From IMG/VR virus record IMGVR_UViG_3300037483_000378, positions 1 through 64,000 of that record: 64,000 bases of DNA; one strand, given 5' to 3'. This DNA is from a virus (taxonomy: Duplodnaviria; Caudoviricetes). The notes under the pieces were generated by a model. That model was not told where the DNA came from. It made no database searches and worked only from the letters and a program-made list of their open reading frames with translations. Positions 1-64,000 of the stretch are shown here, in pieces. The position numbers were made by a program, and so were the translations under genes. The stretch's first letter is position 1, and every line of letters begins with the position of its first letter.

Positions 1-284
1 CAAACGGAAAGGCGCTTCTCGATGCAGAGCCGGTACAAGTCCGTAGTCCGCGAGCCGTTGTCGCGGCTCCGCGCACGCCGTTCCAGGAGCCCGCGCGCCA
101 CCAGCTTGGATAGGTGGTCACGGAGGGTCCGCACGCCGACCTCGGCACGCTTCGCGAGGAGCTTCTGCCCGTACCACGAGACCCCGTCCGCATCGGCTAC
201 GTCCGCTAGGACTAGGAGAACGCACTTCGTTGCCGCGCTTCCAGCTTGCTGGCGTAATGCCCACGCCATCGCATCGACGCTCAT
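1..284 (-). CDS. HTH-domain phage replication initiator, N-terminal part (runs off the left edge)
   Basis: Manual translation from ATG at 284: MSVDAMAWALRQQAGSAATKCVLLVLADVADADGVSWYGQKLLAKRAEVGVRTLRDHLSKLVARGLLERRARSRDNGSRTTDLYRL; typical HTH_36-type initiator N-terminus; not in ORF track. Confidence 0.8.
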   Translation of the reverse strand, partial: MSVDAMAWALRQQAGSAATKCVLLVLADVADADGVSWYGQKLLAKRAEVGVRTLRDHLSKLVARGLLERRARSRDNGSRTTDLYRLCIEKRLSV

Positions 285-549
285 CGCTTTCCGCCCCGAG
301 CCCGAACCGTCTTCTGCCACGGCGAAGGCAGATAACCGCATTGAGCGGCAGGTTTATGGGGGGTAGCAAACGGGGCGGCAGGTCGCCGCATAAGAACGCA
401 CCTCCTTTGCAGGTGAGTCGCGGAGGGGGGGCAGGAGGAACGGGACGGGGCAAAGGTCCGCCCCGCGTCCAACCGTCCACCGAGGGGCGACAGCTCGACC
501 TCGCGCAAGGTCAACCTGCCCCCCTCCGGTATGTGCTACAGCGTAACCT

Positions 550-577
550 ATAACGCCGGGGGCCGTCCCCCGTAAAG
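550..577 (-). promoter_or_regulatory. Putative phage-sigma promoter CTTTACG-N16-GTTAT upstream of the initiator gene
   Basis: Same motif at 22315-22341 and 53444-53470; shares GTTATAGGT(T/A)AC(G/C)CTGTAG with the 53.4 kb copy. Confidence 0.65.
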
Positions 578-621
578 GGGCGCCCCAGGATCAAGTGGGC
601 CCGGCGGGATGGTGTCCGGGA

Positions 622-1818
622 TCAGTCCTTGTACGGGTCTACGGTGTTGCCCGGGGCCATGCAGACGATCACTGGACGCAGGGTGTGCTGGACGGTGACG
701 GTCGGACCCTGGGCCGCGAGGACGTCGGGCAGACGGCGGTACGCCTGGGGTGCTTCGTCCAGATCAGCGCCGCGCAACACAACATCTCGCTCTGTGATCC
801 AGCCCTTCATGTCGGCGTGACTCACGGCACCCGGCTTGACCAACTGGCCCTTGCGCCACTTCCCCTTCGCCGCGGTGCGGGACATGACGCGTCCGGCACC
901 GTGGACGGTGGAGTACAGTGCCTGCTTCTGCAGCCATGCCTCGGCCGACCCATCGGGATGGTCGGCTCCGACCAGGATCACAGCGTCGTCGCCCATGGAC
1001 CCGCCGACAAAGCCTCGCTGGCCGGGCCGGGCCGGTGTCGCTCCTTTCCTTACCACCACATAGTTCCGCCCCTCGTGGTGCTCCCTCCACGCGAAGTTGT
1101 GGTGATTGTGGACAAGATCGACCTCAAAACCACCGAGGATCTCCACGACCCTACGCGCCACCCACTCCCTCCCCGCGTAGGCGTACTCTCCGGCCAGCGT
1201 CATCGCGGCCCAGTAGTCGTGCCCGATGGGGTGCTCCAAGTGCAGGAGCGCCTCCGCCTCTGGGACCTTCGTGCCCCATGGTTCTCCCTGGGCATAGGCG
1301 AGGAAGTTGGAAGCCAAGGTGTGCCCGAGCCCACGGCTCCCGAAGTGGACGCCTACCCACACCCGGTCCTGCTCGTCAGCGAACACGTCCACGTAGTGGT
1401 TGCCTGCGCCGATGGTGCCGAGCTGGTGACGAGCCCTCTCGCGGAGCTGGTGTCGGTAGCGTTCGGGTACCACGTCCCACACCGGCGACTCGAACAGCGG
1501 GTGACCCGTCGGAGCTCGATCCGCGAGATTGGCGAGGCCCACGCCGAAGGACAGGTGGGCGAAGATGTCGTCCGCCAACTCCTCCCTGCGATAGGCGATG
1601 GCGGAATAGGGCAGGTCGGTCAGGATGGCCGCGTTGCCACAAGCGATGTCGAAACCGACCCCCACAACGCTGACGCGATTCGAGAAGGCTGCCACTCCGC
1701 CGATGGGCATGACGTACCCCAGGTGCCCGTCTGCCATGAGGGCGAACCGATCCGCCCTCGATGCCACGTCCTTCGCTTGAGCGATGGTGCCCTCGTCATG
1801 CTCTCCGAATACCTTCAG
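622..1818 (-). CDS. rtcB: RtcB family RNA 3'-phosphate/5'-OH ligase
   Basis: Motifs DGHLGYVMPIGG, GFDIACG, GTIGAGNHY, VHFGSRGLG, HNHHN, RKGAT, GSMG, HGAGR, DEAPQAYR; probable CTG start at 1818 behind GGGAGG, overlapping the upstream TGA. Confidence 0.95.
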   Translation of the reverse strand: MKVFGEHDEGTIAQAKDVASRADRFALMADGHLGYVMPIGGVAAFSNRVSVVGVGFDIACGNAAILTDLPYSAIAYRREELADDIFAHLSFGVGLANLADRAPTGHPLFESPVWDVVPERYRHQLRERARHQLGTIGAGNHYVDVFADEQDRVWVGVHFGSRGLGHTLASNFLAYAQGEPWGTKVPEAEALLHLEHPIGHDYWAAMTLAGEYAYAGREWVARRVVEILGGFEVDLVHNHHNFAWREHHEGRNYVVVRKGATPARPGQRGFVGGSMGDDAVILVGADHPDGSAEAWLQKQALYSTVHGAGRVMSRTAAKGKWRKGQLVKPGAVSHADMKGWITERDVVLRGADLDEAPQAYRRLPDVLAAQGPTVTVQHTLRPVIVCMAPGNTVDPYKD

Positions 1819-2669
1819 GGCTCTGACCTCCCTAGCCGCGCCAGCATGCGCCGCGCGATCTCTTTGGTCTCCTCCGGGAAGTCCTTCGATATCATCCACT
1901 TCAGGTAGCCGGGCTGCGTCGCCACCGGCTTGTCCGCCTGCTGGCCGAACGCGAACACGATCTTGCCATTCTCGCGCCGCTTGAACTTGCCGGCCCTGTC
2001 CAGCATTTCCGGCGGCGCCGTGATGCGCAGCAGCTCTCCCACCGGCGGCCAGCCGGGTGCCACGCGCATGCTTTGCCCTTCTTCGACCACTTCGGCCAGG
2101 GGAAAGAAGTCCGCGAGCATCCCGTTCATAACGTCGCGCAGCACGCTCGCATCCTTGCTCGCACGGTGCGCGCCCTCGCCCAGCTCGGCGACGTCTGCGA
2201 ACCGTTGGACCGCCGACGCCAGGTCGCGTCGCTCCCTTTCCACCCACACCCGGTACAGGTCGATGTCGCGCGGCAGGATCTCGCCCCACTCGCCACGCGG
2301 CAGCCCCGAACGTCCTGCACGCCGAAGCTCGGCATCGAGGAACGGCACGTCGAAGCGCAGCGAGTTGAAACCCACGAGCACCGCGCCCTCGATCATCGTC
2401 TCTACCTGCTTGGCCACGTCCGCGAACGTCGGTGAGTCTGCCACGTCGGAGTCCGTGATGCCGTGCGTCTCCGTCGCCTCTGCCGGAATCGGAACGCAGG
2501 GGTTGACCAACCCCGTCAACTCGCCGCCGTCGCCGCCGAAGAACGCCAACTCAACGATACGGTCCGTTTCCGGGTCGAGCCCGGTCGTCTCCAGGTCGAA
2601 GTATACCAGGGTCGCAGTCAGCTCTTGCGTGAACCGAAGCTCGCCCCTGAAGTACGTCTGATAGCTCAC
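1815..2669 (-). CDS. DEDDh 3'-5' exonuclease (DNA Pol III epsilon/ExoX-like)
   Basis: YFDLETTGL, GFNSLRFD, HRASKD motifs; C-terminal FGQ..V...PGYLKW tail; GTG start behind AAGGAGG. Confidence 0.9.
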   Translation of the reverse strand: MSYQTYFRGELRFTQELTATLVYFDLETTGLDPETDRIVELAFFGGDGGELTGLVNPCVPIPAEATETHGITDSDVADSPTFADVAKQVETMIEGAVLVGFNSLRFDVPFLDAELRRAGRSGLPRGEWGEILPRDIDLYRVWVERERRDLASAVQRFADVAELGEGAHRASKDASVLRDVMNGMLADFFPLAEVVEEGQSMRVAPGWPPVGELLRITAPPEMLDRAGKFKRRENGKIVFAFGQQADKPVATQPGYLKWMISKDFPEETKEIARRMLARLGRSEP

Positions 2670-2674
2670 TTGCT

Positions 2675-3136
2675 TCACCCTCCTTCGCATGCGGCCAGCA
2701 GCCGCGCCAGCGTCATGACCTGCGGGTTCGTGCGCCCCGCCTCCACGTCCCGGACCGTCGTGCGCGAGCAGCCGGCCCGGCGCGCCAGCCCGCTCTTCGT
2801 AAGGCCCGCTCCGCTCCGCGCGCCCCGCACCAAGGCGGCCGCGTTCCCGAGAATGCCACCCGCAGATGCTGTCAGCGCCCCCGCCGTGGCCCATAGAAGC
2901 TCCCTGGCGCCCTCCGGCGCCCCCAGGGTACGGGTAAGCGCATCGGCACGACCCAGGGCGCAGAACAGGGCCTCGGCCGCGTGGGCATAGTAGCCGGGCC
3001 GGATCCGCTCCTCACCCTCCGCATCGCTCCGGCTTCGCGGGTATGGCTCCCCCACCACGTAGCCGGGGCCGCGAGCCTTGCGCGCCACCACGCAACCGCA
3101 GAGCCGGATCTCGGCCACGGGTGCGGGCCGGGTCAT
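2675..3136 (-). CDS. Protein with C-terminal XRE/Cro helix-turn-helix
   Basis: GLTKSGLARRAGCSRTTVRDVEAGRTNPQVMTL; ATGA overlap with upstream gene. Confidence 0.8.
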   Translation of the reverse strand: MTRPAPVAEIRLCGCVVARKARGPGYVVGEPYPRSRSDAEGEERIRPGYYAHAAEALFCALGRADALTRTLGAPEGARELLWATAGALTASAGGILGNAAALVRGARSGAGLTKSGLARRAGCSRTTVRDVEAGRTNPQVMTLARLLAACEGG

Positions 3137-3366
3137 AGCCGCCTCCACGGGTACCACCGCCTGAGCCCGCGTAGTTTGTCGGCCGCCGCGAGCGCCTCTG
3201 CCTCCGCTCGCATCAGGCCCCCTACGTCACCGGATGTGTACGCCTTCACGATCCCCTCGTACGCGGCCCGCTGCCGGGCGTACGCAGCCCGCACCTTCAC
3301 GTGCCACGCCGCCTCGCTAGCCACGAACGCGGCCACGAGAACCACGCCGATTATCCACGTCGTCAT
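3133..3366 (-). CDS. Small membrane-anchored hypothetical protein
   Basis: N-terminal hydrophobic helix; coupled by ATGA overlaps. Confidence 0.6.
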   Translation of the reverse strand: MTTWIIGVVLVAAFVASEAAWHVKVRAAYARQRAAYEGIVKAYTSGDVGGLMRAEAEALAAADKLRGLRRWYPWRRL

Positions 3367-3620
3367 GTCGCGCCCACCTCCTCATCTTCTCGCCGTTTGC
3401 TCGGACGCCCGCGCCTGCCAGGCTCATCGCCGCCTGCGGCCTGAAACGCGCTCACGCTCCCGAATAGTCGTGCGAACGCCCGATAGTAGTCACCCATGTC
3501 GCGCTTCGTGACGCGCCGGCCAGCGCGTGCCCGAGCCCGATGATACCAGTCCAGTGCTTCTTCGATCGTCCATACCTCTCCGTGCGTCTTCCGACCACGC
3601 GGCCAGATCGGCTTACCCAT
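3363..3620 (-). CDS. Small protein resembling the homing-endonuclease-associated repeat
   Basis: WT.EE.L...YYRAFARLFGSVSAFQAAGG plus RGRP; paralogous to the next gene. Confidence 0.6.
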   Translation of the reverse strand: MGKPIWPRGRKTHGEVWTIEEALDWYHRARARAGRRVTKRDMGDYYRAFARLFGSVSAFQAAGGDEPGRRGRPSKRREDEEVGAT

Positions 3621-3810
3621 CGGTCGCCACCTTGCGCGGACGCCCTCGCTTGTTCGGCACGTGACCGAGCGCAGCCTGGAATTCCGATAGGCTGCCGAAC
3701 TCCCGGTACACGGCCATGTGCTGTGGTATCATGTCCGTGAGCGTCGGCTTCCTGCCCAGCTCGCGACCGAACTCCAGGAGCCGGGCGCGCGTCCAGTAGG
3801 TGGGCATCAT
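3613..3810 (-). CDS. Small protein resembling the homing-endonuclease-associated repeat
   Basis: WTRARLLEFGRELGRKPT...VYREFGSLSEFQAALG plus RGRP. Confidence 0.65.
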   Translation of the reverse strand: MMPTYWTRARLLEFGRELGRKPTLTDMIPQHMAVYREFGSLSEFQAALGHVPNKRGRPRKVATDG

Positions 3811-5198
3811 GCGCGACCACCCCCGAACAGGTCGCCGGTCTTCTCCGCACGCTTCGACGCCACGGCACGCTCCAGCTCGTCCACCGCATCGTGGAGCGCG
3901 AAGTAGCTACCCTCGTCGTGCGCCATGTTGATCTCCGCGCTCGCGTCCGCTTGCGAGTCGTCGTCGAACGCACCGAGGTCGCGCATTTCTACCACCGCAC
4001 TGCGCCCGCGATCGAGAAGGTCAGCCATCAACGAGGAGTCAGGTACCGGTGCCGCTTCCGTCGGCTGATCCGTCGGGTCATCGCTCATGCCCATCCACGC
4101 ACGAAGCGCCCGGCGCGTGTCGTCGTCGATCCACGGGCACTCGTCCGCCAGCACGGCGTAGTGCGTGATGTAACCGCGCTGCTTCTCGGCCAGTTCGCCC
4201 CACGTCTTGTCGCGGTGCGTGCCGAACCCGACGAGCTGATCCACGATCGGCACCACGGCACCGCTTTCCTCCGGGGCGGCACTCCCGCCGTCTCGGCTGC
4301 CCTCCATCCGCTGCATGCCGCGCCGCAGGTCGTCGAGCCGCTGGGCTGCATGTGCCTGAGCGCGCTGGTCCAGCGTCCTGAACTCTGCCTCGGGAACGTC
4401 ATCCCCAGGCTCGCGCGCGACGCCGCGCTCCAGCTCGTCGTCGTACCTGAACACGGCAGCCTGAGTCGGGTTCAGGTCGAGGTACTTCACCCCGCGCTTG
4501 ATCGGCATCTTCCGGTACATCTGGTCCGCGTTCGTGCGCCAGGCCGGGCCCTCGTCGCGCCGCTTCTTCGCGTTCTCCCGAATCTCATCCATCTCCTCCA
4601 CCGACATCACCTCGCGGTGACGCAGACCGTTCGCGAGATGGAAGATCGCGTAGCAGTAGACGATGCCCCCGCGTTTCTTCGGGTCCTTCTCCGGCTTGTG
4701 CCGCACGAACGGCTCGTCACCGAGCTGGAAGTCGAACTCGTCCCCGGAGCGCACCACCTGCGGGTCTACATGAAGTACCGTGCCGCTGCGCGTCAGCGTC
4801 CTGATGAACCCCTTGTACATTGGGTTGAACGTGACCTCCAAGCGGTTCTTGCCCTTGTTCTTCCAGACCTCCAGGTACCCTTCCTCGCCGTCCGGGCGGA
4901 GGTTGAGCTGCGCCGCCTTCCGCAGCGCGCTATAGAGCGACACCTTGTCTGCCTTCCAGAGTCCCTCGTCGCGAAGATACGCCGTCGTCGCGACCTCGAT
5001 GAAATGATCGGCCGACATCCACCCGACGAGCGCGCCCTCGAACTCCTCGCGGCGCGCAACTAGCGAACGGCGGAACGCGTCGTAGTGCTTCTCCTGCGGG
5101 GGACCCACGGACCCGGGGCCACCAAGCTCCGCGACCTGCGCGTCCTTCACGACGGGCGCGACGCCCGTGCCCGGCTCCGTCTTCTCGTCACTAGCCAT
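3807..5198 (-). CDS. recT: RecT/ERF-like single-strand annealing protein with long C-terminal extension
   Basis: LYSALRKAAQLNLRP, FNPMYKG, VVRSGDEFDFQLG, W....DQMYRKMPIKR; adjacent to YqaJ nuclease; start MASDEK at 5198. Confidence 0.85.
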   Translation of the reverse strand: MASDEKTEPGTGVAPVVKDAQVAELGGPGSVGPPQEKHYDAFRRSLVARREEFEGALVGWMSADHFIEVATTAYLRDEGLWKADKVSLYSALRKAAQLNLRPDGEEGYLEVWKNKGKNRLEVTFNPMYKGFIRTLTRSGTVLHVDPQVVRSGDEFDFQLGDEPFVRHKPEKDPKKRGGIVYCYAIFHLANGLRHREVMSVEEMDEIRENAKKRRDEGPAWRTNADQMYRKMPIKRGVKYLDLNPTQAAVFRYDDELERGVAREPGDDVPEAEFRTLDQRAQAHAAQRLDDLRRGMQRMEGSRDGGSAAPEESGAVVPIVDQLVGFGTHRDKTWGELAEKQRGYITHYAVLADECPWIDDDTRRALRAWMGMSDDPTDQPTEAAPVPDSSLMADLLDRGRSAVVEMRDLGAFDDDSQADASAEINMAHDEGSYFALHDAVDELERAVASKRAEKTGDLFGGGRA

Positions 5199-6342
5199 CA
5201 CTCTGCTCCTTGCTTCGTGGCACGTAGAGGTAGCGGCTCGGGTCGCCGCTTCGCTCGAACCGCGTGAGGTCCAGCTCCAGCTCTGCGAGGAACTCGTCCG
5301 CGTCCTGCACGATCTCGTACTCGGTGATGTCCTCGCCATTCATCAGCACGGTTCCGTCCTGCCGGATTACGCCCCACCCGACGAGCGCGCTGCGCACGAG
5401 GTCCCAGTCGAGCGGCCGTGCGATCGTCAGCGACGTCTTCTGGAAGCTCACGACGCCAGCCTTCGTCACGACGCTGAACGTTCCGACGTCTCCCACCGAT
5501 GCACGCTGATGTCCGAGCGCCACCATGTGCCCTAGCATCGCGGACGTCTTCGCGCGGTATAGCTCCTCGCCGCGCTTCCGCAGGTCGCGCGCCTCCATGA
5601 CCTCGCGGGCGAGCACGACCGTCTCCTCGTCGTCGATCGTCACAAGGTCGCCCATCAGTTCGGGCAGCGGTGGCATGCCCTCCTTCGCCAGCAGCTCCCA
5701 CTCCGTCGGGTCCGGGGGGACGCGCGGCACCACGTGCTCATCCCAGAACCGCTGCCCGGCCTCCAGCAGGAAGCTCGCCATGTCAGGCTCCACCTTGATG
5801 GGGACCGGGATGCACGGCCCCGCCTCGTGCTCCAGCGTGAAGTAGTTCATGCACACCCACGACCGGCGGTTCACCGCGCCGTAGGTGTACCCCTGGAGCA
5901 GCTCGCTCTGACGCATGCCTTCATCTAGGATGCGCTGTACCGTGGACGAGCGCGGCGCCTTCGTCTCGCCCACCCCAGGGCCGCGCATCCACTCCGGGGC
6001 AGGCTCGCCTTCCCACGCGCGCTCCGCGTCGGCGAAGATCTGGTAGTCCGTGTGGCACTGGAACGCCGGGTAGTCGGGGTGCGTGCTCACGTCGCGCGTC
6101 GCGCGGCCCTTCCACCCGGTGCGCGCCCAGAAGTGCTCGCGCGCCATGTCCTCCAGCATGTGCCCGCGCATCGTGTCGATCGTCTGCTCGTCGTCCTCTC
6201 CCCGCTGCGGGCGCGTCAGGGCGTGGTAGACGTCGAGTGCGTTCGTCTTCGGCACGAGCCCGAAGATCCGCGCCATCGCGGTACCGCCCAGCCCGCGAGG
6301 ATGCACCTTGCCGCAGATGCGGCACAACTCGCTACTGTTCAC
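5191..6342 (-). CDS. YqaJ-like (lambda exonuclease family) recombination nuclease
   Basis: GLGGTAMARIFG, MRGHMLED, HPDYPAFQCHTD, FWDEHV..RVPP; partner of RecT. Confidence 0.8.
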   Translation of the reverse strand: MNSSELCRICGKVHPRGLGGTAMARIFGLVPKTNALDVYHALTRPQRGEDDEQTIDTMRGHMLEDMAREHFWARTGWKGRATRDVSTHPDYPAFQCHTDYQIFADAERAWEGEPAPEWMRGPGVGETKAPRSSTVQRILDEGMRQSELLQGYTYGAVNRRSWVCMNYFTLEHEAGPCIPVPIKVEPDMASFLLEAGQRFWDEHVVPRVPPDPTEWELLAKEGMPPLPELMGDLVTIDDEETVVLAREVMEARDLRKRGEELYRAKTSAMLGHMVALGHQRASVGDVGTFSVVTKAGVVSFQKTSLTIARPLDWDLVRSALVGWGVIRQDGTVLMNGEDITEYEIVQDADEFLAELELDLTRFERSGDPSRYLYVPRSKEQSDG

Positions 6343-6560
6343 GTCCCATCTCCCTCCCCTACAACGCCGGGTACCGGCGCGCGCGGGTGTAAGACGTCGA
6401 GCGCCACGTCGAGTGCTCCGGCTGCGATCTCCTCGCCGCCAGGCCCGCAGGACCCGGTATGGATAACGCCGCTTCGCCCCACCACGAGCAGCACGACGGT
6501 TTCCGCGTAGAGGTCCACGGCCAGCTTCAGCGCCGTGCGCCGATAGATCGGATTCGTCAT
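6339..6560 (-). CDS. Hypothetical protein
   Basis: Coupled by start/stop overlaps on both sides. Confidence 0.5.
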   Translation of the reverse strand: MTNPIYRRTALKLAVDLYAETVVLLVVGRSGVIHTGSCGPGGEEIAAGALDVALDVLHPRAPVPGVVGEGDGT

Positions 6561-7141
6561 CGCAGCAACTCCCTCGCCCACGAGCCCTGCCAATCGGCAC
6601 GACGCCCGAACCGGCGGTGCAAGGTTTTCATATCGGGCAGGTTGTCTGCGCTGATGCTATCCCAGATGTCGTGCCAGACCGCACCCCAGCGCGCGCCCTT
6701 CGGGGGCTGCCACTTGAGTGCGTCGCCGTGGATGATCGCGAGCGGCTTCCCCTCGTCACGCGCCATCTGCTCGTAGTGAGGACCGACAAGCGCGATGACG
6801 TCGGCGTCGATCTCCACCACGGTCACGTCCGTTACCTCCGGCTTCTTGAGCACGGCCGCGAGCACCATGCCGAGCCCGAGCCCATGAAGCAGCGCGCGGC
6901 CCTTGACGTTGCGAACGAACCACGAATGGTCCTGCTGCTCGGCTGGCGTGTCGCTCATCACGACGGTCCGCCCTCGCATCAGCCGCGTGTACGTGCCCGG
7001 CACGATGCGCCTACGGTACCCGCCGGGCGAGAAGTCGCACCGGAAGTTGTGGAACCTCGCGCCATCTTCCGTCACCTCGAACCGTTCGACTCGCCATGGT
7101 CCACGCTCTCCTTCCGGCACCGCGACACGCGTGATGCTCAC
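6557..7141 (-). CDS. Class I SAM-dependent methyltransferase (spermidine-synthase-like fold)
   Basis: ALLHGLGLG motif I, VTVVEID, IIHGDA, VWHDIW; GTG start with GGAGG. Confidence 0.8.
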   Translation of the reverse strand: MSITRVAVPEGERGPWRVERFEVTEDGARFHNFRCDFSPGGYRRRIVPGTYTRLMRGRTVVMSDTPAEQQDHSWFVRNVKGRALLHGLGLGMVLAAVLKKPEVTDVTVVEIDADVIALVGPHYEQMARDEGKPLAIIHGDALKWQPPKGARWGAVWHDIWDSISADNLPDMKTLHRRFGRRADWQGSWARELLR

Positions 7142-7524
7142 CGTACCTCCGTGTGTGCATACACACGGACGGGAACGAACACGCAGCGGCATCCTTTCCC
7201 GTGCGGTTCGGCGTAGGATACGATCTTGCCATCGGCCGCCCTGCACGCATCATGCGTCGCTGCATCAGCTTCTGATCCCCGATCTAGAACGGCCTGAACG
7301 CGGTACTGCGTCACCTCCTGTACCTCCCCCCCGGCCGCGACGTCAAGCACGTCGGTAAGGCGACGGCTCACGAGCCCGGCCACGCGCTGCGCAGCACCGA
7401 GCGCGATTCGACCGCCCACGGGCACGGCCACCACGTCGTCGCGCCGCAGCTTCTCTATGCCGTCGCAGAGCCTGCGCGCTGCGTTGCGCACGCGATGAAG
7501 CCGGTCACGCGTCCCAGCCTTCAT
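7138..7524 (-). CDS. Hypothetical protein with C-terminal H..C...DG...H..CRC motif
   Basis: ATG overlaps the stop of the 7521-7688 gene; ends THDACRAADGKIVSYAEPHGKGCRCVFVP. Confidence 0.55.
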   Translation of the reverse strand: MKAGTRDRLHRVRNAARRLCDGIEKLRRDDVVAVPVGGRIALGAAQRVAGLVSRRLTDVLDVAAGGEVQEVTQYRVQAVLDRGSEADAATHDACRAADGKIVSYAEPHGKGCRCVFVPVRVYAHTEVR

Positions 7525-7688
7525 GCCAGCGCCACGGCCCGAGGCCGCGCCTGCTTGACGGCCCGCACCACCGGCCGTCCCTGCTTCGTCTCCACGCTCA
7601 CCCGCCAGCCCGCCATCTGATACAGGCGAGCGATATCCCGGGCGCGCGCCTTCTCCGCTTGACGCTTCTCCCATTCTTGCCTCGTCAT
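7521..7688 (-). CDS. 55-aa microprotein (paralog of 10502-10648)
   Basis: RBS GGAGGG; MTRQEWEKRQAEKARARDIARLYQMAGWRVSVETKQGRPVVRAVKQARPRAVALA; below ORF-track cutoff. Confidence 0.7.
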   Translation of the reverse strand: MTRQEWEKRQAEKARARDIARLYQMAGWRVSVETKQGRPVVRAVKQARPRAVALA

Positions 7689-7699
7689 GGTAGGTCCCT

Positions 7700-8220
7700 C
7701 CGTCCAAGGGTAGTTTACCGTCCGTGTCTGGTTCTTGCTTTCTGCCGTTTAAGGGCCAACCTCTAGCGGTGAGTCCCGAGCTGTTGGGCAAGGGGCACCC
7801 CCCCCCGCAACGAAGCAGGTCGGATGTCCCTGCCCGTACAACCTCCGGCGGAGCCGTCCGTCGCGGCGGGCACGTAGGCAGCAGGTCCCACTCCTACGCT
7901 TGGGCGGCTCTTGCCGGGATTTCCTCCGACTCGCACGGGCGCCGCCCTCAAGGGCTGCCCTGCTGGCTCTGTGCTTCCCCCTGGTAGCCAGCCCTTCACA
8001 CGGGAAGCGCCAGGTGGCTTGCCGCTCCTCCGCTCCCGTGGGTGCACCGCAAAGCTCCCTCGGATGATCCCGGGAAGTCATGGCCTACAAAAGCGAAGGA
8101 CCAGCACGTCGCTCCGACACCCCCTGGGCGGTGGGTGCCCCGGCCATAGAGGCGCGGGGGAAACGTGCTGGCCCTTCTTAGCTCGCGGTGATGCCGCCCA
8201 GGCACTTTCGGAGCTAGGTA
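7700..8220 (-). ncRNA. Candidate large structured non-coding RNA or leader
   Basis: No convincing ORF; nested stems, e.g. 14-bp 8163-8176/8096-8109 and 7905-7910/7851-7856. Confidence 0.4.
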
Positions 8221-8323
8221 CATACTACCGCCACCCTGAGTGACGGTAAAGGGGTAGGGTAGACGACGCCCGGTGGGGCCCTGACCCCCTATCCCTTGCA
8301 GGCCGCAGCCGCGCCCCCAACGT

Positions 8324-8626
8324 TCATGGAATCCGCTCCGCGCAACTCGCGCAGTAGCCGCACCGCATCCGGTCCCACACGATCCACGATTCTACGCCCG
8401 TCCCGTCCGGCTCCGGAGGCGGGTCGCCCAACGTGCCGCCGCATAGGCGACACCGATCGTGCGTCTGAGCGTACAACGAGGAGTACGCGTCAGACTCCTC
8501 CGGCAGCGCGCGCTTCGCCGCCTCGTCGCCGCCCTCTGCCGCGACGTACAACGCGCCGAGCCGGTCGCGCCTGGCCTTCAGAAAGGCGAGCTGATGCTCG
8601 GTCGGCTGCTTCGCCGCCACCGTCAT
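8324..8626 (-). CDS. Zinc-finger hypothetical protein
   Basis: CRLC...CGYCASC. Confidence 0.65.
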   Translation of the reverse strand: MTVAAKQPTEHQLAFLKARRDRLGALYVAAEGGDEAAKRALPEESDAYSSLYAQTHDRCRLCGGTLGDPPPEPDGTGVESWIVWDRMRCGYCASCAERIP

Positions 8627-8883
8627 ACCTTACGCCTGTGGAATAGGGCCTTCACGCGGTGCCACGCGCCGCGTCGCTCCGGCTTGGCGAACCTGCTCCT
8701 GCTCGCGCGTGCCGCCGCCATCTCCTTCGCCCGCTCGTCTTCCCTGTGCGCCGCCAACTCGGCGAACGCACGCGCCAGCGCGCTCGGCTTCGGGAGTCGC
8801 GCAACGTGCCGGGGTCTCGGCGCCGTCGTGATGTGCCCGGCTGCCCTCGCCCGCTTCTCGATCTGCCTCAGCATGTAGCCCAT
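8623..8883 (-). CDS. Basic hypothetical protein
   Basis: RBS GGGAGG; GTGA/ATGA-type coupling to next gene. Confidence 0.55.
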   Translation of the reverse strand: MGYMLRQIEKRARAAGHITTAPRPRHVARLPKPSALARAFAELAAHREDERAKEMAAARASRSRFAKPERRGAWHRVKALFHRRKV

Positions 8884-8886
8884 GGA

Positions 8887-9031
8887 TTAGTCCTCCCTCG
8901 TCGTGGTTGGCTCCGGCCTGCGTGTCCGCCGATCCCGCCATACTGGCCGCCGCTCCGTGAGACGTAGCGGGGTCCGTCGCCCGAGCGAGCGGGCGCGGAC
9001 CGAACATGTCCGGCTGATAGATTCCGGTCAC
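8887..9031 (-). pseudogene. Possible truncated remnant of an ARxTDPxTSH-type phage gene
   Basis: GTG overlapping upstream stop gives VTGIYQPDMFGPRPLARATDPATSHGAAASM, but this frame does not end at the TAA (8887) preceding the next gene. Confidence 0.3.
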
Positions 9032-10500
9032 GACGTCTCCTCCTTCGCCTTCGCCTTGATGCGGAAGCTGAACCGCATCTCGTAAAACGAGCGCGACCGC
9101 GCCCCGATCCGGCAGCACTCGCGGTGGAACGCGTGCGTTAGATGGTCTTCCACGGAGTCGTGCGCGCACTCATGAATCAGGAGCGCGTCGAGCGCTTCGT
9201 CGTCGCCATCCAAGATCGCCCGCTGCGCTTCCGGCGCTGCGATGTTGAAGGCGAGCTGGCCCTTGGCGCAGAATGCCTCGAACGGCAGGCCCGCGTCGTC
9301 GTAGAACGTGACCGCCATCGCATGTCCGAGCACGTGGTCCGCGAACGCCTCTGCGTAGCGCGCCGTCTGTACCATGGCGTCCGTCCACTTCGAGCGATCT
9401 ACCGGCGGAACGCCGTCCCTGCTCAGCGTCACGCGTCCGTCGGAGAACACCTTGCCGGCCGCCGGGATCGCCTCCGCGCGCCGCACCGACGCCCACGCCG
9501 CCTTCGGTAGCTCGGCGCCGTGGATGACGCGGTACCCGGCGTCTAGGGCGAGCTTGTTCGATTCCGGCGCCGATGGGTCGAACACCACCGCCTTCTCGCC
9601 AAAGCGGCGCGTCACGATCGCGCGCACCGCGTCGTCGTCCTCGATACTCGGGAGGGCCTCCGTAACCCACCCCTCGCGGCTCGTGTTCTCGTCCATCCGA
9701 GCGGCCATGATCTCTGCCGCCGCCGACTCGATCGCCTGCCGGTACCCGTACCGTACCGACGCGCGGTCGAGCGACAGTGGCACCTTCTGCCCTACCTCGA
9801 CGTGCCACGGGCAGTTGAGCTTGTCGATCGGAATGCCCATCTCGTAAAGCTGCGCGCGCTCCCCGTCCAGCGTCTCGTAGAGGCGGAGCACCGTGCTGCG
9901 CTTCACGTACCGGAACCCGCCTTCCTCGCCGCGTACCTCCGTCTCCAAGGAACGCTCGTCCTCGGCAATCGGCTCGCGGCTCGGAAGCACGCGGCCGTTG
10001 ATCGTCGTCTGAATGCCTGGCGGCGGGATAAGCAGACTTGTGAACGCGATCGCCTCCCGAAGCTGCTCGCGTGTCATGCGCAGCCGTGCCGACAGTATGC
10101 TTCCCGCCTCCGTCCGCTTCCCGCTTCGCGTCCGCCCCTTTGCGCTGAAGATCACGGTGCCTTTCGTGCTCGTCACGCGCGCCTCGTCAGCGACCGACAG
10201 CAGGAGCTTTTCGCCAACGTTGAACCGCCCGCGCTGCTCCGGGTTGTCGAGCTTGTACGAAGACCGGAAGATCATGTAAGAGTCCGCGAGGTCGCGGAAC
10301 CCGTCCGGGTTATCGTCCTTCACCTCGATACGCACGCGCGGCGAGCCGCCTACTGGATGAAGCTGCACATCTACGCGCGTCACCTTCTCGTCCCACGCGT
10401 TCTGGATCGGCTCCGTGATGATGAAGCTCATCCCGCGCCGCTTCGCGATTTCGGCGAGCCCATCACGGTCTACCTCGAACCAACTGGCGTTCTTCGCCAT
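9028..10500 (-). CDS. GHKL (Hsp90/MORC-like) ATPase with C-terminal HExxH motif
   Basis: EPIQNAWD (N box), DDNPDG (G1), RGRFNVGEK (G2); LLIHECAH near the C-terminus. Confidence 0.85.
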   Translation of the reverse strand: MAKNASWFEVDRDGLAEIAKRRGMSFIITEPIQNAWDEKVTRVDVQLHPVGGSPRVRIEVKDDNPDGFRDLADSYMIFRSSYKLDNPEQRGRFNVGEKLLLSVADEARVTSTKGTVIFSAKGRTRSGKRTEAGSILSARLRMTREQLREAIAFTSLLIPPPGIQTTINGRVLPSREPIAEDERSLETEVRGEEGGFRYVKRSTVLRLYETLDGERAQLYEMGIPIDKLNCPWHVEVGQKVPLSLDRASVRYGYRQAIESAAAEIMAARMDENTSREGWVTEALPSIEDDDAVRAIVTRRFGEKAVVFDPSAPESNKLALDAGYRVIHGAELPKAAWASVRRAEAIPAAGKVFSDGRVTLSRDGVPPVDRSKWTDAMVQTARYAEAFADHVLGHAMAVTFYDDAGLPFEAFCAKGQLAFNIAAPEAQRAILDGDDEALDALLIHECAHDSVEDHLTHAFHRECCRIGARSRSFYEMRFSFRIKAKAKEETS

Positions 10501-10501
10501 C

Positions 10502-10648
10502 TCAGGCCCTCACCTCCCTCTGCCGAGCCGGGCACGCACGCTTCACCGCGAACACCGCCAGCCTACCGTCCCGCTGGCGCTTGACCTCTACGCGCCACCC
10601 GGACATCTGGTACTGCCGCGCGATTTCCCGCGCCGTCTGCTTCATCAT
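10502..10648 (-). CDS. 48-aa microprotein (paralog of 7521-7688)
   Basis: RBS GAGGAGG; MMKQTAREIARQYQMSGWRVEVKRQRDGRLAVFAVKRACPARQREVRA. Confidence 0.7.
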   Translation of the reverse strand: MMKQTAREIARQYQMSGWRVEVKRQRDGRLAVFAVKRACPARQREVRA

Positions 10649-10974
10649 ACGACCTCCTCGTTTGTAGGTGATGGAACCTGATCCTTACCTTTCAGCCACG
10701 TACGTACGTTCTCCGCCGACCCCCATGATGGAGATGGTAGTTGCTCCCAGCAGAACCGTACGATGCCCGGTAGGTGCCGGATATTTACGGCGTCGGCCCT
10801 CGCGCATGCATCCCGCAGGTCGTTCTCCAGAACGGCGCGAAGGAAGTCGCCCGTTGGGACGCGATGGTGCCAGTAGCGCAGGAGCGATAAGACTACCTCC
10901 TGCGGACAGTACAAGGGGTCGTTGGCGTTTTCCGCTGCGTCGTCGTCGGCCATCATATCGTCCGTCAGGCTCAT
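10645..10974 (-). CDS. Conserved phage hypothetical protein
   Basis: PTGDFLRAVLENDL..A..RAD..N...WGS pattern recalled from phage genomes. Confidence 0.7.
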   Translation of the reverse strand: MSLTDDMMADDDAAENANDPLYCPQEVVLSLLRYWHHRVPTGDFLRAVLENDLRDACARADAVNIRHLPGIVRFCWEQLPSPSWGSAENVRTWLKGKDQVPSPTNEEVV

Positions 10975-10976
10975 CG

Positions 10977-11234
10977 TTACTCCGTCCTTTCGGGCTCTGC
11001 GGCCCGCCGTTGGATTCTTCCCTCGATGCTCGCGGCGATCCGCTCCAGCTTGTGCGCGGCCGCGCCTAACTCCTTCGCCAACTGCCACTCGTCCAGGTCA
11101 CGAGCGTGCCCCAACCCGCATCCCGAACACTTCACCGTTTCGGCCGTCAAGTCCGCCATCTCGGCACGGACCCGCCGCGCGGTCGCCCGCAGGACTTCCG
11201 CCATCATCACGGCCCGCTCGTCCGTCATCCGCAT
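10977..11234 (-). CDS. Small CxxC-containing hypothetical protein
   Basis: KCSGCG; packed in operon. Confidence 0.55.
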   Translation of the reverse strand: MRMTDERAVMMAEVLRATARRVRAEMADLTAETVKCSGCGLGHARDLDEWQLAKELGAAAHKLERIAASIEGRIQRRAAEPERTE

Positions 11235-11491
11235 GGCATCCTCCTCGCAACGCCCCGCTCTTCGTCGATCCTCGCCTGCTCCAACCGCGCGTGGGCCTTA
11301 GCCGTCCCAGTACAGCGCGCGCAGAGGTTGTCGGCCATCGGCTCCATGGGCCGCTCGCACTGGTTGCACCGGCCCTGCTCCCCGCACGGACTCTTGTCGT
11401 GGCCCTCCGTGTCCAGGGAATACCCGCAGTCCGGGCACGTCCCCGTGCGGCGGACCCAGCGGACCCGCTCGATCGTCGTGGCGTTCATCAT
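11225..11491 (-). CDS. Cys-rich zinc-finger protein
   Basis: CPDC, CNQC, CARC. Confidence 0.6.
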   Translation of the reverse strand: MMNATTIERVRWVRRTGTCPDCGYSLDTEGHDKSPCGEQGRCNQCERPMEPMADNLCARCTGTAKAHARLEQARIDEERGVARRMPCG

Positions 11492-12015
11492 GTTTCTCCC
11501 GTCAAGTTGCTGCGGGCGCGCCTCGCGGCGTGTAGCCTTCGCAGGTAGGCGCCGTCCCATAGGTCGGTGCGGTGTTCGTTGGCGGCCCTCAGAAACGCGC
11601 CCTCATTTGTGAGAATGCTCAGGTAGTGGGCCAGCGCCACGTCCGCTGGTGGTATCCACTCGTCCGGGTGAAGGCAATACGTCGCCGTAGCGAACCACCG
11701 GCTCCCGTGTCGCTCTACGCGCTGCGTAGTCCCGGTAGACGGGATGACGCGGTACCTGCCTCCCGCCGTGCCGGTCACGGTCACGTAGCGATTGCGCCGA
11801 AGCTCTGCGCGTTCCCCGTACGTCAGCCATGACTGCAAGAGTCGCATTGCCCGCCGCTGCGGCTTCCTACTCCGCCGCTCGCGAAGTAGGCAGCACGCGG
11901 CGGCTATGACGTCTCCCGCCTCCCTTGAAGAGATCCGGTCCCACGGGACCTGATCGGGCGCTACCCAACCGTCCGCCAGTTGCCGCGCGAGCGACGCGAC
12001 TTCCTCCGACGTCAT
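11488..12015 (-). CDS. Hypothetical protein coupled to the GG-terminated protein
   Basis: ATGA overlap; GGRYRV and YCLHP..IPPADVALA motifs. Confidence 0.7.
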   Translation of the reverse strand: MTSEEVASLARQLADGWVAPDQVPWDRISSREAGDVIAAACCLLRERRSRKPQRRAMRLLQSWLTYGERAELRRNRYVTVTGTAGGRYRVIPSTGTTQRVERHGSRWFATATYCLHPDEWIPPADVALAHYLSILTNEGAFLRAANEHRTDLWDGAYLRRLHAARRARSNLTGET

Positions 12016-12284
12016 CCGCCCCTCATCGGCGCCACGGCCACCGTCTTCCTGGCCCGCTTCCGAAACGAGCGCACCTGCCGCAGACGTCCATCGAGCGAAC
12101 TGGCTGACGGGTCCACGCCCTCTACCTCATCCGCGTCCACGCTCGCCGACGCGAAGAACGCGAACCCGGCGGCGCGCATGCTCTCGAACTCTACCCGCGC
12201 CTTGGCGACGGACGCAGGATCATCCGGGTCCCACCGGAGCGTGACATGGCCGGTCGGGTCGAGGATCTCCATCTCGCAGATCAT
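12012..12284 (-). CDS. 90-aa protein ending in Gly-Gly (candidate ubiquitin-like beta-grasp protein)
   Basis: C-terminus KTVAVAPMRGG; beta-beta-alpha-beta pattern judged by eye. Confidence 0.7.
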   Translation of the reverse strand: MICEMEILDPTGHVTLRWDPDDPASVAKARVEFESMRAAGFAFFASASVDADEVEGVDPSASSLDGRLRQVRSFRKRARKTVAVAPMRGG

Positions 12285-12484
12285 GGCCGTGCCTCCTGGC
12301 CACGCTCGCGTCGGGCCGCCTGAATCCGTAGGGCCGCGCGCTCCGCTTCGGCCGTCGCGCTCTCGCGAGCGTCTACCTGCGAGAACCCGAGCGCCACGGC
12401 CTCGCGGTACCGTTCCGCGTACGCGTCACCGACCCTACGATCAGGGTGCCCGCTCACGCGCCACTCTTTCCGATCCCAGCTCAT
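12281..12484 (-). CDS. Hypothetical protein
   Basis: Coupled ORF. Confidence 0.5.
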   Translation of the reverse strand: MSWDRKEWRVSGHPDRRVGDAYAERYREAVALGFSQVDARESATAEAERAALRIQAARRERGQEARP

Positions 12485-12684
12485 AGGTCGTCCTCCTCTC
12501 GGTTGCGTAGCGGTCTGCGTGACGCGTCGTCGATCCGCGCTGCACGTCTCGTGTCTCCGTATCGGTCGGCGTGCTCCTGGTCGGCCGATTCGCCGCGCTC
12601 CAGCATCTGGCCGTCTGGGTCAGTGGCCAGATCCATGTCGGTCCCGTCCACGCCTTCGATGCCGTCCCAGTCTTCGTCAGCCAT
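12481..12684 (-). CDS. Small acidic protein
   Basis: RBS GGAGGGAAAGG; D/E-rich MADEDWDGIEG... Confidence 0.55.
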   Translation of the reverse strand: MADEDWDGIEGVDGTDMDLATDPDGQMLERGESADQEHADRYGDTRRAARIDDASRRPLRNREEDDL

Positions 12685-12744
12685 CGTCCTTTCCCTCCGG
12701 TTCGTCAGTGGCGGCTCCATCGTCCGCCCGGTTAGTACGTCCCA

Positions 12745-12824
12745 TCGGCTCGCCGGGAATCGAACCCGGGCGCCGCATCGCTCAGCCCCAGCTCAGCGTG
12801 CCGCGCATTACCCTTGCCGAGCCA
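12745..12824 (-). ncRNA. tRNA-like element with aberrant anticodon arm
   Basis: Acceptor UGGCUCG/CGAGCCG, T arm CCGGG-UUCGAUU-CCCGG, D-like GCA-AGGGUAA-UGC, long arm with 4-nt loop. Confidence 0.6.
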
Positions 12825-12880
12825 CTCCGGGCATGACCCCGGACGCGCGGCCGAACCGCGCTCGCCCCTTCCCCCTCGTC

Positions 12881-14083
12881 CTACTCGATCGGCACTACCT
12901 CACCGAACGGCGCCGCACGCCTCTTACCCGTCACGGCCCAGAGTACCGGGACGTCCGGCTCCGCGTCGGGGAAACTCCCAGCTAGGTCCGTGAGGTAGAT
13001 CACGCAGGCCGGGTCGTCGTACCGCTCCCGCACGGCATCGAACACCGGCTCGAATCGCGTGCCGCCTCCGCCTCGCGGCGTGAGCTTGATCGGGTCGCCG
13101 GGCTCGAACTCCTCCACGCCCTGCACGACTGCGTCCGCGTAGATTACGACCACGCGCTCCGGCTGCACGTCCTCCGCGATCGCAGTGATCTCCGCCGTGA
13201 ACTGCGCCAGCGTCACGTCATCTACCGAGCCCGACGTGTCGACGGCCACGATGATCGGCCTGACCTGCTCGCTCCGCAGCGCCGGAAGGTATAGCCCCCG
13301 CGCCAGATACCGCCCGCTCGGGCGCATCCAGGAGTAGTCGGCCCGAGCCGCGGCCGTGACGAAGCGCCGGAGCACGGAGCGCCAGTCCACGCGGGGCCGC
13401 GCCGCATCCCGGGCGAACCGCTCGGCTGCTCCCGGCAGGTTGCCCCTCTGCCTCGCCGCCGCCGCTGCCTGCTGGACCGCCTGCTGCCAGTCGGCCTCCG
13501 TCTGCCCCTCCGGCACGTCCGCCGGGGCATCACGTACCTCGCCCGGAGCCTCGCACGGCCCCGCCGCTGCCCCTACGCCTGTCGTGGGGGCTCTCCCCTC
13601 CCCCTTCTCCCCCCCGGCCTGCCCGTCAGGCTCCTCAGGCCCCGTAGCGTCGTCCTCCACCCCGGCCCCATCGCCTTCCGGCGGGCCTACTGGGAGCCGG
13701 TCGTAGATCCACTCCGCCGTCTTGCCGTCGTTGGCCGGGTCGAGCAGCCCGCCCTCCGGTAGCAGGAACCCGCTCGCGGCGAGCATCGGGTTGATCGCAT
13801 GGTCGCACGCCACGTTCCACCGCTTCAGGTCCCGGCCCGCGCGCCGCCAGGGGTGGCCGAGCGCGCAGTGGCTCACCTCGTGGGCGAGCGTCCCGACCGT
13901 CTCCGCGTGCGTCAAGCTCTCAATGAACGTCGGGCTGTAGCCGAGCGTCACGCCGTCTACCCATGCGGTCTTGCACGTCGGGTCCTCTACCACCTTGAGC
14001 CGCAGGGCGAGCGAGCCCCAGAACGGCTGGTCGAGGACGAGCGCCGTGCGCGCCGCCTGAACCTTCCGGAACGCGTCCGTCAT
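12881..14083 (-). CDS. DUF2201-type metallopeptidase + VWA domain protein
   Basis: AHEVSH (HExxH), acidic linker, VAVDTSGS MIDAS, GGGGTRF, IYLTD. Confidence 0.9.
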   Translation of the reverse strand: MTDAFRKVQAARTALVLDQPFWGSLALRLKVVEDPTCKTAWVDGVTLGYSPTFIESLTHAETVGTLAHEVSHCALGHPWRRAGRDLKRWNVACDHAINPMLAASGFLLPEGGLLDPANDGKTAEWIYDRLPVGPPEGDGAGVEDDATGPEEPDGQAGGEKGEGRAPTTGVGAAAGPCEAPGEVRDAPADVPEGQTEADWQQAVQQAAAAARQRGNLPGAAERFARDAARPRVDWRSVLRRFVTAAARADYSWMRPSGRYLARGLYLPALRSEQVRPIIVAVDTSGSVDDVTLAQFTAEITAIAEDVQPERVVVIYADAVVQGVEEFEPGDPIKLTPRGGGGTRFEPVFDAVRERYDDPACVIYLTDLAGSFPDAEPDVPVLWAVTGKRRAAPFGEVVPIE

Positions 14084-14087
14084 GGTC

Positions 14088-15041
14088 TCAGTCCTCCGTG
14101 GGCTGATAGAAGTCCGACATGGCGGCCAGGATCGAATCCACGCGTGCCGCCGCTTCGATCCGGGCCAGGTCGTCGGTCTTGATGTCCTCGACGCTGAAGC
14201 CGCCCAGCTCCTCGATCACGCGCTGCCGCATGGCTTCGAGCGACGGGTCGCCGGTGACGTTCAGGGCGCCGAGCGCCTCAGCCGTCTCGATGAGGTTCGT
14301 GACCACGGAGCGATGGAACGGCGGCAGCTTGCCGTCCTTCCCTTCCGCGCGCTCCGCTTCGGCACGGGCGGCGATGCGCTCGCCCATGTGACGCACGGCC
14401 TGGTAAAGCCTGTCCCAGGCGTCGCGCATCGCGACGTCGATGGCCTCCGCGACGCGACGCGTCACGCTGTCTGCGATCACCCGCCGCTCCTCGTCGGGAA
14501 GCTCCAGGCGGAAGTCGTTGCCGCTCGGCAGCGGCGCGAACTCGACCGCGATGCCGAACCGCGCCCTCACATCGGCGGGCGATGGGTAGTCCTGTTCCCG
14601 ATAGAGCCCGTTAAGGTCGGCCCTGGCCTGCTTCTTCAGCTCGTCGTACCGGGCGAGCAGTGCATCTACGGCTGCGTCCAGCGCGGCATGCTGCTCGCGG
14701 ATCTTCGCGCTGAACGTCATGTAGGCGGCGCTCGGCAGTAGTCGCCAGCCGTCGTCCTTCCACGGCAGCGAGTTCTCCCAGAGGATCATGCGCGCCTGCA
14801 CGGAAGCCCGCACCGCAGCACGATGCTCCGGGGCGTTGTTCGCGAATAGGTGCTTACGGTACTTTCCCGCATCCCTCGACGCGGCGTGCTCGCGGTTTAC
14901 CTCGTCCGTCACCTGCTTGTCCGTCACGTTCGCGCCCCAGAAGGAGCAGCGCACGGAGACGAGCATGGCGCGGGAGTGGATGTCTGCCGGCTCCGTCACG
15001 GTCGGGCGGCTCTCGCCATTGCTGATGTCGTTGGCGGTCAT
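14088..15041 (-). CDS. DUF3150-like helical protein
   Basis: LPWKDDGWRLLP and DYPSPADVRARF; position between AAA and VWA genes. Confidence 0.7.
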   Translation of the reverse strand: MTANDISNGESRPTVTEPADIHSRAMLVSVRCSFWGANVTDKQVTDEVNREHAASRDAGKYRKHLFANNAPEHRAAVRASVQARMILWENSLPWKDDGWRLLPSAAYMTFSAKIREQHAALDAAVDALLARYDELKKQARADLNGLYREQDYPSPADVRARFGIAVEFAPLPSGNDFRLELPDEERRVIADSVTRRVAEAIDVAMRDAWDRLYQAVRHMGERIAARAEAERAEGKDGKLPPFHRSVVTNLIETAEALGALNVTGDPSLEAMRQRVIEELGGFSVEDIKTDDLARIEAAARVDSILAAMSDFYQPTED

Positions 15042-15046
15042 GGCTT

Positions 15047-16072
15047 CTAATTCCCCCCGGTGATAAGGTTGCCGAGGTCGCCCGTCGCGAGACGGACGAA
15101 CTCAACGGTCTGCGTGATGGCGGCATCCTTCCGCGCAGCGTCGCGGACGAGCAGGGCGGCGAACTCCCCGGCCCCTCCGTCCGTGAGCCGCTCTGCGTAG
15201 CGAGCGACGCGGCCGAAATTCCGCTCAGTGCTCCGCATCGCGAGCGCTGTGACGACGGCATACCGCGTCGCGGGCTGCTCTGGGATCGGCGCGGCGTCCG
15301 GGTCCATCAAAATGGCGTCGATGCTCGGCAGATCCCGGTAGAGCCGGAGGAACGCGCCGAACTCCACGGCCGCCGCTTCGCCCACGGCGCCGACGATGGC
15401 CTGGTGCTGGAGGGCCATCGGTAGCCCGAGCGCCAGGAGCTTCCCGGCGTGCGCCCACGTGCGGGGCACCGGGCTGTTCGTCAGGTCCGCCGTTGCCTGG
15501 AACGCGCAGAGCAGGTCGGGCCGGAACCGCAGGAAGGCGATCAGCTCGGCGGGCACGTCGTTGGCGAACGCCCACCGGCACCAGTCGTCGAGGTCGGCTT
15601 CAAGTTCGACGATCGCCGCGAACCGGCTCTTCACCGGCTCCAGAATACCGCTCACCCCGGCGCGGTCCGTGCGTCGGTTCGTCGCGGCGATGAACGTCAC
15701 GCAGCCAGGCAGCAGGTGGCCGTTGACGCGCCGCGCCAAGAGCAGCTGCATGAAGCTCGCCTGTACGGACGGGGGCGCTTGCCCCAGGTCGTCCAGAAAC
15801 CACACCGTCGGCTTCGTGGCGCGAATCGCCTGCGCCAGCTCGCCGAACGGCAGGAACGTTGCGCTGTCCCCGTCCTTCGCGATCCACGGGAGCCCCTTGG
15901 CGTCCGTCGGGTCGGCGACGGCCGGGTGCGAGATGATGACGTCGGCCCCGGCGTCCTTGGCCGCCTGAGCGACGATGTCCGACTTGCCAACTCCCGGTGC
16001 CCCGGTGACGAGCACTGGCAGGCGGGCCGCGATCATGCGACCAAGGATGGTCGCGAGGTCTGATGGCTTCAT
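15047..16072 (-). CDS. MoxR/dynein-related AAA+ ATPase
   Basis: Walker A GAPGVGKS, Walker B WFLDD, AATNR, KSRF, PVPRTW. Confidence 0.9.
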   Translation of the reverse strand: MKPSDLATILGRMIAARLPVLVTGAPGVGKSDIVAQAAKDAGADVIISHPAVADPTDAKGLPWIAKDGDSATFLPFGELAQAIRATKPTVWFLDDLGQAPPSVQASFMQLLLARRVNGHLLPGCVTFIAATNRRTDRAGVSGILEPVKSRFAAIVELEADLDDWCRWAFANDVPAELIAFLRFRPDLLCAFQATADLTNSPVPRTWAHAGKLLALGLPMALQHQAIVGAVGEAAAVEFGAFLRLYRDLPSIDAILMDPDAAPIPEQPATRYAVVTALAMRSTERNFGRVARYAERLTDGGAGEFAALLVRDAARKDAAITQTVEFVRLATGDLGNLITGGN

Positions 16073-16088
16073 GAGTGGTCGTTCTCCG

Positions 16089-16547
16089 TCAGATGAGGTC
16101 CGTGAGGTCGTTGGCGATGATCACGTTCATCATCACGCTCTCGATCTCAAATTCCAGGTCGTCGATCATCACCTCGTCGACCCCGAGAAGGTCGGCCGCA
16201 TCGTTTAGGGCGAGGATCAGGTCATCCCGCTTCTGCCTGAGGCCGCGAACGGCACGCAGCTTCTTGCTCATATCAACCATCTGCTCGGGCGTGTACCGCC
16301 GGAGCGTGGTCGGATTGACGAACGTGCGCACGGTCGACGAGACGTCGGTGTCGTGAACCCCACTCGGCGTCACGGCGACTTCGACGATCACCTCGCCAGT
16401 CGCGCCGTCAAAGATACGAGCGGTGGTGTCGGCGGCGTCGGCGTTGCGGATGACTAACAGCGCCTCTTCCAGGGTCAGGCCGACGTGCGTGCTGACGTCG
16501 TTGATGGACACCTCGTGGTTCGGCGTGCTGGGCGAGTACGAGTCCAT
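16089..16547 (-). CDS. Acidic hypothetical protein
   Basis: RBS AAAGGAG; acidic helical C-terminus. Confidence 0.65.
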   Translation of the reverse strand: MDSYSPSTPNHEVSINDVSTHVGLTLEEALLVIRNADAADTTARIFDGATGEVIVEVAVTPSGVHDTDVSSTVRTFVNPTTLRRYTPEQMVDMSKKLRAVRGLRQKRDDLILALNDAADLLGVDEVMIDDLEFEIESVMMNVIIANDLTDLI

Positions 16548-16623
16548 GGTGATGCTCCTTTGGTTTTGCGCCGCTCATCGGCGGCAGTGAAGTAGTCAGC
16601 CGATCCCGTTCCTACGCTGCGCG

Positions 16624-16653
16624 TCAGCCAGCGCGCGTCGTCGTCGTGCTCAT
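16624..16653 (-). CDS. Possible 9-aa leader peptide MSTTTTRAG
   Basis: RBS GAGAGGAAA; four consecutive ACG codons. Confidence 0.3.
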   Translation of the reverse strand: MSTTTTRAG

Positions 16654-16757
16654 GGTGTTTCCTCTCCGCTTCGGGAGTCGTGATCGCCGGGGCCGCCCCC
16701 CGGTAGGGCCGTACCTGCTAAGGAGCGGCAGGGGGTCGAACCCTGCCGCCCGATGAA

Positions 16758-17090
16758 CTACGCGGACGCGAGCCTGCCGCCGCGCTCGCTGAACGCTACC
16801 CACTCCGGCCCCTTCGCGTGCGACCGCTTCCGATCGTACGTGCCGAAGTGCGCGCCCCACGTCCCGCCGTCGCGGCGGGTCAGCCAGAGGCACCGCCCTT
16901 CGATCGGCCAGTGGTAGGAGTTCGGCACCCAGCCGTCGAGGTAGATCGTCACTCTCACGATGCGCTGGTCCTTGGCGATGGCGGCCCAAAGCCCAACGCT
17001 GGCCACCGGCTCCACTGCCTCCGCTTCTCCGATGATGAGCAGTCGCGCCGTCACCGTTGCCGTTGCCTGCCTCTGCGTTGTCGCGTTCAT
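16758..17090 (-). CDS. Hypothetical protein (first gene of early operon)
   Basis: RBS GAGGAG; start MNATTQ. Confidence 0.65.
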   Translation of the reverse strand: MNATTQRQATATVTARLLIIGEAEAVEPVASVGLWAAIAKDQRIVRVTIYLDGWVPNSYHWPIEGRCLWLTRRDGGTWGAHFGTYDRKRSHAKGPEWVAFSERGGRLASA

Positions 17091-17167
17091 CGTCTGCTCC
17101 TCGTTGTGCCGCTCATTGGCGGCGTTGAACCAAAAAGGACGCGCGCGGGTGCACGCGTATAAAGGTA

Positions 17168-17243
17168 TGCGGGCTGGAGGGAGTCGAACCCTCATGCCGG
17201 GAACCGCCCTGGGCTCCCTGGCCGCCTCCGCAGGCCAGCCCGC
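17168..17243 (-). ncRNA. tRNA-like element (8-bp acceptor, 5-bp T stem, 6-nt central loop)
   Basis: GCGGGCUG/CAGCCCGC+A; T arm GAGGG-UUCGACU-CCCUC; CCUG/CAGG arm; GAGCC-CAGGGC-GGUUC arm. Confidence 0.6.
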
Positions 17244-17891
17244 TGAAATCTCTCCCTCTGTTCGCCCGCTGCCGCTGTCGGTCCGGTCCGTGTGGTGCGC
17301 CGTTTTCCCCCTCGCCGCCTCCGTTGCGCTTGTGTGGCTCATTGGCCGCGCGGGCTGTCGCGATTCGTGTGGTGGGGATAGGTCGCCGGGTCCGGCTGTC
17401 GCCGTGGCGTGCGGGCTCCGTCGGGAGTCCCGTGTACCTCTACCGTGCCGCCTCCGCTTCTGCTGCGCCGAACTCCGAAGGCTCATCACCTTCGGCTACT
17501 CGGCGCCTGACGCTTCCTCGCGTGGGGCTCTTCGGTGCCACCGTGTCACGCTGTCGCCGCTTCTTTTGGGGCGCGGCCTCGAAGGCTCTCGAATCCGCCC
17601 GGGGCGTTTGCGTCGGTGGTCTTGTCGTGAGGTTCGCTGCGTACGCAGCGCCGAGTCTCCTGCCCTCGGTCTTGGCCGGTGCCAGCCTATTGGGTCCCGT
17701 CCGACCCTCACCGCCCTGTTTCGCTCGGGCGGCCAGCGGCGGGGTTCCTCTCGTCCGGCATCCCTGGCCGGGGGTCCCGCTTCCTGCCTACAATAATAAT
17801 GGGGGCGCCCCCCAATAGCTAGCCCCATAATCACATTGCGCCGCAACGACTTACGGTCATCGGCCTTTCGCGGAAGTGCCGCATAGGCACG

Positions 17892-17928
17892 AAAAGGTGG
17901 CCACGGCCCCCTATAGTAGTAGGCCACC
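17892..17928 (-). terminator. Probable intrinsic terminator of the tRNA operon
   Basis: GGUGGCC...GGCCACC stem followed by UUUU just after the last tRNA. Confidence 0.55.
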
Positions 17929-17960
17929 GCCCCGGACGGGCCTGGACCACCTGGTCACCA

Positions 17961-18034
17961 TCGGGGCGGCCGGACTCGAACCGGCGACCCTCTGCTCCCA
18001 AAGCAGATGCGCTGCCCAACTGCGCCACGCCCCG
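17961..18034 (-). tRNA. tRNA-Pro(TGG)
   Basis: Manual cloverleaf; loop TT TGG GA. Confidence 0.92.
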
Positions 18035-18042
18035 TCTTTCCA

Positions 18043-18124
18043 TGCGAGCGGGGGGACTCGAACCCCCATGGCCATCGGCCACGAGCTTCTAAGGCTCGCG
18101 CGTCTGCCGTTTCGCCACGCTCGC
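18043..18124 (-). tRNA. tRNA-Leu(TAG)
   Basis: Cloverleaf with variable arm; loop CT TAG AA. Confidence 0.92.
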
Positions 18125-18130
18125 GCGCTC

Positions 18131-18150
18131 ACTCGGGTTTCGTGGTAAGG
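18131..18150. repeat. 20-bp inverted repeat, copy 1 (partner 21954-21973)
   Basis: ACTCGGGTTTCGTGGTAAGG is the exact reverse complement of 21954-21973. Confidence 0.95.
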
Positions 18151-18156
18151 GGAAGA

Positions 18157-18230
18157 TGCCCTCGGCCGGACTCGAACCGGCTGCCTCGCGCTTAGGGGGC
18201 GCGCGCTCTGTCCGGTTGAGCTACGAAGGC
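18157..18230 (-). tRNA. tRNA-Arg(CCT), C33 variant
   Basis: Loop CC CCT AA; overlaps the HNH stop codon. Confidence 0.88.
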
Positions 18231-18823
18231 GTCGGGTCGAACAGCTCCTCGACCGCAGCGCGCGCCTCATCGCCGAGCCGCCCAAGGAATACCTCGGCAC
18301 GCGTCATCGCCCGCGGCTTCCGGCGCAGGTACATCCGTGCCTCAGCCGGCGTGCGGTTGTCCTTCCGCGCGTTGCACGTCGAGCAGGCGGTCACGGTGTT
18401 CTCGTACACGTTGCGCCCGCCGCGTGACTCCGGCGTCACGTGGTCGATGGTGAGGAACTCGCCCGCCGCCGTGAGCCGAATCGTCTCCGTGCCGTAGCGC
18501 ACCATGACGTCACGCCGTCCGTGCCCGCGCGCAAGATCGCTCTCGTGCCGCCCGCAGTACATGCAGCGGTGCCCGTCCCGTAGGTAGACGTTCCCGCGCG
18601 TCCAGGACGCGCGACCGAACACCACCCCTGCGAAGTCAGCGAGCGCCTCAAGCACGATCACGACTGGGGCCGGGACGCGCACGCGGCCGTCCGCATTCCG
18701 GAACACGCGGGTCGGGTGATCCCTCAACGACTGCGCCTTGCCCTCCAAGAGCAGGAGCACCGCGCGGTTGACCGGGATCTCGTCGATCGGCGCGAAGCTC
18801 GGGGCCAATACCAGGGTCTTCAT
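18221..18823 (-). CDS. HNH endonuclease
   Basis: RDGHRCMYCG, TIDHVTP.SRGG, N.VTACSTCNARK. Confidence 0.93.
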   Translation of the reverse strand: MKTLVLAPSFAPIDEIPVNRAVLLLLEGKAQSLRDHPTRVFRNADGRVRVPAPVVIVLEALADFAGVVFGRASWTRGNVYLRDGHRCMYCGRHESDLARGHGRRDVMVRYGTETIRLTAAGEFLTIDHVTPESRGGRNVYENTVTACSTCNARKDNRTPAEARMYLRRKPRAMTRAEVFLGRLGDEARAAVEELFDPTPS

Positions 18824-18887
18824 CTTCGTCTCATCGTGCGATCAGTTGAAGGGTGGAACAGCAGCGCGCACCGTGCGCGCAGGGAAA

Positions 18888-18974
18888 CGGAGCGGGTGGG
18901 ATTCGAACCCACGGGGCGCGAACGCCCTCCGGTTTTCAAGACCGGTGCGATAGGCCGGGCTCTGCCACCGTTCC
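18888..18974 (-). tRNA. tRNA-Ser(TGA)
   Basis: Variable arm; loop CT TGA AA. Confidence 0.9.
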
Positions 18975-18976
18975 AG

Positions 18977-19047
18977 AGATGCCGCCCGGAGTCGAACCGG
19001 GCCTGACGGGTTTGCAGTCCGTCGCCTCGCCGCTCGGCATCGGCACC
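18977..19047 (-). tRNA. tRNA-Cys(GCA)
   Basis: Loop CT GCA AA; U73. Confidence 0.88.
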
Positions 19048-19054
19048 ACGAACA

Positions 19055-19127
19055 AGCGCGCGACGGGTTTCGAACCCGTGGCCTCGAGCTTGGGAAGCTC
19101 GCGCTCTACCGACTGAGCTACGCGCGC
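19055..19127 (-). tRNA. tRNA-Gly(CCC)
   Basis: Loop TT CCC AA; U73. Confidence 0.92.
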
Positions 19128-19131
19128 GAAG

Positions 19132-19212
19132 TGCGTCCGGCAGGACTCGAACCTGCAAGCCAGAAGGCACTCGCTTTTGAGGCGAGCGCGTAGACCATTC
19201 CGCCACGGACGC
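19132..19212 (-). tRNA. tRNA-Leu(CAA)
   Basis: Loop CT CAA AA; variable arm. Confidence 0.92.
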
Positions 19213-19218
19213 AAGAAG

Positions 19219-19303
19219 TGCTGGCGGGGAGACTCGAACTCCCACGGGCCGAAGCCCCGAGCGTTTTTAGGACGCCCACGTCTGCCGGTTCCGCCACGCC
19301 AGC
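19219..19303 (-). tRNA. tRNA-Leu(TAA), C33 variant
   Basis: Loop CC TAA AA; variable arm. Confidence 0.88.
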
Positions 19304-19310
19304 GAAGAAA

Positions 19311-19394
19311 CGGATGGAGCGGGATTCGAACCCGCGCGGGGTCACCCCCAACGCCTTAGCAGGGCGTCGCCTTCAGCCACTCGGCCACCCATCC
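19311..19394 (-). tRNA. tRNA-Ser(GCT)
   Basis: Loop CT GCT AA; variable arm. Confidence 0.92.
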
Positions 19395-19398
19395 AAAG

Positions 19399-19483
19399 TG
19401 CTCGCGCCCGGATTCGAACCGGGATGCCGTCGCCGGCACGGCGCCCTGAACGCCGCGCGTCTGCCAAGTTTCGCCACGCGAGC
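19399..19483 (-). tRNA. tRNA-Leu(CAG)
   Basis: Loop TT CAG GG; variable arm. Confidence 0.92.
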
Positions 19484-19485
19484 AA

Positions 19486-19568
19486 TGCGCACGGAGGGAT
19501 TCGAACCCTCACGCCTCAATGGCACGGCCCCCTCAAGACCGCGTGTCTACCAGCTCCACCACGTGCGC
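19486..19568 (-). tRNA. tRNA-Leu(GAG)
   Basis: Loop TT GAG GG; variable arm. Confidence 0.9.
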
Positions 19569-19578
19569 GCATACCCTA

Positions 19579-19652
19579 CGGCCCCGCCCGGACTCGAACC
19601 GGGAACGACGCGGTTCCAAAGACCGCCGCCTCTGCCATTCGGCCACGGGGCT
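19579..19652 (-). tRNA. tRNA-Gln(TTG)
   Basis: Loop CT TTG GA; A1:C72 mismatch. Confidence 0.85.
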
Positions 19653-19666
19653 CCTACTCTGCGAAG

Positions 19667-19741
19667 TCTGGGGGGTGGGATTCGAACCCACGACCTCCGC
19701 GTCCCGAACGCGGCGCGCTGGCCGGACTGCGCTACTCCCAG
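19667..19741 (-). tRNA. tRNA-Pro(CGG)
   Basis: Loop TT CGG GA. Confidence 0.92.
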
Positions 19742-19748
19742 ATGATGA

Positions 19749-19822
19749 TGGGCCCGCCGGGACTCGAACCCGGGACCGTCGCCTTATGAGGGCGCCGCTC
19801 TACCGGACTGAGCTACGGGCCC
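19749..19822 (-). tRNA. tRNA(CAT), probably Ile2 (lysidine type), otherwise elongator Met
   Basis: GGGCCCG acceptor; loop CT CAT AA. Confidence 0.85.
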
Positions 19823-19827
19823 GAAAA

Positions 19828-19902
19828 TGCCCAGGGAGGGAATCGAACCCCCGGCCTCCTGCTTGTAAGACAGGCGCTCTCCGCTTGCTGAGCTACCCGG
19901 GC
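19828..19902 (-). tRNA. tRNA-Val(TAC)
   Basis: Loop CT TAC AA. Confidence 0.92.
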
Positions 19903-19924
19903 GGTGCTGTCGTGATGAAACCAG

Positions 19925-19999
19925 ACCGAGGAACGGGATTCGAACCCGCGGCCTTCGCCATGGCAAGGCGACGCTCTGGCCGGACTGAGCTATCCTCGG
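19925..19999 (-). tRNA. tRNA-Gly(GCC)
   Basis: Loop TT GCC AT; U73; atypical C1-G72. Confidence 0.85.
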
Positions 20000-20005
20000 A
20001 AGTGA

Positions 20006-20116
20006 GCGTGTTGGGGAACATGCGGCAACGGAGAGCCGGTTGCCCGGCGAGTCCAGGCGATGCCTGGTTGCTTTCGTTATGAGCGAAGTAACCGTCACCT
20101 TTCGCCACCGACACGC
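20006..20116 (-). ncRNA. Non-tRNA structured RNA displaying a CAU anticodon stem-loop
   Basis: Closing stem GCGUGUCGG/CCAACACGC; UUCG-CUCAUAA-CGAA; no T arm. Confidence 0.5.
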
Positions 20117-20117
20117 A

Positions 20118-20191
20118 TAGCGGGAGAGGGATTTGAACCCTCGACCTTCAGCTTATGAGGCTGACGAGCTACCAGGCTGCTCTATCCCGCT
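20118..20191 (-). tRNA. tRNA-Met(CAT), initiator-like body
   Basis: fMet-type D arm GAGCAGCCTGGTAGCTC; loop CT CAT AA; A1-U72; anticodon stem TCAGC. Confidence 0.88.
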
Positions 20192-20197
20192 GATAAA

Positions 20198-20283
20198 TGG
20201 ACCCGGCTGGATTTGAACCAGCGTGCACCACATGGCCTCCCGTTTATCAGACGGGCGCTCTGACCGGACTGAGCTACGGGTCC
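20198..20283 (-). tRNA. tRNA-Ile(GAT) with long variable arm
   Basis: Loop CT GAT AA; 16-nt variable region AGGCCATGTGGTGCAC. Confidence 0.88.
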
Positions 20284-20289
20284 AACTGA

Positions 20290-20675
20290 TGGAGGCGGCG
20301 GGAGTCGAACCCGCGTCCGTTCACGCTTCCAAGTCGTGACTTCTAGTGCGATTGTCGCGTTTCGAGTTTCTCACCCAAACTAACGTCCTCGGATGAGGCG
20401 GGGCTCTCGCGGTGCGCCAGACCTACTACCCCTCCGAAGGGTGAGCCCCCTTCAGGTGGCCTCGTCTTTCCGAGTGCCCATCTGGCTGATCGACGTTCTC
20501 TAAGCGACACCAGAATGATCACGAAGAGAACGGGAGACTTACGCTGCCTTGCGGAGCGGCTCCGAGTTGAGATCGCTGTTCGCGTTTCTCGGTTGTCCTA
20601 GCGCGTTAGCGACTGAGCTAGGATCGTCGCGCACATCACTTCCTTTCCACGAAACGTCGAAACCTTTACGCCCCC
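20290..20675 (-). ncRNA. ssrA: tmRNA; tag (A)ANSDLNSEPLRKAA
   Basis: 5' GGGGGCGTAAAGGTTTCGAC; 3' GACGCGGGTTCGACTCCCGCCGCCTCCA with G3:U pair; tag ORF 20583-20539. Confidence 0.93.
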
Positions 20676-20700
20676 GTTTTTCATTCCCCCCCCCCAACCA

Positions 20701-20772
20701 TGGAGCTGGCGGGGATCGAACCCGCGGCGTCCGCCATGCGAAGACGGCGCTCTCCCTCTGAGCTACAGCCCC
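20701..20772 (-). tRNA. tRNA-Ala(CGC)
   Basis: G3:U70; loop TT CGC AT. Confidence 0.9.
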
Positions 20773-20775
20773 TCA

Positions 20776-20849
20776 AGCCAACGCCCGGCATCGAACCGGG
20801 GACCTTCCGCTTACAAGGCGGGTGCTCTGCCTAGCTGAGCTACGTTGGC
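20776..20849 (-). tRNA. tRNA-Thr(TGT)
   Basis: Loop CT TGT AA. Confidence 0.9.
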
Positions 20850-20856
20850 GCGTTCT

Positions 20857-20929
20857 GCGCGGAACCGGCGACTGTCCCCTCTTCGGTGTCTTTCGACCGT
20901 CCGGTACGGAATGTCCATCCGGTCCGCGC
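20857..20929 (-). ncRNA. Unknown ~73-nt structured RNA inside the tRNA array
   Basis: Closing stem GCGCGGACCGG/CCGGUUCCGCGC; internal GUC-GAAA-GAC. Confidence 0.4.
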
Positions 20930-20934
20930 GTATA

Positions 20935-21021
20935 CGGAGCGGGAAGGATTCGAACCTTCGTGCCCACGTGGGGCTCTCGCTTTCGGGGCGAGCGCGTTTG
21001 GCCTGGCTCCGCCACCGCTCC
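20935..21021 (-). tRNA. tRNA-Ser(CGA), C33 variant
   Basis: Loop CC CGA AA; variable arm; G73. Confidence 0.88.
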
Positions 21022-21028
21022 ATCGAAG

Positions 21029-21101
21029 TTGCCCCACCAGGATTCGAACCTGGAACCTCCGCGTCCAGAGCGCGGCGCGCTGCCAGTTGTGCTATGGGGC
21101 A
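21029..21101 (-). tRNA. tRNA-Gln(CTG)
   Basis: U1-A72; loop CT CTG GA. Confidence 0.9.
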
Positions 21102-21111
21102 ATGTGAAGAA

Positions 21112-21188
21112 GGGTGACCGACGGGATTTGAACCCGCGATCTCCGGGGCCACGGCCCGGCGCTTTCGGCCGACTAAGCTACGATCACC
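21112..21188 (-). tRNA. tRNA-His(GTG), C33 variant
   Basis: G-1:C73; loop CC GTG GC. Confidence 0.88.
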
Positions 21189-21195
21189 ATTGAAG

Positions 21196-21270
21196 TGCGC
21201 CCGGAGGGATTCGAACCCCCGACCTCCTGATCCGTAGTCAGGCGCTCCGTCCAGACTGAGCTACGGGCGC
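21196..21270 (-). tRNA. tRNA-Arg(ACG)
   Basis: Loop CT ACG GA. Confidence 0.93.
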
Positions 21271-21287
21271 AAGGTAGGCACGAGACG

Positions 21288-21360
21288 CGGTCTGACGGAG
21301 CCCCGCCACGGGAGTCGAACCCTGCCGCGCCCCGTGCCATCACGGCCGCCCATGAGACCG
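21288..21360 (-). ncRNA. Degenerate tRNA-like element
   Basis: GGG-UUCGACU-CCC T loop; closing CGGUCU/AGACCG; CCGUG-AUGG-CACGG arm. Confidence 0.35.
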
Positions 21361-21370
21361 ACCGTGTAAA

Positions 21371-21443
21371 AGCTGCGAGCGGGAGTTGAACCCACGACCT
21401 CCTGCTTACGGGGCGGCGCTCTCCCGTGCTGAGCTATCGGAGC
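21371..21443 (-). tRNA. tRNA-Thr(CGT), degenerate/C33 variant
   Basis: Loop CC CGT AA; irregular anticodon stem (CCGC/GCAGG); C:C mismatch in acceptor. Confidence 0.65.
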
Positions 21444-21446
21444 AAG

Positions 21447-21520
21447 TCTGGACGGCGGGACTCGAACCCGCGACCCCTGGTCCCCCAGACCAGTGCGCTA
21501 CCGGGCTGCGCCACGTCCAG
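21447..21520 (-). tRNA. tRNA-Pro(GGG)
   Basis: Loop CT GGG GG. Confidence 0.92.
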
Positions 21521-21525
21521 AAGAG

Positions 21526-21598
21526 TACCCCGAGCGCGACTCGAACGCGCGACCTTCTGCTTCGGAGGCAGACGCTCTGTCCGCTGAGCTATCGGGGC
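21526..21598 (-). tRNA. tRNA-Arg(CCG)
   Basis: Loop CT CCG AA. Confidence 0.92.
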
Positions 21599-21605
21599 GA
21601 AAAAA

Positions 21606-21679
21606 CGGGACCGGAAGGAATCGAACCCTCGACCTCTCGTTCTGGAGACGAGCGCTCTACCAGCGTGAGCTACGGACCC
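21606..21679 (-). tRNA. tRNA-Trp(CCA)
   Basis: Loop CT CCA GA; G73. Confidence 0.9.
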
Positions 21680-21683
21680 GAAG

Positions 21684-21758
21684 TGTGCGCGGACGGAGTT
21701 GAACCGCCGACAACCTGGCTCTTCACGCCAGTGCTCTACCACGCTGAGCTACGCGCAC
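21684..21758 (-). tRNA. tRNA-Phe(GAA)
   Basis: Loop GT GAA GA (atypical G32, G37). Confidence 0.87.
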
Positions 21759-21761
21759 GCA

Positions 21762-21833
21762 TACCCCCACGGGGAATCGAACCCCGGTCGCCACCTTGAA
21801 AGAGTGGTGTCCTGGCCGCTAGACGATGAGGGC
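21762..21833 (-). tRNA. tRNA-Glu(TTC)
   Basis: Loop CT TTC AA. Confidence 0.92.
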
Positions 21834-21840
21834 AAAGGCA

Positions 21841-21913
21841 TACCTCCGGGCGGAATTGAACCGCCGTTCCCGCCGTGAGAGGGCAGCGTCCTGGGCCACT
21901 AGACGACGGAGGC
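21841..21913 (-). tRNA. tRNA-Glu(CTC)
   Basis: Loop CT CTC AC. Confidence 0.92.
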
Positions 21914-21920
21914 ATTGCTG

Positions 21921-21952
21921 GGCATGCCGAGGTGTTCCGGCCTCGGCATGCC
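21921..21952. repeat. Perfect 12-bp hairpin just 5' of the first tRNA
   Basis: GGCATGCCGAGG-N8-CCTCGGCATGCC. Confidence 0.8.
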
Positions 21953-21953
21953 A

Positions 21954-21973
21954 CCTTACCACGAAACCCGAGT
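21954..21973. repeat. 20-bp inverted repeat, copy 2 (partner 18131-18150)
   Basis: CCTTACCACGAAACCCGAGT. Confidence 0.95.
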
Positions 21974-22111
21974 TGTCGATCAGCGCACCCACCTAAGCCA
22001 AGCGCCCCGCCTCCCGTTGCTCGTGGGGGGCGGGGCGCTGGCCCTTCCGCGCTTCCGAGGGTTCGCGCCCGTTACGGCACTCGCCCCCCCCCCGCCATCC
22101 CGGTATTCGGC

Positions 22112-22297
22112 TCATCTGCTTCCGGCTCCATGACGAGACCGGACCAGGGCAGTCGCCCGTGCGACCGTCGCTGGCATGGGCCGAAGACCACGATGACGCG
22201 ACTCGCCGCCGCTCGCCCTGTCGGGCTTGCGGTCCTGCGTGAGCCGGTATGCGTGGCCGTCGCGAGCATCGAGGGCTCTCTCCGTGATGGTGGTCAT
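22112..22297 (-). CDS. Possible 61-aa ORF at the head of the tRNA transcript
   Basis: ATG just downstream of the promoter motif with a GAGG RBS; no recognisable domain. Confidence 0.3.
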   Translation of the reverse strand: MTTITERALDARDGHAYRLTQDRKPDRASGGESRHRGLRPMPATVARATALVRSRHGAGSR

Positions 22298-22314
22298 GCC
22301 TCTGCGTGGGGAGC

Positions 22315-22341
22315 ATAACCCCCCGACGGCCCGGCGTAAAG
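22315..22341 (-). promoter_or_regulatory. Putative phage-sigma promoter CTTTACG-N13-GGGTTAT for the tRNA operon
   Basis: Same motif and spacing as 53444-53470. Confidence 0.7.
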
Positions 22342-22446
22342 TACCGCCACGGCCCCGCCGTCAGGCTTGGGGGCACGATGGGGGCGTCGGGATAGGCTTA
22401 TGCGTGGCCCCCTAACGCCGCACCCCTTTAGGGGGCAGCCCACGCC

Positions 22447-22791
22447 TCACTCGTATCCGGGCTCGACGATGACGGTGAGCCAGCTGCGACCTGGATGCCG
22501 AGTCGTGTCCCCGTCATTCCACGTGGCCAGCACGTAGCACTGATACGTGCCGGGCGCGTCGAACGCGTTACCTCCACCCAGCTTGGCATCCACGGGATCG
22601 AAGACGAGCCCCAGGGTCACGGACGGCGACGGAGTGAGGGCACCAGCAGTGACGTGATTCGCGCTCTCGCCAGCCAACCGCGCGTACAGCACCGCACTCG
22701 TCAGATCATCCAAATTCGCGAGCCCGGTTGCCGAGATCGTGAGTACCAACGGTTCTGTGTCGGCGGGCTTGAGTCGAATCGTGTCAGGCAT
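22447..22791 (-). CDS. BppU-like Ig-fold virion protein
   Basis: IRLKPADT.PL....FD.PGTYQCYV.ATW.DG pattern. Confidence 0.65.
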   Translation of the reverse strand: MPDTIRLKPADTEPLVLTISATGLANLDDLTSAVLYARLAGESANHVTAGALTPSPSVTLGLVFDPVDAKLGGGNAFDAPGTYQCYVLATWNDGDTTRHPGRSWLTVIVEPGYE

Positions 22792-22798
22792 GATTGGT

Positions 22799-23014
22799 CT
22801 AGCTCCATGTCGCTGATCTAGCTGGGTCTATGATGGATGCGGTTCTGAGGGGATCCGTTAGGCTCGCGGCACGGCGCGGATCTACCCAGTCCGCGAGGTA
22901 TGGCGGGAGAATCGATATCACTTCCTGAGCCGCAGCCCACGATGTGTCCGTCCACGTGGCAGCGGCCCATGTACCAGTGGCCCAACACGACCCTGCGGAA
23001 CCAGGGAACGGCAT
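22799..23014 (-). CDS. Small hypothetical protein with TW and DP.R.AS repeats
   Basis: Fills the gap between structural genes. Confidence 0.45.
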   Translation of the reverse strand: MPFPGSAGSCWATGTWAAATWTDTSWAAAQEVISILPPYLADWVDPRRAASLTDPLRTASIIDPARSATWS

Positions 23015-23017
23015 GGC

Positions 23018-24412
23018 TTACGCCGGCCCCCACTCGTTGCCATCGACCCCGGTGCCTGTTAGGCCCGTGCCGTTCACGCTTTGCACGTTGGCGTCCACTT
23101 CGCCAGCCTTCGTGAAAGTCAAGCTGTCGGTCTTCGCCTTGATCGCGTCCACCACGGTGTCCACGGTCGCCAGGTTCGCCGCCGTGGCGAGCGCCGCGTC
23201 CGTGATGGCGGTGTCCACCTCGGCATTGACTTCGGCTGCCGTCAGGTCGTTGAGCGCGCTCACCTCGCTCGACAGCGCGTGGGCCTGTACCTCCTCCCCG
23301 AAGCTGCCGGCCGCGACATGGCCCGCCTTGGCCTCATCCCACACCCCGTCCGAGACCTGCGCCACGGTGGGCACGGCCGCCGTCACGTCGGCGCTGGACA
23401 GGTCGTTGAGGGCCGCGACGCCACCCTGCGTGGTCGCGTGCTGCGCGTCCTGTGCGGTGTCGAGCGCGTCCAGCGTGGTGATCGTGCCGGCGACTCCGCC
23501 GACGGTGCCCGTGACGCTCCCCACCGCGCCGGTCACTGAGCCCACCGCGCCGGTCACGCTCCCGACCGACCCCGACAGGTCGCCCGTGATGTTCGCCGTC
23601 TGGTTGCCGAGGCCGGTCGTGGCCGTGAGGCTGTAGCCGGTCTTCGACCCTGCGGCCACCACGACGCCAGCGGTCCCGGTGTCATCGAGGATCGCGGCCG
23701 TATCGACCTTGACCGCCGCCACGTCCGCGGAGACCGACGCGCCGGCCGGTGCACCGAGCCGAGCGAACACGTCGCCCGTCAGGTAGTCCACCAGCCGCTT
23801 CCCGATGGAGCCGACCGTGGTGAGCGCGGAGGACAGCGCGTCCCACACCGCCTGCACCCCTGCGGCCGACAGCGCGTATCCCGTCTTGCTCGCCGCCGCC
23901 ACCACGACGCCGTCCGTACCGGTGTCGAGGAGGATGGCGTCTACGACCCCGTCCACGGTGGCCAGAGCCGTCGCGGTGGCGATGTCCTGGGCCGCACCAC
24001 CGACCAGCGTGACGTCTATCTCCGGCACCCCAGCGACGGTCGGGGTCGCCGCGGCGGTCCCGAGCCACTGCGTCACGCTCACGTCGAGCACGTCCGAGCC
24101 GGCGACAATCGAATCGTACACGTTGGCGGGCAGAACCAGGAACTCGTGCCAGACCGGGAGATGCGTGGCGGCGTCATGCACCTTCAGCACGAGACTTCCG
24201 AGCGTGTTGGTGTGCGTCGTGGTGAGGGTGACGGGATACCATCCATCGGAGTCGTAGGTCCCGAGCACTGGCCCGGCGCCGTAGGCTCCGCCGGCCTTGC
24301 TGATCTCGGTCCCGGCACCCGCGAGTCCGGCCTCCTCGGTGACGCCGTCCGTCTTGTCGAGGCACGGCCCGATGCGCTCCGTTACTTCCGTCGACTGCTT
24401 GAGGAGTCTCAT
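23018..24412 (-). CDS. Ala/Thr/Gly-rich virion fibre-like protein
   Basis: VGSVTGA repeats; duplicated DTGT.GVVVAA.SKTGY segment. Confidence 0.75.
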   Translation of the reverse strand: MRLLKQSTEVTERIGPCLDKTDGVTEEAGLAGAGTEISKAGGAYGAGPVLGTYDSDGWYPVTLTTTHTNTLGSLVLKVHDAATHLPVWHEFLVLPANVYDSIVAGSDVLDVSVTQWLGTAAATPTVAGVPEIDVTLVGGAAQDIATATALATVDGVVDAILLDTGTDGVVVAAASKTGYALSAAGVQAVWDALSSALTTVGSIGKRLVDYLTGDVFARLGAPAGASVSADVAAVKVDTAAILDDTGTAGVVVAAGSKTGYSLTATTGLGNQTANITGDLSGSVGSVTGAVGSVTGAVGSVTGTVGGVAGTITTLDALDTAQDAQHATTQGGVAALNDLSSADVTAAVPTVAQVSDGVWDEAKAGHVAAGSFGEEVQAHALSSEVSALNDLTAAEVNAEVDTAITDAALATAANLATVDTVVDAIKAKTDSLTFTKAGEVDANVQSVNGTGLTGTGVDGNEWGPA

Positions 24413-25182
24413 ACTCGCATCCTACGATAAGAGTGCATGGCAACGGGGACCGAAAGTCCACCACCAACCGCAACCGGCGCGAACCGCTGCTTGGCAGCGC
24501 CCCACCTCCGCAGCGGCGCGTGTTCCGACGCCGTTGCGTCCGTGACCGTACCGGTCTTGCCGTTCCCGGAGTAGTCGAGCACCGCGCCCGTCGTGCGGGG
24601 ATCACCGACCAGGAGCGCCGTGCTCCGCTGCCATGAGGATATCCCGCCCCGCACGATTTCGTTGATCTGCGCGAGCGTCAGCGCCTCAGAGTAGATCGCG
24701 TACCGGCTCAGGTCGCCGTCGCACGATAGGCCGCCACCAGCATCGTAATTGCCCATCCACGAGGTAACCCCCGCAGCAGACGGCGTAGTGCCGTCCGTTT
24801 GTAGCGCATAGGTGACTTCCGCGAGATCGCTCCCCAGCGTGCCGGTGTACAGACGGACGTGTGACCCAGCCGCCGCCGCCGCATCAAACGTGACGGCGAC
24901 AAGGTACGTGGTCCCGGCAGCGAATACGCTCCCAACCGAATAGTAGTCGTGCGACCCCCACGAAAAGCGCAGGGACCCCGCCCCACCGTACCCACCGATA
25001 TTGTCAATGGACACGAAACGGTTGCCGCCCCCATCCGAACACGACCAGACCAGCCGGAACGTAGACCCGTCGATCGTGCCGGGCCGAAACACGAAGAGCC
25101 ATGTGTTCGGGCCGCCGACAATCCCGACGTCGCCGTGGTCTACTCGCCGAGCGCTACCGGTGGGAGCGAAATTCAGAGCCAC
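24409..25182 (-). CDS. LamG/concanavalin A-like virion protein
   Basis: YLVAVTFD, RLY, IYSEALT.AQI, DYSGNG..GT. Confidence 0.75.
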   Translation of the reverse strand: MALNFAPTGSARRVDHGDVGIVGGPNTWLFVFRPGTIDGSTFRLVWSCSDGGGNRFVSIDNIGGYGGAGSLRFSWGSHDYYSVGSVFAAGTTYLVAVTFDAAAAAGSHVRLYTGTLGSDLAEVTYALQTDGTTPSAAGVTSWMGNYDAGGGLSCDGDLSRYAIYSEALTLAQINEIVRGGISSWQRSTALLVGDPRTTGAVLDYSGNGKTGTVTDATASEHAPLRRWGAAKQRFAPVAVGGGLSVPVAMHSYRRMRV

Positions 25183-25186
25183 GGGA

Positions 25187-25708
25187 TCAGGTCTCGGTCA
25201 TCACGATGGCGAGGAGATGCGCGTCGCCCGTCGCGGTGTCGGTCTGGGTCGTACCGTCCGCGTCCCTGTTGACCTTGAGCCTGCCCAGTTCGTTCGCTGC
25301 CAACGAGTCCATGTCGGCACCGTCCGTGAACGCGACCGTGAGCGAGGATGAAAGCTCATGCGCAGTCGTGGGCACCGTCTCGCTCGCCCCGTTCGCCGCA
25401 GCGAAGTCGCTTCCAGCCGCGTCCAGGTCGGCGGCATCAGCTACCCGCTCGATGGCGGCCTCTATCCCCACTGCACCGGAGGTTGCCGACTCCATCGCGT
25501 AGAAGAAACGGAGCGTGATCCCACCGCCCGCGTAGTTCGACGGCATGATGAAGGTCCAGATCACCGATTCGTCCACGGTGTCATCGAACCTGAGCGAGGG
25601 ACGGAACCCCGCGACCCCCGTGATGTAGCCGGGCACCGCAGGGGTCGTTGCCAGCGGGATATCGTGTTGCTCGGGGATGAAGACCCAGAGCGTATCGCCG
25701 GATGCCAT
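25187..25708 (-). CDS. Virion structural beta-sandwich protein
   Basis: LRFDDTVDES...MPSNYAGG; structural module context. Confidence 0.65.
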   Translation of the reverse strand: MASGDTLWVFIPEQHDIPLATTPAVPGYITGVAGFRPSLRFDDTVDESVIWTFIMPSNYAGGGITLRFFYAMESATSGAVGIEAAIERVADAADLDAAGSDFAAANGASETVPTTAHELSSSLTVAFTDGADMDSLAANELGRLKVNRDADGTTQTDTATGDAHLLAIVMTET

Positions 25709-25974
25709 TAGAGTGCCTCCCCACGGTGAGAGGGAACGTCAGCCGCGATCACCGCGCTCCAGAACGCCGAATTGATCTCAGCGTCCAGCGCGTTGATCCG
25801 CGTGCTCACGGTCGCCGTCTGGCCCTGGAGCGGCGTGCCCGTGACGTTCGGTGCCGCAGCCACGAAGGCCGCGCGCATTTCCTGCATCCGCGCCACGGAC
25901 GCGCGGATCTTCAGCGCCTCCCGGGCGATGACCGCGATGGCGGTCGCAACCTTTTTCTTGTCCGAGACGGCCAT
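25708..25974 (-). CDS. Hypothetical helical protein
   Basis: RBS GGGAGG; start MAVSDKKK. Confidence 0.6.
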   Translation of the reverse strand: MAVSDKKKVATAIAVIAREALKIRASVARMQEMRAAFVAAAPNVTGTPLQGQTATVSTRINALDAEINSAFWSAVIAADVPSHRGEAL

Positions 25975-26006
25975 GGGGCCACCTCCCCGCTTGAGTGTGA
26001 GTGTCC

Positions 26007-26615
26007 CTACCCCGGCACGACCGTCTGAACGACGGCCGCCCCTGCTCCGATCCCTCCGACGATCTGCCATAGCCGGGCCGACCTTTCGGCCCTCGCCGCC
26101 CTACTCTCTGCCAACCCGAGCCGATCCATCGCCTCCACGAGCGTCGCGTTCGCCGCCAAAAGCGCATCGTCCTTCGCGTCTAAGGCTAACTCCGCTAGTG
26201 TCGCCCGCCGCTCCCACAATGCGGCCCGGTCCCGGAGGACCGCTTTCTCGTCCTCGTTCGCCACCGCGAGTGCAGAGTCTGCCGCTACGTGAGCGTCCCA
26301 CGCCTCCGTAGACGCACCCAGGCTGTCCAGGAGCGCGCGGACCGTGGCGCCCGACGTCTGGGCCGTGCGTGTCTCCCGAGCGGCACGCTGGGCCGCTTCC
26401 CGCTCGCGTTCGGCGGCTTGGGCCAGGACCCGGGGCATCGTGTCCCGCATGGCGTCCAGCTCCGCTACCGCTGAGTCTGCCCGATGCTCCGCTTCGACCC
26501 TTGCCGAATCCAGCCGGGCAAGCGCACCAGACTGGTCAGGCGTCCGGGGCGTGAGCGCCCACGACAGGACGATCCACGCGACGGCGCCGGCGATTACGAG
26601 GCCGACCTGTTTCAT
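26007..26615 (-). CDS. Spanin-like membrane/coiled-coil lysis protein
   Basis: N-terminal TM, long Ala-rich coiled coil, C-terminal hydrophobic segment; downstream of endolysin. Confidence 0.55.
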   Translation of the reverse strand: MKQVGLVIAGAVAWIVLSWALTPRTPDQSGALARLDSARVEAEHRADSAVAELDAMRDTMPRVLAQAAEREREAAQRAARETRTAQTSGATVRALLDSLGASTEAWDAHVAADSALAVANEDEKAVLRDRAALWERRATLAELALDAKDDALLAANATLVEAMDRLGLAESRAARAERSARLWQIVGGIGAGAAVVQTVVPG

Positions 26616-26845
26616 GGCTTCCATTCTGGATACAACCCGAAGCGAGCGAGGATCTTGCGTGCCTTCGGCCCCCCCAGAGTGCGGCGTCCGTACTCCATGT
26701 CGCTGAGGTGCGCTGCACTACACCCCCCCTCGCGAGATACAAGACGCAGCGACATTCCCGCTGCCATGCGGCGGCGGCGTAGTTCCGCGCCGAGGCGCTT
26801 CCAGTCGGGGGCGACCCCGGTACCGTGGCAGTGCTTGCATTTCAT
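26612..26845 (-). CDS. Zn-finger + XRE HTH regulator
   Basis: CKHCHGTG; LRRRR.AAGMSLR.VS...GCSAAHLSDMEYGRR. Confidence 0.8.
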   Translation of the reverse strand: MKCKHCHGTGVAPDWKRLGAELRRRRMAAGMSLRLVSREGGCSAAHLSDMEYGRRTLGGPKARKILARFGLYPEWKP

Positions 26846-26952
26846 CGTGGGCCACCCCGTTTTGTGTCGACAATCACGTAGATGATCGTGACCCACGAGC
26901 ACGCCAGGACTACAGCCACTATAGCCCAGAACGGAAGACAGAAATCATTCAC
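26842..26952 (-). CDS. Small membrane peptide
   Basis: Single TM; overlaps both neighbours. Confidence 0.35.
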   Translation of the reverse strand: MNDFCLPFWAIVAVVLACSWVTIIYVIVDTKRGGPR

Positions 26953-27655
26953 GGCGCGCGTCTCCGGGGATATTGCCGTCAGGTCCAGGTATCTCGAAAT
27001 CGTGCATACACTGAGCGTAGCCGCGGTCCCACTGGTCCACCGCACTTCGAGGCGCGGTGGCTTTTAACCGCTCGTTCTCGGCACGGAGCGCGACCACTTC
27101 AGCGCACAACCACGGCACATCTTCGCGAGCGTGGACAACAAAGGCTGCGTCCCGTTCACGTTGTGGCGCCGCACGACGGACACCCTCGCCGCGTCGGTAG
27201 TCATCGTGAACGCGAAAAAGTGGTTCAATATGTCCCCACATCCCACGCTTAACCCACACCTTCCCAACAGCCGTATCGGGGTCCTGAATCCACGGCCCCT
27301 TGGTAGCGGCGTCCGCTCGTTCTTGGATTCGTGCGAGCCGTTCCACCATGTCCTCCGTGTCCATTGCCCCACAGTTAGTCAGAGAAGGGAACGCCTTGTC
27401 TACTCGGCGTGCCGTTTCGTAGTCGGGGGCGATAATGAGTTCGCGCCCGTCCGCCAAGGCGATATTGCCGGGCCGAATACCATGCCCGCAGCACGACGCC
27501 ACGGTTCGGATACAGGCCTTGTTTAGCGCCTCTACGATGCGGGCGATACACGAATCCACACTTACTTCGCCGATCTCAAGGGACGTGTTCGTGGGGTCCT
27601 CTGGATGTAACCGCACCCATATGGGTACCGAGACCGTTTTTCCACGCTCACACAT
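26945..27655 (-). CDS. Two-module hypothetical protein (SCCGH module + Ead/Ea22-like AAT.GPW module)
   Basis: VDSCIARIVEALN...ASCCGHG and ERADAATKGPW...DAAFVVHAREDVPWL. Confidence 0.65.
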   Translation of the reverse strand: MCERGKTVSVPIWVRLHPEDPTNTSLEIGEVSVDSCIARIVEALNKACIRTVASCCGHGIRPGNIALADGRELIIAPDYETARRVDKAFPSLTNCGAMDTEDMVERLARIQERADAATKGPWIQDPDTAVGKVWVKRGMWGHIEPLFRVHDDYRRGEGVRRAAPQRERDAAFVVHAREDVPWLCAEVVALRAENERLKATAPRSAVDQWDRGYAQCMHDFEIPGPDGNIPGDARRE

Positions 27656-28067
27656 CTGAAGTCCAGCCTTTCGCAATACACTGGGCCCCAACGACTTCGA
27701 ACCACGCGTTGAAGTCCATGCACTCGCGGGATGGGTTGCGGGCAGCGGCCCACCCGAGATTCATCGCCTTCTTGATCGCATCCCCAACGCCCCGGCCTCC
27801 ACACGCGGTCCAGCACGGGCACGGTATTTCTTCCCCTCCGTTTTCAACGGACCACTCCTCACACTCCTTTGCTGCGTCGCGGAAGTTCTGCTCTCGCTCC
27901 ATCAACTCCGCGTATTCGCCGACACCGTGCCCGGCCTCATGGTAAAACTTCATTGCGATGGCGTAGTGTTGCTCGTCATCCAAGTACACGTCGCCTTCTT
28001 TGGATTCGGTGAGGGCCGCACATACTGCAATCGAGTATCCGTCTACCACACGTAGCCTCATGGCCAT
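27648..28067 (-). CDS. Hypothetical protein
   Basis: Clean ORF in the inserted cassette. Confidence 0.6.
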   Translation of the reverse strand: MAMRLRVVDGYSIAVCAALTESKEGDVYLDDEQHYAIAMKFYHEAGHGVGEYAELMEREQNFRDAAKECEEWSVENGGEEIPCPCWTACGGRGVGDAIKKAMNLGWAAARNPSRECMDFNAWFEVVGAQCIAKGWTSDV

Positions 28068-28070
28068 GGT

Positions 28071-28283
28071 CTAATCTCCGGGCATCGTCGGTGGTTCGAT
28101 CGGTCCAGCCCACAGCCAGTCCTCCTTGTCCAACTCGTCGAGTGCTGTGGTTCCAGCGTCCAGCCACAGGTCCCCCTCCGGGCCTTCTTCCACGAGTACG
28201 ATTGTCGGGTCTTCGCGGCCATCGATCACGTATAGCCAGTACCACCCAACCCTATTTGGCAGATCAGAAGTCCACGCGCTCAT
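28071..28283 (-). CDS. Small phage protein (P...GWYW...W.GPI.PP type)
   Basis: RBS AAGGA; first gene after a sigma70-type promoter. Confidence 0.7.
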   Translation of the reverse strand: MSAWTSDLPNRVGWYWLYVIDGREDPTIVLVEEGPEGDLWLDAGTTALDELDKEDWLWAGPIEPPTMPGD

Positions 28284-28322
28284 TCCTTGTCCTCGTTTAG
28301 GTGTGGGTGAAGTCCGTCACCT

Positions 28323-28351
28323 AATGTAAGCGCGAAGCGCGTATAGGGCAA
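28323..28351 (-). promoter_or_regulatory. Sigma70-type promoter TTGCCC-N17-TACATT
   Basis: Canonical spacing in an AT-richer gap between endolysin and cassette. Confidence 0.55.
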
Positions 28352-28410
28352 ACAGTTTCATTGCGGCCAGAGCCAGACGCCCGCGATGTGGATGCCGTAG
28401 CCCGGAGTGC

Positions 28411-28821
28411 TCACGGCCTCACCTGCCAATGGGGAAGATCCCTACGATTCGCGGGCCAATTTCCCCCCCATTCGACATGGATGCCCATGTGCAGCGCGGT
28501 CGCTTGGACGAATCCGGCCAGCCGGTAGAACCGACTCTCGTCCTGCCAGTCAATCGGCCACGGGGCCACGTCCACCGCTAGTCCCCGACCCTGAGCGTCG
28601 GTACGCTGGTGGTTCGACAGGTTCGTCACACCGTCCGCGTAGGTGACAATCGAGCCTTTCGCCGTCCGGCCCTGAGCGTAGAGGGCTTGCTGGCGTTCCG
28701 TCGTCCTGCGGCCTTCCAGGATCGTGATATCGAAGTCCTTGATGACCTGCGTGAACAGCCGCTGCAGGTCCGGGTGGGCCGTCGCCAGTTCGCGTTTCGA
28801 CCGCTCGCCAAATTCCGGCAT
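28411..28821 (-). CDS. Endolysin, M15 family L-Ala-D-Glu peptidase
   Basis: EGRRT.ERQ..LYAQGRT, SNH, AVDV, WGGNW, DLPHWQ. Confidence 0.92.
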   Translation of the reverse strand: MPEFGERSKRELATAHPDLQRLFTQVIKDFDITILEGRRTTERQQALYAQGRTAKGSIVTYADGVTNLSNHQRTDAQGRGLAVDVAPWPIDWQDESRFYRLAGFVQATALHMGIHVEWGGNWPANRRDLPHWQVRP

Positions 28822-29178
28822 CTATTTGTCCTCCATCGTGTACGTAGACTCGGACTCGGTGTGCGTCGTGCGTCGTGAGATCATGCCGCCGAAGATCGCC
28901 GTGAGCGCCTGAAGCGCTTCCTTGCCCGGCACCGCTGCGAACAGGTCGGCTACCGGAAGCGCGAGGACGATCACGGTCAACGCGGCAAAGTCCCAAGGGC
29001 CAAACGTCTCTGGCCAGTTCTCACAGAACAGAACGAACGCACCCACGTCGATGATCCTGAACGCGGACAGGCTGCGGCCCCGGGAGTGCTTGCCTTCGAT
29101 GGCCGATAGCGGATAGTGCAGAACGTCGCCGATCTTCCGGGACGTGCTCCGCTGGCCCCTCGCGTCCGGCTCGCTCAT
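28822..29178 (-). CDS. Putative holin-like membrane protein
   Basis: Two hydrophobic segments; directly upstream of endolysin. Confidence 0.5.
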   Translation of the reverse strand: MSEPDARGQRSTSRKIGDVLHYPLSAIEGKHSRGRSLSAFRIIDVGAFVLFCENWPETFGPWDFAALTVIVLALPVADLFAAVPGKEALQALTAIFGGMISRRTTHTESESTYTMEDK

Positions 29179-29284
29179 GTCTGTCACGCTTCCCTCCATA
29201 TCCCACGAGTCAGGCACCCGCAGCGATCTCCGGGTGAGCGGGTCGGGCGCCGGAGGTTTGATCGACCGCCCGGCGTTCTACCCG

Positions 29285-29539
29285 TTACTCCACCGGCTCC
29301 GTCGGCGTGATGTCCACGTAGTACGTCTCCCCCTCAACGAAGAACCCGGCCAGGTTCGGATTCGACACCCCGAACTCCAGCGTGCCCCACGGCGTCGCCG
29401 CCGAGAACTTCGTGTCCTCCGGGTCATCCTCCGCGTACCGGGTGTGCATCAGCACCTTCTGTTCGTCGTACTGTCCCGGCGTCCCCGGCGTCCCATCCGC
29501 CTTCGTCACCGTGAACTTGCACCGCGCTCTCTTGGGCAT
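29285..29539 (-). CDS. Hypothetical phage protein
   Basis: RCKFTV...FSAATPWG.LEF.V.NP; clean ORF with RBS. Confidence 0.65.
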   Translation of the reverse strand: MPKRARCKFTVTKADGTPGTPGQYDEQKVLMHTRYAEDDPEDTKFSAATPWGTLEFGVSNPNLAGFFVEGETYYVDITPTEPVE

Positions 29540-29603
29540 CGTCCCCTCCTGTGTGTTGGTGGCCCGAGTGTCAGAACGAGGTCGGGCCGTCCCCGTTGCG
29601 CAT

Positions 29604-29780
29604 CTATGGCATCGTCGGCGCTACGCCAGCCCAGCGCAGCAGGAACATGAGCAGCCACAGAACCAGCACGATGATGACCGCGCCGTTGAGGATTCGGACC
29701 CTCGCTTCCATGGGAATGAACGTGTTGGCGAGCCATAGGACAACGCCCACTGCGATGATGATGACCGCGACCTGAATCAT
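29604..29780 (-). CDS. 58-aa two-TM membrane protein (Thivi_2564-like)
   Basis: MIQVAVIIIAVGVVLWLANTFIPMEARVRILNGAVIIVLVLWLLMFLLRW; not in ORF track. Confidence 0.7.
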   Translation of the reverse strand: MIQVAVIIIAVGVVLWLANTFIPMEARVRILNGAVIIVLVLWLLMFLLRWAGVAPTMP

Positions 29781-29817
29781 GGTGTACCTCCCGCTTTTGC
29801 GTCTCGGATATCCTGCC

Positions 29818-30102
29818 TCAGTTCTTCGACCTTGCCTGTGAGCGTCGCTCGTCCTGCCGGGTGAGCTGCTCCGCTATGCTCACCTGCGCCCGAGCCATCG
29901 CGTCCATCTGCATGACCATGCGCTCCAGCGGCTTGACGATCTCAGCCACAAGCAAGTCCTGGCGGGCGGCTTCTGCTGCCTTCCACTCCCGGCGCGTCAC
30001 CCACCGGATGTCGCCACGGATCAGGCCGATAGCCCCGATGGGCACCGCGACGATGCCGACGAGCCCCGCGATCTGGAGCGCCAGTGCGAGATAGTCGCTC
30101 AT
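29818..30102 (-). CDS. TM + coiled-coil protein (lysis accessory/antiholin-like)
   Basis: N-terminal TM then coiled coil. Confidence 0.55.
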   Translation of the reverse strand: MSDYLALALQIAGLVGIVAVPIGAIGLIRGDIRWVTRREWKAAEAARQDLLVAEIVKPLERMVMQMDAMARAQVSIAEQLTRQDERRSQARSKN

Positions 30103-30509
30103 GCCTCGCGCTCCTGTATCGCGTCCTCGCGCCGACGCACCTTGTCGAGCATCTGCACGAGCAGCTCCACGGCCACCGAGATCTCCGGGCGCTCGGCATC
30201 GAGGGCGCGGCGGATGCGGTCCAGGTCGTCGGCAATTGTGGCGAAGCGCGTCTCCCAGCCCATGACGACGCGTTCCAGCCGGAGCACCTTCTGGCCCAGA
30301 TCGTCGTTCTCCTGTTCGGTGCGCTCCAACCGGCTTTGCAGCGAATCGCGGAATCGCTCCGCTGCCTCGCTGTCTGAGATCCGGTCGCGCCGTTGCTGCG
30401 CACTGTCCGCGCTCCGACCCTTGGCCGTGTAGTCGATCAACTTCACCGCGATCATCCCCAGCACGGGCACGGCGGCGCCGATGAGCGCGGCCAGGACGGA
30501 CGGGTTCAT
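30099..30509 (-). CDS. TM + coiled-coil protein
   Basis: Start MNPSVLAAL; heptad-rich. Confidence 0.6.
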   Translation of the reverse strand: MNPSVLAALIGAAVPVLGMIAVKLIDYTAKGRSADSAQQRRDRISDSEAAERFRDSLQSRLERTEQENDDLGQKVLRLERVVMGWETRFATIADDLDRIRRALDAERPEISVAVELLVQMLDKVRRREDAIQEREA

Positions 30510-30940
30510 CGGGTCACTCTCCGGGCGGGCGGGTAGAGGATCCTCAGCCGGGAGTAGACCCAGAGCGAGGCGAGGGCATAGGGCAGGTGGGTCGGCAGCG
30601 CAGCGGACCACGGCACGGTCGCCATCAGCGCACCCAGCACGGCCAGCCAGAGTAGCATGGTGACCACGACCGCGCGGCGGCATTGGTGGACGTCGCGGCG
30701 CCGGATCGCCCGCCGGTGCGCGATCCCGTGGCCCAAGAACAAAGCGCCCACCAGCCACTCCGGGATGATCCGAAGCACGGTGTAGGCTGCGGGCACCGAG
30801 TCGTACACGTCCCACCAGCCGAGCAGCCACGCCCCGTACCCGATGGCGCTCCACGCCAGGACACGCTCGGTCGATACCGTGCGCTCCCCGGTTAGGGCGG
30901 CGCGGACGTCGGCCAGGGCGCGGCGGATGGGGCTCACCAT
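30506..30940 (-). CDS. Four-TM membrane protein (holin candidate)
   Basis: Multiple hydrophobic helices; RBS GGAGG. Confidence 0.55.
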   Translation of the reverse strand: MVSPIRRALADVRAALTGERTVSTERVLAWSAIGYGAWLLGWWDVYDSVPAAYTVLRIIPEWLVGALFLGHGIAHRRAIRRRDVHQCRRAVVVTMLLWLAVLGALMATVPWSAALPTHLPYALASLWVYSRLRILYPPARRVTR

Positions 30941-31023
30941 GGCCTCCACCACCACAGTGACCCACCCGGCGGGCACGTCAGCAGGAACAGCGTGAAGCAC
31001 GCGAGCACGGTGGCGAACACGGG

Positions 31024-31341
31024 CTAGCCCTCGGGGTGCGTGCGCACCCGGTCAGCCAGAGATTCCACAATCCGGCCCAAGCCGACAGGGAGCCGATCAA
31101 GCATCTGGGCCAAGGCGTCCGCAAGCAGGGTGCGCTCCCGATCGGACAAATCTAGTTCGGCTGATTCTCCGATCCGGCGCGGCGTATACCCGTCCCGGTC
31201 CGTCGGTCCGGTCTCAACACCCGCGGCCTCGATCTTTTCGAGTAGCTGAAGCCGCTCACGGTACGCGCCCACGCTGCCCGGCGATGCGTAGAACGCGGCC
31301 GGCAGAACGAAGTCGGCATATTCTCGATTCGTGATCTTCAT
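31024..31341 (-). CDS. Hypothetical protein after tailspike (possible fibre chaperone)
   Basis: Position directly after tail fibre gene. Confidence 0.55.
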   Translation of the reverse strand: MKITNREYADFVLPAAFYASPGSVGAYRERLQLLEKIEAAGVETGPTDRDGYTPRRIGESAELDLSDRERTLLADALAQMLDRLPVGLGRIVESLADRVRTHPEG

Positions 31342-31352
31342 GGCCCCATCCC

Positions 31353-34300
31353 CTAAGCCGAGGAACTGTCAACGACCAGGCCCAACCCACTGAGCCCCGT
31401 GAGCAAGCTCGCCAGAGCGGCAACCCCTCCACGACTGCCCGAGACGGTCGGTACACCGGACCCACCCGCACCGAAAAACGCAAGCGTGGACGACGGGTTG
31501 ATTGCGACGACGGCGGCTACGAGGTTTATCCCATCGTTCGCGTGATCGAGCGTCATATACTGCCGCGTCGTCGTGCCATCGTAACTCTCGATCAGCCCCA
31601 GCGGTGGGCTTCCGGCGTCGTGCTTCCACATGTAGTACGGGTTGCTCCCCGCGGGAGCCCCCAGTTTTCCGAAGCGGAACGCCTCCCCTGTGTCCTTGAA
31701 CACCGATACCACGTTCGCGGCATCGATTTGCCCGCCTGTCTTCACCGCGTACCCACCCGGAGACAGATCCACGTAGTAGTCGGTCCCGTCCGCGAAAAAC
31801 CCGATCAGCTTGACCCAAGAGCCGCCGAAGTACGTCTGCTCTCCGTAGAGGTAGTGGTCCTCCTTCAATCCGATGTTTTCGACGGGTACGCCGGACGCAG
31901 CCACGGTCGGCGTGCCGAGGATCAGGCGCGCTCCGTCTACGGTAACCTGCGTCACCCGTGCGGCGTAGGCCAGAATAAGTTCTTGCGCGGTGTGCTTGAA
32001 CCGCAGATAGGTCCGAATGTTTGTGAGGTCGTAGGACTCGAAAAGCGCAGACGCCGGCGTATCACTTTCGGTCTTGAACGCATACTGCGGTTCATTGGCG
32101 AGGGGCGCTGAGTCCTTGCCGAATACCAAGTGCTCGTGCTGACTCCCGAGCGCCCCCCACGTTGACCAGACAATCCCTTTCGTGCGGTTGTTGACCTGGA
32201 TGGTGTTGTCGTTGTCCTGAAAATCAGGGTCCACGACGCCGGTCGCGTGTGAGTCGTCGGTCACAAGGTCAATGCGGTTGTTCGTGGATGGGTCGCCCGG
32301 GTACCCAGTGTCGATCACGGCCCACGGCTGCACGTAGAGAAGCCCCTCGTCACCAACCATCTGCGCGCGGATGATGTTGTTGTGGGCATCGAAGAACTTG
32401 AGCCCGGCCTCCTGGTTGCTCATCGAGCGGATATCCAGATTACAGTCCGTCGCGAACACGAGCGCGAACCCGGAAGAGTAGTTTTCCTGCGCCTGAAGGA
32501 CGGCCCCGTGGACGCCTTGGGCGGTGACGAGCCACCCGTGCCCCTGGTCCGTCGCTGCATCCTGGCCGTTGCCGAACGATTTACAGTCGGAGTACCTGTC
32601 GTTGGTCCCGTTGGCCACAATTCCAGAAAGGCCAGAATGAGCAACAACGATGCCGTGATGGGTATTGTCGGTCCCCCCGGCGGGCCATGTAAATATTCCG
32701 TGCCTGCCGGAGTTTCTGATTACCACGTCACGGACACTGACCTCGCGGCAGGTGAGACCCTTGAGCAGGCCCCACCCGGAGACGTTGTCGATCAGGACGT
32801 GGTCGAGGAACTGGTGGGAGTCGTTGTACTCGACGCTCGCCGGTGTCGCGGTCAGGAGCACGCCCGGGTTGTAGGCTATCTGGTTCGCCTTGTTGCCGTC
32901 AATGCGGATGTTGCGCACACCCCATTGCCCGTCGGTCGCACTCTCCGACACCACGACGGGAAGCCCTTCAAGAATCTCATAGGTGATCGTGCCTGGCGTG
33001 CCACCGAACGGGTCGGTGCCCACACCAGACTCCATCCCGATTGTAAGTTGTGTGGCGGTGTTGGCGGTGATGACGCGCGCTTCGCCACTGAGCGGCCCGC
33101 TGGTAATGCGAGCCGTCCGCATCTTGTGTTCGTCCACCGTCCACGTTTTCCCGGTGTCGTTTAGCGTAGAAGTAGTGTTGCCCCCCGTGGACGTGCCCGA
33201 GTCGATCGTCGTGTGCGCGTTCGCTGCCTGTATGAGCTTGGAGCCCCACCCGTCTCCGCAAATCTCCACGCCCTTCTTCATCGTGAGCGATGACACCTGC
33301 ACGATACCGCCCGCAAAAATCTTCCCGCCGCCAAGCGCAAAAGCCTCATCCACGAGACTCTGCATTTCCGTTGTGTTGTTCGTGGCGCCAGTGATGTCCA
33401 CTCCGGCCACGCTCGCATCGAAGAAGACGCCAATCCGCGCTTGGCCGGTGATGGGATCGTCCCCTACGGAGAGCCCCCGACTCAGCATCAGGATTTCGTC
33501 GGTGACGTGCCCGTCGCCATCCACGTCGGTGATGATCGTGCGGATGGACTCGCTTCCGAGCGGGAGAGTCGTCTCCTGCGCAGGTCCCGCATTGCCCGTA
33601 CCGAGGTCCGCGCTCACGTCGTCATACGGCGTGACCGTCGCGACCGTCGTCGCGTCCGGGTCGAATCCGTAGACGGTCGCCACGACGCCGTCCTTGGCGG
33701 CAATGTCCTCCCGAGTCACCACCGCAGGGTCCGCGCCCACGACCACGGAAACCAATAGGCTCTTGACACCATCCGTCTCGCACTGAAAGTGAAGGTCCAA
33801 CTCTACGACGGAAAACACTCCGTATGTGGCAACGCGACGCTCCAGCCACACGCTCTTGAGTGCGTTCCGCAAAAACCCGAACGGAATACTCCGCTGAATG
33901 GGCGACGACTTCACGGCGGCCGCCTGCGCGGTGTACGTCGTGCCCACGCAGTTGAACGTCCACCCGGACAGGTACAGTTCCTCGCCGTCCTTCAGCGCGA
34001 CGATGCCCGAGAGCACCGCCGAAAGCTGCACCTGCGTGCCGAAGCCCGTACCCACCAGCGTCGCCACGCCCACGTCCGTATCGTTGGCGAGCGACGGGTC
34101 CGCGTAGGCGTCCGTACCCGCCGCCGCGATCACCGCCTTGAAGCGATACGACAGACTGTCGGTGTCTATGGCGCGGGGCGTCGCGTAGGTTTCGTTCGTG
34201 GCGTCCGTAGTCAGGTCCACGTCGCCGCTCGGGAACACGTCGGAATCCGACTCGCGATACACCACCTCGGAGACAAGCGCCGGAGTGCTGTCGTCCTCCG

Positions 34301-37300
34301 CATACGCCTCAATCGCCACGTTCGCGGCCCCGTCCGCCGGGTGCGCGAACGTGAAGAACTCCGCCAGCGGGTCCGCTGCGGGACCGACCGACGTGTAGGC
34401 TGGCGGTCCACTGCCCACGTCGTAGGTCCGGTAGTAGAGCGTGACGTTCGTACCCTGCCCGGACGCGACCGCCAGCCACTTCTCGTCGCCGTCCGTGGTG
34501 CGACCCATGTAGATGAGGGCGACGGTGGGCAGGTTGTCACCCACCTGATAGGTGGATGGCTTGACCTCCAGGTCCGTCACCTGCACCGGCGTCCCGTCTT
34601 GCCCAAAGAACCCGAAGTAAATGCGCTGAATTTTCGCGCCGCTCGGATCGAACGTGTGGATCAGCACGGACCCCGTAGCGTCGATGGCGCCGGTCGCATC
34701 TACCTCCGCCTCCAGCGGCGCGTCCGTTTCGTCCACGAGCCACTTGATCTGCTCTGCCGGGGCCGTCGCGGTCCAGTGCGCCCACAGCTCGTCGCCGTCC
34801 AGGTCGAGCGTCAGGATGACGCGCCCCTCCAGCAGCTCCACCTTGTACTTCTGCGTGAACATCACCGGCTGCTCCCGCCCCGTCCCGTCGTCTACCTCGT
34901 AAGCAAACCCGGAGAGCCAGAAGGACGTGCCCACGACCCACGTACCACCCATGCTTACCTCTGCCCAGCCCTCGTCGCTCACGGCCGTCACGGACGAAGC
35001 ACGTACCGTCTCCTCGTTCGGGAACCCGCTCGCGTCTGCCGCGAGCCGCACTGACCCGGAGTCCGGCTTGTTCGCGCGCACGCGCAGCGTGGCTGCGCCG
35101 TCGATGTCCCAGACCGGGATCGCTTCGAGGATGCGGGGGAACGCATAGCCGATCCTGGTGATGGCGGCAGAACCAGGCAGGATGTCCTCGTAGTTGCGAA
35201 TCCAGATGGTGAGTCTCTGCCCCATCGCGTCATGGACGGCGACCACGGGACCGATCAGCCAGAGCATGCCGCGCAGCGCCCGGTCGTCCGTAGGGCGGCG
35301 TCCCACGAAGCGGTCCGTCTGCACGGCCACCACGTCGCCGATCTCAAGCTCCGGGTGCGGCACCGTGGACGTTACCGTGAGCGTGATCATGCCCATGCCG
35401 AGCGACGCGACCTGGCGTTTCGCGATCAGCTCGGCCAGTCCCGCTACCGGGTCGCCGCCGCCCGTCGTGCCGCTCTGCGGTATCCACTGCGCCACGTGAT
35501 CGTCCAGCCTCGGCACGATGCCTTGCCGTACCTGCGTGATGCCGAGCTTCGAGATCGCCTGCGTGTGAAACGCCCTAACCTCTCCGGCATACGCGCCGCC
35601 GCCCTGATCCTGCGCGTCGCTCCAACCCCACGGCACGTAGAACTCCGCCACGCGCTCGGAGTACCCGGGCGACACGGCGTCCACGCTCGCCTCTTCCAGC
35701 GGGATGATGGCCACGGGATGCGGAGCCGGGCCCACGGCCGGATCATGGTGGAGCCGTACCCACTTCAGTCGCCCCTGGCTTGCGATGGTCACGCCGCCCG
35801 TCAGGTAGTCGAGCGCCGTGACCTCCTGCTTGCCGTCCACCTCCATGATCCGCTTCGTGACCCGAGCCGACGCGTCAAGAACGCCGTCGCCGTCCGTGTC
35901 GATCGTGACGTCCACGGCACCCGGGCCTATGTGCCTGCCGGGGATCTCAAGTTGGCCGGTTAGCAGGTCGTCGCGCGCCGTGCTGATCAGCTCGTTGGCG
36001 TACTCCTTCGGCTCGCGCTCTCCCGCCACGTCGAGCGGCACGATGCCGCGCAGATAGGCGAGCACGTTCACGCATGGCACGATGCCGCTCGCTCGCTGGC
36101 TCGTCTGGTCTTCGACGAGGAAGCTGTCTAGGAGCATCCACGCATGACGGGCCAGGTTCGGCGACCCGAGCCACGCGCGGAACTCTATCTGACCGATCCA
36201 GTTCTCCGCGAACAGCGTCGTGAAGAAGTCGCGGTAATCGGTGATGCCGTCCTTGATGATCTCGATCGACGCCTGACCGATTTCCGCGTGCAAGTCTACC
36301 GGGTCCACAGCCACTGCGTAGCTGCGCAGCACGGCGATCTCCGTCAGGTCCGTGCGCTCGCGCTCCCGCACGCCGAACCGGCGCACGATGGGGCTCGCGT
36401 TGTCCGGCGTGAGCGTCACGCGCGCGTCGTACGTCTCCGCGGGAGTGAACCCGCTCAAGTCTGCGCCCCCTTCGTCCGTGTTGTCCACGCCTATGACGTC
36501 GCCGTCGAACACCTCTACCCACGACCCGGACGCGGGCACGGCGATCTCGAACGTGAGCGATGATCCGCCAGGCGTCTGACCCGAAGCGACGATCTCTACC
36601 TCGTCCGTTGGCGATGCCCCGAGGTCCAGGCGGTTGCCCGCACCCGTGAACGAGATCGTCTGCTCCGTGAACGTGATCTCTTCGAGCGTGAAGTTCGGCA
36701 TCCCGATCTCCACCGTCCTGGAGTACGTCGAGCCGTTCTGCTCGGCGCTTTCCTCGGCGATGGCAGCGAGCTGAACGTGACGCGACGTGTAGCTGACGCC
36801 GCTTTTCTCGGCCTGCGCGGAGTCCCCGAGCCAGGCCACGTTCGTCGCGGCCTCACCCTCACCTGCCACGGCCCAGATGAAGACGTACGTGCGCTGCGAG
36901 ACCGCCGTAGCCAGCGACTCGCCCGCCTGCGTCATCTTCGGGGGCGGGCCGATCCTCACTGCTGACGACACGCCGCGGGACCGGAAATCAAACGTCACGT
37001 CGCTTGGGGACGTGCCGCCCGCATGCGCTACGTCGATGCGCGCAGAGATTGGCTGAAGCGTCCACTCTGCCGTGATCGCGTCCGGGTTCGTGACCTCGGC
37101 GAGACGGAAGAGCTGAGCACGCCACTCCGTTACCGTCACGCCGGTGCCTGCCAGGTCCGGGTCAAGCCGAGCGATGAGCCGGTCGATCTCTCGATCCGAC
37201 AGGTCGCCGACGTTGCCCCATTCTACCTCGACGGCGAAGTGCGGGGTCGCGGCATCCAGGTCCGTGATCACCTCGTCCGTGTTGCTCGTTCCGCCGTCTG

Positions 37301-37511
37301 CCGCCGTTTCGCGCGTGCCGAGCAACTTGGCGCCGCCGTCCGCCAGTACCTGGATGCCCGTGAGCGGGCTATCGGCGGCACTCCAGTCGTCAGGAACGTC
37401 CTTCACGTCCTCGCGCACGACCCGGATCGCCTCCACGATCACGGAGGCGTCCGGGTCAGCACGCAGCAGGGCGTTCTGAAGAGCGACGTTGCCTAGCCAG
37501 CCGTCACGCAT
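31353..37511 (-). CDS. Large tail protein: central tail/hub region, FN3-like spacers and a right-handed beta-helix (pectate-lyase-like) tailspike domain
   Basis: 2052 aa; DNTTEMQSLVD...GG; IRIDGNKANQ, VVIRNSGRHGI, GNGQD beta-helix coils. Confidence 0.85.
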   Translation of the reverse strand: MRDGWLGNVALQNALLRADPDASVIVEAIRVVREDVKDVPDDWSAADSPLTGIQVLADGGAKLLGTRETAADGGTSNTDEVITDLDAATPHFAVEVEWGNVGDLSDREIDRLIARLDPDLAGTGVTVTEWRAQLFRLAEVTNPDAITAEWTLQPISARIDVAHAGGTSPSDVTFDFRSRGVSSAVRIGPPPKMTQAGESLATAVSQRTYVFIWAVAGEGEAATNVAWLGDSAQAEKSGVSYTSRHVQLAAIAEESAEQNGSTYSRTVEIGMPNFTLEEITFTEQTISFTGAGNRLDLGASPTDEVEIVASGQTPGGSSLTFEIAVPASGSWVEVFDGDVIGVDNTDEGGADLSGFTPAETYDARVTLTPDNASPIVRRFGVRERERTDLTEIAVLRSYAVAVDPVDLHAEIGQASIEIIKDGITDYRDFFTTLFAENWIGQIEFRAWLGSPNLARHAWMLLDSFLVEDQTSQRASGIVPCVNVLAYLRGIVPLDVAGEREPKEYANELISTARDDLLTGQLEIPGRHIGPGAVDVTIDTDGDGVLDASARVTKRIMEVDGKQEVTALDYLTGGVTIASQGRLKWVRLHHDPAVGPAPHPVAIIPLEEASVDAVSPGYSERVAEFYVPWGWSDAQDQGGGAYAGEVRAFHTQAISKLGITQVRQGIVPRLDDHVAQWIPQSGTTGGGDPVAGLAELIAKRQVASLGMGMITLTVTSTVPHPELEIGDVVAVQTDRFVGRRPTDDRALRGMLWLIGPVVAVHDAMGQRLTIWIRNYEDILPGSAAITRIGYAFPRILEAIPVWDIDGAATLRVRANKPDSGSVRLAADASGFPNEETVRASSVTAVSDEGWAEVSMGGTWVVGTSFWLSGFAYEVDDGTGREQPVMFTQKYKVELLEGRVILTLDLDGDELWAHWTATAPAEQIKWLVDETDAPLEAEVDATGAIDATGSVLIHTFDPSGAKIQRIYFGFFGQDGTPVQVTDLEVKPSTYQVGDNLPTVALIYMGRTTDGDEKWLAVASGQGTNVTLYYRTYDVGSGPPAYTSVGPAADPLAEFFTFAHPADGAANVAIEAYAEDDSTPALVSEVVYRESDSDVFPSGDVDLTTDATNETYATPRAIDTDSLSYRFKAVIAAAGTDAYADPSLANDTDVGVATLVGTGFGTQVQLSAVLSGIVALKDGEELYLSGWTFNCVGTTYTAQAAAVKSSPIQRSIPFGFLRNALKSVWLERRVATYGVFSVVELDLHFQCETDGVKSLLVSVVVGADPAVVTREDIAAKDGVVATVYGFDPDATTVATVTPYDDVSADLGTGNAGPAQETTLPLGSESIRTIITDVDGDGHVTDEILMLSRGLSVGDDPITGQARIGVFFDASVAGVDITGATNNTTEMQSLVDEAFALGGGKIFAGGIVQVSSLTMKKGVEICGDGWGSKLIQAANAHTTIDSGTSTGGNTTSTLNDTGKTWTVDEHKMRTARITSGPLSGEARVITANTATQLTIGMESGVGTDPFGGTPGTITYEILEGLPVVVSESATDGQWGVRNIRIDGNKANQIAYNPGVLLTATPASVEYNDSHQFLDHVLIDNVSGWGLLKGLTCREVSVRDVVIRNSGRHGIFTWPAGGTDNTHHGIVVAHSGLSGIVANGTNDRYSDCKSFGNGQDAATDQGHGWLVTAQGVHGAVLQAQENYSSGFALVFATDCNLDIRSMSNQEAGLKFFDAHNNIIRAQMVGDEGLLYVQPWAVIDTGYPGDPSTNNRIDLVTDDSHATGVVDPDFQDNDNTIQVNNRTKGIVWSTWGALGSQHEHLVFGKDSAPLANEPQYAFKTESDTPASALFESYDLTNIRTYLRFKHTAQELILAYAARVTQVTVDGARLILGTPTVAASGVPVENIGLKEDHYLYGEQTYFGGSWVKLIGFFADGTDYYVDLSPGGYAVKTGGQIDAANVVSVFKDTGEAFRFGKLGAPAGSNPYYMWKHDAGSPPLGLIESYDGTTTRQYMTLDHANDGINLVAAVVAINPSSTLAFFGAGGSGVPTVSGSRGGVAALASLLTGLSGLGLVVDSSSA

Positions 37512-40500
37512 CAGCTAGCCTCCCTCATGCTCGTCATGTCATGCGAGCCGAGCGCGATCTTCTCGTCGATCCACCCGAACGCCACGCTCGGGCCCTTGCG
37601 CACGGACGCGCCGCTCCACGCGGGCGGGCTGATCCTGCCGGTGTCAGTACCCGTCGTCTCTGCGCCGCCGTCCACGGAGACGCCCGCCGTGATCACTCCG
37701 GTCGAAGGCACGTAGTGAACGCGAACCTCCACCTCCTGCCCGAGGGCGACGGACGGTGAAAGGGCTACCTCTGCCACCGTCGTCCCGTCGTCGTACTCCA
37801 CGCGGTAGCGTTGCGCCCCGCCCGCGAAGATTCGCAGGCCGGGGTCCGTGCTCCCGTCGTCGATGCGGGAGAGCACTCCCTCGTTCGTCGCGTACGCCTG
37901 CCCGGTCTCGACGAAATAAAGGTACCATGTCAGCTCACGGCTCGATGGGATCACGTAGGCGTCCACGTTCGTCTCCGCAGCCTTCGCCACCGTGCCTTCT
38001 GCGTCGTTCGGGATGGGAAGCGGGCGCACCCTGCCTGCCACGATCGTCGGCATCGCGATGTACACGTATGCGTTGGCCGTGCCGAACGCAACAGCGTCTT
38101 CCACGCTCAGGTCGAAGTAGGCTTCTGTCGCCCCTGCGTCGATCTGTCGCTGCACGTGAAGCCACTGCCACGCGCCCTTCGCGCTCATGCTTTCGCCCGT
38201 AGTGGTGCCCACGTCGTCCTTGGCTTTCAGCGTCACGTTCGCGGCCGTCACGGCTCCGCCCGTTCGGATTATCACGCCGACTACCATGGAGTACCATGAG
38301 CCGGGAGTCAGCCCGTTAAGTTGCCCGGAGAGCCCCCACCTGTACGCTCGCTGCGCCGTGCCGCTCGGGCCCGTGTCGAACTTAGTCACGCGCTGAAGTC
38401 CGGAACTAGCCATCGCCACGTCGAACGCATCGGGGTCAGCAGATGCCTCGGAGTCCCAGTCCACGATAGTAGCGTTAGCCACGCCCACCGCGTTGCCGAA
38501 CCCGGACAGCCCTGGAAGGCTCGTGCCCTTAGTCGCAGTGCTCGCGGCCTGGGTCGCCAGCTCGCTCGTCTGCCCGCTCCGGTACACGGCGATGTCCGGG
38601 CTCACCAGCGCCTGAAGTTCGGCCAGGGTCATCTCGGCGCCGGACTGGGCCTTGAACGAGATCAGGCCGGAGTTGCAGTTGAGGCCCGCGCTAGCGAAGG
38701 CGATAGAGTTCGTGCCCCACGACGCCGGAAGAGCCTGCGTGGAAATCGCACCATCCAGCGTTGTGTCTTCGGCGCCCCCATTGATGCTCAGCCCAAGCGT
38801 GTTCGCGCCCGCGCTGGTGCGATACCAGCGAATAGCGATGTGGTCGCCAAGGCTCAAACTGACGGTCCAGTAGCCCGACACGATCGCACTCGCGAGAGTG
38901 GTGAACACAACAAGGCGCGAGGTCGAAGCATGGAAATAGCACAGCATCTGGTTGGCGTTTTCGCCCAACTGCCACAGGTACTTGTTCGTCCCCGTATTCG
39001 GCAGATCCAGCACGACGGCTTCGTACAGGTAGTTCGCCTCCTGCGGGGTCGCGTCGAGCAGGTCCACCGTGAGGCTGTCGGCGGCGCGGGTGTCTGTGGA
39101 CCCGGACGTGGGGATATACGAACTCGGGACCGGCTGGTCGACCTCAATATCCATGCCCCAGAAATAGGCGCCTGAACTCCCGTCTCCAGCATATGACGCC
39201 ACGCCTACGGAGGTCGTCAGGCCAAACACCACATTCGGAGCCGAGGCGCCCGACAAGAGATCGTAGGAGATCGAACACTTATACCAACCGTCAGAGAAAG
39301 CCGTTATCCACGCGGAATGGCTGGCGTGAGGTGTGACAGTTCCCGTGCCGAGATCGAAATACGACGTGCCCCCAGCTGCTGCCTTGGTATCTCCACGGAG
39401 ATACACGACGGTGCGCTCAGCGGCCTTGACGAAAACAGACGCCGTGGACTTCTTGTTATCCGAAGGGGAGGGGACGGCCCGGTAGAAGCGGTGATTGTCA
39501 GTGGTCGCAGCCTCAACGACCTTGTCCGCAGTTGATTGACCGTCGGGCGCCGCCACCGCATCCGCAGCAATGCTGATATTGTCCTTGGTCCATACCGCTT
39601 GGGTGATGTCTTCGGCGTAGGTCCATCCATTTGCACTCGCCATCTCCAGCAGCGTGACCCGGCGCGATACCGAGTCGTTCGTGGTCAGGCGGTGCCGGTT
39701 ACGCAGCACGTTGGCCGCGACGGCCTCAACGTCATCCCAGGTGATTTGAGTCGCGGTATCGTTGCGCGTGACAGCCGGCACCGAGCCGTAGGCAGTCTTC
39801 CACGAGTGCGTCGCACCTGAGTCGGTGGAGTGCGGGCCGTAGAGGACCAGCTTGTCGGAGTGGCGGTTGGCCCATTCCTCGATGGCCATTCCGGCGCCCG
39901 CGTTGAAGCGGTCGGTGATCGGGTCGGCGGAGCTTCCGTCGTTGGTGACGAGGAGGTTGAGGGCGCCTTCAAGGCTGCGAAGCCCAGTGCTGGACTGGCC
40001 AACAAATGCTGTATAGCTACCGGCGGTGATCGCGTTCGCGTTAGCGTCGGAATCGGTTTCCAACGTGCCATCGTCGTTCGTATCGGCGTAAGCGGTCTGT
40101 GTTACACCATCCCAGCGCGCCCCAAAAAATACAGGCGTACCCGCAGTGAAAGCCTTGGTGAGAAACGACGATACCGTGACTCCCCCAGCGGTTACGTAAC
40201 ACCTCAGTTCGCCACCCGTTTCTTTCCGCAGGATAACGCGGTCCGTGCCACTAAGGTTGATGTGGCATAGGTCGCGAGCAACCCCATCCGTGTTGGCGAA
40301 GTCCGGAATGAACCACGCCGAAATCGTCCAACTATCCGGGTCCCAATTGGCGGGCATGGTGATCTGGAGGTCGTCCCCAGCCTCGATCCGAATCGCGTAC
40401 TCGCCCGATAGGTCCGTGACGGCGTCAAGCTCCACCAGCTCGAAGTCCGCCTCGCTACCGCCGGGGATCGCATGCTCGACGAGCTGCGTGAGCGCGCCCT

Positions 40501-40741
40501 CCATCGGCACGGCCAGCGTCTCACGCACGTCGTCACCGTCGAGGTCCATGAAGCTCACGCGCACGGCATCGACCTCAGCGAGCCGAAGCACGCCGTTGCG
40601 GTCGAACACCGCGGCAGTACTCGCGCGAGCGTACGTCTCCACCACCTCCTCGAACCCGGCAGTGCGCTTGCGCAGCGTGCCGAATCGCTCCAGCGGCGCG
40701 CCGCCCGCACGATAAACCAACTGATCCCCTCTCACCGACAT
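37511..40741 (-). CDS. Tail protein with LamG/carbohydrate-binding-like modules
   Basis: 1076 aa; YSEDF-like repeat (WTYAEDITQAVW...TASVFVKA...PSSYIPTSG) and LamG patterns. Confidence 0.8.
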   Translation of the reverse strand: MSVRGDQLVYRAGGAPLERFGTLRKRTAGFEEVVETYARASTAAVFDRNGVLRLAEVDAVRVSFMDLDGDDVRETLAVPMEGALTQLVEHAIPGGSEADFELVELDAVTDLSGEYAIRIEAGDDLQITMPANWDPDSWTISAWFIPDFANTDGVARDLCHINLSGTDRVILRKETGGELRCYVTAGGVTVSSFLTKAFTAGTPVFFGARWDGVTQTAYADTNDDGTLETDSDANANAITAGSYTAFVGQSSTGLRSLEGALNLLVTNDGSSADPITDRFNAGAGMAIEEWANRHSDKLVLYGPHSTDSGATHSWKTAYGSVPAVTRNDTATQITWDDVEAVAANVLRNRHRLTTNDSVSRRVTLLEMASANGWTYAEDITQAVWTKDNISIAADAVAAPDGQSTADKVVEAATTDNHRFYRAVPSPSDNKKSTASVFVKAAERTVVYLRGDTKAAAGGTSYFDLGTGTVTPHASHSAWITAFSDGWYKCSISYDLLSGASAPNVVFGLTTSVGVASYAGDGSSGAYFWGMDIEVDQPVPSSYIPTSGSTDTRAADSLTVDLLDATPQEANYLYEAVVLDLPNTGTNKYLWQLGENANQMLCYFHASTSRLVVFTTLASAIVSGYWTVSLSLGDHIAIRWYRTSAGANTLGLSINGGAEDTTLDGAISTQALPASWGTNSIAFASAGLNCNSGLISFKAQSGAEMTLAELQALVSPDIAVYRSGQTSELATQAASTATKGTSLPGLSGFGNAVGVANATIVDWDSEASADPDAFDVAMASSGLQRVTKFDTGPSGTAQRAYRWGLSGQLNGLTPGSWYSMVVGVIIRTGGAVTAANVTLKAKDDVGTTTGESMSAKGAWQWLHVQRQIDAGATEAYFDLSVEDAVAFGTANAYVYIAMPTIVAGRVRPLPIPNDAEGTVAKAAETNVDAYVIPSSRELTWYLYFVETGQAYATNEGVLSRIDDGSTDPGLRIFAGGAQRYRVEYDDGTTVAEVALSPSVALGQEVEVRVHYVPSTGVITAGVSVDGGAETTGTDTGRISPPAWSGASVRKGPSVAFGWIDEKIALGSHDMTSMREAS

Positions 40742-40754
40742 CGCGTCGTCTCCG

Positions 40755-41594
40755 TCAGATCAGCTTCGGTGCCGTTTCCACCAGCGGGAAACTCGTCTGC
40801 ATGAACCCCCACCCCCCCGCCTCCTCGAAACGATACGTCCCGGCTGGGACCTGACCCAGCCACGCACGCTCTGCTTTCGCCTGGTCCGGCACGTACCACG
40901 TCGGACGACGACGCCATGCCTGCGTCTCGATGTGGATGCGCGCCACGTCGTATTCCGCCCAGTCCTGAAGCTGGAGGTTGATCGTCGTCTCGTATCGCTG
41001 CGCTGCCCTACTCGCACCGACCCATGCCGTGTCGCTTTCCACCTCCGTAAACGAGAGCCGTCGCCCGTGCGGCGCGAACGGCAGCGCCTGGAGGAACGCT
41101 GGCTCCCAGCTCAGGTCCACGTAGAGCCCTACCACGAGCGGACGCAGCCCGGCACCCATGGCCGGGACGTAGAGCCTCCAGTCGCGATAAGCGCGCGGCG
41201 TGAAGCGCCGAAGCCAGGCGCCCTCTTCTGTGAGCGTACCCGGATCCTCGCGCAGGTCCGACGGGGCATAGACGGAAGCGGGAACGGTCACGTCCACGAT
41301 GGTATCCGTGGTGGTGAAGTTGTCGTTGCTTCCTTGCACCTTCACCTGCCGCCCTGCGAGGTTGTGCCCGCGATCGAGCGCGACGAAGTCCGCCATGCGC
41401 ACGCGGTCGCACCGCACCTTGAGCCACCATGCAGCGTTGGCCGTTGCCGACGTAGCCGCGTTGAGCGACGAGCGCCTTCCCGTCCCCGCACGGAACGCCT
41501 CGTTCCCGGAAGGCTCCTCAAGCGCGCTCACGGCGTGGTCCGGATACATGACGGTGTTCAGGAAGTTGCCGGAGCAGAAGAGGGGGTTGGCCAC
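40755..41594 (-). CDS. Distal tail/minor tail protein
   Basis: DFVALDRGHNL...VQGSNDNF...RDWRL discoidin-like pattern; follows tape measure. Confidence 0.7.
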   Translation of the reverse strand: MANPLFCSGNFLNTVMYPDHAVSALEEPSGNEAFRAGTGRRSSLNAATSATANAAWWLKVRCDRVRMADFVALDRGHNLAGRQVKVQGSNDNFTTTDTIVDVTVPASVYAPSDLREDPGTLTEEGAWLRRFTPRAYRDWRLYVPAMGAGLRPLVVGLYVDLSWEPAFLQALPFAPHGRRLSFTEVESDTAWVGASRAAQRYETTINLQLQDWAEYDVARIHIETQAWRRRPTWYVPDQAKAERAWLGQVPAGTYRFEEAGGWGFMQTSFPLVETAPKLI

Positions 41595-41598
41595 GCCG

Positions 41599-50982: not shown

Positions 50983-51795
50983 TCAGGCTTCGAGCAGGAA
51001 CGGCCGCACCTCCAGCACCAGCAGGCACTCGCCGCCGCTCGCCGCCCCGGCATTCGCGATGCTGAGCGTGTCGCCGACGATGAAGATGTCGTCGCCCGTC
51101 GCGTCGTCGATCGCCTGACGCTTCACGTAGCCGATCGCCGAACTGTTCGGCACCGTCACCGTGTCGTCCAGCGCCGTGCTGTTCTTGTCCACCGTCAGCA
51201 CCACGTCGCCGCCCGCGATGGCGATCGTCACCGTGGCGATCACGGCCACGAGCTTGAACGGGAACTGCACCGGCCACGCCGTCAGCAGATCCTCGGCATC
51301 GTCGATGAGCCCCTGGAACACCGGGATGTAGAGCGGGCTCGGCGAGAGTGACGGCTGGAAGATCTCCACCTGCACGCGCGTCGTGTTCGCCGAATACCGC
51401 TTCGCCACCCGACCGATCGCTCCGTACCCGTTCTCGCCGATCGCGATGACCTGCTGATCCATCAGGGCCGTCGGGCCAGCGTTGTCGTCCATCCCGACGA
51501 GGTCACCGACCTCGAACTGCGCCGCCGCGCAGTCGAACTCGTAGATCCCACCCTGGCCGATCGTGATGTCGTCCGTGTCCCCGCTTTCGCTCGCCTCTGC
51601 CGCCACGCCGATGAACTTCGCCGCGAAGTTCGCCTGCGTCGCCGCGAGGTTGCCCGACACGTACGTCAGACTCGATGCGGGACGCGCGTCGTCCGTGGCG
51701 AGGTAGATGGCATCACCGACCTCCACGACCTCCGCCGAGTCCACCGGCAGTCTGACCTTGCCAGCTGCCTTCCTGTAAAGCTGCCTGTTCGCCAT
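50983..51795 (-). CDS. Capsid decoration/cement protein with extra C-terminal domain
   Basis: VEVGD..Y...FIGVA...GGIYEFD (DUF2190-like). Confidence 0.7.
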   Translation of the reverse strand: MANRQLYRKAAGKVRLPVDSAEVVEVGDAIYLATDDARPASSLTYVSGNLAATQANFAAKFIGVAAEASESGDTDDITIGQGGIYEFDCAAAQFEVGDLVGMDDNAGPTALMDQQVIAIGENGYGAIGRVAKRYSANTTRVQVEIFQPSLSPSPLYIPVFQGLIDDAEDLLTAWPVQFPFKLVAVIATVTIAIAGGDVVLTVDKNSTALDDTVTVPNSSAIGYVKRQAIDDATGDDIFIVGDTLSIANAGAASGGECLLVLEVRPFLLEA

Positions 51796-51932
51796 CTGCG
51801 CTTCTCCATGCGAGCGTGGGTCTCATGAGCTTCGGCGCCGGGGCCGCTCGCCGCCTTCACCTTCCCCCGTTGGCGCGTACTAGACCCGGCGTGTCCGGGT
51901 CCAACCTTCGTGCTGCCCAGCCTCCGGCCATC

Positions 51933-53297
51933 TCAGCCGAAGAGCGATCCGTGCGCTTCCCTCACGTCCGTATCGGTAACGGACTTCTTGCCCTCTGCGT
52001 CCCCCAGGGCTTCCGTGATGCGCGCGGACGCCGGCTGCTTCGGCGTGCCGTTGCCGCTGCCCGCACCAGCAGGCTTCGCCACGGACTCGACGAGCGTCTT
52101 CCGCTCCGCGATCGCCGCGTCGATGGCCGCCTCGTCCGCCGCTTCCGTGAGCGTCTTGCGGAAGAGGTCCGTCACGGCCGCGTCCGGCAGCTTCGCCGCC
52201 GCGAGCTTCGTCTCGATGAGATCCTCGCGCACGCGCTGCGCCTCACGCACGTTCGCCTCGTCCACCTTCGCCGTCAGTGCCGCGTTGGCCGCCTTCAGCG
52301 CGTCGCGCTCTGCCTCCAGCGTCGCCACCGTGGCGGTCAGCGTCTTCGTCTCGTCGGTCTTGGCCAGCTCCGCCTTCGCCGCCTCGGTGAACGACGCTAC
52401 CAGGTCCGGCCGGCCGGCCCGTAGCTGGTCGAGCGTGAGATCCTTCAGCTCCATTGTGCCCTCCTGGGTGTTGGTACCGCCGGCCGATCGGCTTTCCGTC
52501 GGCTCGAACACCGTCACGCGGCGCACCTTCTCCGGAGTGCCGAACGTCACGGATCCATCTTCCTGCTCCTCGTACGTCACGCGCCACGAGCCCTCCTGCG
52601 GCCCGTCCATGACGCAGAACACCAGCACCCCGTCCTCCGAGTACGTCGCCTCCACCCAGAGGTGTTCGCCGTACTTCGGGAACGCGGCGCGCACCTTGTC
52701 GCGCAGTACCGCCTGATTGTCCTGATCGCTCCCCTGAGCCGCCGCCTCGCCCGTCCGCGTCACGGCCTCGAAGAGCCCGGCCACCGTCGCGGGCTCCATG
52801 ACGAACTCCACGGCCTCGACGCTCAGGAGCGAGTCCACGCGATCCTTCCCGTCGTCCGTGCGCGTCAGCTCGCCCCGGGCACGGTGGCTCATCCCCGCCT
52901 GCTCCGGCATCTGCTTCGCGACCGAGAGCATGAGGCTCCGCGTCGGCTCGCGATCGAGCACCTCGATGTCGCCGCGCACGCGGTCCCCGACCTTGCGAGG
53001 GTTCCGCACGCGACCGGCGAAGTCATGGACGGACCGGATGCCGCCGCGCGCGTCCAGCTCGTCGTCCGTGGGGTGGTCGATGTAGACCGGTGCCCCGTCG
53101 TAGAGGCGCACCGCATCCTGCATGGCCTGCTCGCTGTAGACGCGGTTGTTCAACGACGTGCGCCCGAGCAGCGACACGTTCTGGATCACGAGCCCGTTCA
53201 CCTCTGCTTCCGCGAGCGGCAGGCCGGGCTCGTACGACTCGATGAATCTCGTGACCCTGTTCGGTTCCGCTAAACCGCCCTTCGCCTTCTCCGTCAT
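51933..53297 (-). CDS. Prohead protease with C-terminal scaffold
   Basis: NNRVYS, YIDHP (His), GMSH (Ser), VEFV.EPA; coiled-coil tail. Confidence 0.85.
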   Translation of the reverse strand: MTEKAKGGLAEPNRVTRFIESYEPGLPLAEAEVNGLVIQNVSLLGRTSLNNRVYSEQAMQDAVRLYDGAPVYIDHPTDDELDARGGIRSVHDFAGRVRNPRKVGDRVRGDIEVLDREPTRSLMLSVAKQMPEQAGMSHRARGELTRTDDGKDRVDSLLSVEAVEFVMEPATVAGLFEAVTRTGEAAAQGSDQDNQAVLRDKVRAAFPKYGEHLWVEATYSEDGVLVFCVMDGPQEGSWRVTYEEQEDGSVTFGTPEKVRRVTVFEPTESRSAGGTNTQEGTMELKDLTLDQLRAGRPDLVASFTEAAKAELAKTDETKTLTATVATLEAERDALKAANAALTAKVDEANVREAQRVREDLIETKLAAAKLPDAAVTDLFRKTLTEAADEAAIDAAIAERKTLVESVAKPAGAGSGNGTPKQPASARITEALGDAEGKKSVTDTDVREAHGSLFG

Positions 53298-53443
53298 CCG
53301 TGCTCCCGTGCCGGGTAGGAGTCGAGGCCCCGTAAACGCAGAAAGCCTCGACCGCCAGCGCCTTTCGGCTACTGGAGGTCGAGGCTTCCGTTTGTGCGGG
53401 TCAGCCCGCGCGCTCGGCGCGTCTGTACTCTACAGGGTTACCT

Positions 53444-53470
53444 ATAACCCTCCACCGCAGATACGTAAAG
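53444..53470 (-). promoter_or_regulatory. Putative phage-sigma late promoter CTTTACG-N13-GGGTTAT
   Basis: Directly after the sigma gene and upstream of the protease/capsid operon; followed by a long leader hairpin. Confidence 0.7.
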
Positions 53471-53473
53471 GGC

Positions 53474-54139
53474 TCAGCCGCATGCCGGTCTTTCCCGGAG
53501 CTTGCGGATCGCCGTACTGCGGATCTGACTCACCCGGCTTTCCGTGACCCCGAGATGGTCTGCGATCTCGCGGAGCCGGTACCCAAAAAGGTCGTGAGCG
53601 CTGAGCACGAAGCTCTCCCGGCCCCCAAGCTCGGCGAGAAGGCGCTCGACGGTCACGACGGCGAGAGCGCGTACGCTCGGGTCCGGGAAGTCAACGCGGC
53701 CATCTGCCGCCTCGATCGGCGCCGCATGACTGGCAGCGGCTAGTCGGTCACGTAGACTGTTGACCGCCTCTGCCGTCATCTTTAGCTCGACGGCAAGCTC
53801 AGGGGCGGTAGCTTCCCGCTCCAGCGCTTGGGCGATAACCCTCCGGGCGCGCGTGAGCTTCCGGCCCGCAGTTCGCAGCCCGCGCGACGCGATGTCCCTA
53901 TCCCTCAACCCATCGGCGATCGCCCATCTGATGCGCGGTACGAGGTAGGTAGACGGCGCGTGCCCGGCCCCTGGGTCCCAGCGCTCAGCAGCCCGCAGCA
54001 AGCCTACGAACCCGTCAGAGATCATGTCGCTGAAATCGCATGAGCCGGCATGACCCGCGACGCGCGCGGCCTCACGATAGACCAAGCCGAGGTTCGCCTC
54101 AACCAAGGCATCGCGCGCGCCGTCTGCAGCCACGGTCAC
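53474..54139 (-). CDS. Group-3 RNA polymerase sigma factor (FliA/WhiG/SigF-like)
   Basis: LVEANLGLV..A, DMISDGFVGLLRAAERWDP, TY...RIR.AI.D.LR, L.EIA..LGVTESRVSQI. Confidence 0.92.
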   Translation of the reverse strand: MTVAADGARDALVEANLGLVYREAARVAGHAGSCDFSDMISDGFVGLLRAAERWDPGAGHAPSTYLVPRIRWAIADGLRDRDIASRGLRTAGRKLTRARRVIAQALEREATAPELAVELKMTAEAVNSLRDRLAAASHAAPIEAADGRVDFPDPSVRALAVVTVERLLAELGGRESFVLSAHDLFGYRLREIADHLGVTESRVSQIRSTAIRKLRERPACG

Positions 54140-54342
54140 GGGTCCTCGCTCGCCCGGCGCGAACGGCGTGCTTCCGTTAGGTCATGCCCGCCGTTCGGCG
54201 ACGTGGGCCGACGCACCTCGTTGACCGTGTACTTCAGCACCATGCCGCCGGAACAGTGGAGCACGATCTGCCCGGCGAAGCCGTCCGGTATCCTCACCGT
54301 GGTCCGGCCCTTCGCGCTTTCCACGCCGACGTGATCTACCAT
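54136..54342 (-). CDS. Small hypothetical protein
   Basis: F.G.I.LH..GG.V pattern; coupled. Confidence 0.55.
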   Translation of the reverse strand: MVDHVGVESAKGRTTVRIPDGFAGQIVLHCSGGMVLKYTVNEVRRPTSPNGGHDLTEARRSRRASEDP

Positions 54343-55445
54343 CTACTTCCTCCATTCCCGACCGGTAGATCCTTCAGCGGGATAACCTGGAAGTCCTTCA
54401 CCATGTCCGTGATCTTCATCTTGCCGCTCTTGTACAGTTCGTAGCGAGGCGCGCCGAGATATTTCTTCTGGAACGCCGCGTCCTGCCGCTTGAACCACTC
54501 CGAGTACGTCACCGTCCCGGGCACACGCCCGTCCATCGCCGCGCGCTCCTGCGGGCGCAGGTCCTCCGCGTCGAGCCCCATGTCCTGCCAGCTCTTGAGC
54601 ACGGGGGCCATGAAGCCCCGACAGTTCCCGTGGTACGGTGGGAACTGAATGGGGTCGGCGTCAGGAAGCAGCACTACTCCGTCGCGAGCTGCGCACACGA
54701 GACAGGTGAGGTCATCAAGGGTCTCGACTACCATCACGCTCTCCACCGTCTGCGCGTTGCGCCGGTAGCTTGCGAGCAGCGCGTCGTTCGCCACCCTCCC
54801 GGATTCGGTGCGCAGCGTCGCCACCACGCGCGCCTGATACTCGGTCCCGATGATCTGACCGAACTTCCTGTCCAACCCCTTGCCCGTGAGTCCACGCGAG
54901 CGCGCAGCTCGTGCCGTCTCCGCGAGCTTGATCTCCGCTTCTGCCGCACCGCGGCCCAACCGCCGGTGCCACACAGAGCCGTGATATGGCGTGTCTACGA
55001 GCGCTGCGATGTCCGCCCCGGTCGGCTCCCACGGCTTCCAGCCCACGGCGCGAGGGATGGCCCCGTCGAGCAGGGCGTTTTGGGCTGCAACCTCGACGCG
55101 TGCCACCTCGCTGAGCCCTGCCCGGAGCTTCGACGTCACAGCCGTCTCCACGCCTGCCATCACCGTACCGATCTCGCGTTCGAGGTTGCGCAGCTGGGCG
55201 AGCGGCAATCCGGAAAGATCCGCCAGGTGGGGCCCGCCGATGGCATTGAGCGCGGCCCTCAATTGACCGCGCGCTGCGGTGATGGGTGCCACGACGCCGC
55301 GCACGATCCCGTTCTCCACGCGGAACAACTCGTGACGGTGCCGAAGCAGCGAGTCCATGAGCACCTCGTTGAGACTCCCGCCCAGCTTCCCTCTGTCCAC
55401 GTCGAGGGGCAGGGGGATCTTCGGAGCGGCTTCGAAGACGAACAC
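54336..55445 (-). CDS. MuF-like minor head protein
   Basis: RTE, ETLD.LTC..C..RDG, PPYHGNCR, TY.EW. Confidence 0.9.
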   Translation of the reverse strand: MFVFEAAPKIPLPLDVDRGKLGGSLNEVLMDSLLRHRHELFRVENGIVRGVVAPITAARGQLRAALNAIGGPHLADLSGLPLAQLRNLEREIGTVMAGVETAVTSKLRAGLSEVARVEVAAQNALLDGAIPRAVGWKPWEPTGADIAALVDTPYHGSVWHRRLGRGAAEAEIKLAETARAARSRGLTGKGLDRKFGQIIGTEYQARVVATLRTESGRVANDALLASYRRNAQTVESVMVVETLDDLTCLVCAARDGVVLLPDADPIQFPPYHGNCRGFMAPVLKSWQDMGLDAEDLRPQERAAMDGRVPGTVTYSEWFKRQDAAFQKKYLGAPRYELYKSGKMKITDMVKDFQVIPLKDLPVGNGGSRW

Positions 55446-55451
55446 CTCGCG

Positions 55452-57023
55452 CTACTCCTCGCCGCTGCCTGGCGGCACGGCCCCGCCTCCTATCCTACCG
55501 AGCCGCTCGAACGCGCGATCCATCTCCTCGTCCATCTTCTGCACCTCCGCGTCGTAGTCGAGCCCCTCGTCCGTCGCCCAGCTGCGCTTCGACAGGATGC
55601 CGCCCTCGCTCTTGGTCAGGTTCGCCTGCGCGTGCTTCACCTCGTCGCGCACCTCGATGTTCGGCCACTGCACCTCGACCCCCATGCTATCGAGGTCGGA
55701 CCGCTTCAGCCGCTTCCCGAACGCACCGTACTCCGCTGCGTCCTCGTACACCCACCGCCACACGCGCTCGTACCGGGGCGTGAAGAAGTCTTGCCAGCCC
55801 TTGAACTCTCGGAACGCCGGCCCCTCGCTCACCAGCGTCGATGAGTAGTTGGCGTTCGACGAGTCACCGGTGAACATGTACTCCGGGATTCCCGTAGCCG
55901 CCGCCATGTTGAGCATCAGCCTGCGCCCGTCGTGTTGGGCGTCCTGGGCCTGAAGGTTGGGGGCAAGGAACGCGTAGTCGATGTTCGGCCCGGACGTCAC
56001 CGTTGTACCGGGCCTCGGCATCCGCACGCGCGAGTCGTTCGATGAGTCGTCGCGTTGCGCGGCCTGACGGTCTCGGAGCGCCTGCACGGCTGCTGAGTTG
56101 AGGTTGCTCAGCTTCCGCACCATCACCACGGCGGAACGGTACATTGAGAGCGCGATGCGGTAACGCACCCACTCCTCGTACTGCTTGTCCCGCTGGAGGA
56201 GAATCTCAAGCACGCTCCGGCCGCGAAGCACGTCGAGGTCCACGCCGACCTTTGCGTGCAACATTCGGTCCGCTGCCACCCACGTGCCGGTTCTAACGTC
56301 CGGGGGCGTCCACACGTACCCGAGCACGTGACGAACGTCCACGTCGCTCGTCACGATGCCCTCCCGGAACGTCCCAGTCGGGTCGTGGATCTGAGCAGGG
56401 TCGATGAGCCTGAGCAGGGTCATGCCCCTCGGGGCGCGCATCGCCTGGAGGTCACGCGCCTGGAACCCGTCGAAGCTGACGAGCGTACGCTGCTGCTGCG
56501 CGGTGAGCGAGTACGCGATGCCACCGTCATCCTCCTGCGTGAACCGCCGCGTGAACGTCTCGCCGTCCCGCCACGTGCGCGAGACGAACTCGTCCTCCAT
56601 GTCGTACCACTGATTGATCAGCACGAACCGGCGCCACCACGCCTTCATCTCGTCACGAAGATTCTCGTCCTTCGTGTCTGGGACGAACGTTGGCCCTACA
56701 CCGATGACGAATCGCTTCAGGGTCTTCAGGTACCCGCTCAGGAGCGGGGACCGATACGCAGCCTTGATGGCCTGCCGACGGAGCGTGTCAGCGTCCGTGG
56801 CATCGAGCAGACGGCCCTCACCCGTACCAAATGCTGGGACGTACCCGTCGTCCTCCGGCTGCACCATGCGCACCGTGCGTTCCATCATCATGCTCGCGGC
56901 CTCAAGCTCCAGCCGGTCGAACCGTGCCCTCTGCTCCGCGAGCGCGCGCCGTTCGAGCGGAGCCCGCACCAGGCTGCGCGCCAGCTCCATGATCCCGGGC
57001 CGCCCGTCGTTCGTCGTGGCCAT
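55452..57023 (-). CDS. Portal protein (lambda family-like)
   Basis: RDGETF.R, RG.SVL, NYSS, EGLDYDAE; position. Confidence 0.88.
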   Translation of the reverse strand: MATTNDGRPGIMELARSLVRAPLERRALAEQRARFDRLELEAASMMMERTVRMVQPEDDGYVPAFGTGEGRLLDATDADTLRRQAIKAAYRSPLLSGYLKTLKRFVIGVGPTFVPDTKDENLRDEMKAWWRRFVLINQWYDMEDEFVSRTWRDGETFTRRFTQEDDGGIAYSLTAQQQRTLVSFDGFQARDLQAMRAPRGMTLLRLIDPAQIHDPTGTFREGIVTSDVDVRHVLGYVWTPPDVRTGTWVAADRMLHAKVGVDLDVLRGRSVLEILLQRDKQYEEWVRYRIALSMYRSAVVMVRKLSNLNSAAVQALRDRQAAQRDDSSNDSRVRMPRPGTTVTSGPNIDYAFLAPNLQAQDAQHDGRRLMLNMAAATGIPEYMFTGDSSNANYSSTLVSEGPAFREFKGWQDFFTPRYERVWRWVYEDAAEYGAFGKRLKRSDLDSMGVEVQWPNIEVRDEVKHAQANLTKSEGGILSKRSWATDEGLDYDAEVQKMDEEMDRAFERLGRIGGGAVPPGSGEE

Positions 57024-57051
57024 CGTCTCGGGTCCTCCCTGCCTCTACCGC

Positions 57052-57228
57052 TTAGGGGTTGATCGCTGTTCCAGGCGCCGTCCTGTAATCCCGCTCCCTC
57101 TTCGCCATGAGCATTCCGCTGCCAGCACCCGCTCGCGGAAGCGGTACCCGGGTACCGCCTCGGGGCAAGAACCCTACGGCCGCAAGGATTCCCCCGAGCA
57201 CGATCGACAAGAACCCGCGCCGGTTCAT
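57052..57228 (-). CDS. 58-aa peptide with twin-arginine-like N-terminus
   Basis: MNRRGFLSIVLGGILAAVG; ATGA overlap; not in ORF track. Confidence 0.55.
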   Translation of the reverse strand: MNRRGFLSIVLGGILAAVGFLPRGGTRVPLPRAGAGSGMLMAKRERDYRTAPGTAINP

Positions 57229-57515
57229 CGTCCGCCCCCCCGGATGCCGTGATCGTCGAACGGCCTGAGCTTCCCGTGAACCGGGATGATGTGCCGCTCC
57301 GCCGGCTCCGCCTCGCCGAGCGCGATCGCCACGTCCGTCGGCTTCACCATGCCGTCGATGGCGAGGGCTGCGCGATGGAGCATCCAGCTCGCCACCACCT
57401 TGTTGCCCGGTGTCACGCCGAGCACCCCGATCTTCCCGGTGTCCTGGTGGTACGCCACCTGCACGACCATCACCTTCTCGCCGTCCATGGCGTTCCCGTC
57501 CCCGTTCACCGTCAT
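57225..57515 (-). CDS. Hypothetical protein
   Basis: RBS GGAGGG. Confidence 0.55.
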   Translation of the reverse strand: MTVNGDGNAMDGEKVMVVQVAYHQDTGKIGVLGVTPGNKVVASWMLHRAALAIDGMVKPTDVAIALGEAEPAERHIIPVHGKLRPFDDHGIRGGGR

Positions 57516-57566
57516 CGCCGTCCCCTCCGGTTAAGGTTCCTCGCGCCTAGTATAACCCCCCGCACC

Positions 57567-57887
57567 CTATGCGGCCCCTTCGCTCCTCAGGAGCACGTAC
57601 CCACAGCCCGGACACTCCCCCACCTTTCGGTACGCGTGCTCGCGCCGCGACGTCCTGATGATGAGCCGCGGTCCCTGCCACTCGGCCATGCCGGGCAACT
57701 CGGCCGTCATGCGCCCCACGAACCCGGGCGACACGGCCGTCTTGGCCGGAAAGGGGGCTGTCGTCCGCACCTCCAGCACGCGACCGTCCGCCGCGTCCCT
57801 CACGAAGTTGAGCGCGATGCCACCCGTCACCCATTCGCGGCACACGCACTTGCTCTTGTCCTTCTTGGTCTTCCCGTTCGTGCTCAT
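57567..57887 (-). CDS. Zn-ribbon hypothetical protein
   Basis: CVC...CPGCG. Confidence 0.55.
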   Translation of the reverse strand: MSTNGKTKKDKSKCVCREWVTGGIALNFVRDAADGRVLEVRTTAPFPAKTAVSPGFVGRMTAELPGMAEWQGPRLIIRTSRREHAYRKVGECPGCGYVLLRSEGAA

Positions 57888-58384
57888 CCCGGAGCCTCCC
57901 CTGGATCGGTGGCAGCCGCGAGCGCGACCGCTCGTTCGTCTCGTTCCCGCTTCCTTACTGCTGCCCACGGGCCCAACGGGCGCGCTGCCGCCCGTTCATC
58001 GCATGCCGCGCACAAGAACGTGGAGAGCGGGTGCAGGCAGTCGGCGTAGAGCTTGCACCGGCAGGCCATGCAGCGCAGCCCCGTCCACCGTGCATTGCTG
58101 AGCGGCGGGCGATCGGGCTCCGGCTCTTTCGGCATGAAGGTCGGGGGCTGGCCGCTAGGCAGTTCCCGGCACGCCGCCTCGAATGCGCCCACGCCAGCAA
58201 ACGCTTCCGCGACCCGCGCGAACCAAAAGCGGGCCCACCGCATGACCATCATTTCGCGTCCCCCTTCGTTTCGTGTCCTACGCCGGGCCGTTTGGTCACG
58301 CCCTATGCGCGCCGCATCGGCATCGACTTCAACTTCGTAGACGTGCCCGCCGGGCACGACGCGCCGGGCGCGAAGGCGGCTCAC
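57884..58384 (-). CDS. Zn-finger hypothetical protein
   Basis: CMAC...CAAC; start uncertain. Confidence 0.5.
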   Translation of the reverse strand: MSRLRARRVVPGGHVYEVEVDADAARIGRDQTARRRTRNEGGREMMVMRWARFWFARVAEAFAGVGAFEAACRELPSGQPPTFMPKEPEPDRPPLSNARWTGLRCMACRCKLYADCLHPLSTFLCAACDERAAARPLGPWAAVRKRERDERAVALAAATDPGEAPG

Positions 58385-58968
58385 GTCTGCGTCCCCCTAA
58401 GCCACCGGAGCGTCGGGGCACCAAGCATATCCCGAGTCCTCCCGCTCATGCTCCGCACCCAGCCGCGCATCTTGTGCTCGTTCGCTGCCCACCCGCGCCA
58501 CGCGTTGCCCGCATTTCGCCACGGCTTTGCATCGAAGAAGTGGGCAGTCACCGTCATGGGTATCCCACATAGCACGGCACGCCGCACGCCGAGCCCGCGC
58601 GCACGAGCGACGGCGAGAAGCCCCGACGTGCTACCCCACGGGGCGATGACCACGTCCACGCCCGACCATGCCTGGTTCGAGCACACCTCATACCCGTCCG
58701 GGTACCCGCGCACTCGACGTAGCGCCTGCCACGTCCCGAGCTTCTCCGGGTGCCGCGTCACCCAATGATCGAGGCACCCTGCCCACGCGGCGCCAGCCTC
58801 GTTCGTGGCGATCACCGGACCGGCCGGCCACGACGCTTCGTTCTCCGTCGCGGGCGGCGCCCCGAGCAGGGTGAGCGCAGCACCCACGTCTTCCCACAGG
58901 CAGGCTGCACCCCCGAGGATGAGGGCAACGTCGTGGACCCCGACGTCCCCGACCGGATGCTCACGCAT
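58381..58968 (-). CDS. MptE/Maf-like Rossmann protein (glycosyltransferase-associated)
   Basis: ALILGGA..L..D, VIATN, TSGL.AV..A..LG....LCGI. Confidence 0.55.
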   Translation of the reverse strand: MREHPVGDVGVHDVALILGGAACLWEDVGAALTLLGAPPATENEASWPAGPVIATNEAGAAWAGCLDHWVTRHPEKLGTWQALRRVRGYPDGYEVCSNQAWSGVDVVIAPWGSTSGLLAVARARGLGVRRAVLCGIPMTVTAHFFDAKPWRNAGNAWRGWAANEHKMRGWVRSMSGRTRDMLGAPTLRWLRGTQT

Positions 58969-59191
58969 CGTCAACGCCCGGATCTGGCAGGTAGGCCGCA
59001 AGCGAGCCTGTGCTGCCACGCCTGTCTTCTACATACCATCGGACCACGGACCCATTCTTCAGCGGAATCTCCCCGTTGTAGCTAGGGTTCGGCAGTGCGT
59101 TACCGGCAGCTAACAGCACGTCCCGCAGCCACCACACCAACCGCTCCCACCAGCGTGGCTCGGGCACGGATAACCGCACGACCTCTTGCAT
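58961..59191 (-). CDS. Small hypothetical protein
   Basis: RBS AAGGAGG. Confidence 0.5.
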   Translation of the reverse strand: MQEVVRLSVPEPRWWERLVWWLRDVLLAAGNALPNPSYNGEIPLKNGSVVRWYVEDRRGSTGSLAAYLPDPGVDDA

Positions 59192-59278
59192 TCCCCCTCC
59201 TTTTCAGTGCTCAGCGCGCCAGTCGGCGCCGGAACGTGCAGCGGTTCAGGCAACGTACTCCCCTCGTCTTCGGCCATC

Positions 59279-60490
59279 TCATACCTCCAGGTTGCGACGC
59301 ATCGCTTCGTCGAACTCCGGTCGCCGATGCGAGCTGCGCGTCCGCCTGCCCACGTAGGGATCGAGCGTGGCGCCCACGTCCAGCAGCGATGCCCCCGTGG
59401 CGCGGAACTCCTCGTCACCCCACAGCCGGTAGATCATCATGTTGCTAGCCATCCCGCTCGCGAACAGCACCAGCGAGTCTGGCTCTCCTGCGGCAAGGCT
59501 ACGGACCGCATCGCACGTCTCGCCCACCACCTTCCAGGCGCTTCCGTCGCCAGGCACCTCCACGAGCGCCGTGGCGCCGAAGTGCTCGACTGGCAATTCA
59601 CGCAGGCATGCTGGCCCCACGACCAACACCTTGCGCAGCCGCAGCGCTGCCAGCACCGGAGCGAACTCTCCGTGAACCGATGCGTTGGCCAGCGTCTCCT
59701 TGTGGACCCACCGCTCCGACGCCCCCAGGCCGTGCGTCGCGATCCAAGCCTCCACCTCACGCTGTAGCTTCCATCCCGGGTTCGTACCGCACAGGTACCC
59801 GGGGACGTGCTCCAGCAGCGTGCGCCGCAGCGCGTCGCGGATCACCGGGTCGTACGGCTCGCCGTTCACGTTGCCGCCGCGGTGTCCCAGCAGGCATCCC
59901 CACTCGCCGTCACCATAGTTGGCCTGGGCGAACGGCTCGCAGGTCTCGATCATGCGCACGTAGTCCGCCACGGTGAACGTCCGGACGGGGAACGCCTGCG
60001 CTTCAGCGAACAGCACCTTCACTTCCTCGTTGAAGTCCCACTCGTCCGCCACCGTAACGCGGTAACCGAGTGCTGTGAACAGCGCGGTTAGCAGCGCGTG
60101 GATGCGCTTGCTGTGCGTCTCGATGAGCCACGCCTCCGGGCGCGAAAGCGTGTCCGACGCCACGCGCAGCAGGTACTCCTCACCGCCCTCGATGTCCACC
60201 TTGACGATGTGCGGCAGGTACGTCGTGATCCACTCCTGGAAGCTCTTGTGGTTGACCATCTCGCCCACGGGCACGACGCGATGATCCGCGTCCGCCTTGG
60301 CCTCCAGACGTTCTGCTAGCTCCGGGTCCTTCTCGCTCACCACGACCTTCCTCGCGCCCATGGCGAAGAAGAAGTCTGCCGTGCTGCCTTCGTCCGCGCC
60401 GACGTCGAGCACCACGGCATCCTCGTAGTCCGCAGCCCCGTACATGCGCGAGTAATTCCCATGCCTCGTCTTCCAGTCCGCCATCGTCAT
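59279..60490 (-). CDS. FkbM-like methyltransferase fused to a GT-D-like (DUF1792) glycosyltransferase domain
   Basis: VLDVGADEG, IVKVDIEGGE, IETH; then FAQANYGDGE and LLDVGATLD. Confidence 0.7.
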   Translation of the reverse strand: MTMADWKTRHGNYSRMYGAADYEDAVVLDVGADEGSTADFFFAMGARKVVVSEKDPELAERLEAKADADHRVVPVGEMVNHKSFQEWITTYLPHIVKVDIEGGEEYLLRVASDTLSRPEAWLIETHSKRIHALLTALFTALGYRVTVADEWDFNEEVKVLFAEAQAFPVRTFTVADYVRMIETCEPFAQANYGDGEWGCLLGHRGGNVNGEPYDPVIRDALRRTLLEHVPGYLCGTNPGWKLQREVEAWIATHGLGASERWVHKETLANASVHGEFAPVLAALRLRKVLVVGPACLRELPVEHFGATALVEVPGDGSAWKVVGETCDAVRSLAAGEPDSLVLFASGMASNMMIYRLWGDEEFRATGASLLDVGATLDPYVGRRTRSSHRRPEFDEAMRRNLEV

Positions 60491-61191
60491 CCCTCCAAGT
60501 CTGCGCGCAGCTCCGCGATCCGCTTCTGCCGCGCCGCGTTCGTCTTCCCGAGGCTCGGGCCCCGGTGCTCCCGGCTCGCTATCGTGTGCTCGATCACCAC
60601 GGGCTCGGCCGCCGGGTATGCCCACGGCTTGTCGAACACGCGGCAGTAGCGCCCCGGCAAGCGCACGGTCTTCAGGTTCGGCATGCACGTCGTGAGGTAC
60701 CACAGGTTCTTCTGGCCGCCGCCTTCGAGCAGCCCGCGCCGCCGCATCAGATCGTTCATCCCGCACCACGCCTCCAGGAGACTCCTCGCGCCCGGCGTGT
60801 CCCCGAAGTAGAGCGTGCCGGAGAGTAGCCGGTGCGGTCGGTCGCACGCGCCGCCGATAACGCAACCGCACACGTCCGACGCGCGACCGGACGGGGACGC
60901 GAACCAGTGCGCGCCGAAGTCCACGCCGTCCGCCCCGAGCGCGTCGAAGTATGGAGACGGATCATCATGCACCACGGCGTCCACGTCAACGTAGAGGAGC
61001 GGACCAGCCAGCATGCCGCGCGTATCCGCGATGAACCCCGCCTTGCGCGCCGTGTTGGCGTACCAGTTCCCGCCATTTTCTACGGCACTCACGTAGAGGG
61101 CGACGCCGGCACGATCCGCGGATCGCTCCAGCAATTCCTCTTCCGCCTCGTAGCTCCCGAACCCAGGCGTGTAGTAGGCGACGACGATCAA
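60487..61191 (-). CDS. GT-A fold glycosyltransferase
   Basis: W..N..RK..FI, LLYVDVDA (DxD), LSGTLYF, GQKNL. Confidence 0.8.
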   Translation of the reverse strand: MIVVAYYTPGFGSYEAEEELLERSADRAGVALYVSAVENGGNWYANTARKAGFIADTRGMLAGPLLYVDVDAVVHDDPSPYFDALGADGVDFGAHWFASPSGRASDVCGCVIGGACDRPHRLLSGTLYFGDTPGARSLLEAWCGMNDLMRRRGLLEGGGQKNLWYLTTCMPNLKTVRLPGRYCRVFDKPWAYPAAEPVVIEHTIASREHRGPSLGKTNAARQKRIAELRADLEG

Positions 61192-61499
61192 TTCAGGTTC
61201 CTCAGCACGAGGTCAGCGTATGCCTCGCAGCCGGGCGTTCGCACGCAGCCGTTGTAGCGCAGCAGCGCGGCGCGGATCGCCGCGTCCAACGCCTCCCCGA
61301 GATAGCTCCGCAGGATGTCGGCTCCGTAGCAGACCGACGTGGGCCCGTCGGTGAGGTCAGGGCCGCAGGGATGGACCGCACTCGCGTGGAACGGCATCAC
61401 ATGCATCCAGCCCACCGCGCCTCCGCTACCGGACAGTCCCGCGGCCGCCAACGACGCGCATGCCCATGCCGCTACCACCCACGTCAGCAGCATCTTCAT
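61188..61499 (-). CDS. Truncated lytic transglycosylase (SLT)-like protein
   Basis: GAVGWMHVMP, YGADIL..YL, ALLRYNG; hydrophobic N-terminus in place of the catalytic-Glu helix. Confidence 0.6.
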   Translation of the reverse strand: MKMLLTWVVAAWACASLAAAGLSGSGGAVGWMHVMPFHASAVHPCGPDLTDGPTSVCYGADILRSYLGEALDAAIRAALLRYNGCVRTPGCEAYADLVLRNLN

Positions 61500-62005
61500 A
61501 GCCGTACCCACCAGGTTGAGTCCTCGTCCAGCTCGACGCGCTTCGCACCGAACGCCTCGTCCACGGCTCGGTCCACGCCGCGGAACCCGCCGGCCTTCCA
61601 GTAGTCGTGCCCGCCGATCCAGCCGCCCTTCCTTACCTTCGGTAGCCACGCCGCGACGTCATCGCGAACGCTCTCGTACTCGTGGTCGCCGTCGATGAAC
61701 GCCAGGTCTAGCGAGCCGTCCGCAATGAGGTACGCTATGTCTACACTCGCCCCCTTGAAGATATGGCGCCTGCCCGCCCCCTGCGTCGTGCGCGCCATGG
61801 CCAGCTTCTCTACCTTGGAACACTTCGCCGCATCGCGATAGTACGTGACGCCCCAGAAGTCCACCATGACGAGCGTGAGGTTGCGGTGCCAGCCGAGCAG
61901 CCAGCCGCTCGTCGTGCCTTCGTCCACGCCCACCTCCACGGCGCGGCACGGCACCGACTCCGACGGGAGGCGCCGCAGGATCGCGTTGCCTCGAAAGCCT
62001 GCCAT
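61496..62005 (-). CDS. Class I SAM methyltransferase (Methyltransf_24-like)
   Basis: VEVGVDEG, DLAFIDGDH.YE.V..D, KGGWIGGHDY. Confidence 0.9.
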   Translation of the reverse strand: MAGFRGNAILRRLPSESVPCRAVEVGVDEGTTSGWLLGWHRNLTLVMVDFWGVTYYRDAAKCSKVEKLAMARTTQGAGRRHIFKGASVDIAYLIADGSLDLAFIDGDHEYESVRDDVAAWLPKVRKGGWIGGHDYWKAGGFRGVDRAVDEAFGAKRVELDEDSTWWVRL

Positions 62006-62820
62006 CACGTGTCTCCTTCGAGTAGGGCCACCATCTCTCGCTCCACCTCGCCCGGGTCCTCCCACGCGTGCGACGTCCAGATGGGCGAGTCCATGTGGTT
62101 CGCCGCATGGTAGTATTCCTCCATGCGCACCGGCCAGTACGCGGGCTCCATGACCTTGCCCTGCGGGTCGAGGACGGGCCCCGGCGCCACGAGCCCACGG
62201 TAGGTGATGAGCAAGAGCGGGGCGCCGCAGAGCACGGCCAGGTGCGCGAGTCCCGCGTCCGTCGCCACCACGAGCCGCGCCCCACGCATGGCCTGGATCG
62301 ACGCGTCGAGGTGACGCTTCCTGTCCCAGCTCGACGGGCATCCGATCTCTACGGAAGAGTCCGGTGCGCCGGCAGCGAAGGCGTGCATGCCCATCGCCTT
62401 CACGCACTTCACCAGGGGCCGCCAGTGCGCCCAGTTCTTCGCAGACCCGTAGGTCCGGGCGCGAGGGCAGAACACGACGTCGGCCAGGAGGTACTTCTGC
62501 GTCTCGTACGGATCCGGCACGAACCGCGCTTCCGGCATGCCGCGCCGCGTGACGACGATGGACGCGAGGGGCCAGCGCTTCCGGGCAACGCGCTCCACCT
62601 CGCGCTGGAACGCCGCGTCACCTTTCGGGCGCATCCCCCTTCGGTCCTCGTCCTTCGGGAGCGGCACGGCCACGCGTCGTGCCGCCGACGGGTAGAGCGC
62701 CTCGCTGCCTCGCTCGTGATAGACCACCTTCGGGCCCGGCAATGCATGGACGGCAGGCACGTGGTACCGGAGCATGAGCCCAAACTCGCCTCGGCAAGGA
62801 AGCACGACGCTCAGGCTCAC
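62005..62820 (-). CDS. GT9-like (heptosyltransferase family) glycosyltransferase
   Basis: KNW..W..L, A.LVVATDAGLAHLA...GAP. Confidence 0.8.
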   Translation of the reverse strand: MSLSVVLPCRGEFGLMLRYHVPAVHALPGPKVVYHERGSEALYPSAARRVAVPLPKDEDRRGMRPKGDAAFQREVERVARKRWPLASIVVTRRGMPEARFVPDPYETQKYLLADVVFCPRARTYGSAKNWAHWRPLVKCVKAMGMHAFAAGAPDSSVEIGCPSSWDRKRHLDASIQAMRGARLVVATDAGLAHLAVLCGAPLLLITYRGLVAPGPVLDPQGKVMEPAYWPVRMEEYYHAANHMDSPIWTSHAWEDPGEVEREMVALLEGDT

Positions 62821-63518
62821 GACACGTCCTCCCATGCCAATCGTACCGGGTCGTTCGCCGGAAGCTCCCGCAGCCGTGGACGCCCATGGAAGCACACGAG
62901 GCGCGCGCCCTCCGGCACCGACGCGTGCCGCTGGTACGGGTGCTTCGGCTCGCAGTGGATCTTGTAGCTCACCACCTGCCCGGGGAGCATGCGCTGGATC
63001 GGGTCCGCGCGCTCGAACGACGGCCCCAAGAACGAGTCCATGCGCCGGGGGTTCGCTCGCATCACGCCGGGTGGGTCCGCGCAGAACCGGCGCCATGCGT
63101 CAGCTAGCTCCTCGCCGTGACGGTCAGCGTCCCACGCCAGCACGCCGCTCGCCCGTTTCCCCGGCGCGTAGAAGTCCTCCAGCGCGGCTGGCGCGTCCAC
63201 GGACGACGGAAGCTCCATCAGCTCGTCGAGGTCACCAACCACCACCGTGTCGAGGTCGAGGTAGAGGATTGGGCCGCGCAGTGCGCCGGGCTCGAACATG
63301 GGTAGCTTCGCCCACCATCTCAGCCAGCCGTCGCGCAGCGGGATGCATGAGATGCCGGGCACGCTACGGTCGGTGAAGAGCTTGAACTCCCAGCGATGCC
63401 GCCAGTCCCTCGTCACCCACCGTGACACCCCGGCATGGAGGCGACGCGCGTCAAGAATGCCGAACAGCCCGGGGGCCGACCTGAGCACGGCCACGACGGT
63501 AACGTCCGGGGTACTCAC
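62817..63518 (-). CDS. GT8-like glycosyltransferase
   Basis: WWAKL.MF, ILYLDLDTVVVGDLD, SGVLAW, SYK, VCFHGRP. Confidence 0.85.
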   Translation of the reverse strand: MSTPDVTVVAVLRSAPGLFGILDARRLHAGVSRWVTRDWRHRWEFKLFTDRSVPGISCIPLRDGWLRWWAKLPMFEPGALRGPILYLDLDTVVVGDLDELMELPSSVDAPAALEDFYAPGKRASGVLAWDADRHGEELADAWRRFCADPPGVMRANPRRMDSFLGPSFERADPIQRMLPGQVVSYKIHCEPKHPYQRHASVPEGARLVCFHGRPRLRELPANDPVRLAWEDVS

Positions 63519-63709
63519 ACGACGTGCTCGGTCATGAGGTGTGCCCGCAACGTTCGCTCCCGGAGCCCCGCCATCCTCTGCACTTCAGGAACCGCGAGCA
63601 CGGCGCTGCCGCCCGACGCCTGCACGATGAGGGCATGCGCCCTTGCGATCTCCATGACGCGCTTCCACGCCTCTGCGCAGACGACATCTGACGGCGCAGT
63701 CATAATCAC
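63515..63709 (-). CDS. Small hypothetical protein
   Basis: Coupled ORF. Confidence 0.5.
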   Translation of the reverse strand: MIMTAPSDVVCAEAWKRVMEIARAHALIVQASGGSAVLAVPEVQRMAGLRERTLRAHLMTEHVV

Positions 63710-63861
63710 GATCGGTTCCCGAAGAGCATGTAGGCTACCGTGCCCCAGAACGCAGCGAGCATGATGATGACGCTAGCGAATGCCACGACGCGCTTCAGCC
63801 GCTCAGCCGCTTCCGCGACGGCGTCTCCGTCAACGACGATCACTCGTGCCCCGTCCCTCAT
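63706..63861 (-). CDS. 51-aa membrane peptide
   Basis: MRDGARV...VVAFASVIIMLAAFWGTVAYMLFG; not in ORF track. Confidence 0.5.
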   Translation of the reverse strand: MRDGARVIVVDGDAVAEAAERLKRVVAFASVIIMLAAFWGTVAYMLFGNRS

Positions 63862-63874
63862 AACCCTACCACCG

Positions 63875-64000
63875 TCATCGCCGGTCCACCGTCTGCACGT
63901 GACCGAGGAGCGTCGCCACGCGGTCCGCCTGCGCGCCGATCTTCGCGGCCCACCGGTCGTCGTCTGCCTTGGCCGCCTCGTGGAGATGGTCGAGCGCGGC
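63875..64000 (-). CDS. 3' end of a gene entering from the right edge
   Basis: Open frame ...ALDHLHEAAKADDDRW...DRR then TGA. Confidence 0.4.
   Translation of the reverse strand, partial: AALDHLHEAAKADDDRWAAKIGAQADRVATLLGHVQTVDRR

What the first reader, a model, noticed from the sequence alone, without database searches (positions are those of the whole stretch)
11488..12284. Candidate phage ubiquitin-like modifier and coupled partner enzyme
The 90-aa protein ends in hhhhP-x-x-GG (KTVAVAPMRGG), like MoaD/ThiS/Urm1/ubiquitin-like proteins, and shows a beta-beta-alpha-beta order consistent with a beta-grasp fold. It is translationally coupled to a 175-aa protein with a Cys/His motif (YCLHP). 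No E1 or sulfur-transfer gene is visible in the window. The operon also encodes two HExxH peptidase-like proteins and a MoxR AAA/VWA chaperone. Inference: a phage protein-tagging system, or a decoy against host Ubl-conjugating defences (CBASS Cap2, Bil).
Basis: partly seen in the sequence, partly recalled or inferred. Interest (0 to 1): 0.75.

Follow-up and report, generated by a model that had tools for sequence, protein, structure and literature searches.

The report
Phage diglycine ubiquitin-like protein pair
An uncultured phage carries a two-gene unit, found in many phages and in some Bradyrhizobium plasmids and named in no database searched: a small ubiquitin-shaped protein that nearly always ends in Gly-Gly, and a partner with an invariant cysteine that is predicted to hold that tail, which looks like a protein-tagging system without its own activating enzyme.

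Summary
On the minus strand, a 90-aa ORF (12012-12284) ends in ...AVAPMRGG-stop and overlaps by ATGA a 175-aa ORF (11488-12015) carrying YCLHP.

The partner sits next to the Ubl in nearly every locus with flanking DNA. It is directly downstream, apart from one rearranged lineage and three loci with a gap. This also held when the partner was used as bait. C114, P122, D125, E138 and N146 are invariant in the aligned sequences (52-53 of 53). A complex model (ipSAE 0.81, best control 0.00) puts the GG tail on the Cys loop.

The MoxR, VWA and HExxH genes nearby are not conserved with the pair.

Best reading, at 0.4: a minimal Ubl plus E2-like pair that depends on an activator supplied in trans. The chemistry is unproven. 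Earlier scan notes describe similar pairs in Chloroflexota; I did not test whether they are homologous.

The parts
12012..12284 (-). Gene for a 90-aa beta-grasp (ubiquitin-like) protein ending in VAVAPMRGG-stop. The Gly-Gly codons are at 12015-12020 and the stop codon at 12012-12014.
   Evidence: ORF. Tail invariant in close homologues. 120 of 150 family representatives end in GG. Beta-grasp topology from AlphaFold2. The structural matches are dominated by beta-grasp proteins.
11488..12015 (-). Gene for the 175-aa partner. It has a variable N-terminal helical part (residues 1-49) and a conserved core (about residues 50-150): helices, a four-strand meander, a Cys-x-His loop and more helices.
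   Evidence: ORF. AlphaFold2 mean pLDDT 88. Invariant C114, P122, D125, E138 and N146 over 53 sequences. Lies next to the Ubl gene (directly downstream in most) in nearly all loci with flanking DNA.
12012..12015 (-). ATGA overlap of the Ubl stop codon and the partner start codon (translational coupling).
   Evidence: Sequence. In 22 related loci the partner start overlaps the Ubl stop or lies within a few bases of it in most.
11650..11676 (-). Codons for partner residues 114-122 (C-L-H-P-D-E-W-I-P): the invariant Cys114, His116 and Pro122 loop that follows strand 4.
   Evidence: Codons read (gca at 11674-11676 is Cys on the minus strand; gtg at 11668-11670 is His). Conservation. Residues 114-122 touch Ubl residues 84-90 in the complex model.

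Best explanation
These two genes form a self-contained, mobile module carried by many uncultured phages and by Bradyrhizobium plasmids.

The first product is a small beta-grasp protein. Its free C-terminal Gly-Gly is the selected feature; consensus tail R-T-V-A-V-[R/P]-P-[M/L]-[R/A]-G-G. The second product is made in step with the first. It binds the sheet face of the beta-grasp protein and lays the Gly-Gly tail onto a loop that carries an invariant cysteine, flanked by invariant Asp, Glu and Asn.

The most likely mechanism is a minimal ubiquitin-like modifier plus an E2-like carrier or ligase. The Gly-Gly carboxylate would be activated by an enzyme supplied in trans, because the module brings no E1. 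A host MoeB/ThiF-type adenylating enzyme is the obvious candidate. The activated tail would pass to Cys114 as a thioester and then to targets during early infection.

Targets may be DNA-associated. Many family members carry AT-hook-like GRP motifs, and one carries a helix-turn-helix domain, in the loop before the last strand. The module also sits among recombination and replication genes.

Shown here: the family, the conserved GG, the gene linkage and the conserved residues. Modelled: the fold and the complex. Inferred: activation, thioester formation, transfer and targets.
For: 1. GG conservation and precursor-like forms. 120 of the 150 best family representatives end exactly in GG. At least 14 more have the same tail motif followed by 1-73 non-conserved residues.

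3. Linkage. The partner lies directly downstream in L001-L015 wherever downstream DNA exists. With the partner as bait, 28 metagenome loci were found. A GG-stop Ubl precedes the partner in every locus with upstream DNA, directly in most and after a 0.2-0.4 kb gap in L019, L036 and L042. There are two exceptions: L033/L034, where a ...QLCGG Ubl-like ORF lies downstream of two partner paralogues, and L040, where the partner is truncated. L028 is ambiguous.

4. An active-site-like set of invariant residues in the partner. A56 (49/49), C114 (52/52), P122, D125, E138 and N146 (each 53/53) are invariant among 53 sequences. H116 is kept in 47 of 52.

5. Complex model. The ipSAE is 0.81 and the best of 3 controls is 0.00. 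That mark was reached by 58 of 80 solved complexes and by 2 of 110 mismatched pairs. The three runs agree in at least 95% of contacts, and the partner chain's pLDDT is at least 77. Ubl residues 84-90 touch partner residues 114-122 and 144-146. Ubl residues 8, 42, 44 and 68-70 touch the helix at 125-137.

7. No E1 in cis. ThiF is absent from this phage (93% complete), from a second phage (94% complete) and from the complete Bradyrhizobium plasmid apart from a sub-threshold hit 49 kb away.

Against: There is no HPN motif. His116 is replaced by Gln or Glu in five metagenome relatives whose own Ubl (found for four of the five) still ends in GG, and by Val in the Bradyrhizobium partner.

Every characterised bacterial Ubl conjugation pathway named in the papers I read (type II CBASS, Bil, Bub) encodes its own E1 (PMC11601596). 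Use of a host E1 is pure inference.

The complex model used unpaired alignments of my own making and may reflect memory of ubiquitin-enzyme complexes. It would look the same for a peptidase-product complex or a carrier-enzyme complex.

No expression or protein data were examined.
Confidence: 0.4

Rival explanations
1. Non-covalent pair or sulfur-carrier pair. The Gly-Gly tail simply plugs into the partner's conserved pocket, as the MoaD tail does in MoaE or the ThiS tail in ThiG. It would either regulate or inhibit the partner, or deliver sulfur as a thiocarboxylate made by host MoeB/MoeZ plus a sulfurtransferase. No protein is tagged.
For: The genes are tightly coupled, as expected for a stoichiometric complex. 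The model places the tail in a pocket lined by invariant residues. MoaD, TtuB and SAMP1 are among the structural matches. There is no E1, E2-family or JAB signature in cis, which is the usual situation for MoaD-MoaE or ThiS-ThiG pairs, whose E1 is encoded elsewhere. Earlier scan notes on similar Chloroflexota pairs reached the same shortlist.
Against: The partner matches no MoaE, ThiG, CysM or PP-loop family. Phages have no evident need for a new sulfur-insertion enzyme. The precursor-like extensions after GG and the ubiquitin-like [L/M]-R-G-G tail fit modifiers as well as carriers. An invariant Cys next to the tail end suggests acyl transfer rather than mere binding.
Confidence: 0.25
2. Counter-defence pair. 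The Ubl is a decoy substrate for host Ubl machinery (Bil, type II CBASS Cap2, Bub), and the partner is a Ubl-specific thiol peptidase or trap that removes or blocks host conjugates.
For: The module is carried by phages and by mobile plasmid islands in early-gene regions where anti-defence genes often lie. It brings no E1, so it must interact with host enzymes if it has any chemistry. The model geometry, with the sheet face bound and the tail threaded to a Cys/His site, is also what a deubiquitinase-product complex looks like. Some family members need trimming after GG.
Against: His116 is dispensable in several relatives, which argues against a Cys-His protease dyad. The fold is not papain-like or JAB-like in any search. 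Eighty per cent of the Ubls need no trimming. No PADLOC or anti-defence family matches. Hosts with Bil, Bub or Cap2 systems are a minority, while the module is widespread. No paper describing such a decoy was found in the library.
Confidence: 0.15
3. Toxin-antitoxin-like or addiction/exclusion module. The small upstream protein neutralises the downstream enzyme by occupying its active site with its C-terminal tail.
For: The layout is small upstream gene, larger downstream gene, overlapping stop and start. The module sits on plasmids beside integrases and IS elements and in phages. The predicted tight complex covers the partner's conserved site.
Against: No known toxin or antitoxin family matches. 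Antitoxins rarely keep a strictly invariant free C-terminal dipeptide, or precursor-like extensions after it. AT-hook and HTH insertions could suit an autoregulating antitoxin, but they are not universal (34 of 150).
Confidence: 0.1

Closest known systems
Bil (BilABCD) and related bacterial Ubl conjugation operons (classes 6a-6e of Iyer, Burroughs and Aravind 2006, PMC1779556; type II CBASS Cap2/Cap3; Bub, PMC11601596)
   Same: A small beta-grasp protein with a reactive C-terminal glycine sits next to a Cys-bearing protein with an E2-like layout. In some of those E2-like families the conserved His lies C-terminal to the Cys, as in the C-x-H here. These systems are also linked to mobile elements and phage-host conflict.
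   Different: Those operons always encode an E1 (ThiF-type) and usually a JAB or serine peptidase. None is present here. Neither protein here matches their Pfam or PADLOC models. This module has two genes and is mainly phage-borne.
Sulfur-carrier and enzyme pairs: MoaD-MoaE, ThiS-ThiG, CysO-CysM, TtuB-TtuA
   Different: There is no sequence relation of either protein to these families. The partner has an invariant Cys at the tail site and an E2-like topology rather than a MoaE, ThiG or PLP fold. The setting is a phage early region.
E2-independent modifiers: archaeal SAMPs, Thermus TtuB, eukaryotic Urm1 (PMC9574740 for Urm1; SAMP and TtuB from my own knowledge)
   Different: Those systems need no dedicated Cys partner, whereas here the partner is obligatory. 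There is no sequence similarity.
Phage lambda/T1 tail assembly protein I (TAPI), a Ubl domain with the gpK JAB/NlpC peptidase (PMC1779556)
   Same: A phage-encoded beta-grasp domain with a conserved C-terminal glycine, linked to a thiol/metallo-peptidase partner.
   Different: TAPI lies in the tail module, is fused to a C-terminal domain and pairs with JAB plus NlpC/P60. The pair here lies in the early replication/recombination region, ends in a free GG, and has a partner with no peptidase family match.

Membership tests
Ubiquitin-like beta-grasp modifiers and carriers (ubiquitin, ThiS, MoaD, Urm1, SAMP) | Beta-grasp fold | tested here: met
Ubiquitin-like beta-grasp modifiers and carriers (ubiquitin, ThiS, MoaD, Urm1, SAMP) | Conserved C-terminal Gly-Gly, either free or exposed by trimming | tested here: met
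   120 of 150 representatives end in GG. At least 14 more have GG plus a 1-73 residue extension. All 22 locus copies examined end in GG-stop.
Ubiquitin-like beta-grasp modifiers and carriers (ubiquitin, ThiS, MoaD, Urm1, SAMP) | Sequence match to a curated Ubl family (PF00240, PF02597, Prok_Ub and others) | tested here: not met
   No Ubl Pfam family matched any of 96 members at E<=0.1. There were no NCBIfam or PHROG hits. A profile search against PDB sequences found no Ubl.
Ubiquitin-like beta-grasp modifiers and carriers (ubiquitin, ThiS, MoaD, Urm1, SAMP) | C-terminal adenylation, thioester, thiocarboxylate or isopeptide formation | not testable with these tools
   This needs biochemistry or mass spectrometry.
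E2 / UBC-fold conjugating enzymes (partner protein) | UBC fold: N-terminal helix, four-strand antiparallel meander, then helices | tested here: inconclusive
E2 / UBC-fold conjugating enzymes (partner protein) | Invariant catalytic Cys in the loop after strand 4 | tested here: met
   C114 is kept in 52 of 52 aligned sequences. It directly follows strand 106-113.
E2 / UBC-fold conjugating enzymes (partner protein) | HPN motif upstream of the Cys (classical E2), or a sequence match to UQ_con or Prok-E2 models | tested here: not met
   There is no HPN motif; the local sequence is C-x-H-P. Pfam gave no hit at E<=0.1. UQ_con, Prok-E2_A and Prok-E2_B found nothing in the whole record at E<=10. Prok-E2_C, D and E were not scanned separately.
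Bil / type II CBASS / Bub operons | ThiF-type E1 encoded in the operon | tested here: not met
   PF00899 is absent from this phage and from the 95.7-kb relative G001. On the Bradyrhizobium plasmid there is only a sub-threshold hit 49 kb away. No third conserved gene was found in 18 neighbourhoods.
Bil / type II CBASS / Bub operons | JAB or other deconjugating peptidase in the operon | tested here: not met
   PF14464 is absent from the record. No peptidase family was found next to the pair in relatives.
Sulfur-carrier/enzyme pairs (MoaD-MoaE, ThiS-ThiG, CysO-CysM) | Partner homologous to MoaE, ThiG, CysM or TtuA | tested here: not met
   No Pfam or NCBIfam match. No PDB sequence match.
Sulfur-carrier/enzyme pairs (MoaD-MoaE, ThiS-ThiG, CysO-CysM) | GG tail inserted into the partner's active site | tested here: inconclusive
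   The complex model puts residues 84-90 on the conserved loop 114-122 and near N146. This is a model only.

The most novel reading that the evidence does not exclude
Phages and plasmids carry their own two-protein ubiquitin-like tagging system that has no dedicated E1. A GG-terminated beta-grasp tag is loaded onto the invariant cysteine of a previously unrecognised, highly diverged E2-like enzyme, either by hijacking a housekeeping host MoeB/ThiF adenylase or by new activation chemistry. Early in infection it is then attached to host or phage proteins, possibly DNA-bound ones. This would be a virus-side counterpart of the bacterial Bil, CBASS and Bub pathways.
Probability: 0.3. Interest if true: 0.9.

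Novelty: new variant of a known kind. Interest (0 to 1): 0.72.

Why it matters
In the papers I found, bacterial ubiquitin-like conjugation appears as an anti-phage defence (type II CBASS, Bil, Bub), and each of those pathways brings its own E1. This module is widespread and matched no family in any library searched. It sits on the phage and plasmid side, and it has the two most diagnostic features of a modifier system: a strictly conserved free Gly-Gly on a beta-grasp protein, and a dedicated partner with an invariant cysteine predicted to hold that tail. It has no activating enzyme.

If the module conjugates, it would show that viruses of bacteria use Ubl tagging themselves. It would also define a new minimal E2-like family and raise the question of how a Ubl is activated without a cognate E1.

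If it does not conjugate, it is still a new, very common Ubl-partner complex of phage early regions. The Bradyrhizobium japonicum USDA 123 plasmid copy (QIH92_53600 and QIH92_53595) offers a cultured organism for testing.

Tried and rejected
Family and collection searches that found nothing:
- Pfam, PHROGs, NCBIfam and PADLOC gave no family for either protein.
- Profile searches against PDB sequences gave nothing for either family.
- The ESM Atlas returned only unnamed 'hypothetical protein' clusters, from viruses, Chloroflexota and Pseudomonadota.
- Cultured phages (INPHARED) had no tblastn hit for the Ubl or for two partners.
- GTDB species genomes gave no hit with the narrow patterns from A1 or A2. 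This does not exclude distant members.
- A DNA pattern for ...AVRPMRGG-stop in IMG/VR found only one contig that was already known.

Structure searches for the partner:
- Foldseek against the PDB and the pdb_via second look gave nothing clear.
- BFVD gave two unnamed viral proteins (E 6.8e-4 and 9.1e-3).

Technical limits:
- The broad alignments A4 and A5 were too diverse for the search for related loci.
- The metagenome loci could not be searched for ThiF through handles.

Ideas rejected:
- That the MoxR AAA, the VWA/DUF2201 protein and the HExxH proteins form one system with the pair. They are not conserved with it.
- That the Ubl is fused to its partner in nature. The one apparent fusion, P0057, looks like a deletion chimera.

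Literature: searches found no description of a phage Ubl plus Cys-partner pair. One search failed on term length.

Full report
**1. The observation**

On the minus strand, a 90-aa ORF (12012-12284) ends KTVAVAPMRGG-stop. A 175-aa ORF (11488-12015) begins with an ATG that overlaps that stop codon as ATGA, and it contains YCLHP at residues 113-117.

The window is part of an 80.5-kb IMG/VR virus record that CheckV rates 93% complete. It is a tailed phage with 66.6% G+C. All the genes I identified lie on the minus strand. It encodes a portal, a tape measure protein, a head protease, RecE/RecT, an RNase T-type exonuclease, DnaB and RusA, plus 32 tRNAs and a tmRNA.

**2. The small protein**

No Pfam, PHROG, NCBIfam or PADLOC family matches it. 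A word-based search found eight relatives at 41-74% identity. In all of them the tail A-V-x-P-[M/L]-[R/K]-G-G is kept at the very C-terminus.

A profile search of 1.8 billion cluster representatives found 417 proteins at E<=1e-3 and 74 at E<=1e-10. Of the best 150, 120 end exactly in GG. At least 14 of the other 30 keep the same motif followed by 1 to 73 unrelated residues. A subgroup reads ...AMAGGP followed by an extension. The rest are fragments, divergent forms or one chimera.

The tail consensus is R-T-V-A-V-[R/P]-P-[M/L]-[R/A/Q]-G-G. A terminus that is either free GG or GG plus a variable extension is the pattern seen in ubiquitin-like modifiers and sulfur carriers; this comparison rests on my own knowledge.

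AlphaFold2 with the family alignment gives mean pLDDT 79 and pTM 0.69. The order is two strands, a helix and three more strands, with a disordered loop at residues 50-64. Foldseek hits are weak (best E 0.06) but are mostly ubiquitin, RA, PB1, UBX, UFM1 and SUMO domains. VIA-align gives:

So the fold is beta-grasp at the level of topology, with modest scores and no sequence relation to known Ubl families.

The loop before the last strand varies in length. In 34 of 150 members it carries GRP (AT-hook-like) motifs, three of which pass Pfam's AT_hook model at E<=0.1. In one member it holds an HTH_3/HTH_31 domain.

**3. The partner**

It too is unannotated everywhere. AlphaFold2 gives mean pLDDT 88.3. 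The model has a variable helical N-terminus (residues 1-49), two helices, a four-strand meander (78-113), Cys114 directly after strand 4, the loop C-L-H-P-D-E-W-I-P-P-A-D, and three more helices.

Over 53 distinct sequences, A56, C114, P122, D125, E138 and N146 never change wherever they align. H116 is kept in 47 of 52, with Gln four times and Glu once. In the Bradyrhizobium copy it is Val.

The layout of helix, four-strand meander, Cys loop and helices is that of the UBC fold. Iyer et al. 2006 describe bacterial E2-like families that lack HPN but have a conserved His C-terminal to the Cys (PMC1779556). E2 membership therefore stays inconclusive on fold and is not met on sequence.

**4. Linkage**

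In every locus reached through the Ubl that has downstream DNA, the partner follows immediately (L001-L004, L006, L007, L009-L012, L014).

As an independent test, I used the partner as bait in JGI metagenomes and obtained 28 loci. Wherever upstream DNA exists, a GG-stop ORF of the Ubl family precedes the partner. It is directly upstream in most loci and separated by a 0.2-0.4 kb gap in L019, L036 and L042. This includes short fragments such as L022 (...AIRPMRGG-stop) and L032 (...MPQLQGG-stop). There are two exceptions:
- L033/L034 have two partner paralogues followed by a Ubl-like ORF ending ...QLCGG.
- L040 has a truncated partner.

L028 is ambiguous.

In most of the 22 junctions examined, the partner's start overlaps the Ubl stop or lies within a few bases of it.

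Clustering all neighbouring ORFs from 20 loci showed that only these two families recur widely, in 15 and 18 loci. There is no third conserved gene. The MoxR-like ATPase, the DUF2201/VWA protein and the 490-aa HExxH protein of this window are therefore neighbours, not parts of the system. The 490-aa protein does recur once, just after the partner in L036.

The pair also occurs on 12 Bradyrhizobium plasmids. On pUSDA123-1 a 73-aa protein ending ...YPRLVGG-stop lies 18 bases upstream of a 140-aa partner homologue, near integrases and IS elements (hhalign probability 96.2% and 98.5%).

**5. Do the two proteins bind?**

The complex model scores ipSAE 0.81, against 0.00 for the best of three controls. 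That mark was reached by 58 of 80 solved complexes and by 2 of 110 mismatched pairs. The three runs agree in at least 95% of contacts, and the partner chain's pLDDT is at least 77.

The interface joins Ubl residues 84-90 (the tail) to partner residues 114-122 and 144-146. It also joins Ubl residues 6, 8-13, 42, 44, 68-70, 80 and 82 (the sheet face) to partner helices 51-63 and 125-137. Most of the partner's invariant residues (A56, C114, P122, D125, N146) and H116 lie in this interface; E138 is not listed among the contacts.

There are caveats. The alignments were my own and unpaired. The model may recall ubiquitin-enzyme complexes. The same geometry fits an E2~Ub complex, a deubiquitinase-product complex or a MoaD-MoaE-type complex.

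**6. What is missing**

No ThiF-type E1 and no Prok-JAB gene is present in this phage. The near-complete 95.7-kb relative also has no ThiF. The complete Bradyrhizobium plasmid has only a sub-threshold hit 49 kb away. Pfam scans of 20 further proteins of the phage, beyond the ten neighbours, found no adenylating enzyme.

**7. Interpretation**

Three things are solid:
- the family is large and real;
- selection keeps a free Gly-Gly on a beta-grasp-like protein;
- the partner is an obligate companion with an active-site-like set of invariant residues.

The model suggests that the GG tail meets the invariant Cys.

I favour (0.4) a minimal Ubl plus E2-like pair that relies on an activator supplied in trans, most simply a host MoeB/ThiF-type enzyme. 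The reasons are the Cys next to the tail end, the invariant Asn and acidic residues, the dispensable His (which argues against a Cys-His protease), the UBC-like layout and the precursor-like Ubl forms. The early-region setting and the AT-hook and HTH insertions hint at DNA-associated targets, but that is inference.

The rivals are:
- a non-covalent or sulfur-carrier pair (0.25);
- a counter-defence decoy plus peptidase (0.15);
- a toxin-antitoxin-like module (0.1).

**8. Novelty**

No library or paper I could search describes this pair. Earlier notes of this scan (e1-2319163, e1-3103464, e1-1070854) describe GG-ended beta-grasp proteins with a one-cysteine partner in Chloroflexota and large phages, without nearby E1. 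They may be the same superfamily; the ESM Atlas also lists Chloroflexota clusters near the partner. Sequence look-ups found no shared words, however, so I could not test this.

I class the finding as a new variant of a known kind: a Ubl system lacking E1 and deconjugase, and carried by phages and plasmids.

Noticed in passing
window 17168-21914 (minus strand): A block of 32 tRNA genes plus a tmRNA gene (20290-20675, tag peptide ANSDLNSEPLRKAA), with an HNH endonuclease gene (18221-18823) inside the block.
   Followed up: partly
window 12881-16072 (minus strand): A MoxR-like AAA_5 ATPase (15047-16072, phrog_1297), an unannotated 317-aa protein (14088-15041) and a DUF2201_N putative metallopeptidase plus VWA protein (12881-14083, phrog_1314) form a trio just upstream of the Ubl pair. 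The trio is not conserved with the pair in relatives.
   Followed up: partly
window 9028-10500 (minus strand); L036 about 10350-11900: A 490-aa protein with a weak GHKL/sacsin-like ATP-binding N-terminus and a C-terminal HECAHD motif. A homologue (512 aa) lies immediately after the partner gene in L036. It is the only neighbour that recurs outside the close lineage, and it might be an accessory ATP-using component.
   Followed up: partly
L033 6605-7411 and L034 480-1551: The module is rearranged. There are two tandem partner paralogues; the first has Gln at the His116 position and the second aligned poorly at the Cys loop. They are followed, not preceded, by a Ubl-like ORF ending ...QLCGG.
   Followed up: partly
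P0070 (L013 556-1173) and 34 of 150 family representatives: The loop before the last beta-strand of the Ubl carries a whole HTH_3/HTH_31 domain in P0070. In 34 of the 150 representatives it carries GRP (AT-hook-like) motifs. This suggests that some members bind DNA.
   Followed up: partly
L045 5677-6339 (Bradyrhizobium japonicum USDA 123 plasmid pUSDA123-1, QIH92_53600 and QIH92_53595): A cultured-organism copy of the pair, both genes annotated as hypothetical proteins, lies between tyrosine recombinase genes and IS elements. Similar copies are on 11 other Bradyrhizobium plasmids.
   Followed up: yes
P0057 (143 aa): An apparent chimera of the Ubl N-terminal half and the partner C-terminal half. 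It is probably a deletion or assembly artefact rather than a natural fusion.
   Followed up: no
window 31353-37511 (minus strand): A 2052-aa ORF sits next to a 1076-aa tail protein and the tape measure gene. It is presumably a giant tail or host-recognition protein, but I did not annotate it.
   Followed up: no
window 11225-11560 (minus strand): A 111-aa Cys-rich zinc-ribbon-like ORF directly follows the partner gene. As called from its first ATG, it overlaps the partner's last 73 bases. It is not conserved with the pair in other loci.
   Followed up: no

Follow-up and report, generated by a model that had tools for sequence, protein, structure and literature searches.

In bacterial rrn operons, complementary segments lying kilobases apart around the 16S and 23S sequences close a loop in a stable-RNA precursor; these RNase III stems are helices of ~20 bp or longer, their pairing is kept by compensatory change as the sequence drifts, and structured elements flank them. 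Host RNase III also cuts polycistronic phage transcripts, in the T7 early and late mRNAs, the lambda N leader and sib, where end hairpins stabilise the products and each site is a local stem-loop, tens of nucleotides long. Free-standing HNH homing endonuclease genes are a feature of phage tRNA regions, for example in T5, and we know of no flanking inverted repeats in that association. To our knowledge, big phages commonly carry large tRNA arrays, and the delimiting and maturation of their long untranslated transcripts are largely unstudied. A full-text literature search returned no paper describing a stem of the rrn kind around a phage tRNA array.

The array described here lies in a tailed-phage contig of 80.5 kb that was recovered from a sediment metagenome, and of which a 64-kb stretch was analysed (hereafter the window). 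Comparison with related phages suggests that pairing over a long range probably gives the array transcript a stem resembling those which mark rRNA precursors for cutting. The helix length, the compensatory drift and the flanking structures of the rrn stems recur in it, and its complementary segments, kilobases apart, would likewise close a loop in one precursor, whilst it differs in its cargo (29–38 tRNAs and an HNH gene, in some arrays also a tmRNA, rather than rRNA), in a loop of 3.8–6.3 kb that is longer than either rRNA loop, in leaving the last two tRNAs outside, and in that its cleavage is something we infer. With the T7 and lambda sites it would share the cutting of a polycistronic phage transcript by a host nuclease and the stabilisation of the ends by hairpins, both proposed here, but in contrast to those local stem-loops its strands are separated by the full length of the loop. 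The free-standing HNH gene among tRNA genes is reminiscent of T5, although the repeat behaves as an RNA element and not as the ends of an HNH element.

An exact inverted repeat around the array

The first-pass annotation had described an exact 20-bp inverted repeat bracketing the tRNAs, the tmRNA and the HNH gene, and this description holds: the two arms (Table 1) are complementary at 20 of 20 positions with 3803 nt between them, where ~0.01 chance matches were expected. The match breaks off sharply on all four sides (C/T, G/T and C/T outward, G/A inward). Within the window only these two sites match the arm with three or fewer mismatches, whilst shuffled sequences averaged 0.01 matches and two were never reached in 100 shuffles; the whole 80.5-kb record held no arm site beyond the same two, and a search of IMG/VR with the exact 20-mer gave no further match. 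An assembly artefact (20 being k−1 for k = 21) was ruled out: the arms are spanned by independent contigs, and the helices which relatives have at these sites are imperfect. In three samples separate Logan contigs span the 3′ arm with zero differences, and a contig of the likely source sample spans the 5′ arm, in each case in the reference orientation.

Table 1 Features of the array region and of the RtcB gene, with positions in the window
Feature	Position	Strand	Remarks
5′ strand of long-range helix (5′ arm)	21954..21973	-	CCTTACCACGAAACCCGAGT; sense RNA ACUCGGGUUUCGUGGUAAGG
3′ strand of long-range helix (3′ arm)	18131..18150	-	ACTCGGGTTTCGTGGTAAGG; sense RNA CCUUACCACGAAACCCGAGU; most of the 32-nt tRNA-Arg(CCT)/tRNA-Leu(TAG) spacer
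Enclosed loop	18157..21914	-	29 tRNA genes, tmRNA and HNH gene (ARAGORN, Rfam, Pfam)
tmRNA	20287-20675	-	ARAGORN, Rfam
HNH ORF, 200 aa	18221-18823	-	Pfam HNH, E 5e-12
tRNA-Leu(TAG) and tRNA-Pro(TGG)	17961..18124	-	same strand, outside the helix in 5/5 lineages
Local hairpin, 12-bp stem, 8-nt loop	21921..21952	-	between 5′ arm and first tRNA
Conserved motif TGATCGACA	21974..21982	-	directly 5′ of the arm; TGATTGACA or TTTTTGAAA in relatives
GC-rich hairpin, 15-bp stem, 9-nt loop, without T-run	22001..22039	-	after small upstream gene (22072-22269)
First canonical terminator-like site, stem and T-run	17800..17814	-	downstream of array
Second terminator-like site	17139-17158		downstream of array
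RtcB gene	661-1752	-	PF01139 match, 218 bits

Almost all genes lie on one and the same strand, and three further minus-strand tRNA calls were made outside the 3′ arm. The stretch from the upstream gene to the 5′ arm contains no canonical terminator, the two detected both being downstream of the array. The GC-rich hairpin beyond the 5′ arm keeps its sequence in every relative that has the array, folds in all five co-folds, and was not scored as an intrinsic terminator; at the site of the local hairpin, on the other side of the arm, alignment and co-folds revealed a hairpin in every relative, of different sequence. The motif directly 5′ of the arm includes a −35-like hexamer, which is TTGACA, TCGACA or TTGAAA across lineages and in the window is TCGACA, at 21974-21979. 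No sigma-70-type promoter was called between positions 16000 and 24000, and the word TGATYGACA was rejected as a repeated phage promoter, exhibiting no enrichment in the genome. The phage occurs at sediment and soil sites, and no RNA run was listed for the region.

Pairing at the same sites in related phages

The order of the array is common to five lineages, the window and four others (L007, L010, L029 and L043), which encode HNH proteins of 70–76% identity and share ~75–77% identity in alignable array DNA. Other comparisons yielded less: a Megablast query with the region found only short tRNA matches among 50,697 phage records, the HNH protein found no relative when used as a query against IMG/VR, and a GTDB genome scan found HNH proteins of at most 40% identity. 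The AAA ATPase as query against IMG/VR recovered distant loci only, all without tRNAs. Four loci with an AAA ATPase of 68–76% identity (L008, L031, L032 and L033) have no tRNAs and are uninformative on the helix, whilst in three distant phage arrays, each covered incompletely by its locus (L017, L022 and L023), no closing helix was evident.

Each of the four further lineages possesses complementary segments at the corresponding two positions, one just before the first tRNA (Glu-CTC), the other in the Arg(CCT)-Leu(TAG) spacer. The leader segment just past the TTGACA-like hexamer pairs with this spacer in every lineage, yet with a sequence that differs from lineage to lineage. RNAduplex gave helices of 20–35 bp and −41 to −55 kcal/mol, closing loops of 3.8 kb in the window and 4.7–6.3 kb in the relatives. 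When the 30-nt leader arm was scanned against 1058–1560 sliding windows per lineage, covering the array and a further 1.5 kb, its best partner in all lineages was the Arg(CCT)-Leu(TAG) spacer, which lay ~5 to 7 sd below the average for the remaining windows; a leader combined with a non-cognate spacer paired much more weakly in 18 of 20 combinations. In each of the five lineages, minimum-energy co-folds that contain the flanking tRNAs and the competing hairpins retain the helix; one-base bulges are tolerated in two lineages (L010 and L043).

Compensatory change, which the first-pass annotation had suggested looking for in relatives, is present: four lineages keep the pairing with different letters, and the G·U pairs fit the sense strand. 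Both sides have changed in 18 of ~24 helix columns with almost every cell paired, a count drawn from five lineages only and with positional homology uncertain over the helix's distal half. Where the helix is imperfect, in four lineages, the sense strands pair at −40.7, −44.4, −55.1 and −54.4 kcal/mol, against −35.2, −41.0, −46.0 and −43.2 kcal/mol for the antisense strands, with two, three, six and two G·U pairs in sense and none, none, two and none in antisense; RNAduplex by design favours sense pairing. A strand-neutral DNA alignment places eight transitions as sense-strand G·U and one as antisense, a difference which is modestly significant only. Between lineages the arms diverge faster than their cargo.

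A candidate processing stem

Complementarity, conservation at the same positions, compensatory change and the sense-strand bias in G·U pairs point to the two copies being the strands of a selected long-range RNA helix, most likely a processing stem of the RNase III type, a reading to which we give a probability of roughly 0.55. The first-pass annotation had drawn a transcript helix closing a ~3.8-kb loop in the manner of RNase III stems; covariation upholds the helix, whilst we infer that both arms are co-transcribed, that host RNase III cleaves the helix and that hairpins cap the ends.

In the proposed scheme, a minus-strand precursor transcript would extend across the entire array from a point ahead of the first tRNA, and the 20-nt copies would pair within it, placing the 29 tRNAs, the tmRNA and the HNH mRNA in a single 3.8-kb loop. 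The helix would then be processed by a double-strand-specific (RNase III-type) nuclease, as are the 16S and 23S rRNA stems. Cutting would detach the array from the upstream late mRNA, and would also detach a downstream unit made up of tRNA-Leu(TAG), tRNA-Pro(TGG) and a conserved non-coding region, whilst the GC-rich hairpins on both sides of the 5′ arm may cap the new RNA ends. RNase III needs roughly 20 bp of helix, and all helices found here are at least 20 bp long. Both arms lie on the same strand, with no canonical terminator separating the 5′ arm from the upstream gene, yet the −35-like hexamer abuts this arm; were a promoter to fire there, its RNAs would begin inside the 5′ arm or past it, and so lack it.

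If this reading is right, the covarying helix, at 3.8–6.3 kb, would rank among the longest-range RNA pairings that have been proposed for phage transcripts, and phages would be reusing the logic of the rRNA operon for a stable-RNA operon of their own. Flanking complementarity could serve as a criterion with which to scan other phage and plasmid tRNA arrays.

Other readings of the repeat

The same covariation evidence applies to a helix that is real and selected but functions otherwise than through RNase III cleavage, which we think unlikely. Such a helix could clamp the precursor end to end and so protect or insulate it, order the maturation of the tRNAs, or act as a switch with the local hairpin. 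The phage genome encodes no RNase III, and in one lineage (L029) the 3′ spacer also pairs with the 5′ half of the local hairpin, giving alternative structures. However, exposed double-stranded RNA of at least 20 bp is expected to be cut in any bacterium bearing RNase III, and no specific feature indicates a clamp or a switch.

It is improbable that the 5′ copy is instead part of the array promoter (its spacer or −10 region), with the inverted copy a DNA site for the same protein, as in a looping operator pair. The layout is suggestive, since the conserved −35-like hexamer abuts the arm 20–30 nt past the GC-rich hairpin, as in a typical terminator-promoter arrangement, but no −10-like hexamer occurs at the proper spacing in any lineage, no promoter was called, and the inverted copy has no −35-like hexamer. 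The arms have no internal palindrome and their sequence changes almost completely between lineages, whilst the bulges and sense-biased G·U pairs between the copies are left unexplained by a protein site.

The first-pass annotation had alternatively proposed that the repeats mark, at the DNA level, the ends of an HNH-tRNA cassette which is mobile or can invert; they would be either terminal inverted repeats or inversion/recombination sites. The window's own helix, perfect at 20/20, without G·U and ending abruptly, would fit a DNA-level origin equally well; a homing-type HNH gene adjoins one arm, the phage has RecT- and RecE-like recombination genes, and some relatives are entirely without the array. 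Against this, the HNH gene is the sole credible ORF between the arms, no transposase or site-specific recombinase being encoded there and no invertase nearby, and the flanks (GCGCGCTC then arm, arm then TGTCGATC) exhibit no target-site duplication. The boundary between presence and absence does not fall at the arms, because the array-less relatives also lack the two tRNAs beyond the repeat, and the tRNAs inside and outside it are co-oriented in all five lineages. Rapid divergence of the arms relative to the cargo, together with their bulges and sense-biased G·U pairs, is likewise at odds with a cassette. The DNA-level inversion for which the first-pass annotation had proposed a search did not appear: the contigs that cross the arms, from three samples, all have the reference orientation, although a rare inversion could escape contigs, and no strand-change joint occurs among the joints listed for contigs aligned to the region. 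Many 'skip' joints in these contigs have short sides (19–27 nt) at tRNA-like metagenome sequence and were read as cross-matches from other organisms. We therefore hold a cassette to be distinctly improbable.

The least probable reading, also put forward in the first-pass annotation, is that, once the helix is cut, the phage RtcB ligates the ends and so makes a circular precursor of many tRNAs, in the manner of archaeal circular pre-rRNA, where a long-range helix likewise flanks stable RNAs: the phage does encode RtcB and the helix would bring the two ends of the array together, but RNase III leaves a 5′-phosphate and a 3′-OH, ends which established biochemistry makes unsuitable for RtcB (it joins a 3′-phosphate or 2′,3′-cyclic phosphate to a 5′-OH), and the archaeal route requires a bulge-helix-bulge and a splicing endonuclease. 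The closing helices have no such motif, the window's being an uninterrupted 20 bp and those of the relatives having single-base bulges at varying places with no 3-4-3 motif, and we know of no bacterial or phage splicing endonuclease here. In tRNA-rich phages RtcB is ordinarily read as a tRNA repair enzyme. A variant in which the array is an rRNA-like processing capsule, freed whole by means of its closing helix, a nuclease leaving cyclic phosphate cuts the helix and RtcB seals a circular multi-tRNA precursor shielded from exonucleases is a very long shot.

Some minor features of the region bear mention beside the processing stem that we favour. A second copy of the word from the GC-rich hairpin, at 2732-2744, falls within coding sequence and forms no hairpin. 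Between the arm and the tmRNA's 5′ part, 13 of 14 positions agree, a likeness set aside as probably coincidental because the arms of the relatives differ and the tmRNA is absent there. At the spot occupied by the HNH gene, relatives exhibit additional nuclease insertions, one of them a PD-(D/E)XK gene in L007.

The inverted repeat and its relatives

The virus record containing the window measures 80.5 kb (66.6% G+C) and carries almost all its genes on the minus strand. Its genes for portal, head protease, tape measure, RecT-like and RecE-like proteins identify a tailed phage. Direct reading of the sequence bore out the 20-bp inverted repeat of the first-pass annotation: positions 18131-18150 (ACTCGGGTTTCGTGGTAAGG) are the exact reverse complement of 21954-21973, with complementarity breaking off abruptly at all four ends. 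The arm sequence has no third site in the window with up to three mismatches allowed (chance expectation 0.01), and occurs at these two sites only in the whole 80.5-kb record. The enclosed genes had also been counted correctly: by ARAGORN and Rfam, 29 tRNAs and a tmRNA lie between the arms, all on the minus strand (hereafter sense), together with the HNH gene.

Layout of the array region, in sense (minus-strand) order
Feature	Position	Strand	Remark
Small gene	22072-22269		first element
GC-rich hairpin	22039-22001	minus	after small gene
Conserved word TGATCGACA	21982-21974	minus	directly before 5' arm
5' arm	21973-21954	minus	
Local hairpin, 12 bp	21952-21921	minus	after 5' arm
tRNA-Glu(CTC), then remaining array, HNH gene, tRNA-Arg(CCT)		minus	between local hairpin and 3' arm
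HNH gene	18221-18823	minus	inside repeat
3' arm	18131-18150	minus	occupies most of 32-nt Arg(CCT)-Leu(TAG) spacer
tRNA-Leu(TAG), tRNA-Pro(TGG)		minus	past 3' arm, outside repeat
Terminator-like site with T-run	17814-17800	minus	downstream of array
Terminator-like site with T-run	17158-17139	minus	downstream of array

No close relatives of this phage were present in public phage records or IMG/VR. The MoxR-type AAA ATPase adjoining the array has thousands of metagenomic homologues and the HNH protein a dozen close ones, and relatives were obtained through contigs carrying either. Four further lineages share the tRNA order: L007, L010 (near-copies L011 and L028, and L027, a 5'-only variant), L029 and L043 (near-copy L030, and L044 with the same gene layout). 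Their HNH proteins are 70-76% identical to that of the window, and the alignable part of their array DNA about 75-77%. Further relatives, with ATPases 68-76% identical, carry zero tRNAs; the array region of the phage genome is a variable cargo site.

A probable long-range helix in the array transcript

The compensatory change sought in relatives is present at the same two sites in all four further lineages. In every array-bearing lineage the leader segment following a TTGACA-like hexamer is complementary to the Arg(CCT)-Leu(TAG) spacer, while the paired sequences differ from lineage to lineage, for example CTCAGGTTCTGGGTGTGTG with CACACACCCAGGACCTGAG in L007 and GCTCAGGTCTTGAGGGAAGAAGGGG with CCCCTTCTTCCCCAGGACCTTAGC in L010. 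The five helices comprise 20-35 bp with duplex energies of -41 to -55 kcal/mol, and close loops of 3.8 to 6.3 kb. Among 1058-1560 sliding windows per lineage, the spacer was in each case the best partner of the leader arm, pairing about 5-7 sd below the mean of the other windows, and 18 of 20 non-cognate leader-spacer combinations were much weaker. An alignment of the five 5' arms showed both-side changes in 18 of about 24 paired columns, and the helix was kept in minimum-energy co-folds that included the adjacent hairpins and flanking tRNAs.

Several features of these sequences point to a role in the transcript over one in duplex DNA, since the pairing is biased to the sense strand and the arms diverge yet still pair. 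Sense and antisense energies for the four imperfect helices were -40.7/-35.2, -44.4/-41.0, -55.1/-46.0 and -54.4/-43.2 kcal/mol, with 2, 3, 6 and 2 G·U pairs in sense and 0, 0, 2 and 0 in antisense. When each 5' arm was aligned as DNA with the reverse complement of its own 3' arm, a strand-neutral comparison, eight transitions gave sense-strand G·U and one antisense G·U, and one-base gaps were seen. Arm divergence far exceeds that of the enclosed tRNAs. Such a pattern is not what would be expected of a transposon end, invertase site or protein operator.

Covariation, specificity and sense-strand bias thus uphold the proposal that the arms are strands of a long-range RNA helix, and a selected helix in the array precursor is the best-supported reading of the sequences. 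RNase III needs roughly 20 bp, a length reached by all five helices; by this measure and by analogy with rrn operons, a host enzyme of this type would probably cut the helix (the phage itself lacks such a gene), separating the array from the late mRNA upstream of it and the unit that follows. Two hairpins conserved as structures flank the 5' arm, the GC-rich one preceding it and the local one following it, and their positions would suit them to capping the new 3' and 5' ends. The proposed action is that of RNase III stems in rRNA operons, but the phage helix encloses a tRNA-tmRNA-HNH array, spans 3.8-6.3 kb and leaves the last two tRNAs outside. A full-text literature search yielded no paper on a stem of this kind enclosing the tRNA array of a phage.

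Alternative readings: promoter, cassette or circular precursor

The hexamer abutting the 5' arm (TTGACA in four contigs, TCGACA in the window, TTGAAA in L029) is conserved and sits 20-30 nt past the GC-rich hairpin. Were it a -35 box, transcripts would start within or beyond the 5' arm and so lack it, and the helix could form only in read-through transcripts. Three observations make a promoter here less likely: a -10-like hexamer at the proper spacing is absent from every lineage, a promoter scan gave no call, and the GC-rich hairpin lacks a T-run and did not score as a terminator. A search of RNA runs listed none containing the region.

The suggestion of a mobile or invertible HNH-tRNA cassette is not supported: neither a transposase nor a recombinase is encoded within the repeat, no target site is duplicated at it, and tRNAs inside and outside share orientation in all five lineages. 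The two outside tRNAs are likewise absent from array-less relatives. The 3' arm is spanned by Logan contigs of three samples and the 5' arm by one of the likely source sample, each following the reference orientation; the listed joints included none with a strand change, although contigs can miss a rare inversion.

Cleavage followed by RtcB circularisation, also suggested earlier, has a low probability: the phage encodes RtcB (match 661-1752, minus strand), but RNase III products carry 5'-phosphate and 3'-OH ends, not the 3'-phosphate or 2',3'-cyclic phosphate that RtcB joins to 5'-OH. Archaeal circular pre-rRNA arises through a bulge-helix-bulge motif and a splicing endonuclease, while the window helix has zero bulges. 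The RtcB match lies within a 642-aa open frame (661-2590, minus), far longer than usual for RtcB; an extension at the N-terminus or a fused domain may account for the excess.

Array content and neighbouring sequences

Only the window phage, among the five lineages, has a credible tmRNA (20287-20675, between tRNA-Ala(CGC) and tRNA-Ile(GAT)); the sole tmRNA called by ARAGORN in a relative (L007, 1061-1448) overlaps six tRNA genes and was taken as spurious. The distal 14 nt of the arm (GTTTCGTGGTAAGG; 18137-18150, 21954-21967) match the tmRNA 5' part (GTTTCGTGGAAAGG; 20642-20655) at 13 of 14 positions, so that the 3' arm could also pair with the tmRNA, probably by chance since relatives have other arms and no tmRNA. 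Missing from the window phage (gap 21371-21270) is a nine-tRNA block that relatives carry between Pro(GGG) and Thr(CGT): Thr-GGT, Tyr, Asn, Gly-TCC, Asp, Arg-TCT, Lys-CTT, Lys-TTT and Ala-TGC.

Downstream of the array, about 350 nt without a credible ORF (17440-17784, minus) are conserved in L007 (6980-7327, 87% DNA identity) and L043 (7905-8289, 80%), exceeding the conservation of the array. The stretch follows a TROVE (Ro60-like) gene in these relatives, which offers the lead of a Y-RNA-like partner RNA; the window phage has no TROVE gene, and Rfam gave zero matches in the stretch.

In array-less L008 (ATPase 76% identical) a tyrosine-integrase-like gene on the opposite strand (7017-8174) occupies the array's place. 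In NCBI the HNH homologue of the L010 lineage (P0122) is assigned to a Phycisphaerae MAG, which hints weakly at a planctomycete host. In the window the last HNH codons and stop overlap the first 10 nt of tRNA-Arg(CCT) (18221-18230), and no more than about 6 nt separate the end of the HNH gene from this tRNA in L010 and L029. L007 alone has an antisense PD-(D/E)XK (PDDEXK_5) gene between the two (4381-5007, minus strand of that locus), whose true start is probably further in because the called ORF covers this tRNA and the 3' arm; the interval from HNH to Arg(CCT) resembles an insertion site for nuclease genes.

Follow-up and report, generated by a model that had tools for sequence, protein, structure and literature searches.

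Five of the 31 credible tRNA genes in the array of an uncultivated tailed phage carry C at position 33, where U is regarded as invariant and forms the anticodon U-turn. The five changes are derived and independent of one another, the same substitution recurs in other phages, and it is absent from the tRNAs sampled from the likely host phylum. We favour, with somewhat less than even confidence, the explanation that these are genuine C33 tRNAs and that insulation from host readers of the anticodon loop maintains C33 in phage arrays; GC-driven drift of a weakly deleterious change is an alternative of almost equal standing. The expression, charging and modification status of the five tRNAs, and any selective advantage they confer, are what we infer from this material.

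The window, meaning the whole 64,000-nt stretch analysed, is part of an 80.5-kb tailed-phage record with 67% GC, for which we infer Gemmatimonadota as the likely host phylum. In the interval 17168–21914 ARAGORN called one tmRNA and 32 tRNAs, all on the minus strand; 30 of these tRNAs passed the Rfam gathering score in a whole-window scan and 31 in a genome search. The array and associated features are as follows.

17961–21914, minus strand: array of 31 credible tRNA genes and one tmRNA, all on a single strand (ARAGORN, Rfam)
18131–21973, no strand: perfect 20-bp inverted repeat, 18131–18150 and 21954–21973 (repeat search)
18221–18823, minus strand: HNH endonuclease gene within the array (Pfam HNH, E = 5e-12; PHROG HNH families)
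20290–20675, minus strand: tmRNA within the array, tag peptide ANSDLNSEPLRKAA (ARAGORN; Rfam RF00023, 81.2 bits)
622–2289, minus strand: RtcB-type RNA ligase (Pfam PF01139, E = 7.8e-66, 223 bits)

The array is compact, contains every anticodon once only and lacks tRNAs for Asn, Asp, Lys and Tyr. The inverted repeat encloses 29 tRNAs, the tmRNA and the HNH gene, whose 3' end overlaps tRNA-Arg(CCT) by ~10 nt. Because the RtcB domain spans residues 180–543 of the ORF as listed, the gene probably starts near 1810. CCA is not encoded, and a CCA-adding enzyme was not found in the phage. A tRNA-like remnant lies at 21271–21370. Pro(AGG) at 17168–17243 was considered as a sixth C33 gene and discarded as an ARAGORN-only call with mismatched stems.

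The extracted anticodon loops agree with the original prediction, which had assigned C33 to five tRNAs and G32 and G37 to tRNA-Phe.

18157–18230, minus strand: tRNA-Arg(CCT), loop CC-CCT-AA, C33 at 18197 (ARAGORN; Rfam 60.2 bits)
19218–19303, minus strand: tRNA-Leu(TAA), class II, loop CC-TAA-AA, C33 at 19270 (ARAGORN; Rfam 43.6 bits)
20934–21022, minus strand: tRNA-Ser(CGA), class II, loop CC-CGA-AA, C33 at 20986 (ARAGORN; Rfam 51.2 bits)
21112–21187, minus strand: tRNA-His(GTG), loop CC-GTG-GC, C33 at 21153 (ARAGORN; Rfam 60.4 bits)
21371–21443, minus strand: tRNA-Thr(CGT), loop CC-CGT-AA, C33 at 21411, a weak gene (Rfam 41.6 bits)
21683–21758, minus strand: tRNA-Phe(GAA), loop GT-GAA-GA, with G32, U33 and G37 (ARAGORN; Rfam 56.4 bits)

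All five C33 bases read G on the plus strand, and for Ser, His and Thr the 7-nt loops are reproduced by Infernal alignments. RF00005 scores of the five genes range from 41.6 to 60.4 bits against a cut-off of 29, and each of the five has a 7-base loop with C33 in place of the U33 of a canonical bacterial elongator. The anticodon arm is CGCGC CC-CCT-AA GCGCG in Arg(CCT), with a perfect 5-bp anticodon stem and canonical T-loop; GGCGT CC-TAA-AA ACGCT in Leu(TAA), where the T-loop is canonical and the structure intact despite the low score; CTCGC CC-CGA-AA GCGAG in Ser(CGA); CCGGG CC-GTG-GC CCCGG in His(GTG); and GCCGC CC-CGT-AA GCAGG in Thr(CGT), again with a canonical T-loop. In His(GTG), G-1 is encoded at 21188 and C73 is present, so that the G-1:C73 identity pair, as read from the sequence, is kept. 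Stems are intact in four of the five genes, the exception being Thr(CGT), which has one mismatch in the acceptor stem and two in the anticodon stem. C33 is not limited to tRNAs for rare codons: it occurs on the sole His tRNA of the phage, which serves CAY and hence all His codons, and on the tRNA for the dominant Thr codon (ACG, 64% of Thr codons), as well as on Leu(TAA), whose codon is used 0.6 times per 1000.

These properties bear on the idea that the array is losing function and that the five genes, or some of them, are inactive or decaying copies, which we regard as improbable. The low score and mismatched stems of Thr(CGT), the low score and little-used codon of Leu(TAA), and the remnant noted above are consistent with decay, whereas Arg, His and Ser score 51–60 bits and combine canonical T-loops with perfect anticodon stems, the His identity pair is retained, and the array is compact, on one strand, with a single copy per anticodon. 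Far less probable still is that C33 is edited to U after transcription, yielding canonical mature tRNAs. C-to-U editing of tRNAs exists in archaea and organelles, but we are aware of no case at position 33 in a bacterium or phage, and the idea is unsupported here because a cytidine-deaminase domain (PF00383) was not found in the 80.5-kb record.

That the substitution arose separately in each gene, as originally proposed, and is specific to position 33 is borne out by the remaining sequence of these genes. The T-loop invariants G53, T54, T55, C56, A58 and C61 are canonical in 5/5 C33 genes and in all other array genes, that is, unaltered in all 31; the check left out A14, A21 and U8 of the D-loop region, for which ARAGORN bracket parsing is unreliable. 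Position 33 is changed in 5/31 genes, against 0/62 changes when T54 and T55 of this gene set are taken together (p = 0.003). Pairwise identity among the five C33 genes is 52–70% and the nearest relative of each within the window is a U33 tRNA, which indicates that the changes are independent and that the genes are not paralogues of one another. Sequencing error would have to have produced the same change five times at one structural position, each time in a gene that is otherwise canonical, and is ruled out on that ground.

Gemmatimonadota tRNAs provide the comparison with the likely host phylum. U33 is present in 113/113 of them and C33 in none, compared with C33 in 5/31 in the window (p = 3.5e-4). 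Phage anticodon loops differ from their counterparts in this phylum, deduced to be that of the host, where positions 32–33 read CT or TT; the Gemmatimonadota Ser(CGA) arm, CTCGC CT-CGA-AA GCGAG, is identical to the phage arm save for U33 to C, and Phe tRNAs of the phylum read CT-GAA-AA. A prophage-like region in Gemmatimonadota with a portal 44% identical to that of the phage carries no tRNA array.

Other phages share the feature. C33 occurs in 34/534 phage-array tRNAs (6.4%). It is found in 12/246 from eleven other arrays of cultured or deposited phages, against which the window is enriched (5/31, p = 0.03), and in 17/258 from IMG/VR arrays. Set against its absence from the 113 host-phylum tRNAs, this shows that phage tRNAs occupy sequence space that cellular tRNAs avoid. 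Among tRNA-Val, C33 reaches 11/27 and spans several lineages (p = 8e-8). Across 161 cluster C1 mycobacteriophages, Val-GAC carries C33 in 144 and Val-CAC in 142 (~90%; PMC10264068 Supplementary file 1a), and C33 Val-GAC is also found in the C2 phage Myrna, a distribution from which we conclude that C33 is stably kept. The C1 Val tRNAs have TC-xxx-AC loops that are listed merely as 'mutations', with position 33 named nowhere (PMC10264068). C33 Val tRNAs are therefore already in published C1 data; that C33 as a signature of counter-defence had not been singled out before is a claim we make only tentatively.

The C1 arrays described by van den Berg et al. (2023, eLife; PMC10264068) resemble that of the window in being large, single-stranded in orientation and accompanied by a tmRNA, and in containing many tRNAs with an anticodon loop unlike that of the host counterpart. 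They differ in that the argument there proceeds from VapC and other known cleavage sites in a known host, whereas the host of the window's phage is deduced, and in that their C33 isoacceptor is Val, as opposed to Arg, Leu, Ser, His and Thr in the window, where the share of C33 is also higher (16%). Virus Rctr197k (KX853510) has a 61% GC array with a similar fraction, C33 in 6/41 including Leu(TAA), but is an unrelated genome with a different C33 set (Val twice, Leu twice, Arg-TCT and Met). No array-bearing relative of the window's phage was found across all searches: array megablast and blastn together with portal and capsid-protease tblastn against 50,697 phage records returned single-tRNA matches or none, IMG/VR relatives recovered through two array-flanking proteins (L001–L065) lacked arrays, the portal and DnaB proteins led to no relatives in IMG/VR, and neither the His nor the Arg(CCT) arm was matched in scans for the exact pattern. 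The Ser(CGA) arm scan found one further C33 Ser(CGA), in L130, a contig unrelated to this phage.

The original prediction took five changes at one position to suggest selection, and this is not established, as C33 tracks the GC content of the array and is always a T-to-C transition, a pattern that weakly deleterious, GC-driven drift in accessory tRNAs fits as well. Under such a mutation–selection balance, to which we give appreciable but less than even credence, U33C would be tolerated without being selected and any loss of queuosine (Q) or t6A would be a side effect. Selection on any one phage tRNA would be weak, as these tRNAs only add to those of the host; GC-biased mutation in a 67% GC genome would drive T to C, the least harmful change possible at this position. 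Consistent with this, C is the sole replacement at position 33 among the 534 phage tRNAs, A or G never occurring, and C33 is commoner in GC-rich arrays (15/162) than in lower-GC arrays (2/114, p = 0.01). The five isoacceptors share no theme, and Thr(CGT) also carries stem mismatches. Initiator tRNAs of multicellular eukaryotes work with C33 (PMC8887486), and the indifference of loop-reading nucleases to U33C, described below, suggests a near-native loop. Against drift, host-phylum tRNAs of similar GC content have U33 without exception, the other invariant positions of the same genes are unchanged, Val enrichment is strong and repeated across lineages, C33 is near-fixed in the 161 C1 phages and also present in Myrna, and it affects both the sole His tRNA of the phage and the tRNA that reads the dominant Thr codon. 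Isoacceptor-specific tolerance could still account for all of these points.

The insulation explanation, which we prefer, draws on published enzymology of enzymes that read U33. The minimum requirement of E. coli TGT is given as the sequence UGU (Nakanishi 1994, as cited in PMC1635277); TGT is encoded by the likely host phylum and was not found in the phage, which makes the originally predicted escape of the His tRNA from queuosine reasonable. A consequence absent from that prediction concerns Arg(CCT) and Thr(CGT), as E. coli TsaBCDE no longer forms t6A37 once U33 is changed to C (PMC8887486). Taken together, the two requirements imply that the His, Arg(CCT) and Thr(CGT) tRNAs are probably under-modified. 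Eukaryotic initiator tRNA-Met is a natural, functional C33 tRNA, as those of the window would be, and its C33 is an anti-determinant for the t6A machineries of bacteria and yeast; it differs in being an initiator with a co-evolved modification enzyme, whereas the window encodes bacterial-type phage elongators (PMC8887486). C33 also carries a cost, given that U33 mutation is reported to reduce translational efficiency (PMC3664417).

Evasion of nucleases, which the original prediction mentioned as proposed for anticodon-loop changes in phage tRNAs, is not a general consequence of U33C. We know of no nuclease that is blocked by U33C, and the K. lactis gamma-toxin cuts U33C substrates as well as wild type. 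The same is true of colicin E5 (PMC1635277), which accepts either pyrimidine at position 33; evasion of an E5-type nuclease by the His tRNA is rejected for this reason. The bacterial toxin CdiA-CT EC536 cleaves exactly between C32 and U33 (PMC11724271). Evasion of nucleases through C33 is plausible but unproven. A precedent for phage-encoded tRNA variants in counter-defence is phage T5, whose tRNAs replace host tRNAs lost to immunity and rescue infection from the retron and PARIS tRNA nucleases (PMC11555353, PMC11464382). That rescue is experimental for tRNA-Tyr and tRNA-Lys, unlike the sequence-level case made for the window, and the abstracts do not report U33C as the protective change.

On the preferred explanation, the window contains five genuine bacterial-type elongator tRNA genes of a Gemmatimonadota-like phage, in each of which the U-turn uridine has independently changed to C; GC-biased mutation would supply the variants. 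Host proteins that read U33 would then lose a proper substrate: the His tRNA would receive no queuosine from TGT, A37 of Arg(CCT) and Thr(CGT) would escape the bacterial t6A machinery, and enzymes cutting the 32/33 or 33/34 junction would face an altered site, while a pyrimidine at 33 would keep the loop fit for decoding at somewhat reduced efficiency. C33 may belong, with the tmRNA, a tRNA set that is nearly complete and the RtcB ligase, which can reseal cleaved tRNAs, to a kit by which the phage counters tRNA-targeting immunity. Besides the cost of C33 and the two unaffected nucleases, several points speak against insulation: no target or modification is obviously common to the five isoacceptors, Thr(CGT) is possibly in decay, and the GC-linked, uniformly T-to-C pattern is that predicted by mutation bias.

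A broader proposal, possible but doubtful, is that U33-to-C is a general phage-specific adaptation that uncouples phage tRNAs from U-turn-reading host enzymes and toxins; C33 is present in ~6% of phage-array tRNAs, in ~40% of the Val tRNAs among them and in none of those sampled from the host phylum. If the proposal is true, counter-defence against tRNA-targeting immunity would have a simple sequence signature in U33-to-C. If C33 is selected, it would offer a cheap marker of phage tRNAs shaped by host tRNA-targeting defences, and the interface would be the enzymes that read U33, namely TGT, the t6A machinery and nucleases cutting 32/33 or 33/34. If it reflects drift, C33 would instead gauge the degree of relaxed selection on accessory tRNAs.

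Extraction of the anticodon loops from the sequence matched exactly those described in the original prediction, five with C in place of the near-universal U33 and a sixth from Phe.

Anticodon loops extracted from the sequence
Arg(CCT): CC-CCT-AA
Leu(TAA): CC-TAA-AA
Ser(CGA): CC-CGA-AA
His(GTG): CC-GTG-GC
Thr(CGT): CC-CGT-AA
Phe: GT-GAA-GA

For Ser, His and Thr, Infernal alignments returned the same seven loop bases. The anticodon stem is fully paired in Arg, Ser and His, which score 51–60 bits, with G-1 of the His tRNA encoded and facing C73, while Leu(TAA) folds cleanly at a lower score (43.6 bits). Thr(CGT) is the weakest of the five (41.6 bits), with one acceptor-stem and two anticodon-stem mismatches, and pseudogenisation is plausible for this gene alone. 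Departures are specific to position 33, which has five, whereas G53, T54, T55, C56, A58 and C61 have none in any array gene (p = 0.003 for position 33 against T54 plus T55 changes). The five C33 genes share only 52–70% pairwise identity and the nearest array relative of each is a U33 gene, so these are five separate U-to-C events rather than duplication of a single one. Nor are they limited to rare codons: ACG makes up 64% of Thr codons and CAY comprises all His codons, whereas UUA is used at only 0.6 per 1000.

The IMG/VR record containing the window spans 80.5 kb (93% complete by CheckV estimate; 65–70% GC) and encodes a portal, a head protease, a tape-measure protein, the recombination proteins RecT and YqaJ, DnaB and RusA. 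ARAGORN predicted 32 tRNAs and one tmRNA on the minus strand (17168–21914), of which 31 tRNAs and the tmRNA had Rfam support; Pro(AGG) at 17168–17243, lacking such support and with mismatched stems, was left out. The array (17961–21914) covers 16 amino acids and contains no Asn, Asp, Lys or Tyr tRNA, yet Asp codons reach 65 per 1000 in phage genes; among the four queuosine-family tRNAs only His, with its C33, is present. A perfect 20-bp inverted repeat (18131–18150 and 21954–21973) encloses 29 tRNAs, the tmRNA and an HNH gene, suggesting that this block, which narrowly excludes Pro(TGG) and Leu(TAG), may be a present or former mobile cassette. On the minus strand, tRNA-Ile(GAT) (20197–20284; Rfam 67.8 bits) is unusually long for class I at 88 nt, and a T-arm-like GGGTTCGACTCCC motif in the 100 nt separating Arg(ACG) from Thr(CGT) (21271–21370) is possibly what remains of a lost tRNA gene.

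Gemmatimonadota is the probable host phylum, given the GC content, 56–59% identity of the phage DnaB to sequences in three Gemmatimonadota MAGs, and 44% identity of the portal (E = 1e-123) to a prophage-like region of another Gemmatimonadota genome. An SLT lytic-transglycosylase-domain protein outside the window (locus L077:8573–9604; 72573–73604 of the phage record, G000) fits a Gram-negative-type host; a 658-aa protein with an N-terminal Lar restriction-alleviation domain also lies outside it (L077:3624–5600; G000 67624–69600). All 113 tRNAs sampled from three of these Gemmatimonadota genomes (63 lying in syntenic arrays presumed chromosomal, the other 50 dispersed) carry U33, against 5/31 with C33 in the window (p = 3.5e-4), which marks C33 as the derived state. 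The Gemmatimonadota Ser(CGA) arm, CTCGC CT-CGA-AA GCGAG, differs from that of the phage at position 33 only. The three MAGs have in common a syntenic array of ~17–19 tRNA genes, all U33 (L081 on G006:C34, L105 and L106 in G007, L107 in G008), on contigs presumed chromosomal, in the order Ser-CGA, Pro-CGG, Ser-GGA, Ser-GCT, Gln, Thr, Ala, Val, Arg, Leu, Leu, Ala, Asp, Glu, Trp, Phe, Met.

C33 is not unique to this phage. It occurs in 12/246 tRNAs from eleven other phage arrays (JayJay 2, Rctr197k 6, Myrna 1, Pumpernickel 1, phiCbK 1, XacN1 1) and in 17/258 from IMG/VR contigs matched by the Ser(CGA) arm pattern, or 34/534 (6.4%) with the window included; none of the 534 has A or G at this position. 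Val is the commonest carrier (L066, L068, L070, L142, L146, L147, L150 and L153), with C33 in 11/27 Val tRNAs versus 23/507 others (p = 8e-8), some of those phages being related; in the window, Val(TAC) carries U33. Among C1 mycobacteriophages, C33 is found in Val-GAC in 144/161 and in Val-CAC in 142/161 (PMC10264068 Supplementary file 1a), a paper that labels these tRNAs simply as "mutations" relative to the host and nowhere mentions position 33. Full-text literature search found no paper on C33 or U33 in phage. The frequency of C33 depends on array GC (15/162 at ≥61%, 2/114 at lower GC; p = 0.01), which, together with the exclusively T-to-C direction and five isoacceptors without a common theme, supports mutation-selection balance, an account that we place below an even chance and only slightly behind selection for insulation from host proteins that read the loop.

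tRNAs reading ANN codons, here Arg(CCT) and Thr(CGT), normally carry t6A37. E. coli TsaBCDE places no t6A37 on U33C initiator tRNA (PMC8887486), and E. coli TGT is stated to need at least the sequence UGU (PMC1635277). TGT is encoded by the putative host phylum and was not found in a search of the phage record; the His tRNA probably remains G34, and the queuosine escape originally proposed is reasonable. The accompanying claims of selection and of nuclease evasion are unproven. Colicin E5 cleaves U33C minihelices as well as wild type, since position 33 need only be a pyrimidine (PMC1635277), and K. lactis gamma-toxin cleavage is unchanged by U33C (PMC2275089); C33 is therefore no generic shield from anticodon nucleases, and such near-native behaviour toward two nucleases also supports mutation-selection balance. 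At least one bacterial toxin, CdiA-CT EC536, cleaves exactly at the C32/U33 junction (PMC11724271). C33 carries a cost, because U33 mutation is reported to reduce translational efficiency and yeast tRNA-Gln U33C has a decoding-defect phenotype (PMC3664417).

The phage also encodes an RtcB RNA ligase (PF01139, E = 8e-66) adjoining an RNase T-type exonuclease (PF00929, E = 7e-22) at 622–2894 on the minus strand, a pair that may serve to repair or process tRNAs in this 31-tRNA phage. The RtcB family joins 2',3'-cyclic-phosphate and 5'-OH ends, the products of anticodon nucleases. Together, RtcB, the tmRNA and a tRNA set that is nearly complete give the impression of a phage prepared for attack on the translation apparatus. 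Searches of the phage record found neither a CCA-adding enzyme nor a cytidine deaminase, and editing of C33 has no support. C33 could have been selected for insulating phage tRNAs from host proteins that read the loop, a reading we hold tentatively, at somewhat below even chance, because the change is specific to position 33, recurs in unrelated phages, has a hot spot in tRNA-Val, has long been retained in cluster C mycobacteriophages and here accompanies RtcB and a tmRNA.

The array is a further, unusually rich case of the known anticodon-loop variation in phage tRNA arrays. The broader pattern, with C33 in ~6% of phage-array tRNAs, ~40% of their Val tRNAs and no host-phylum tRNAs, merits a census.
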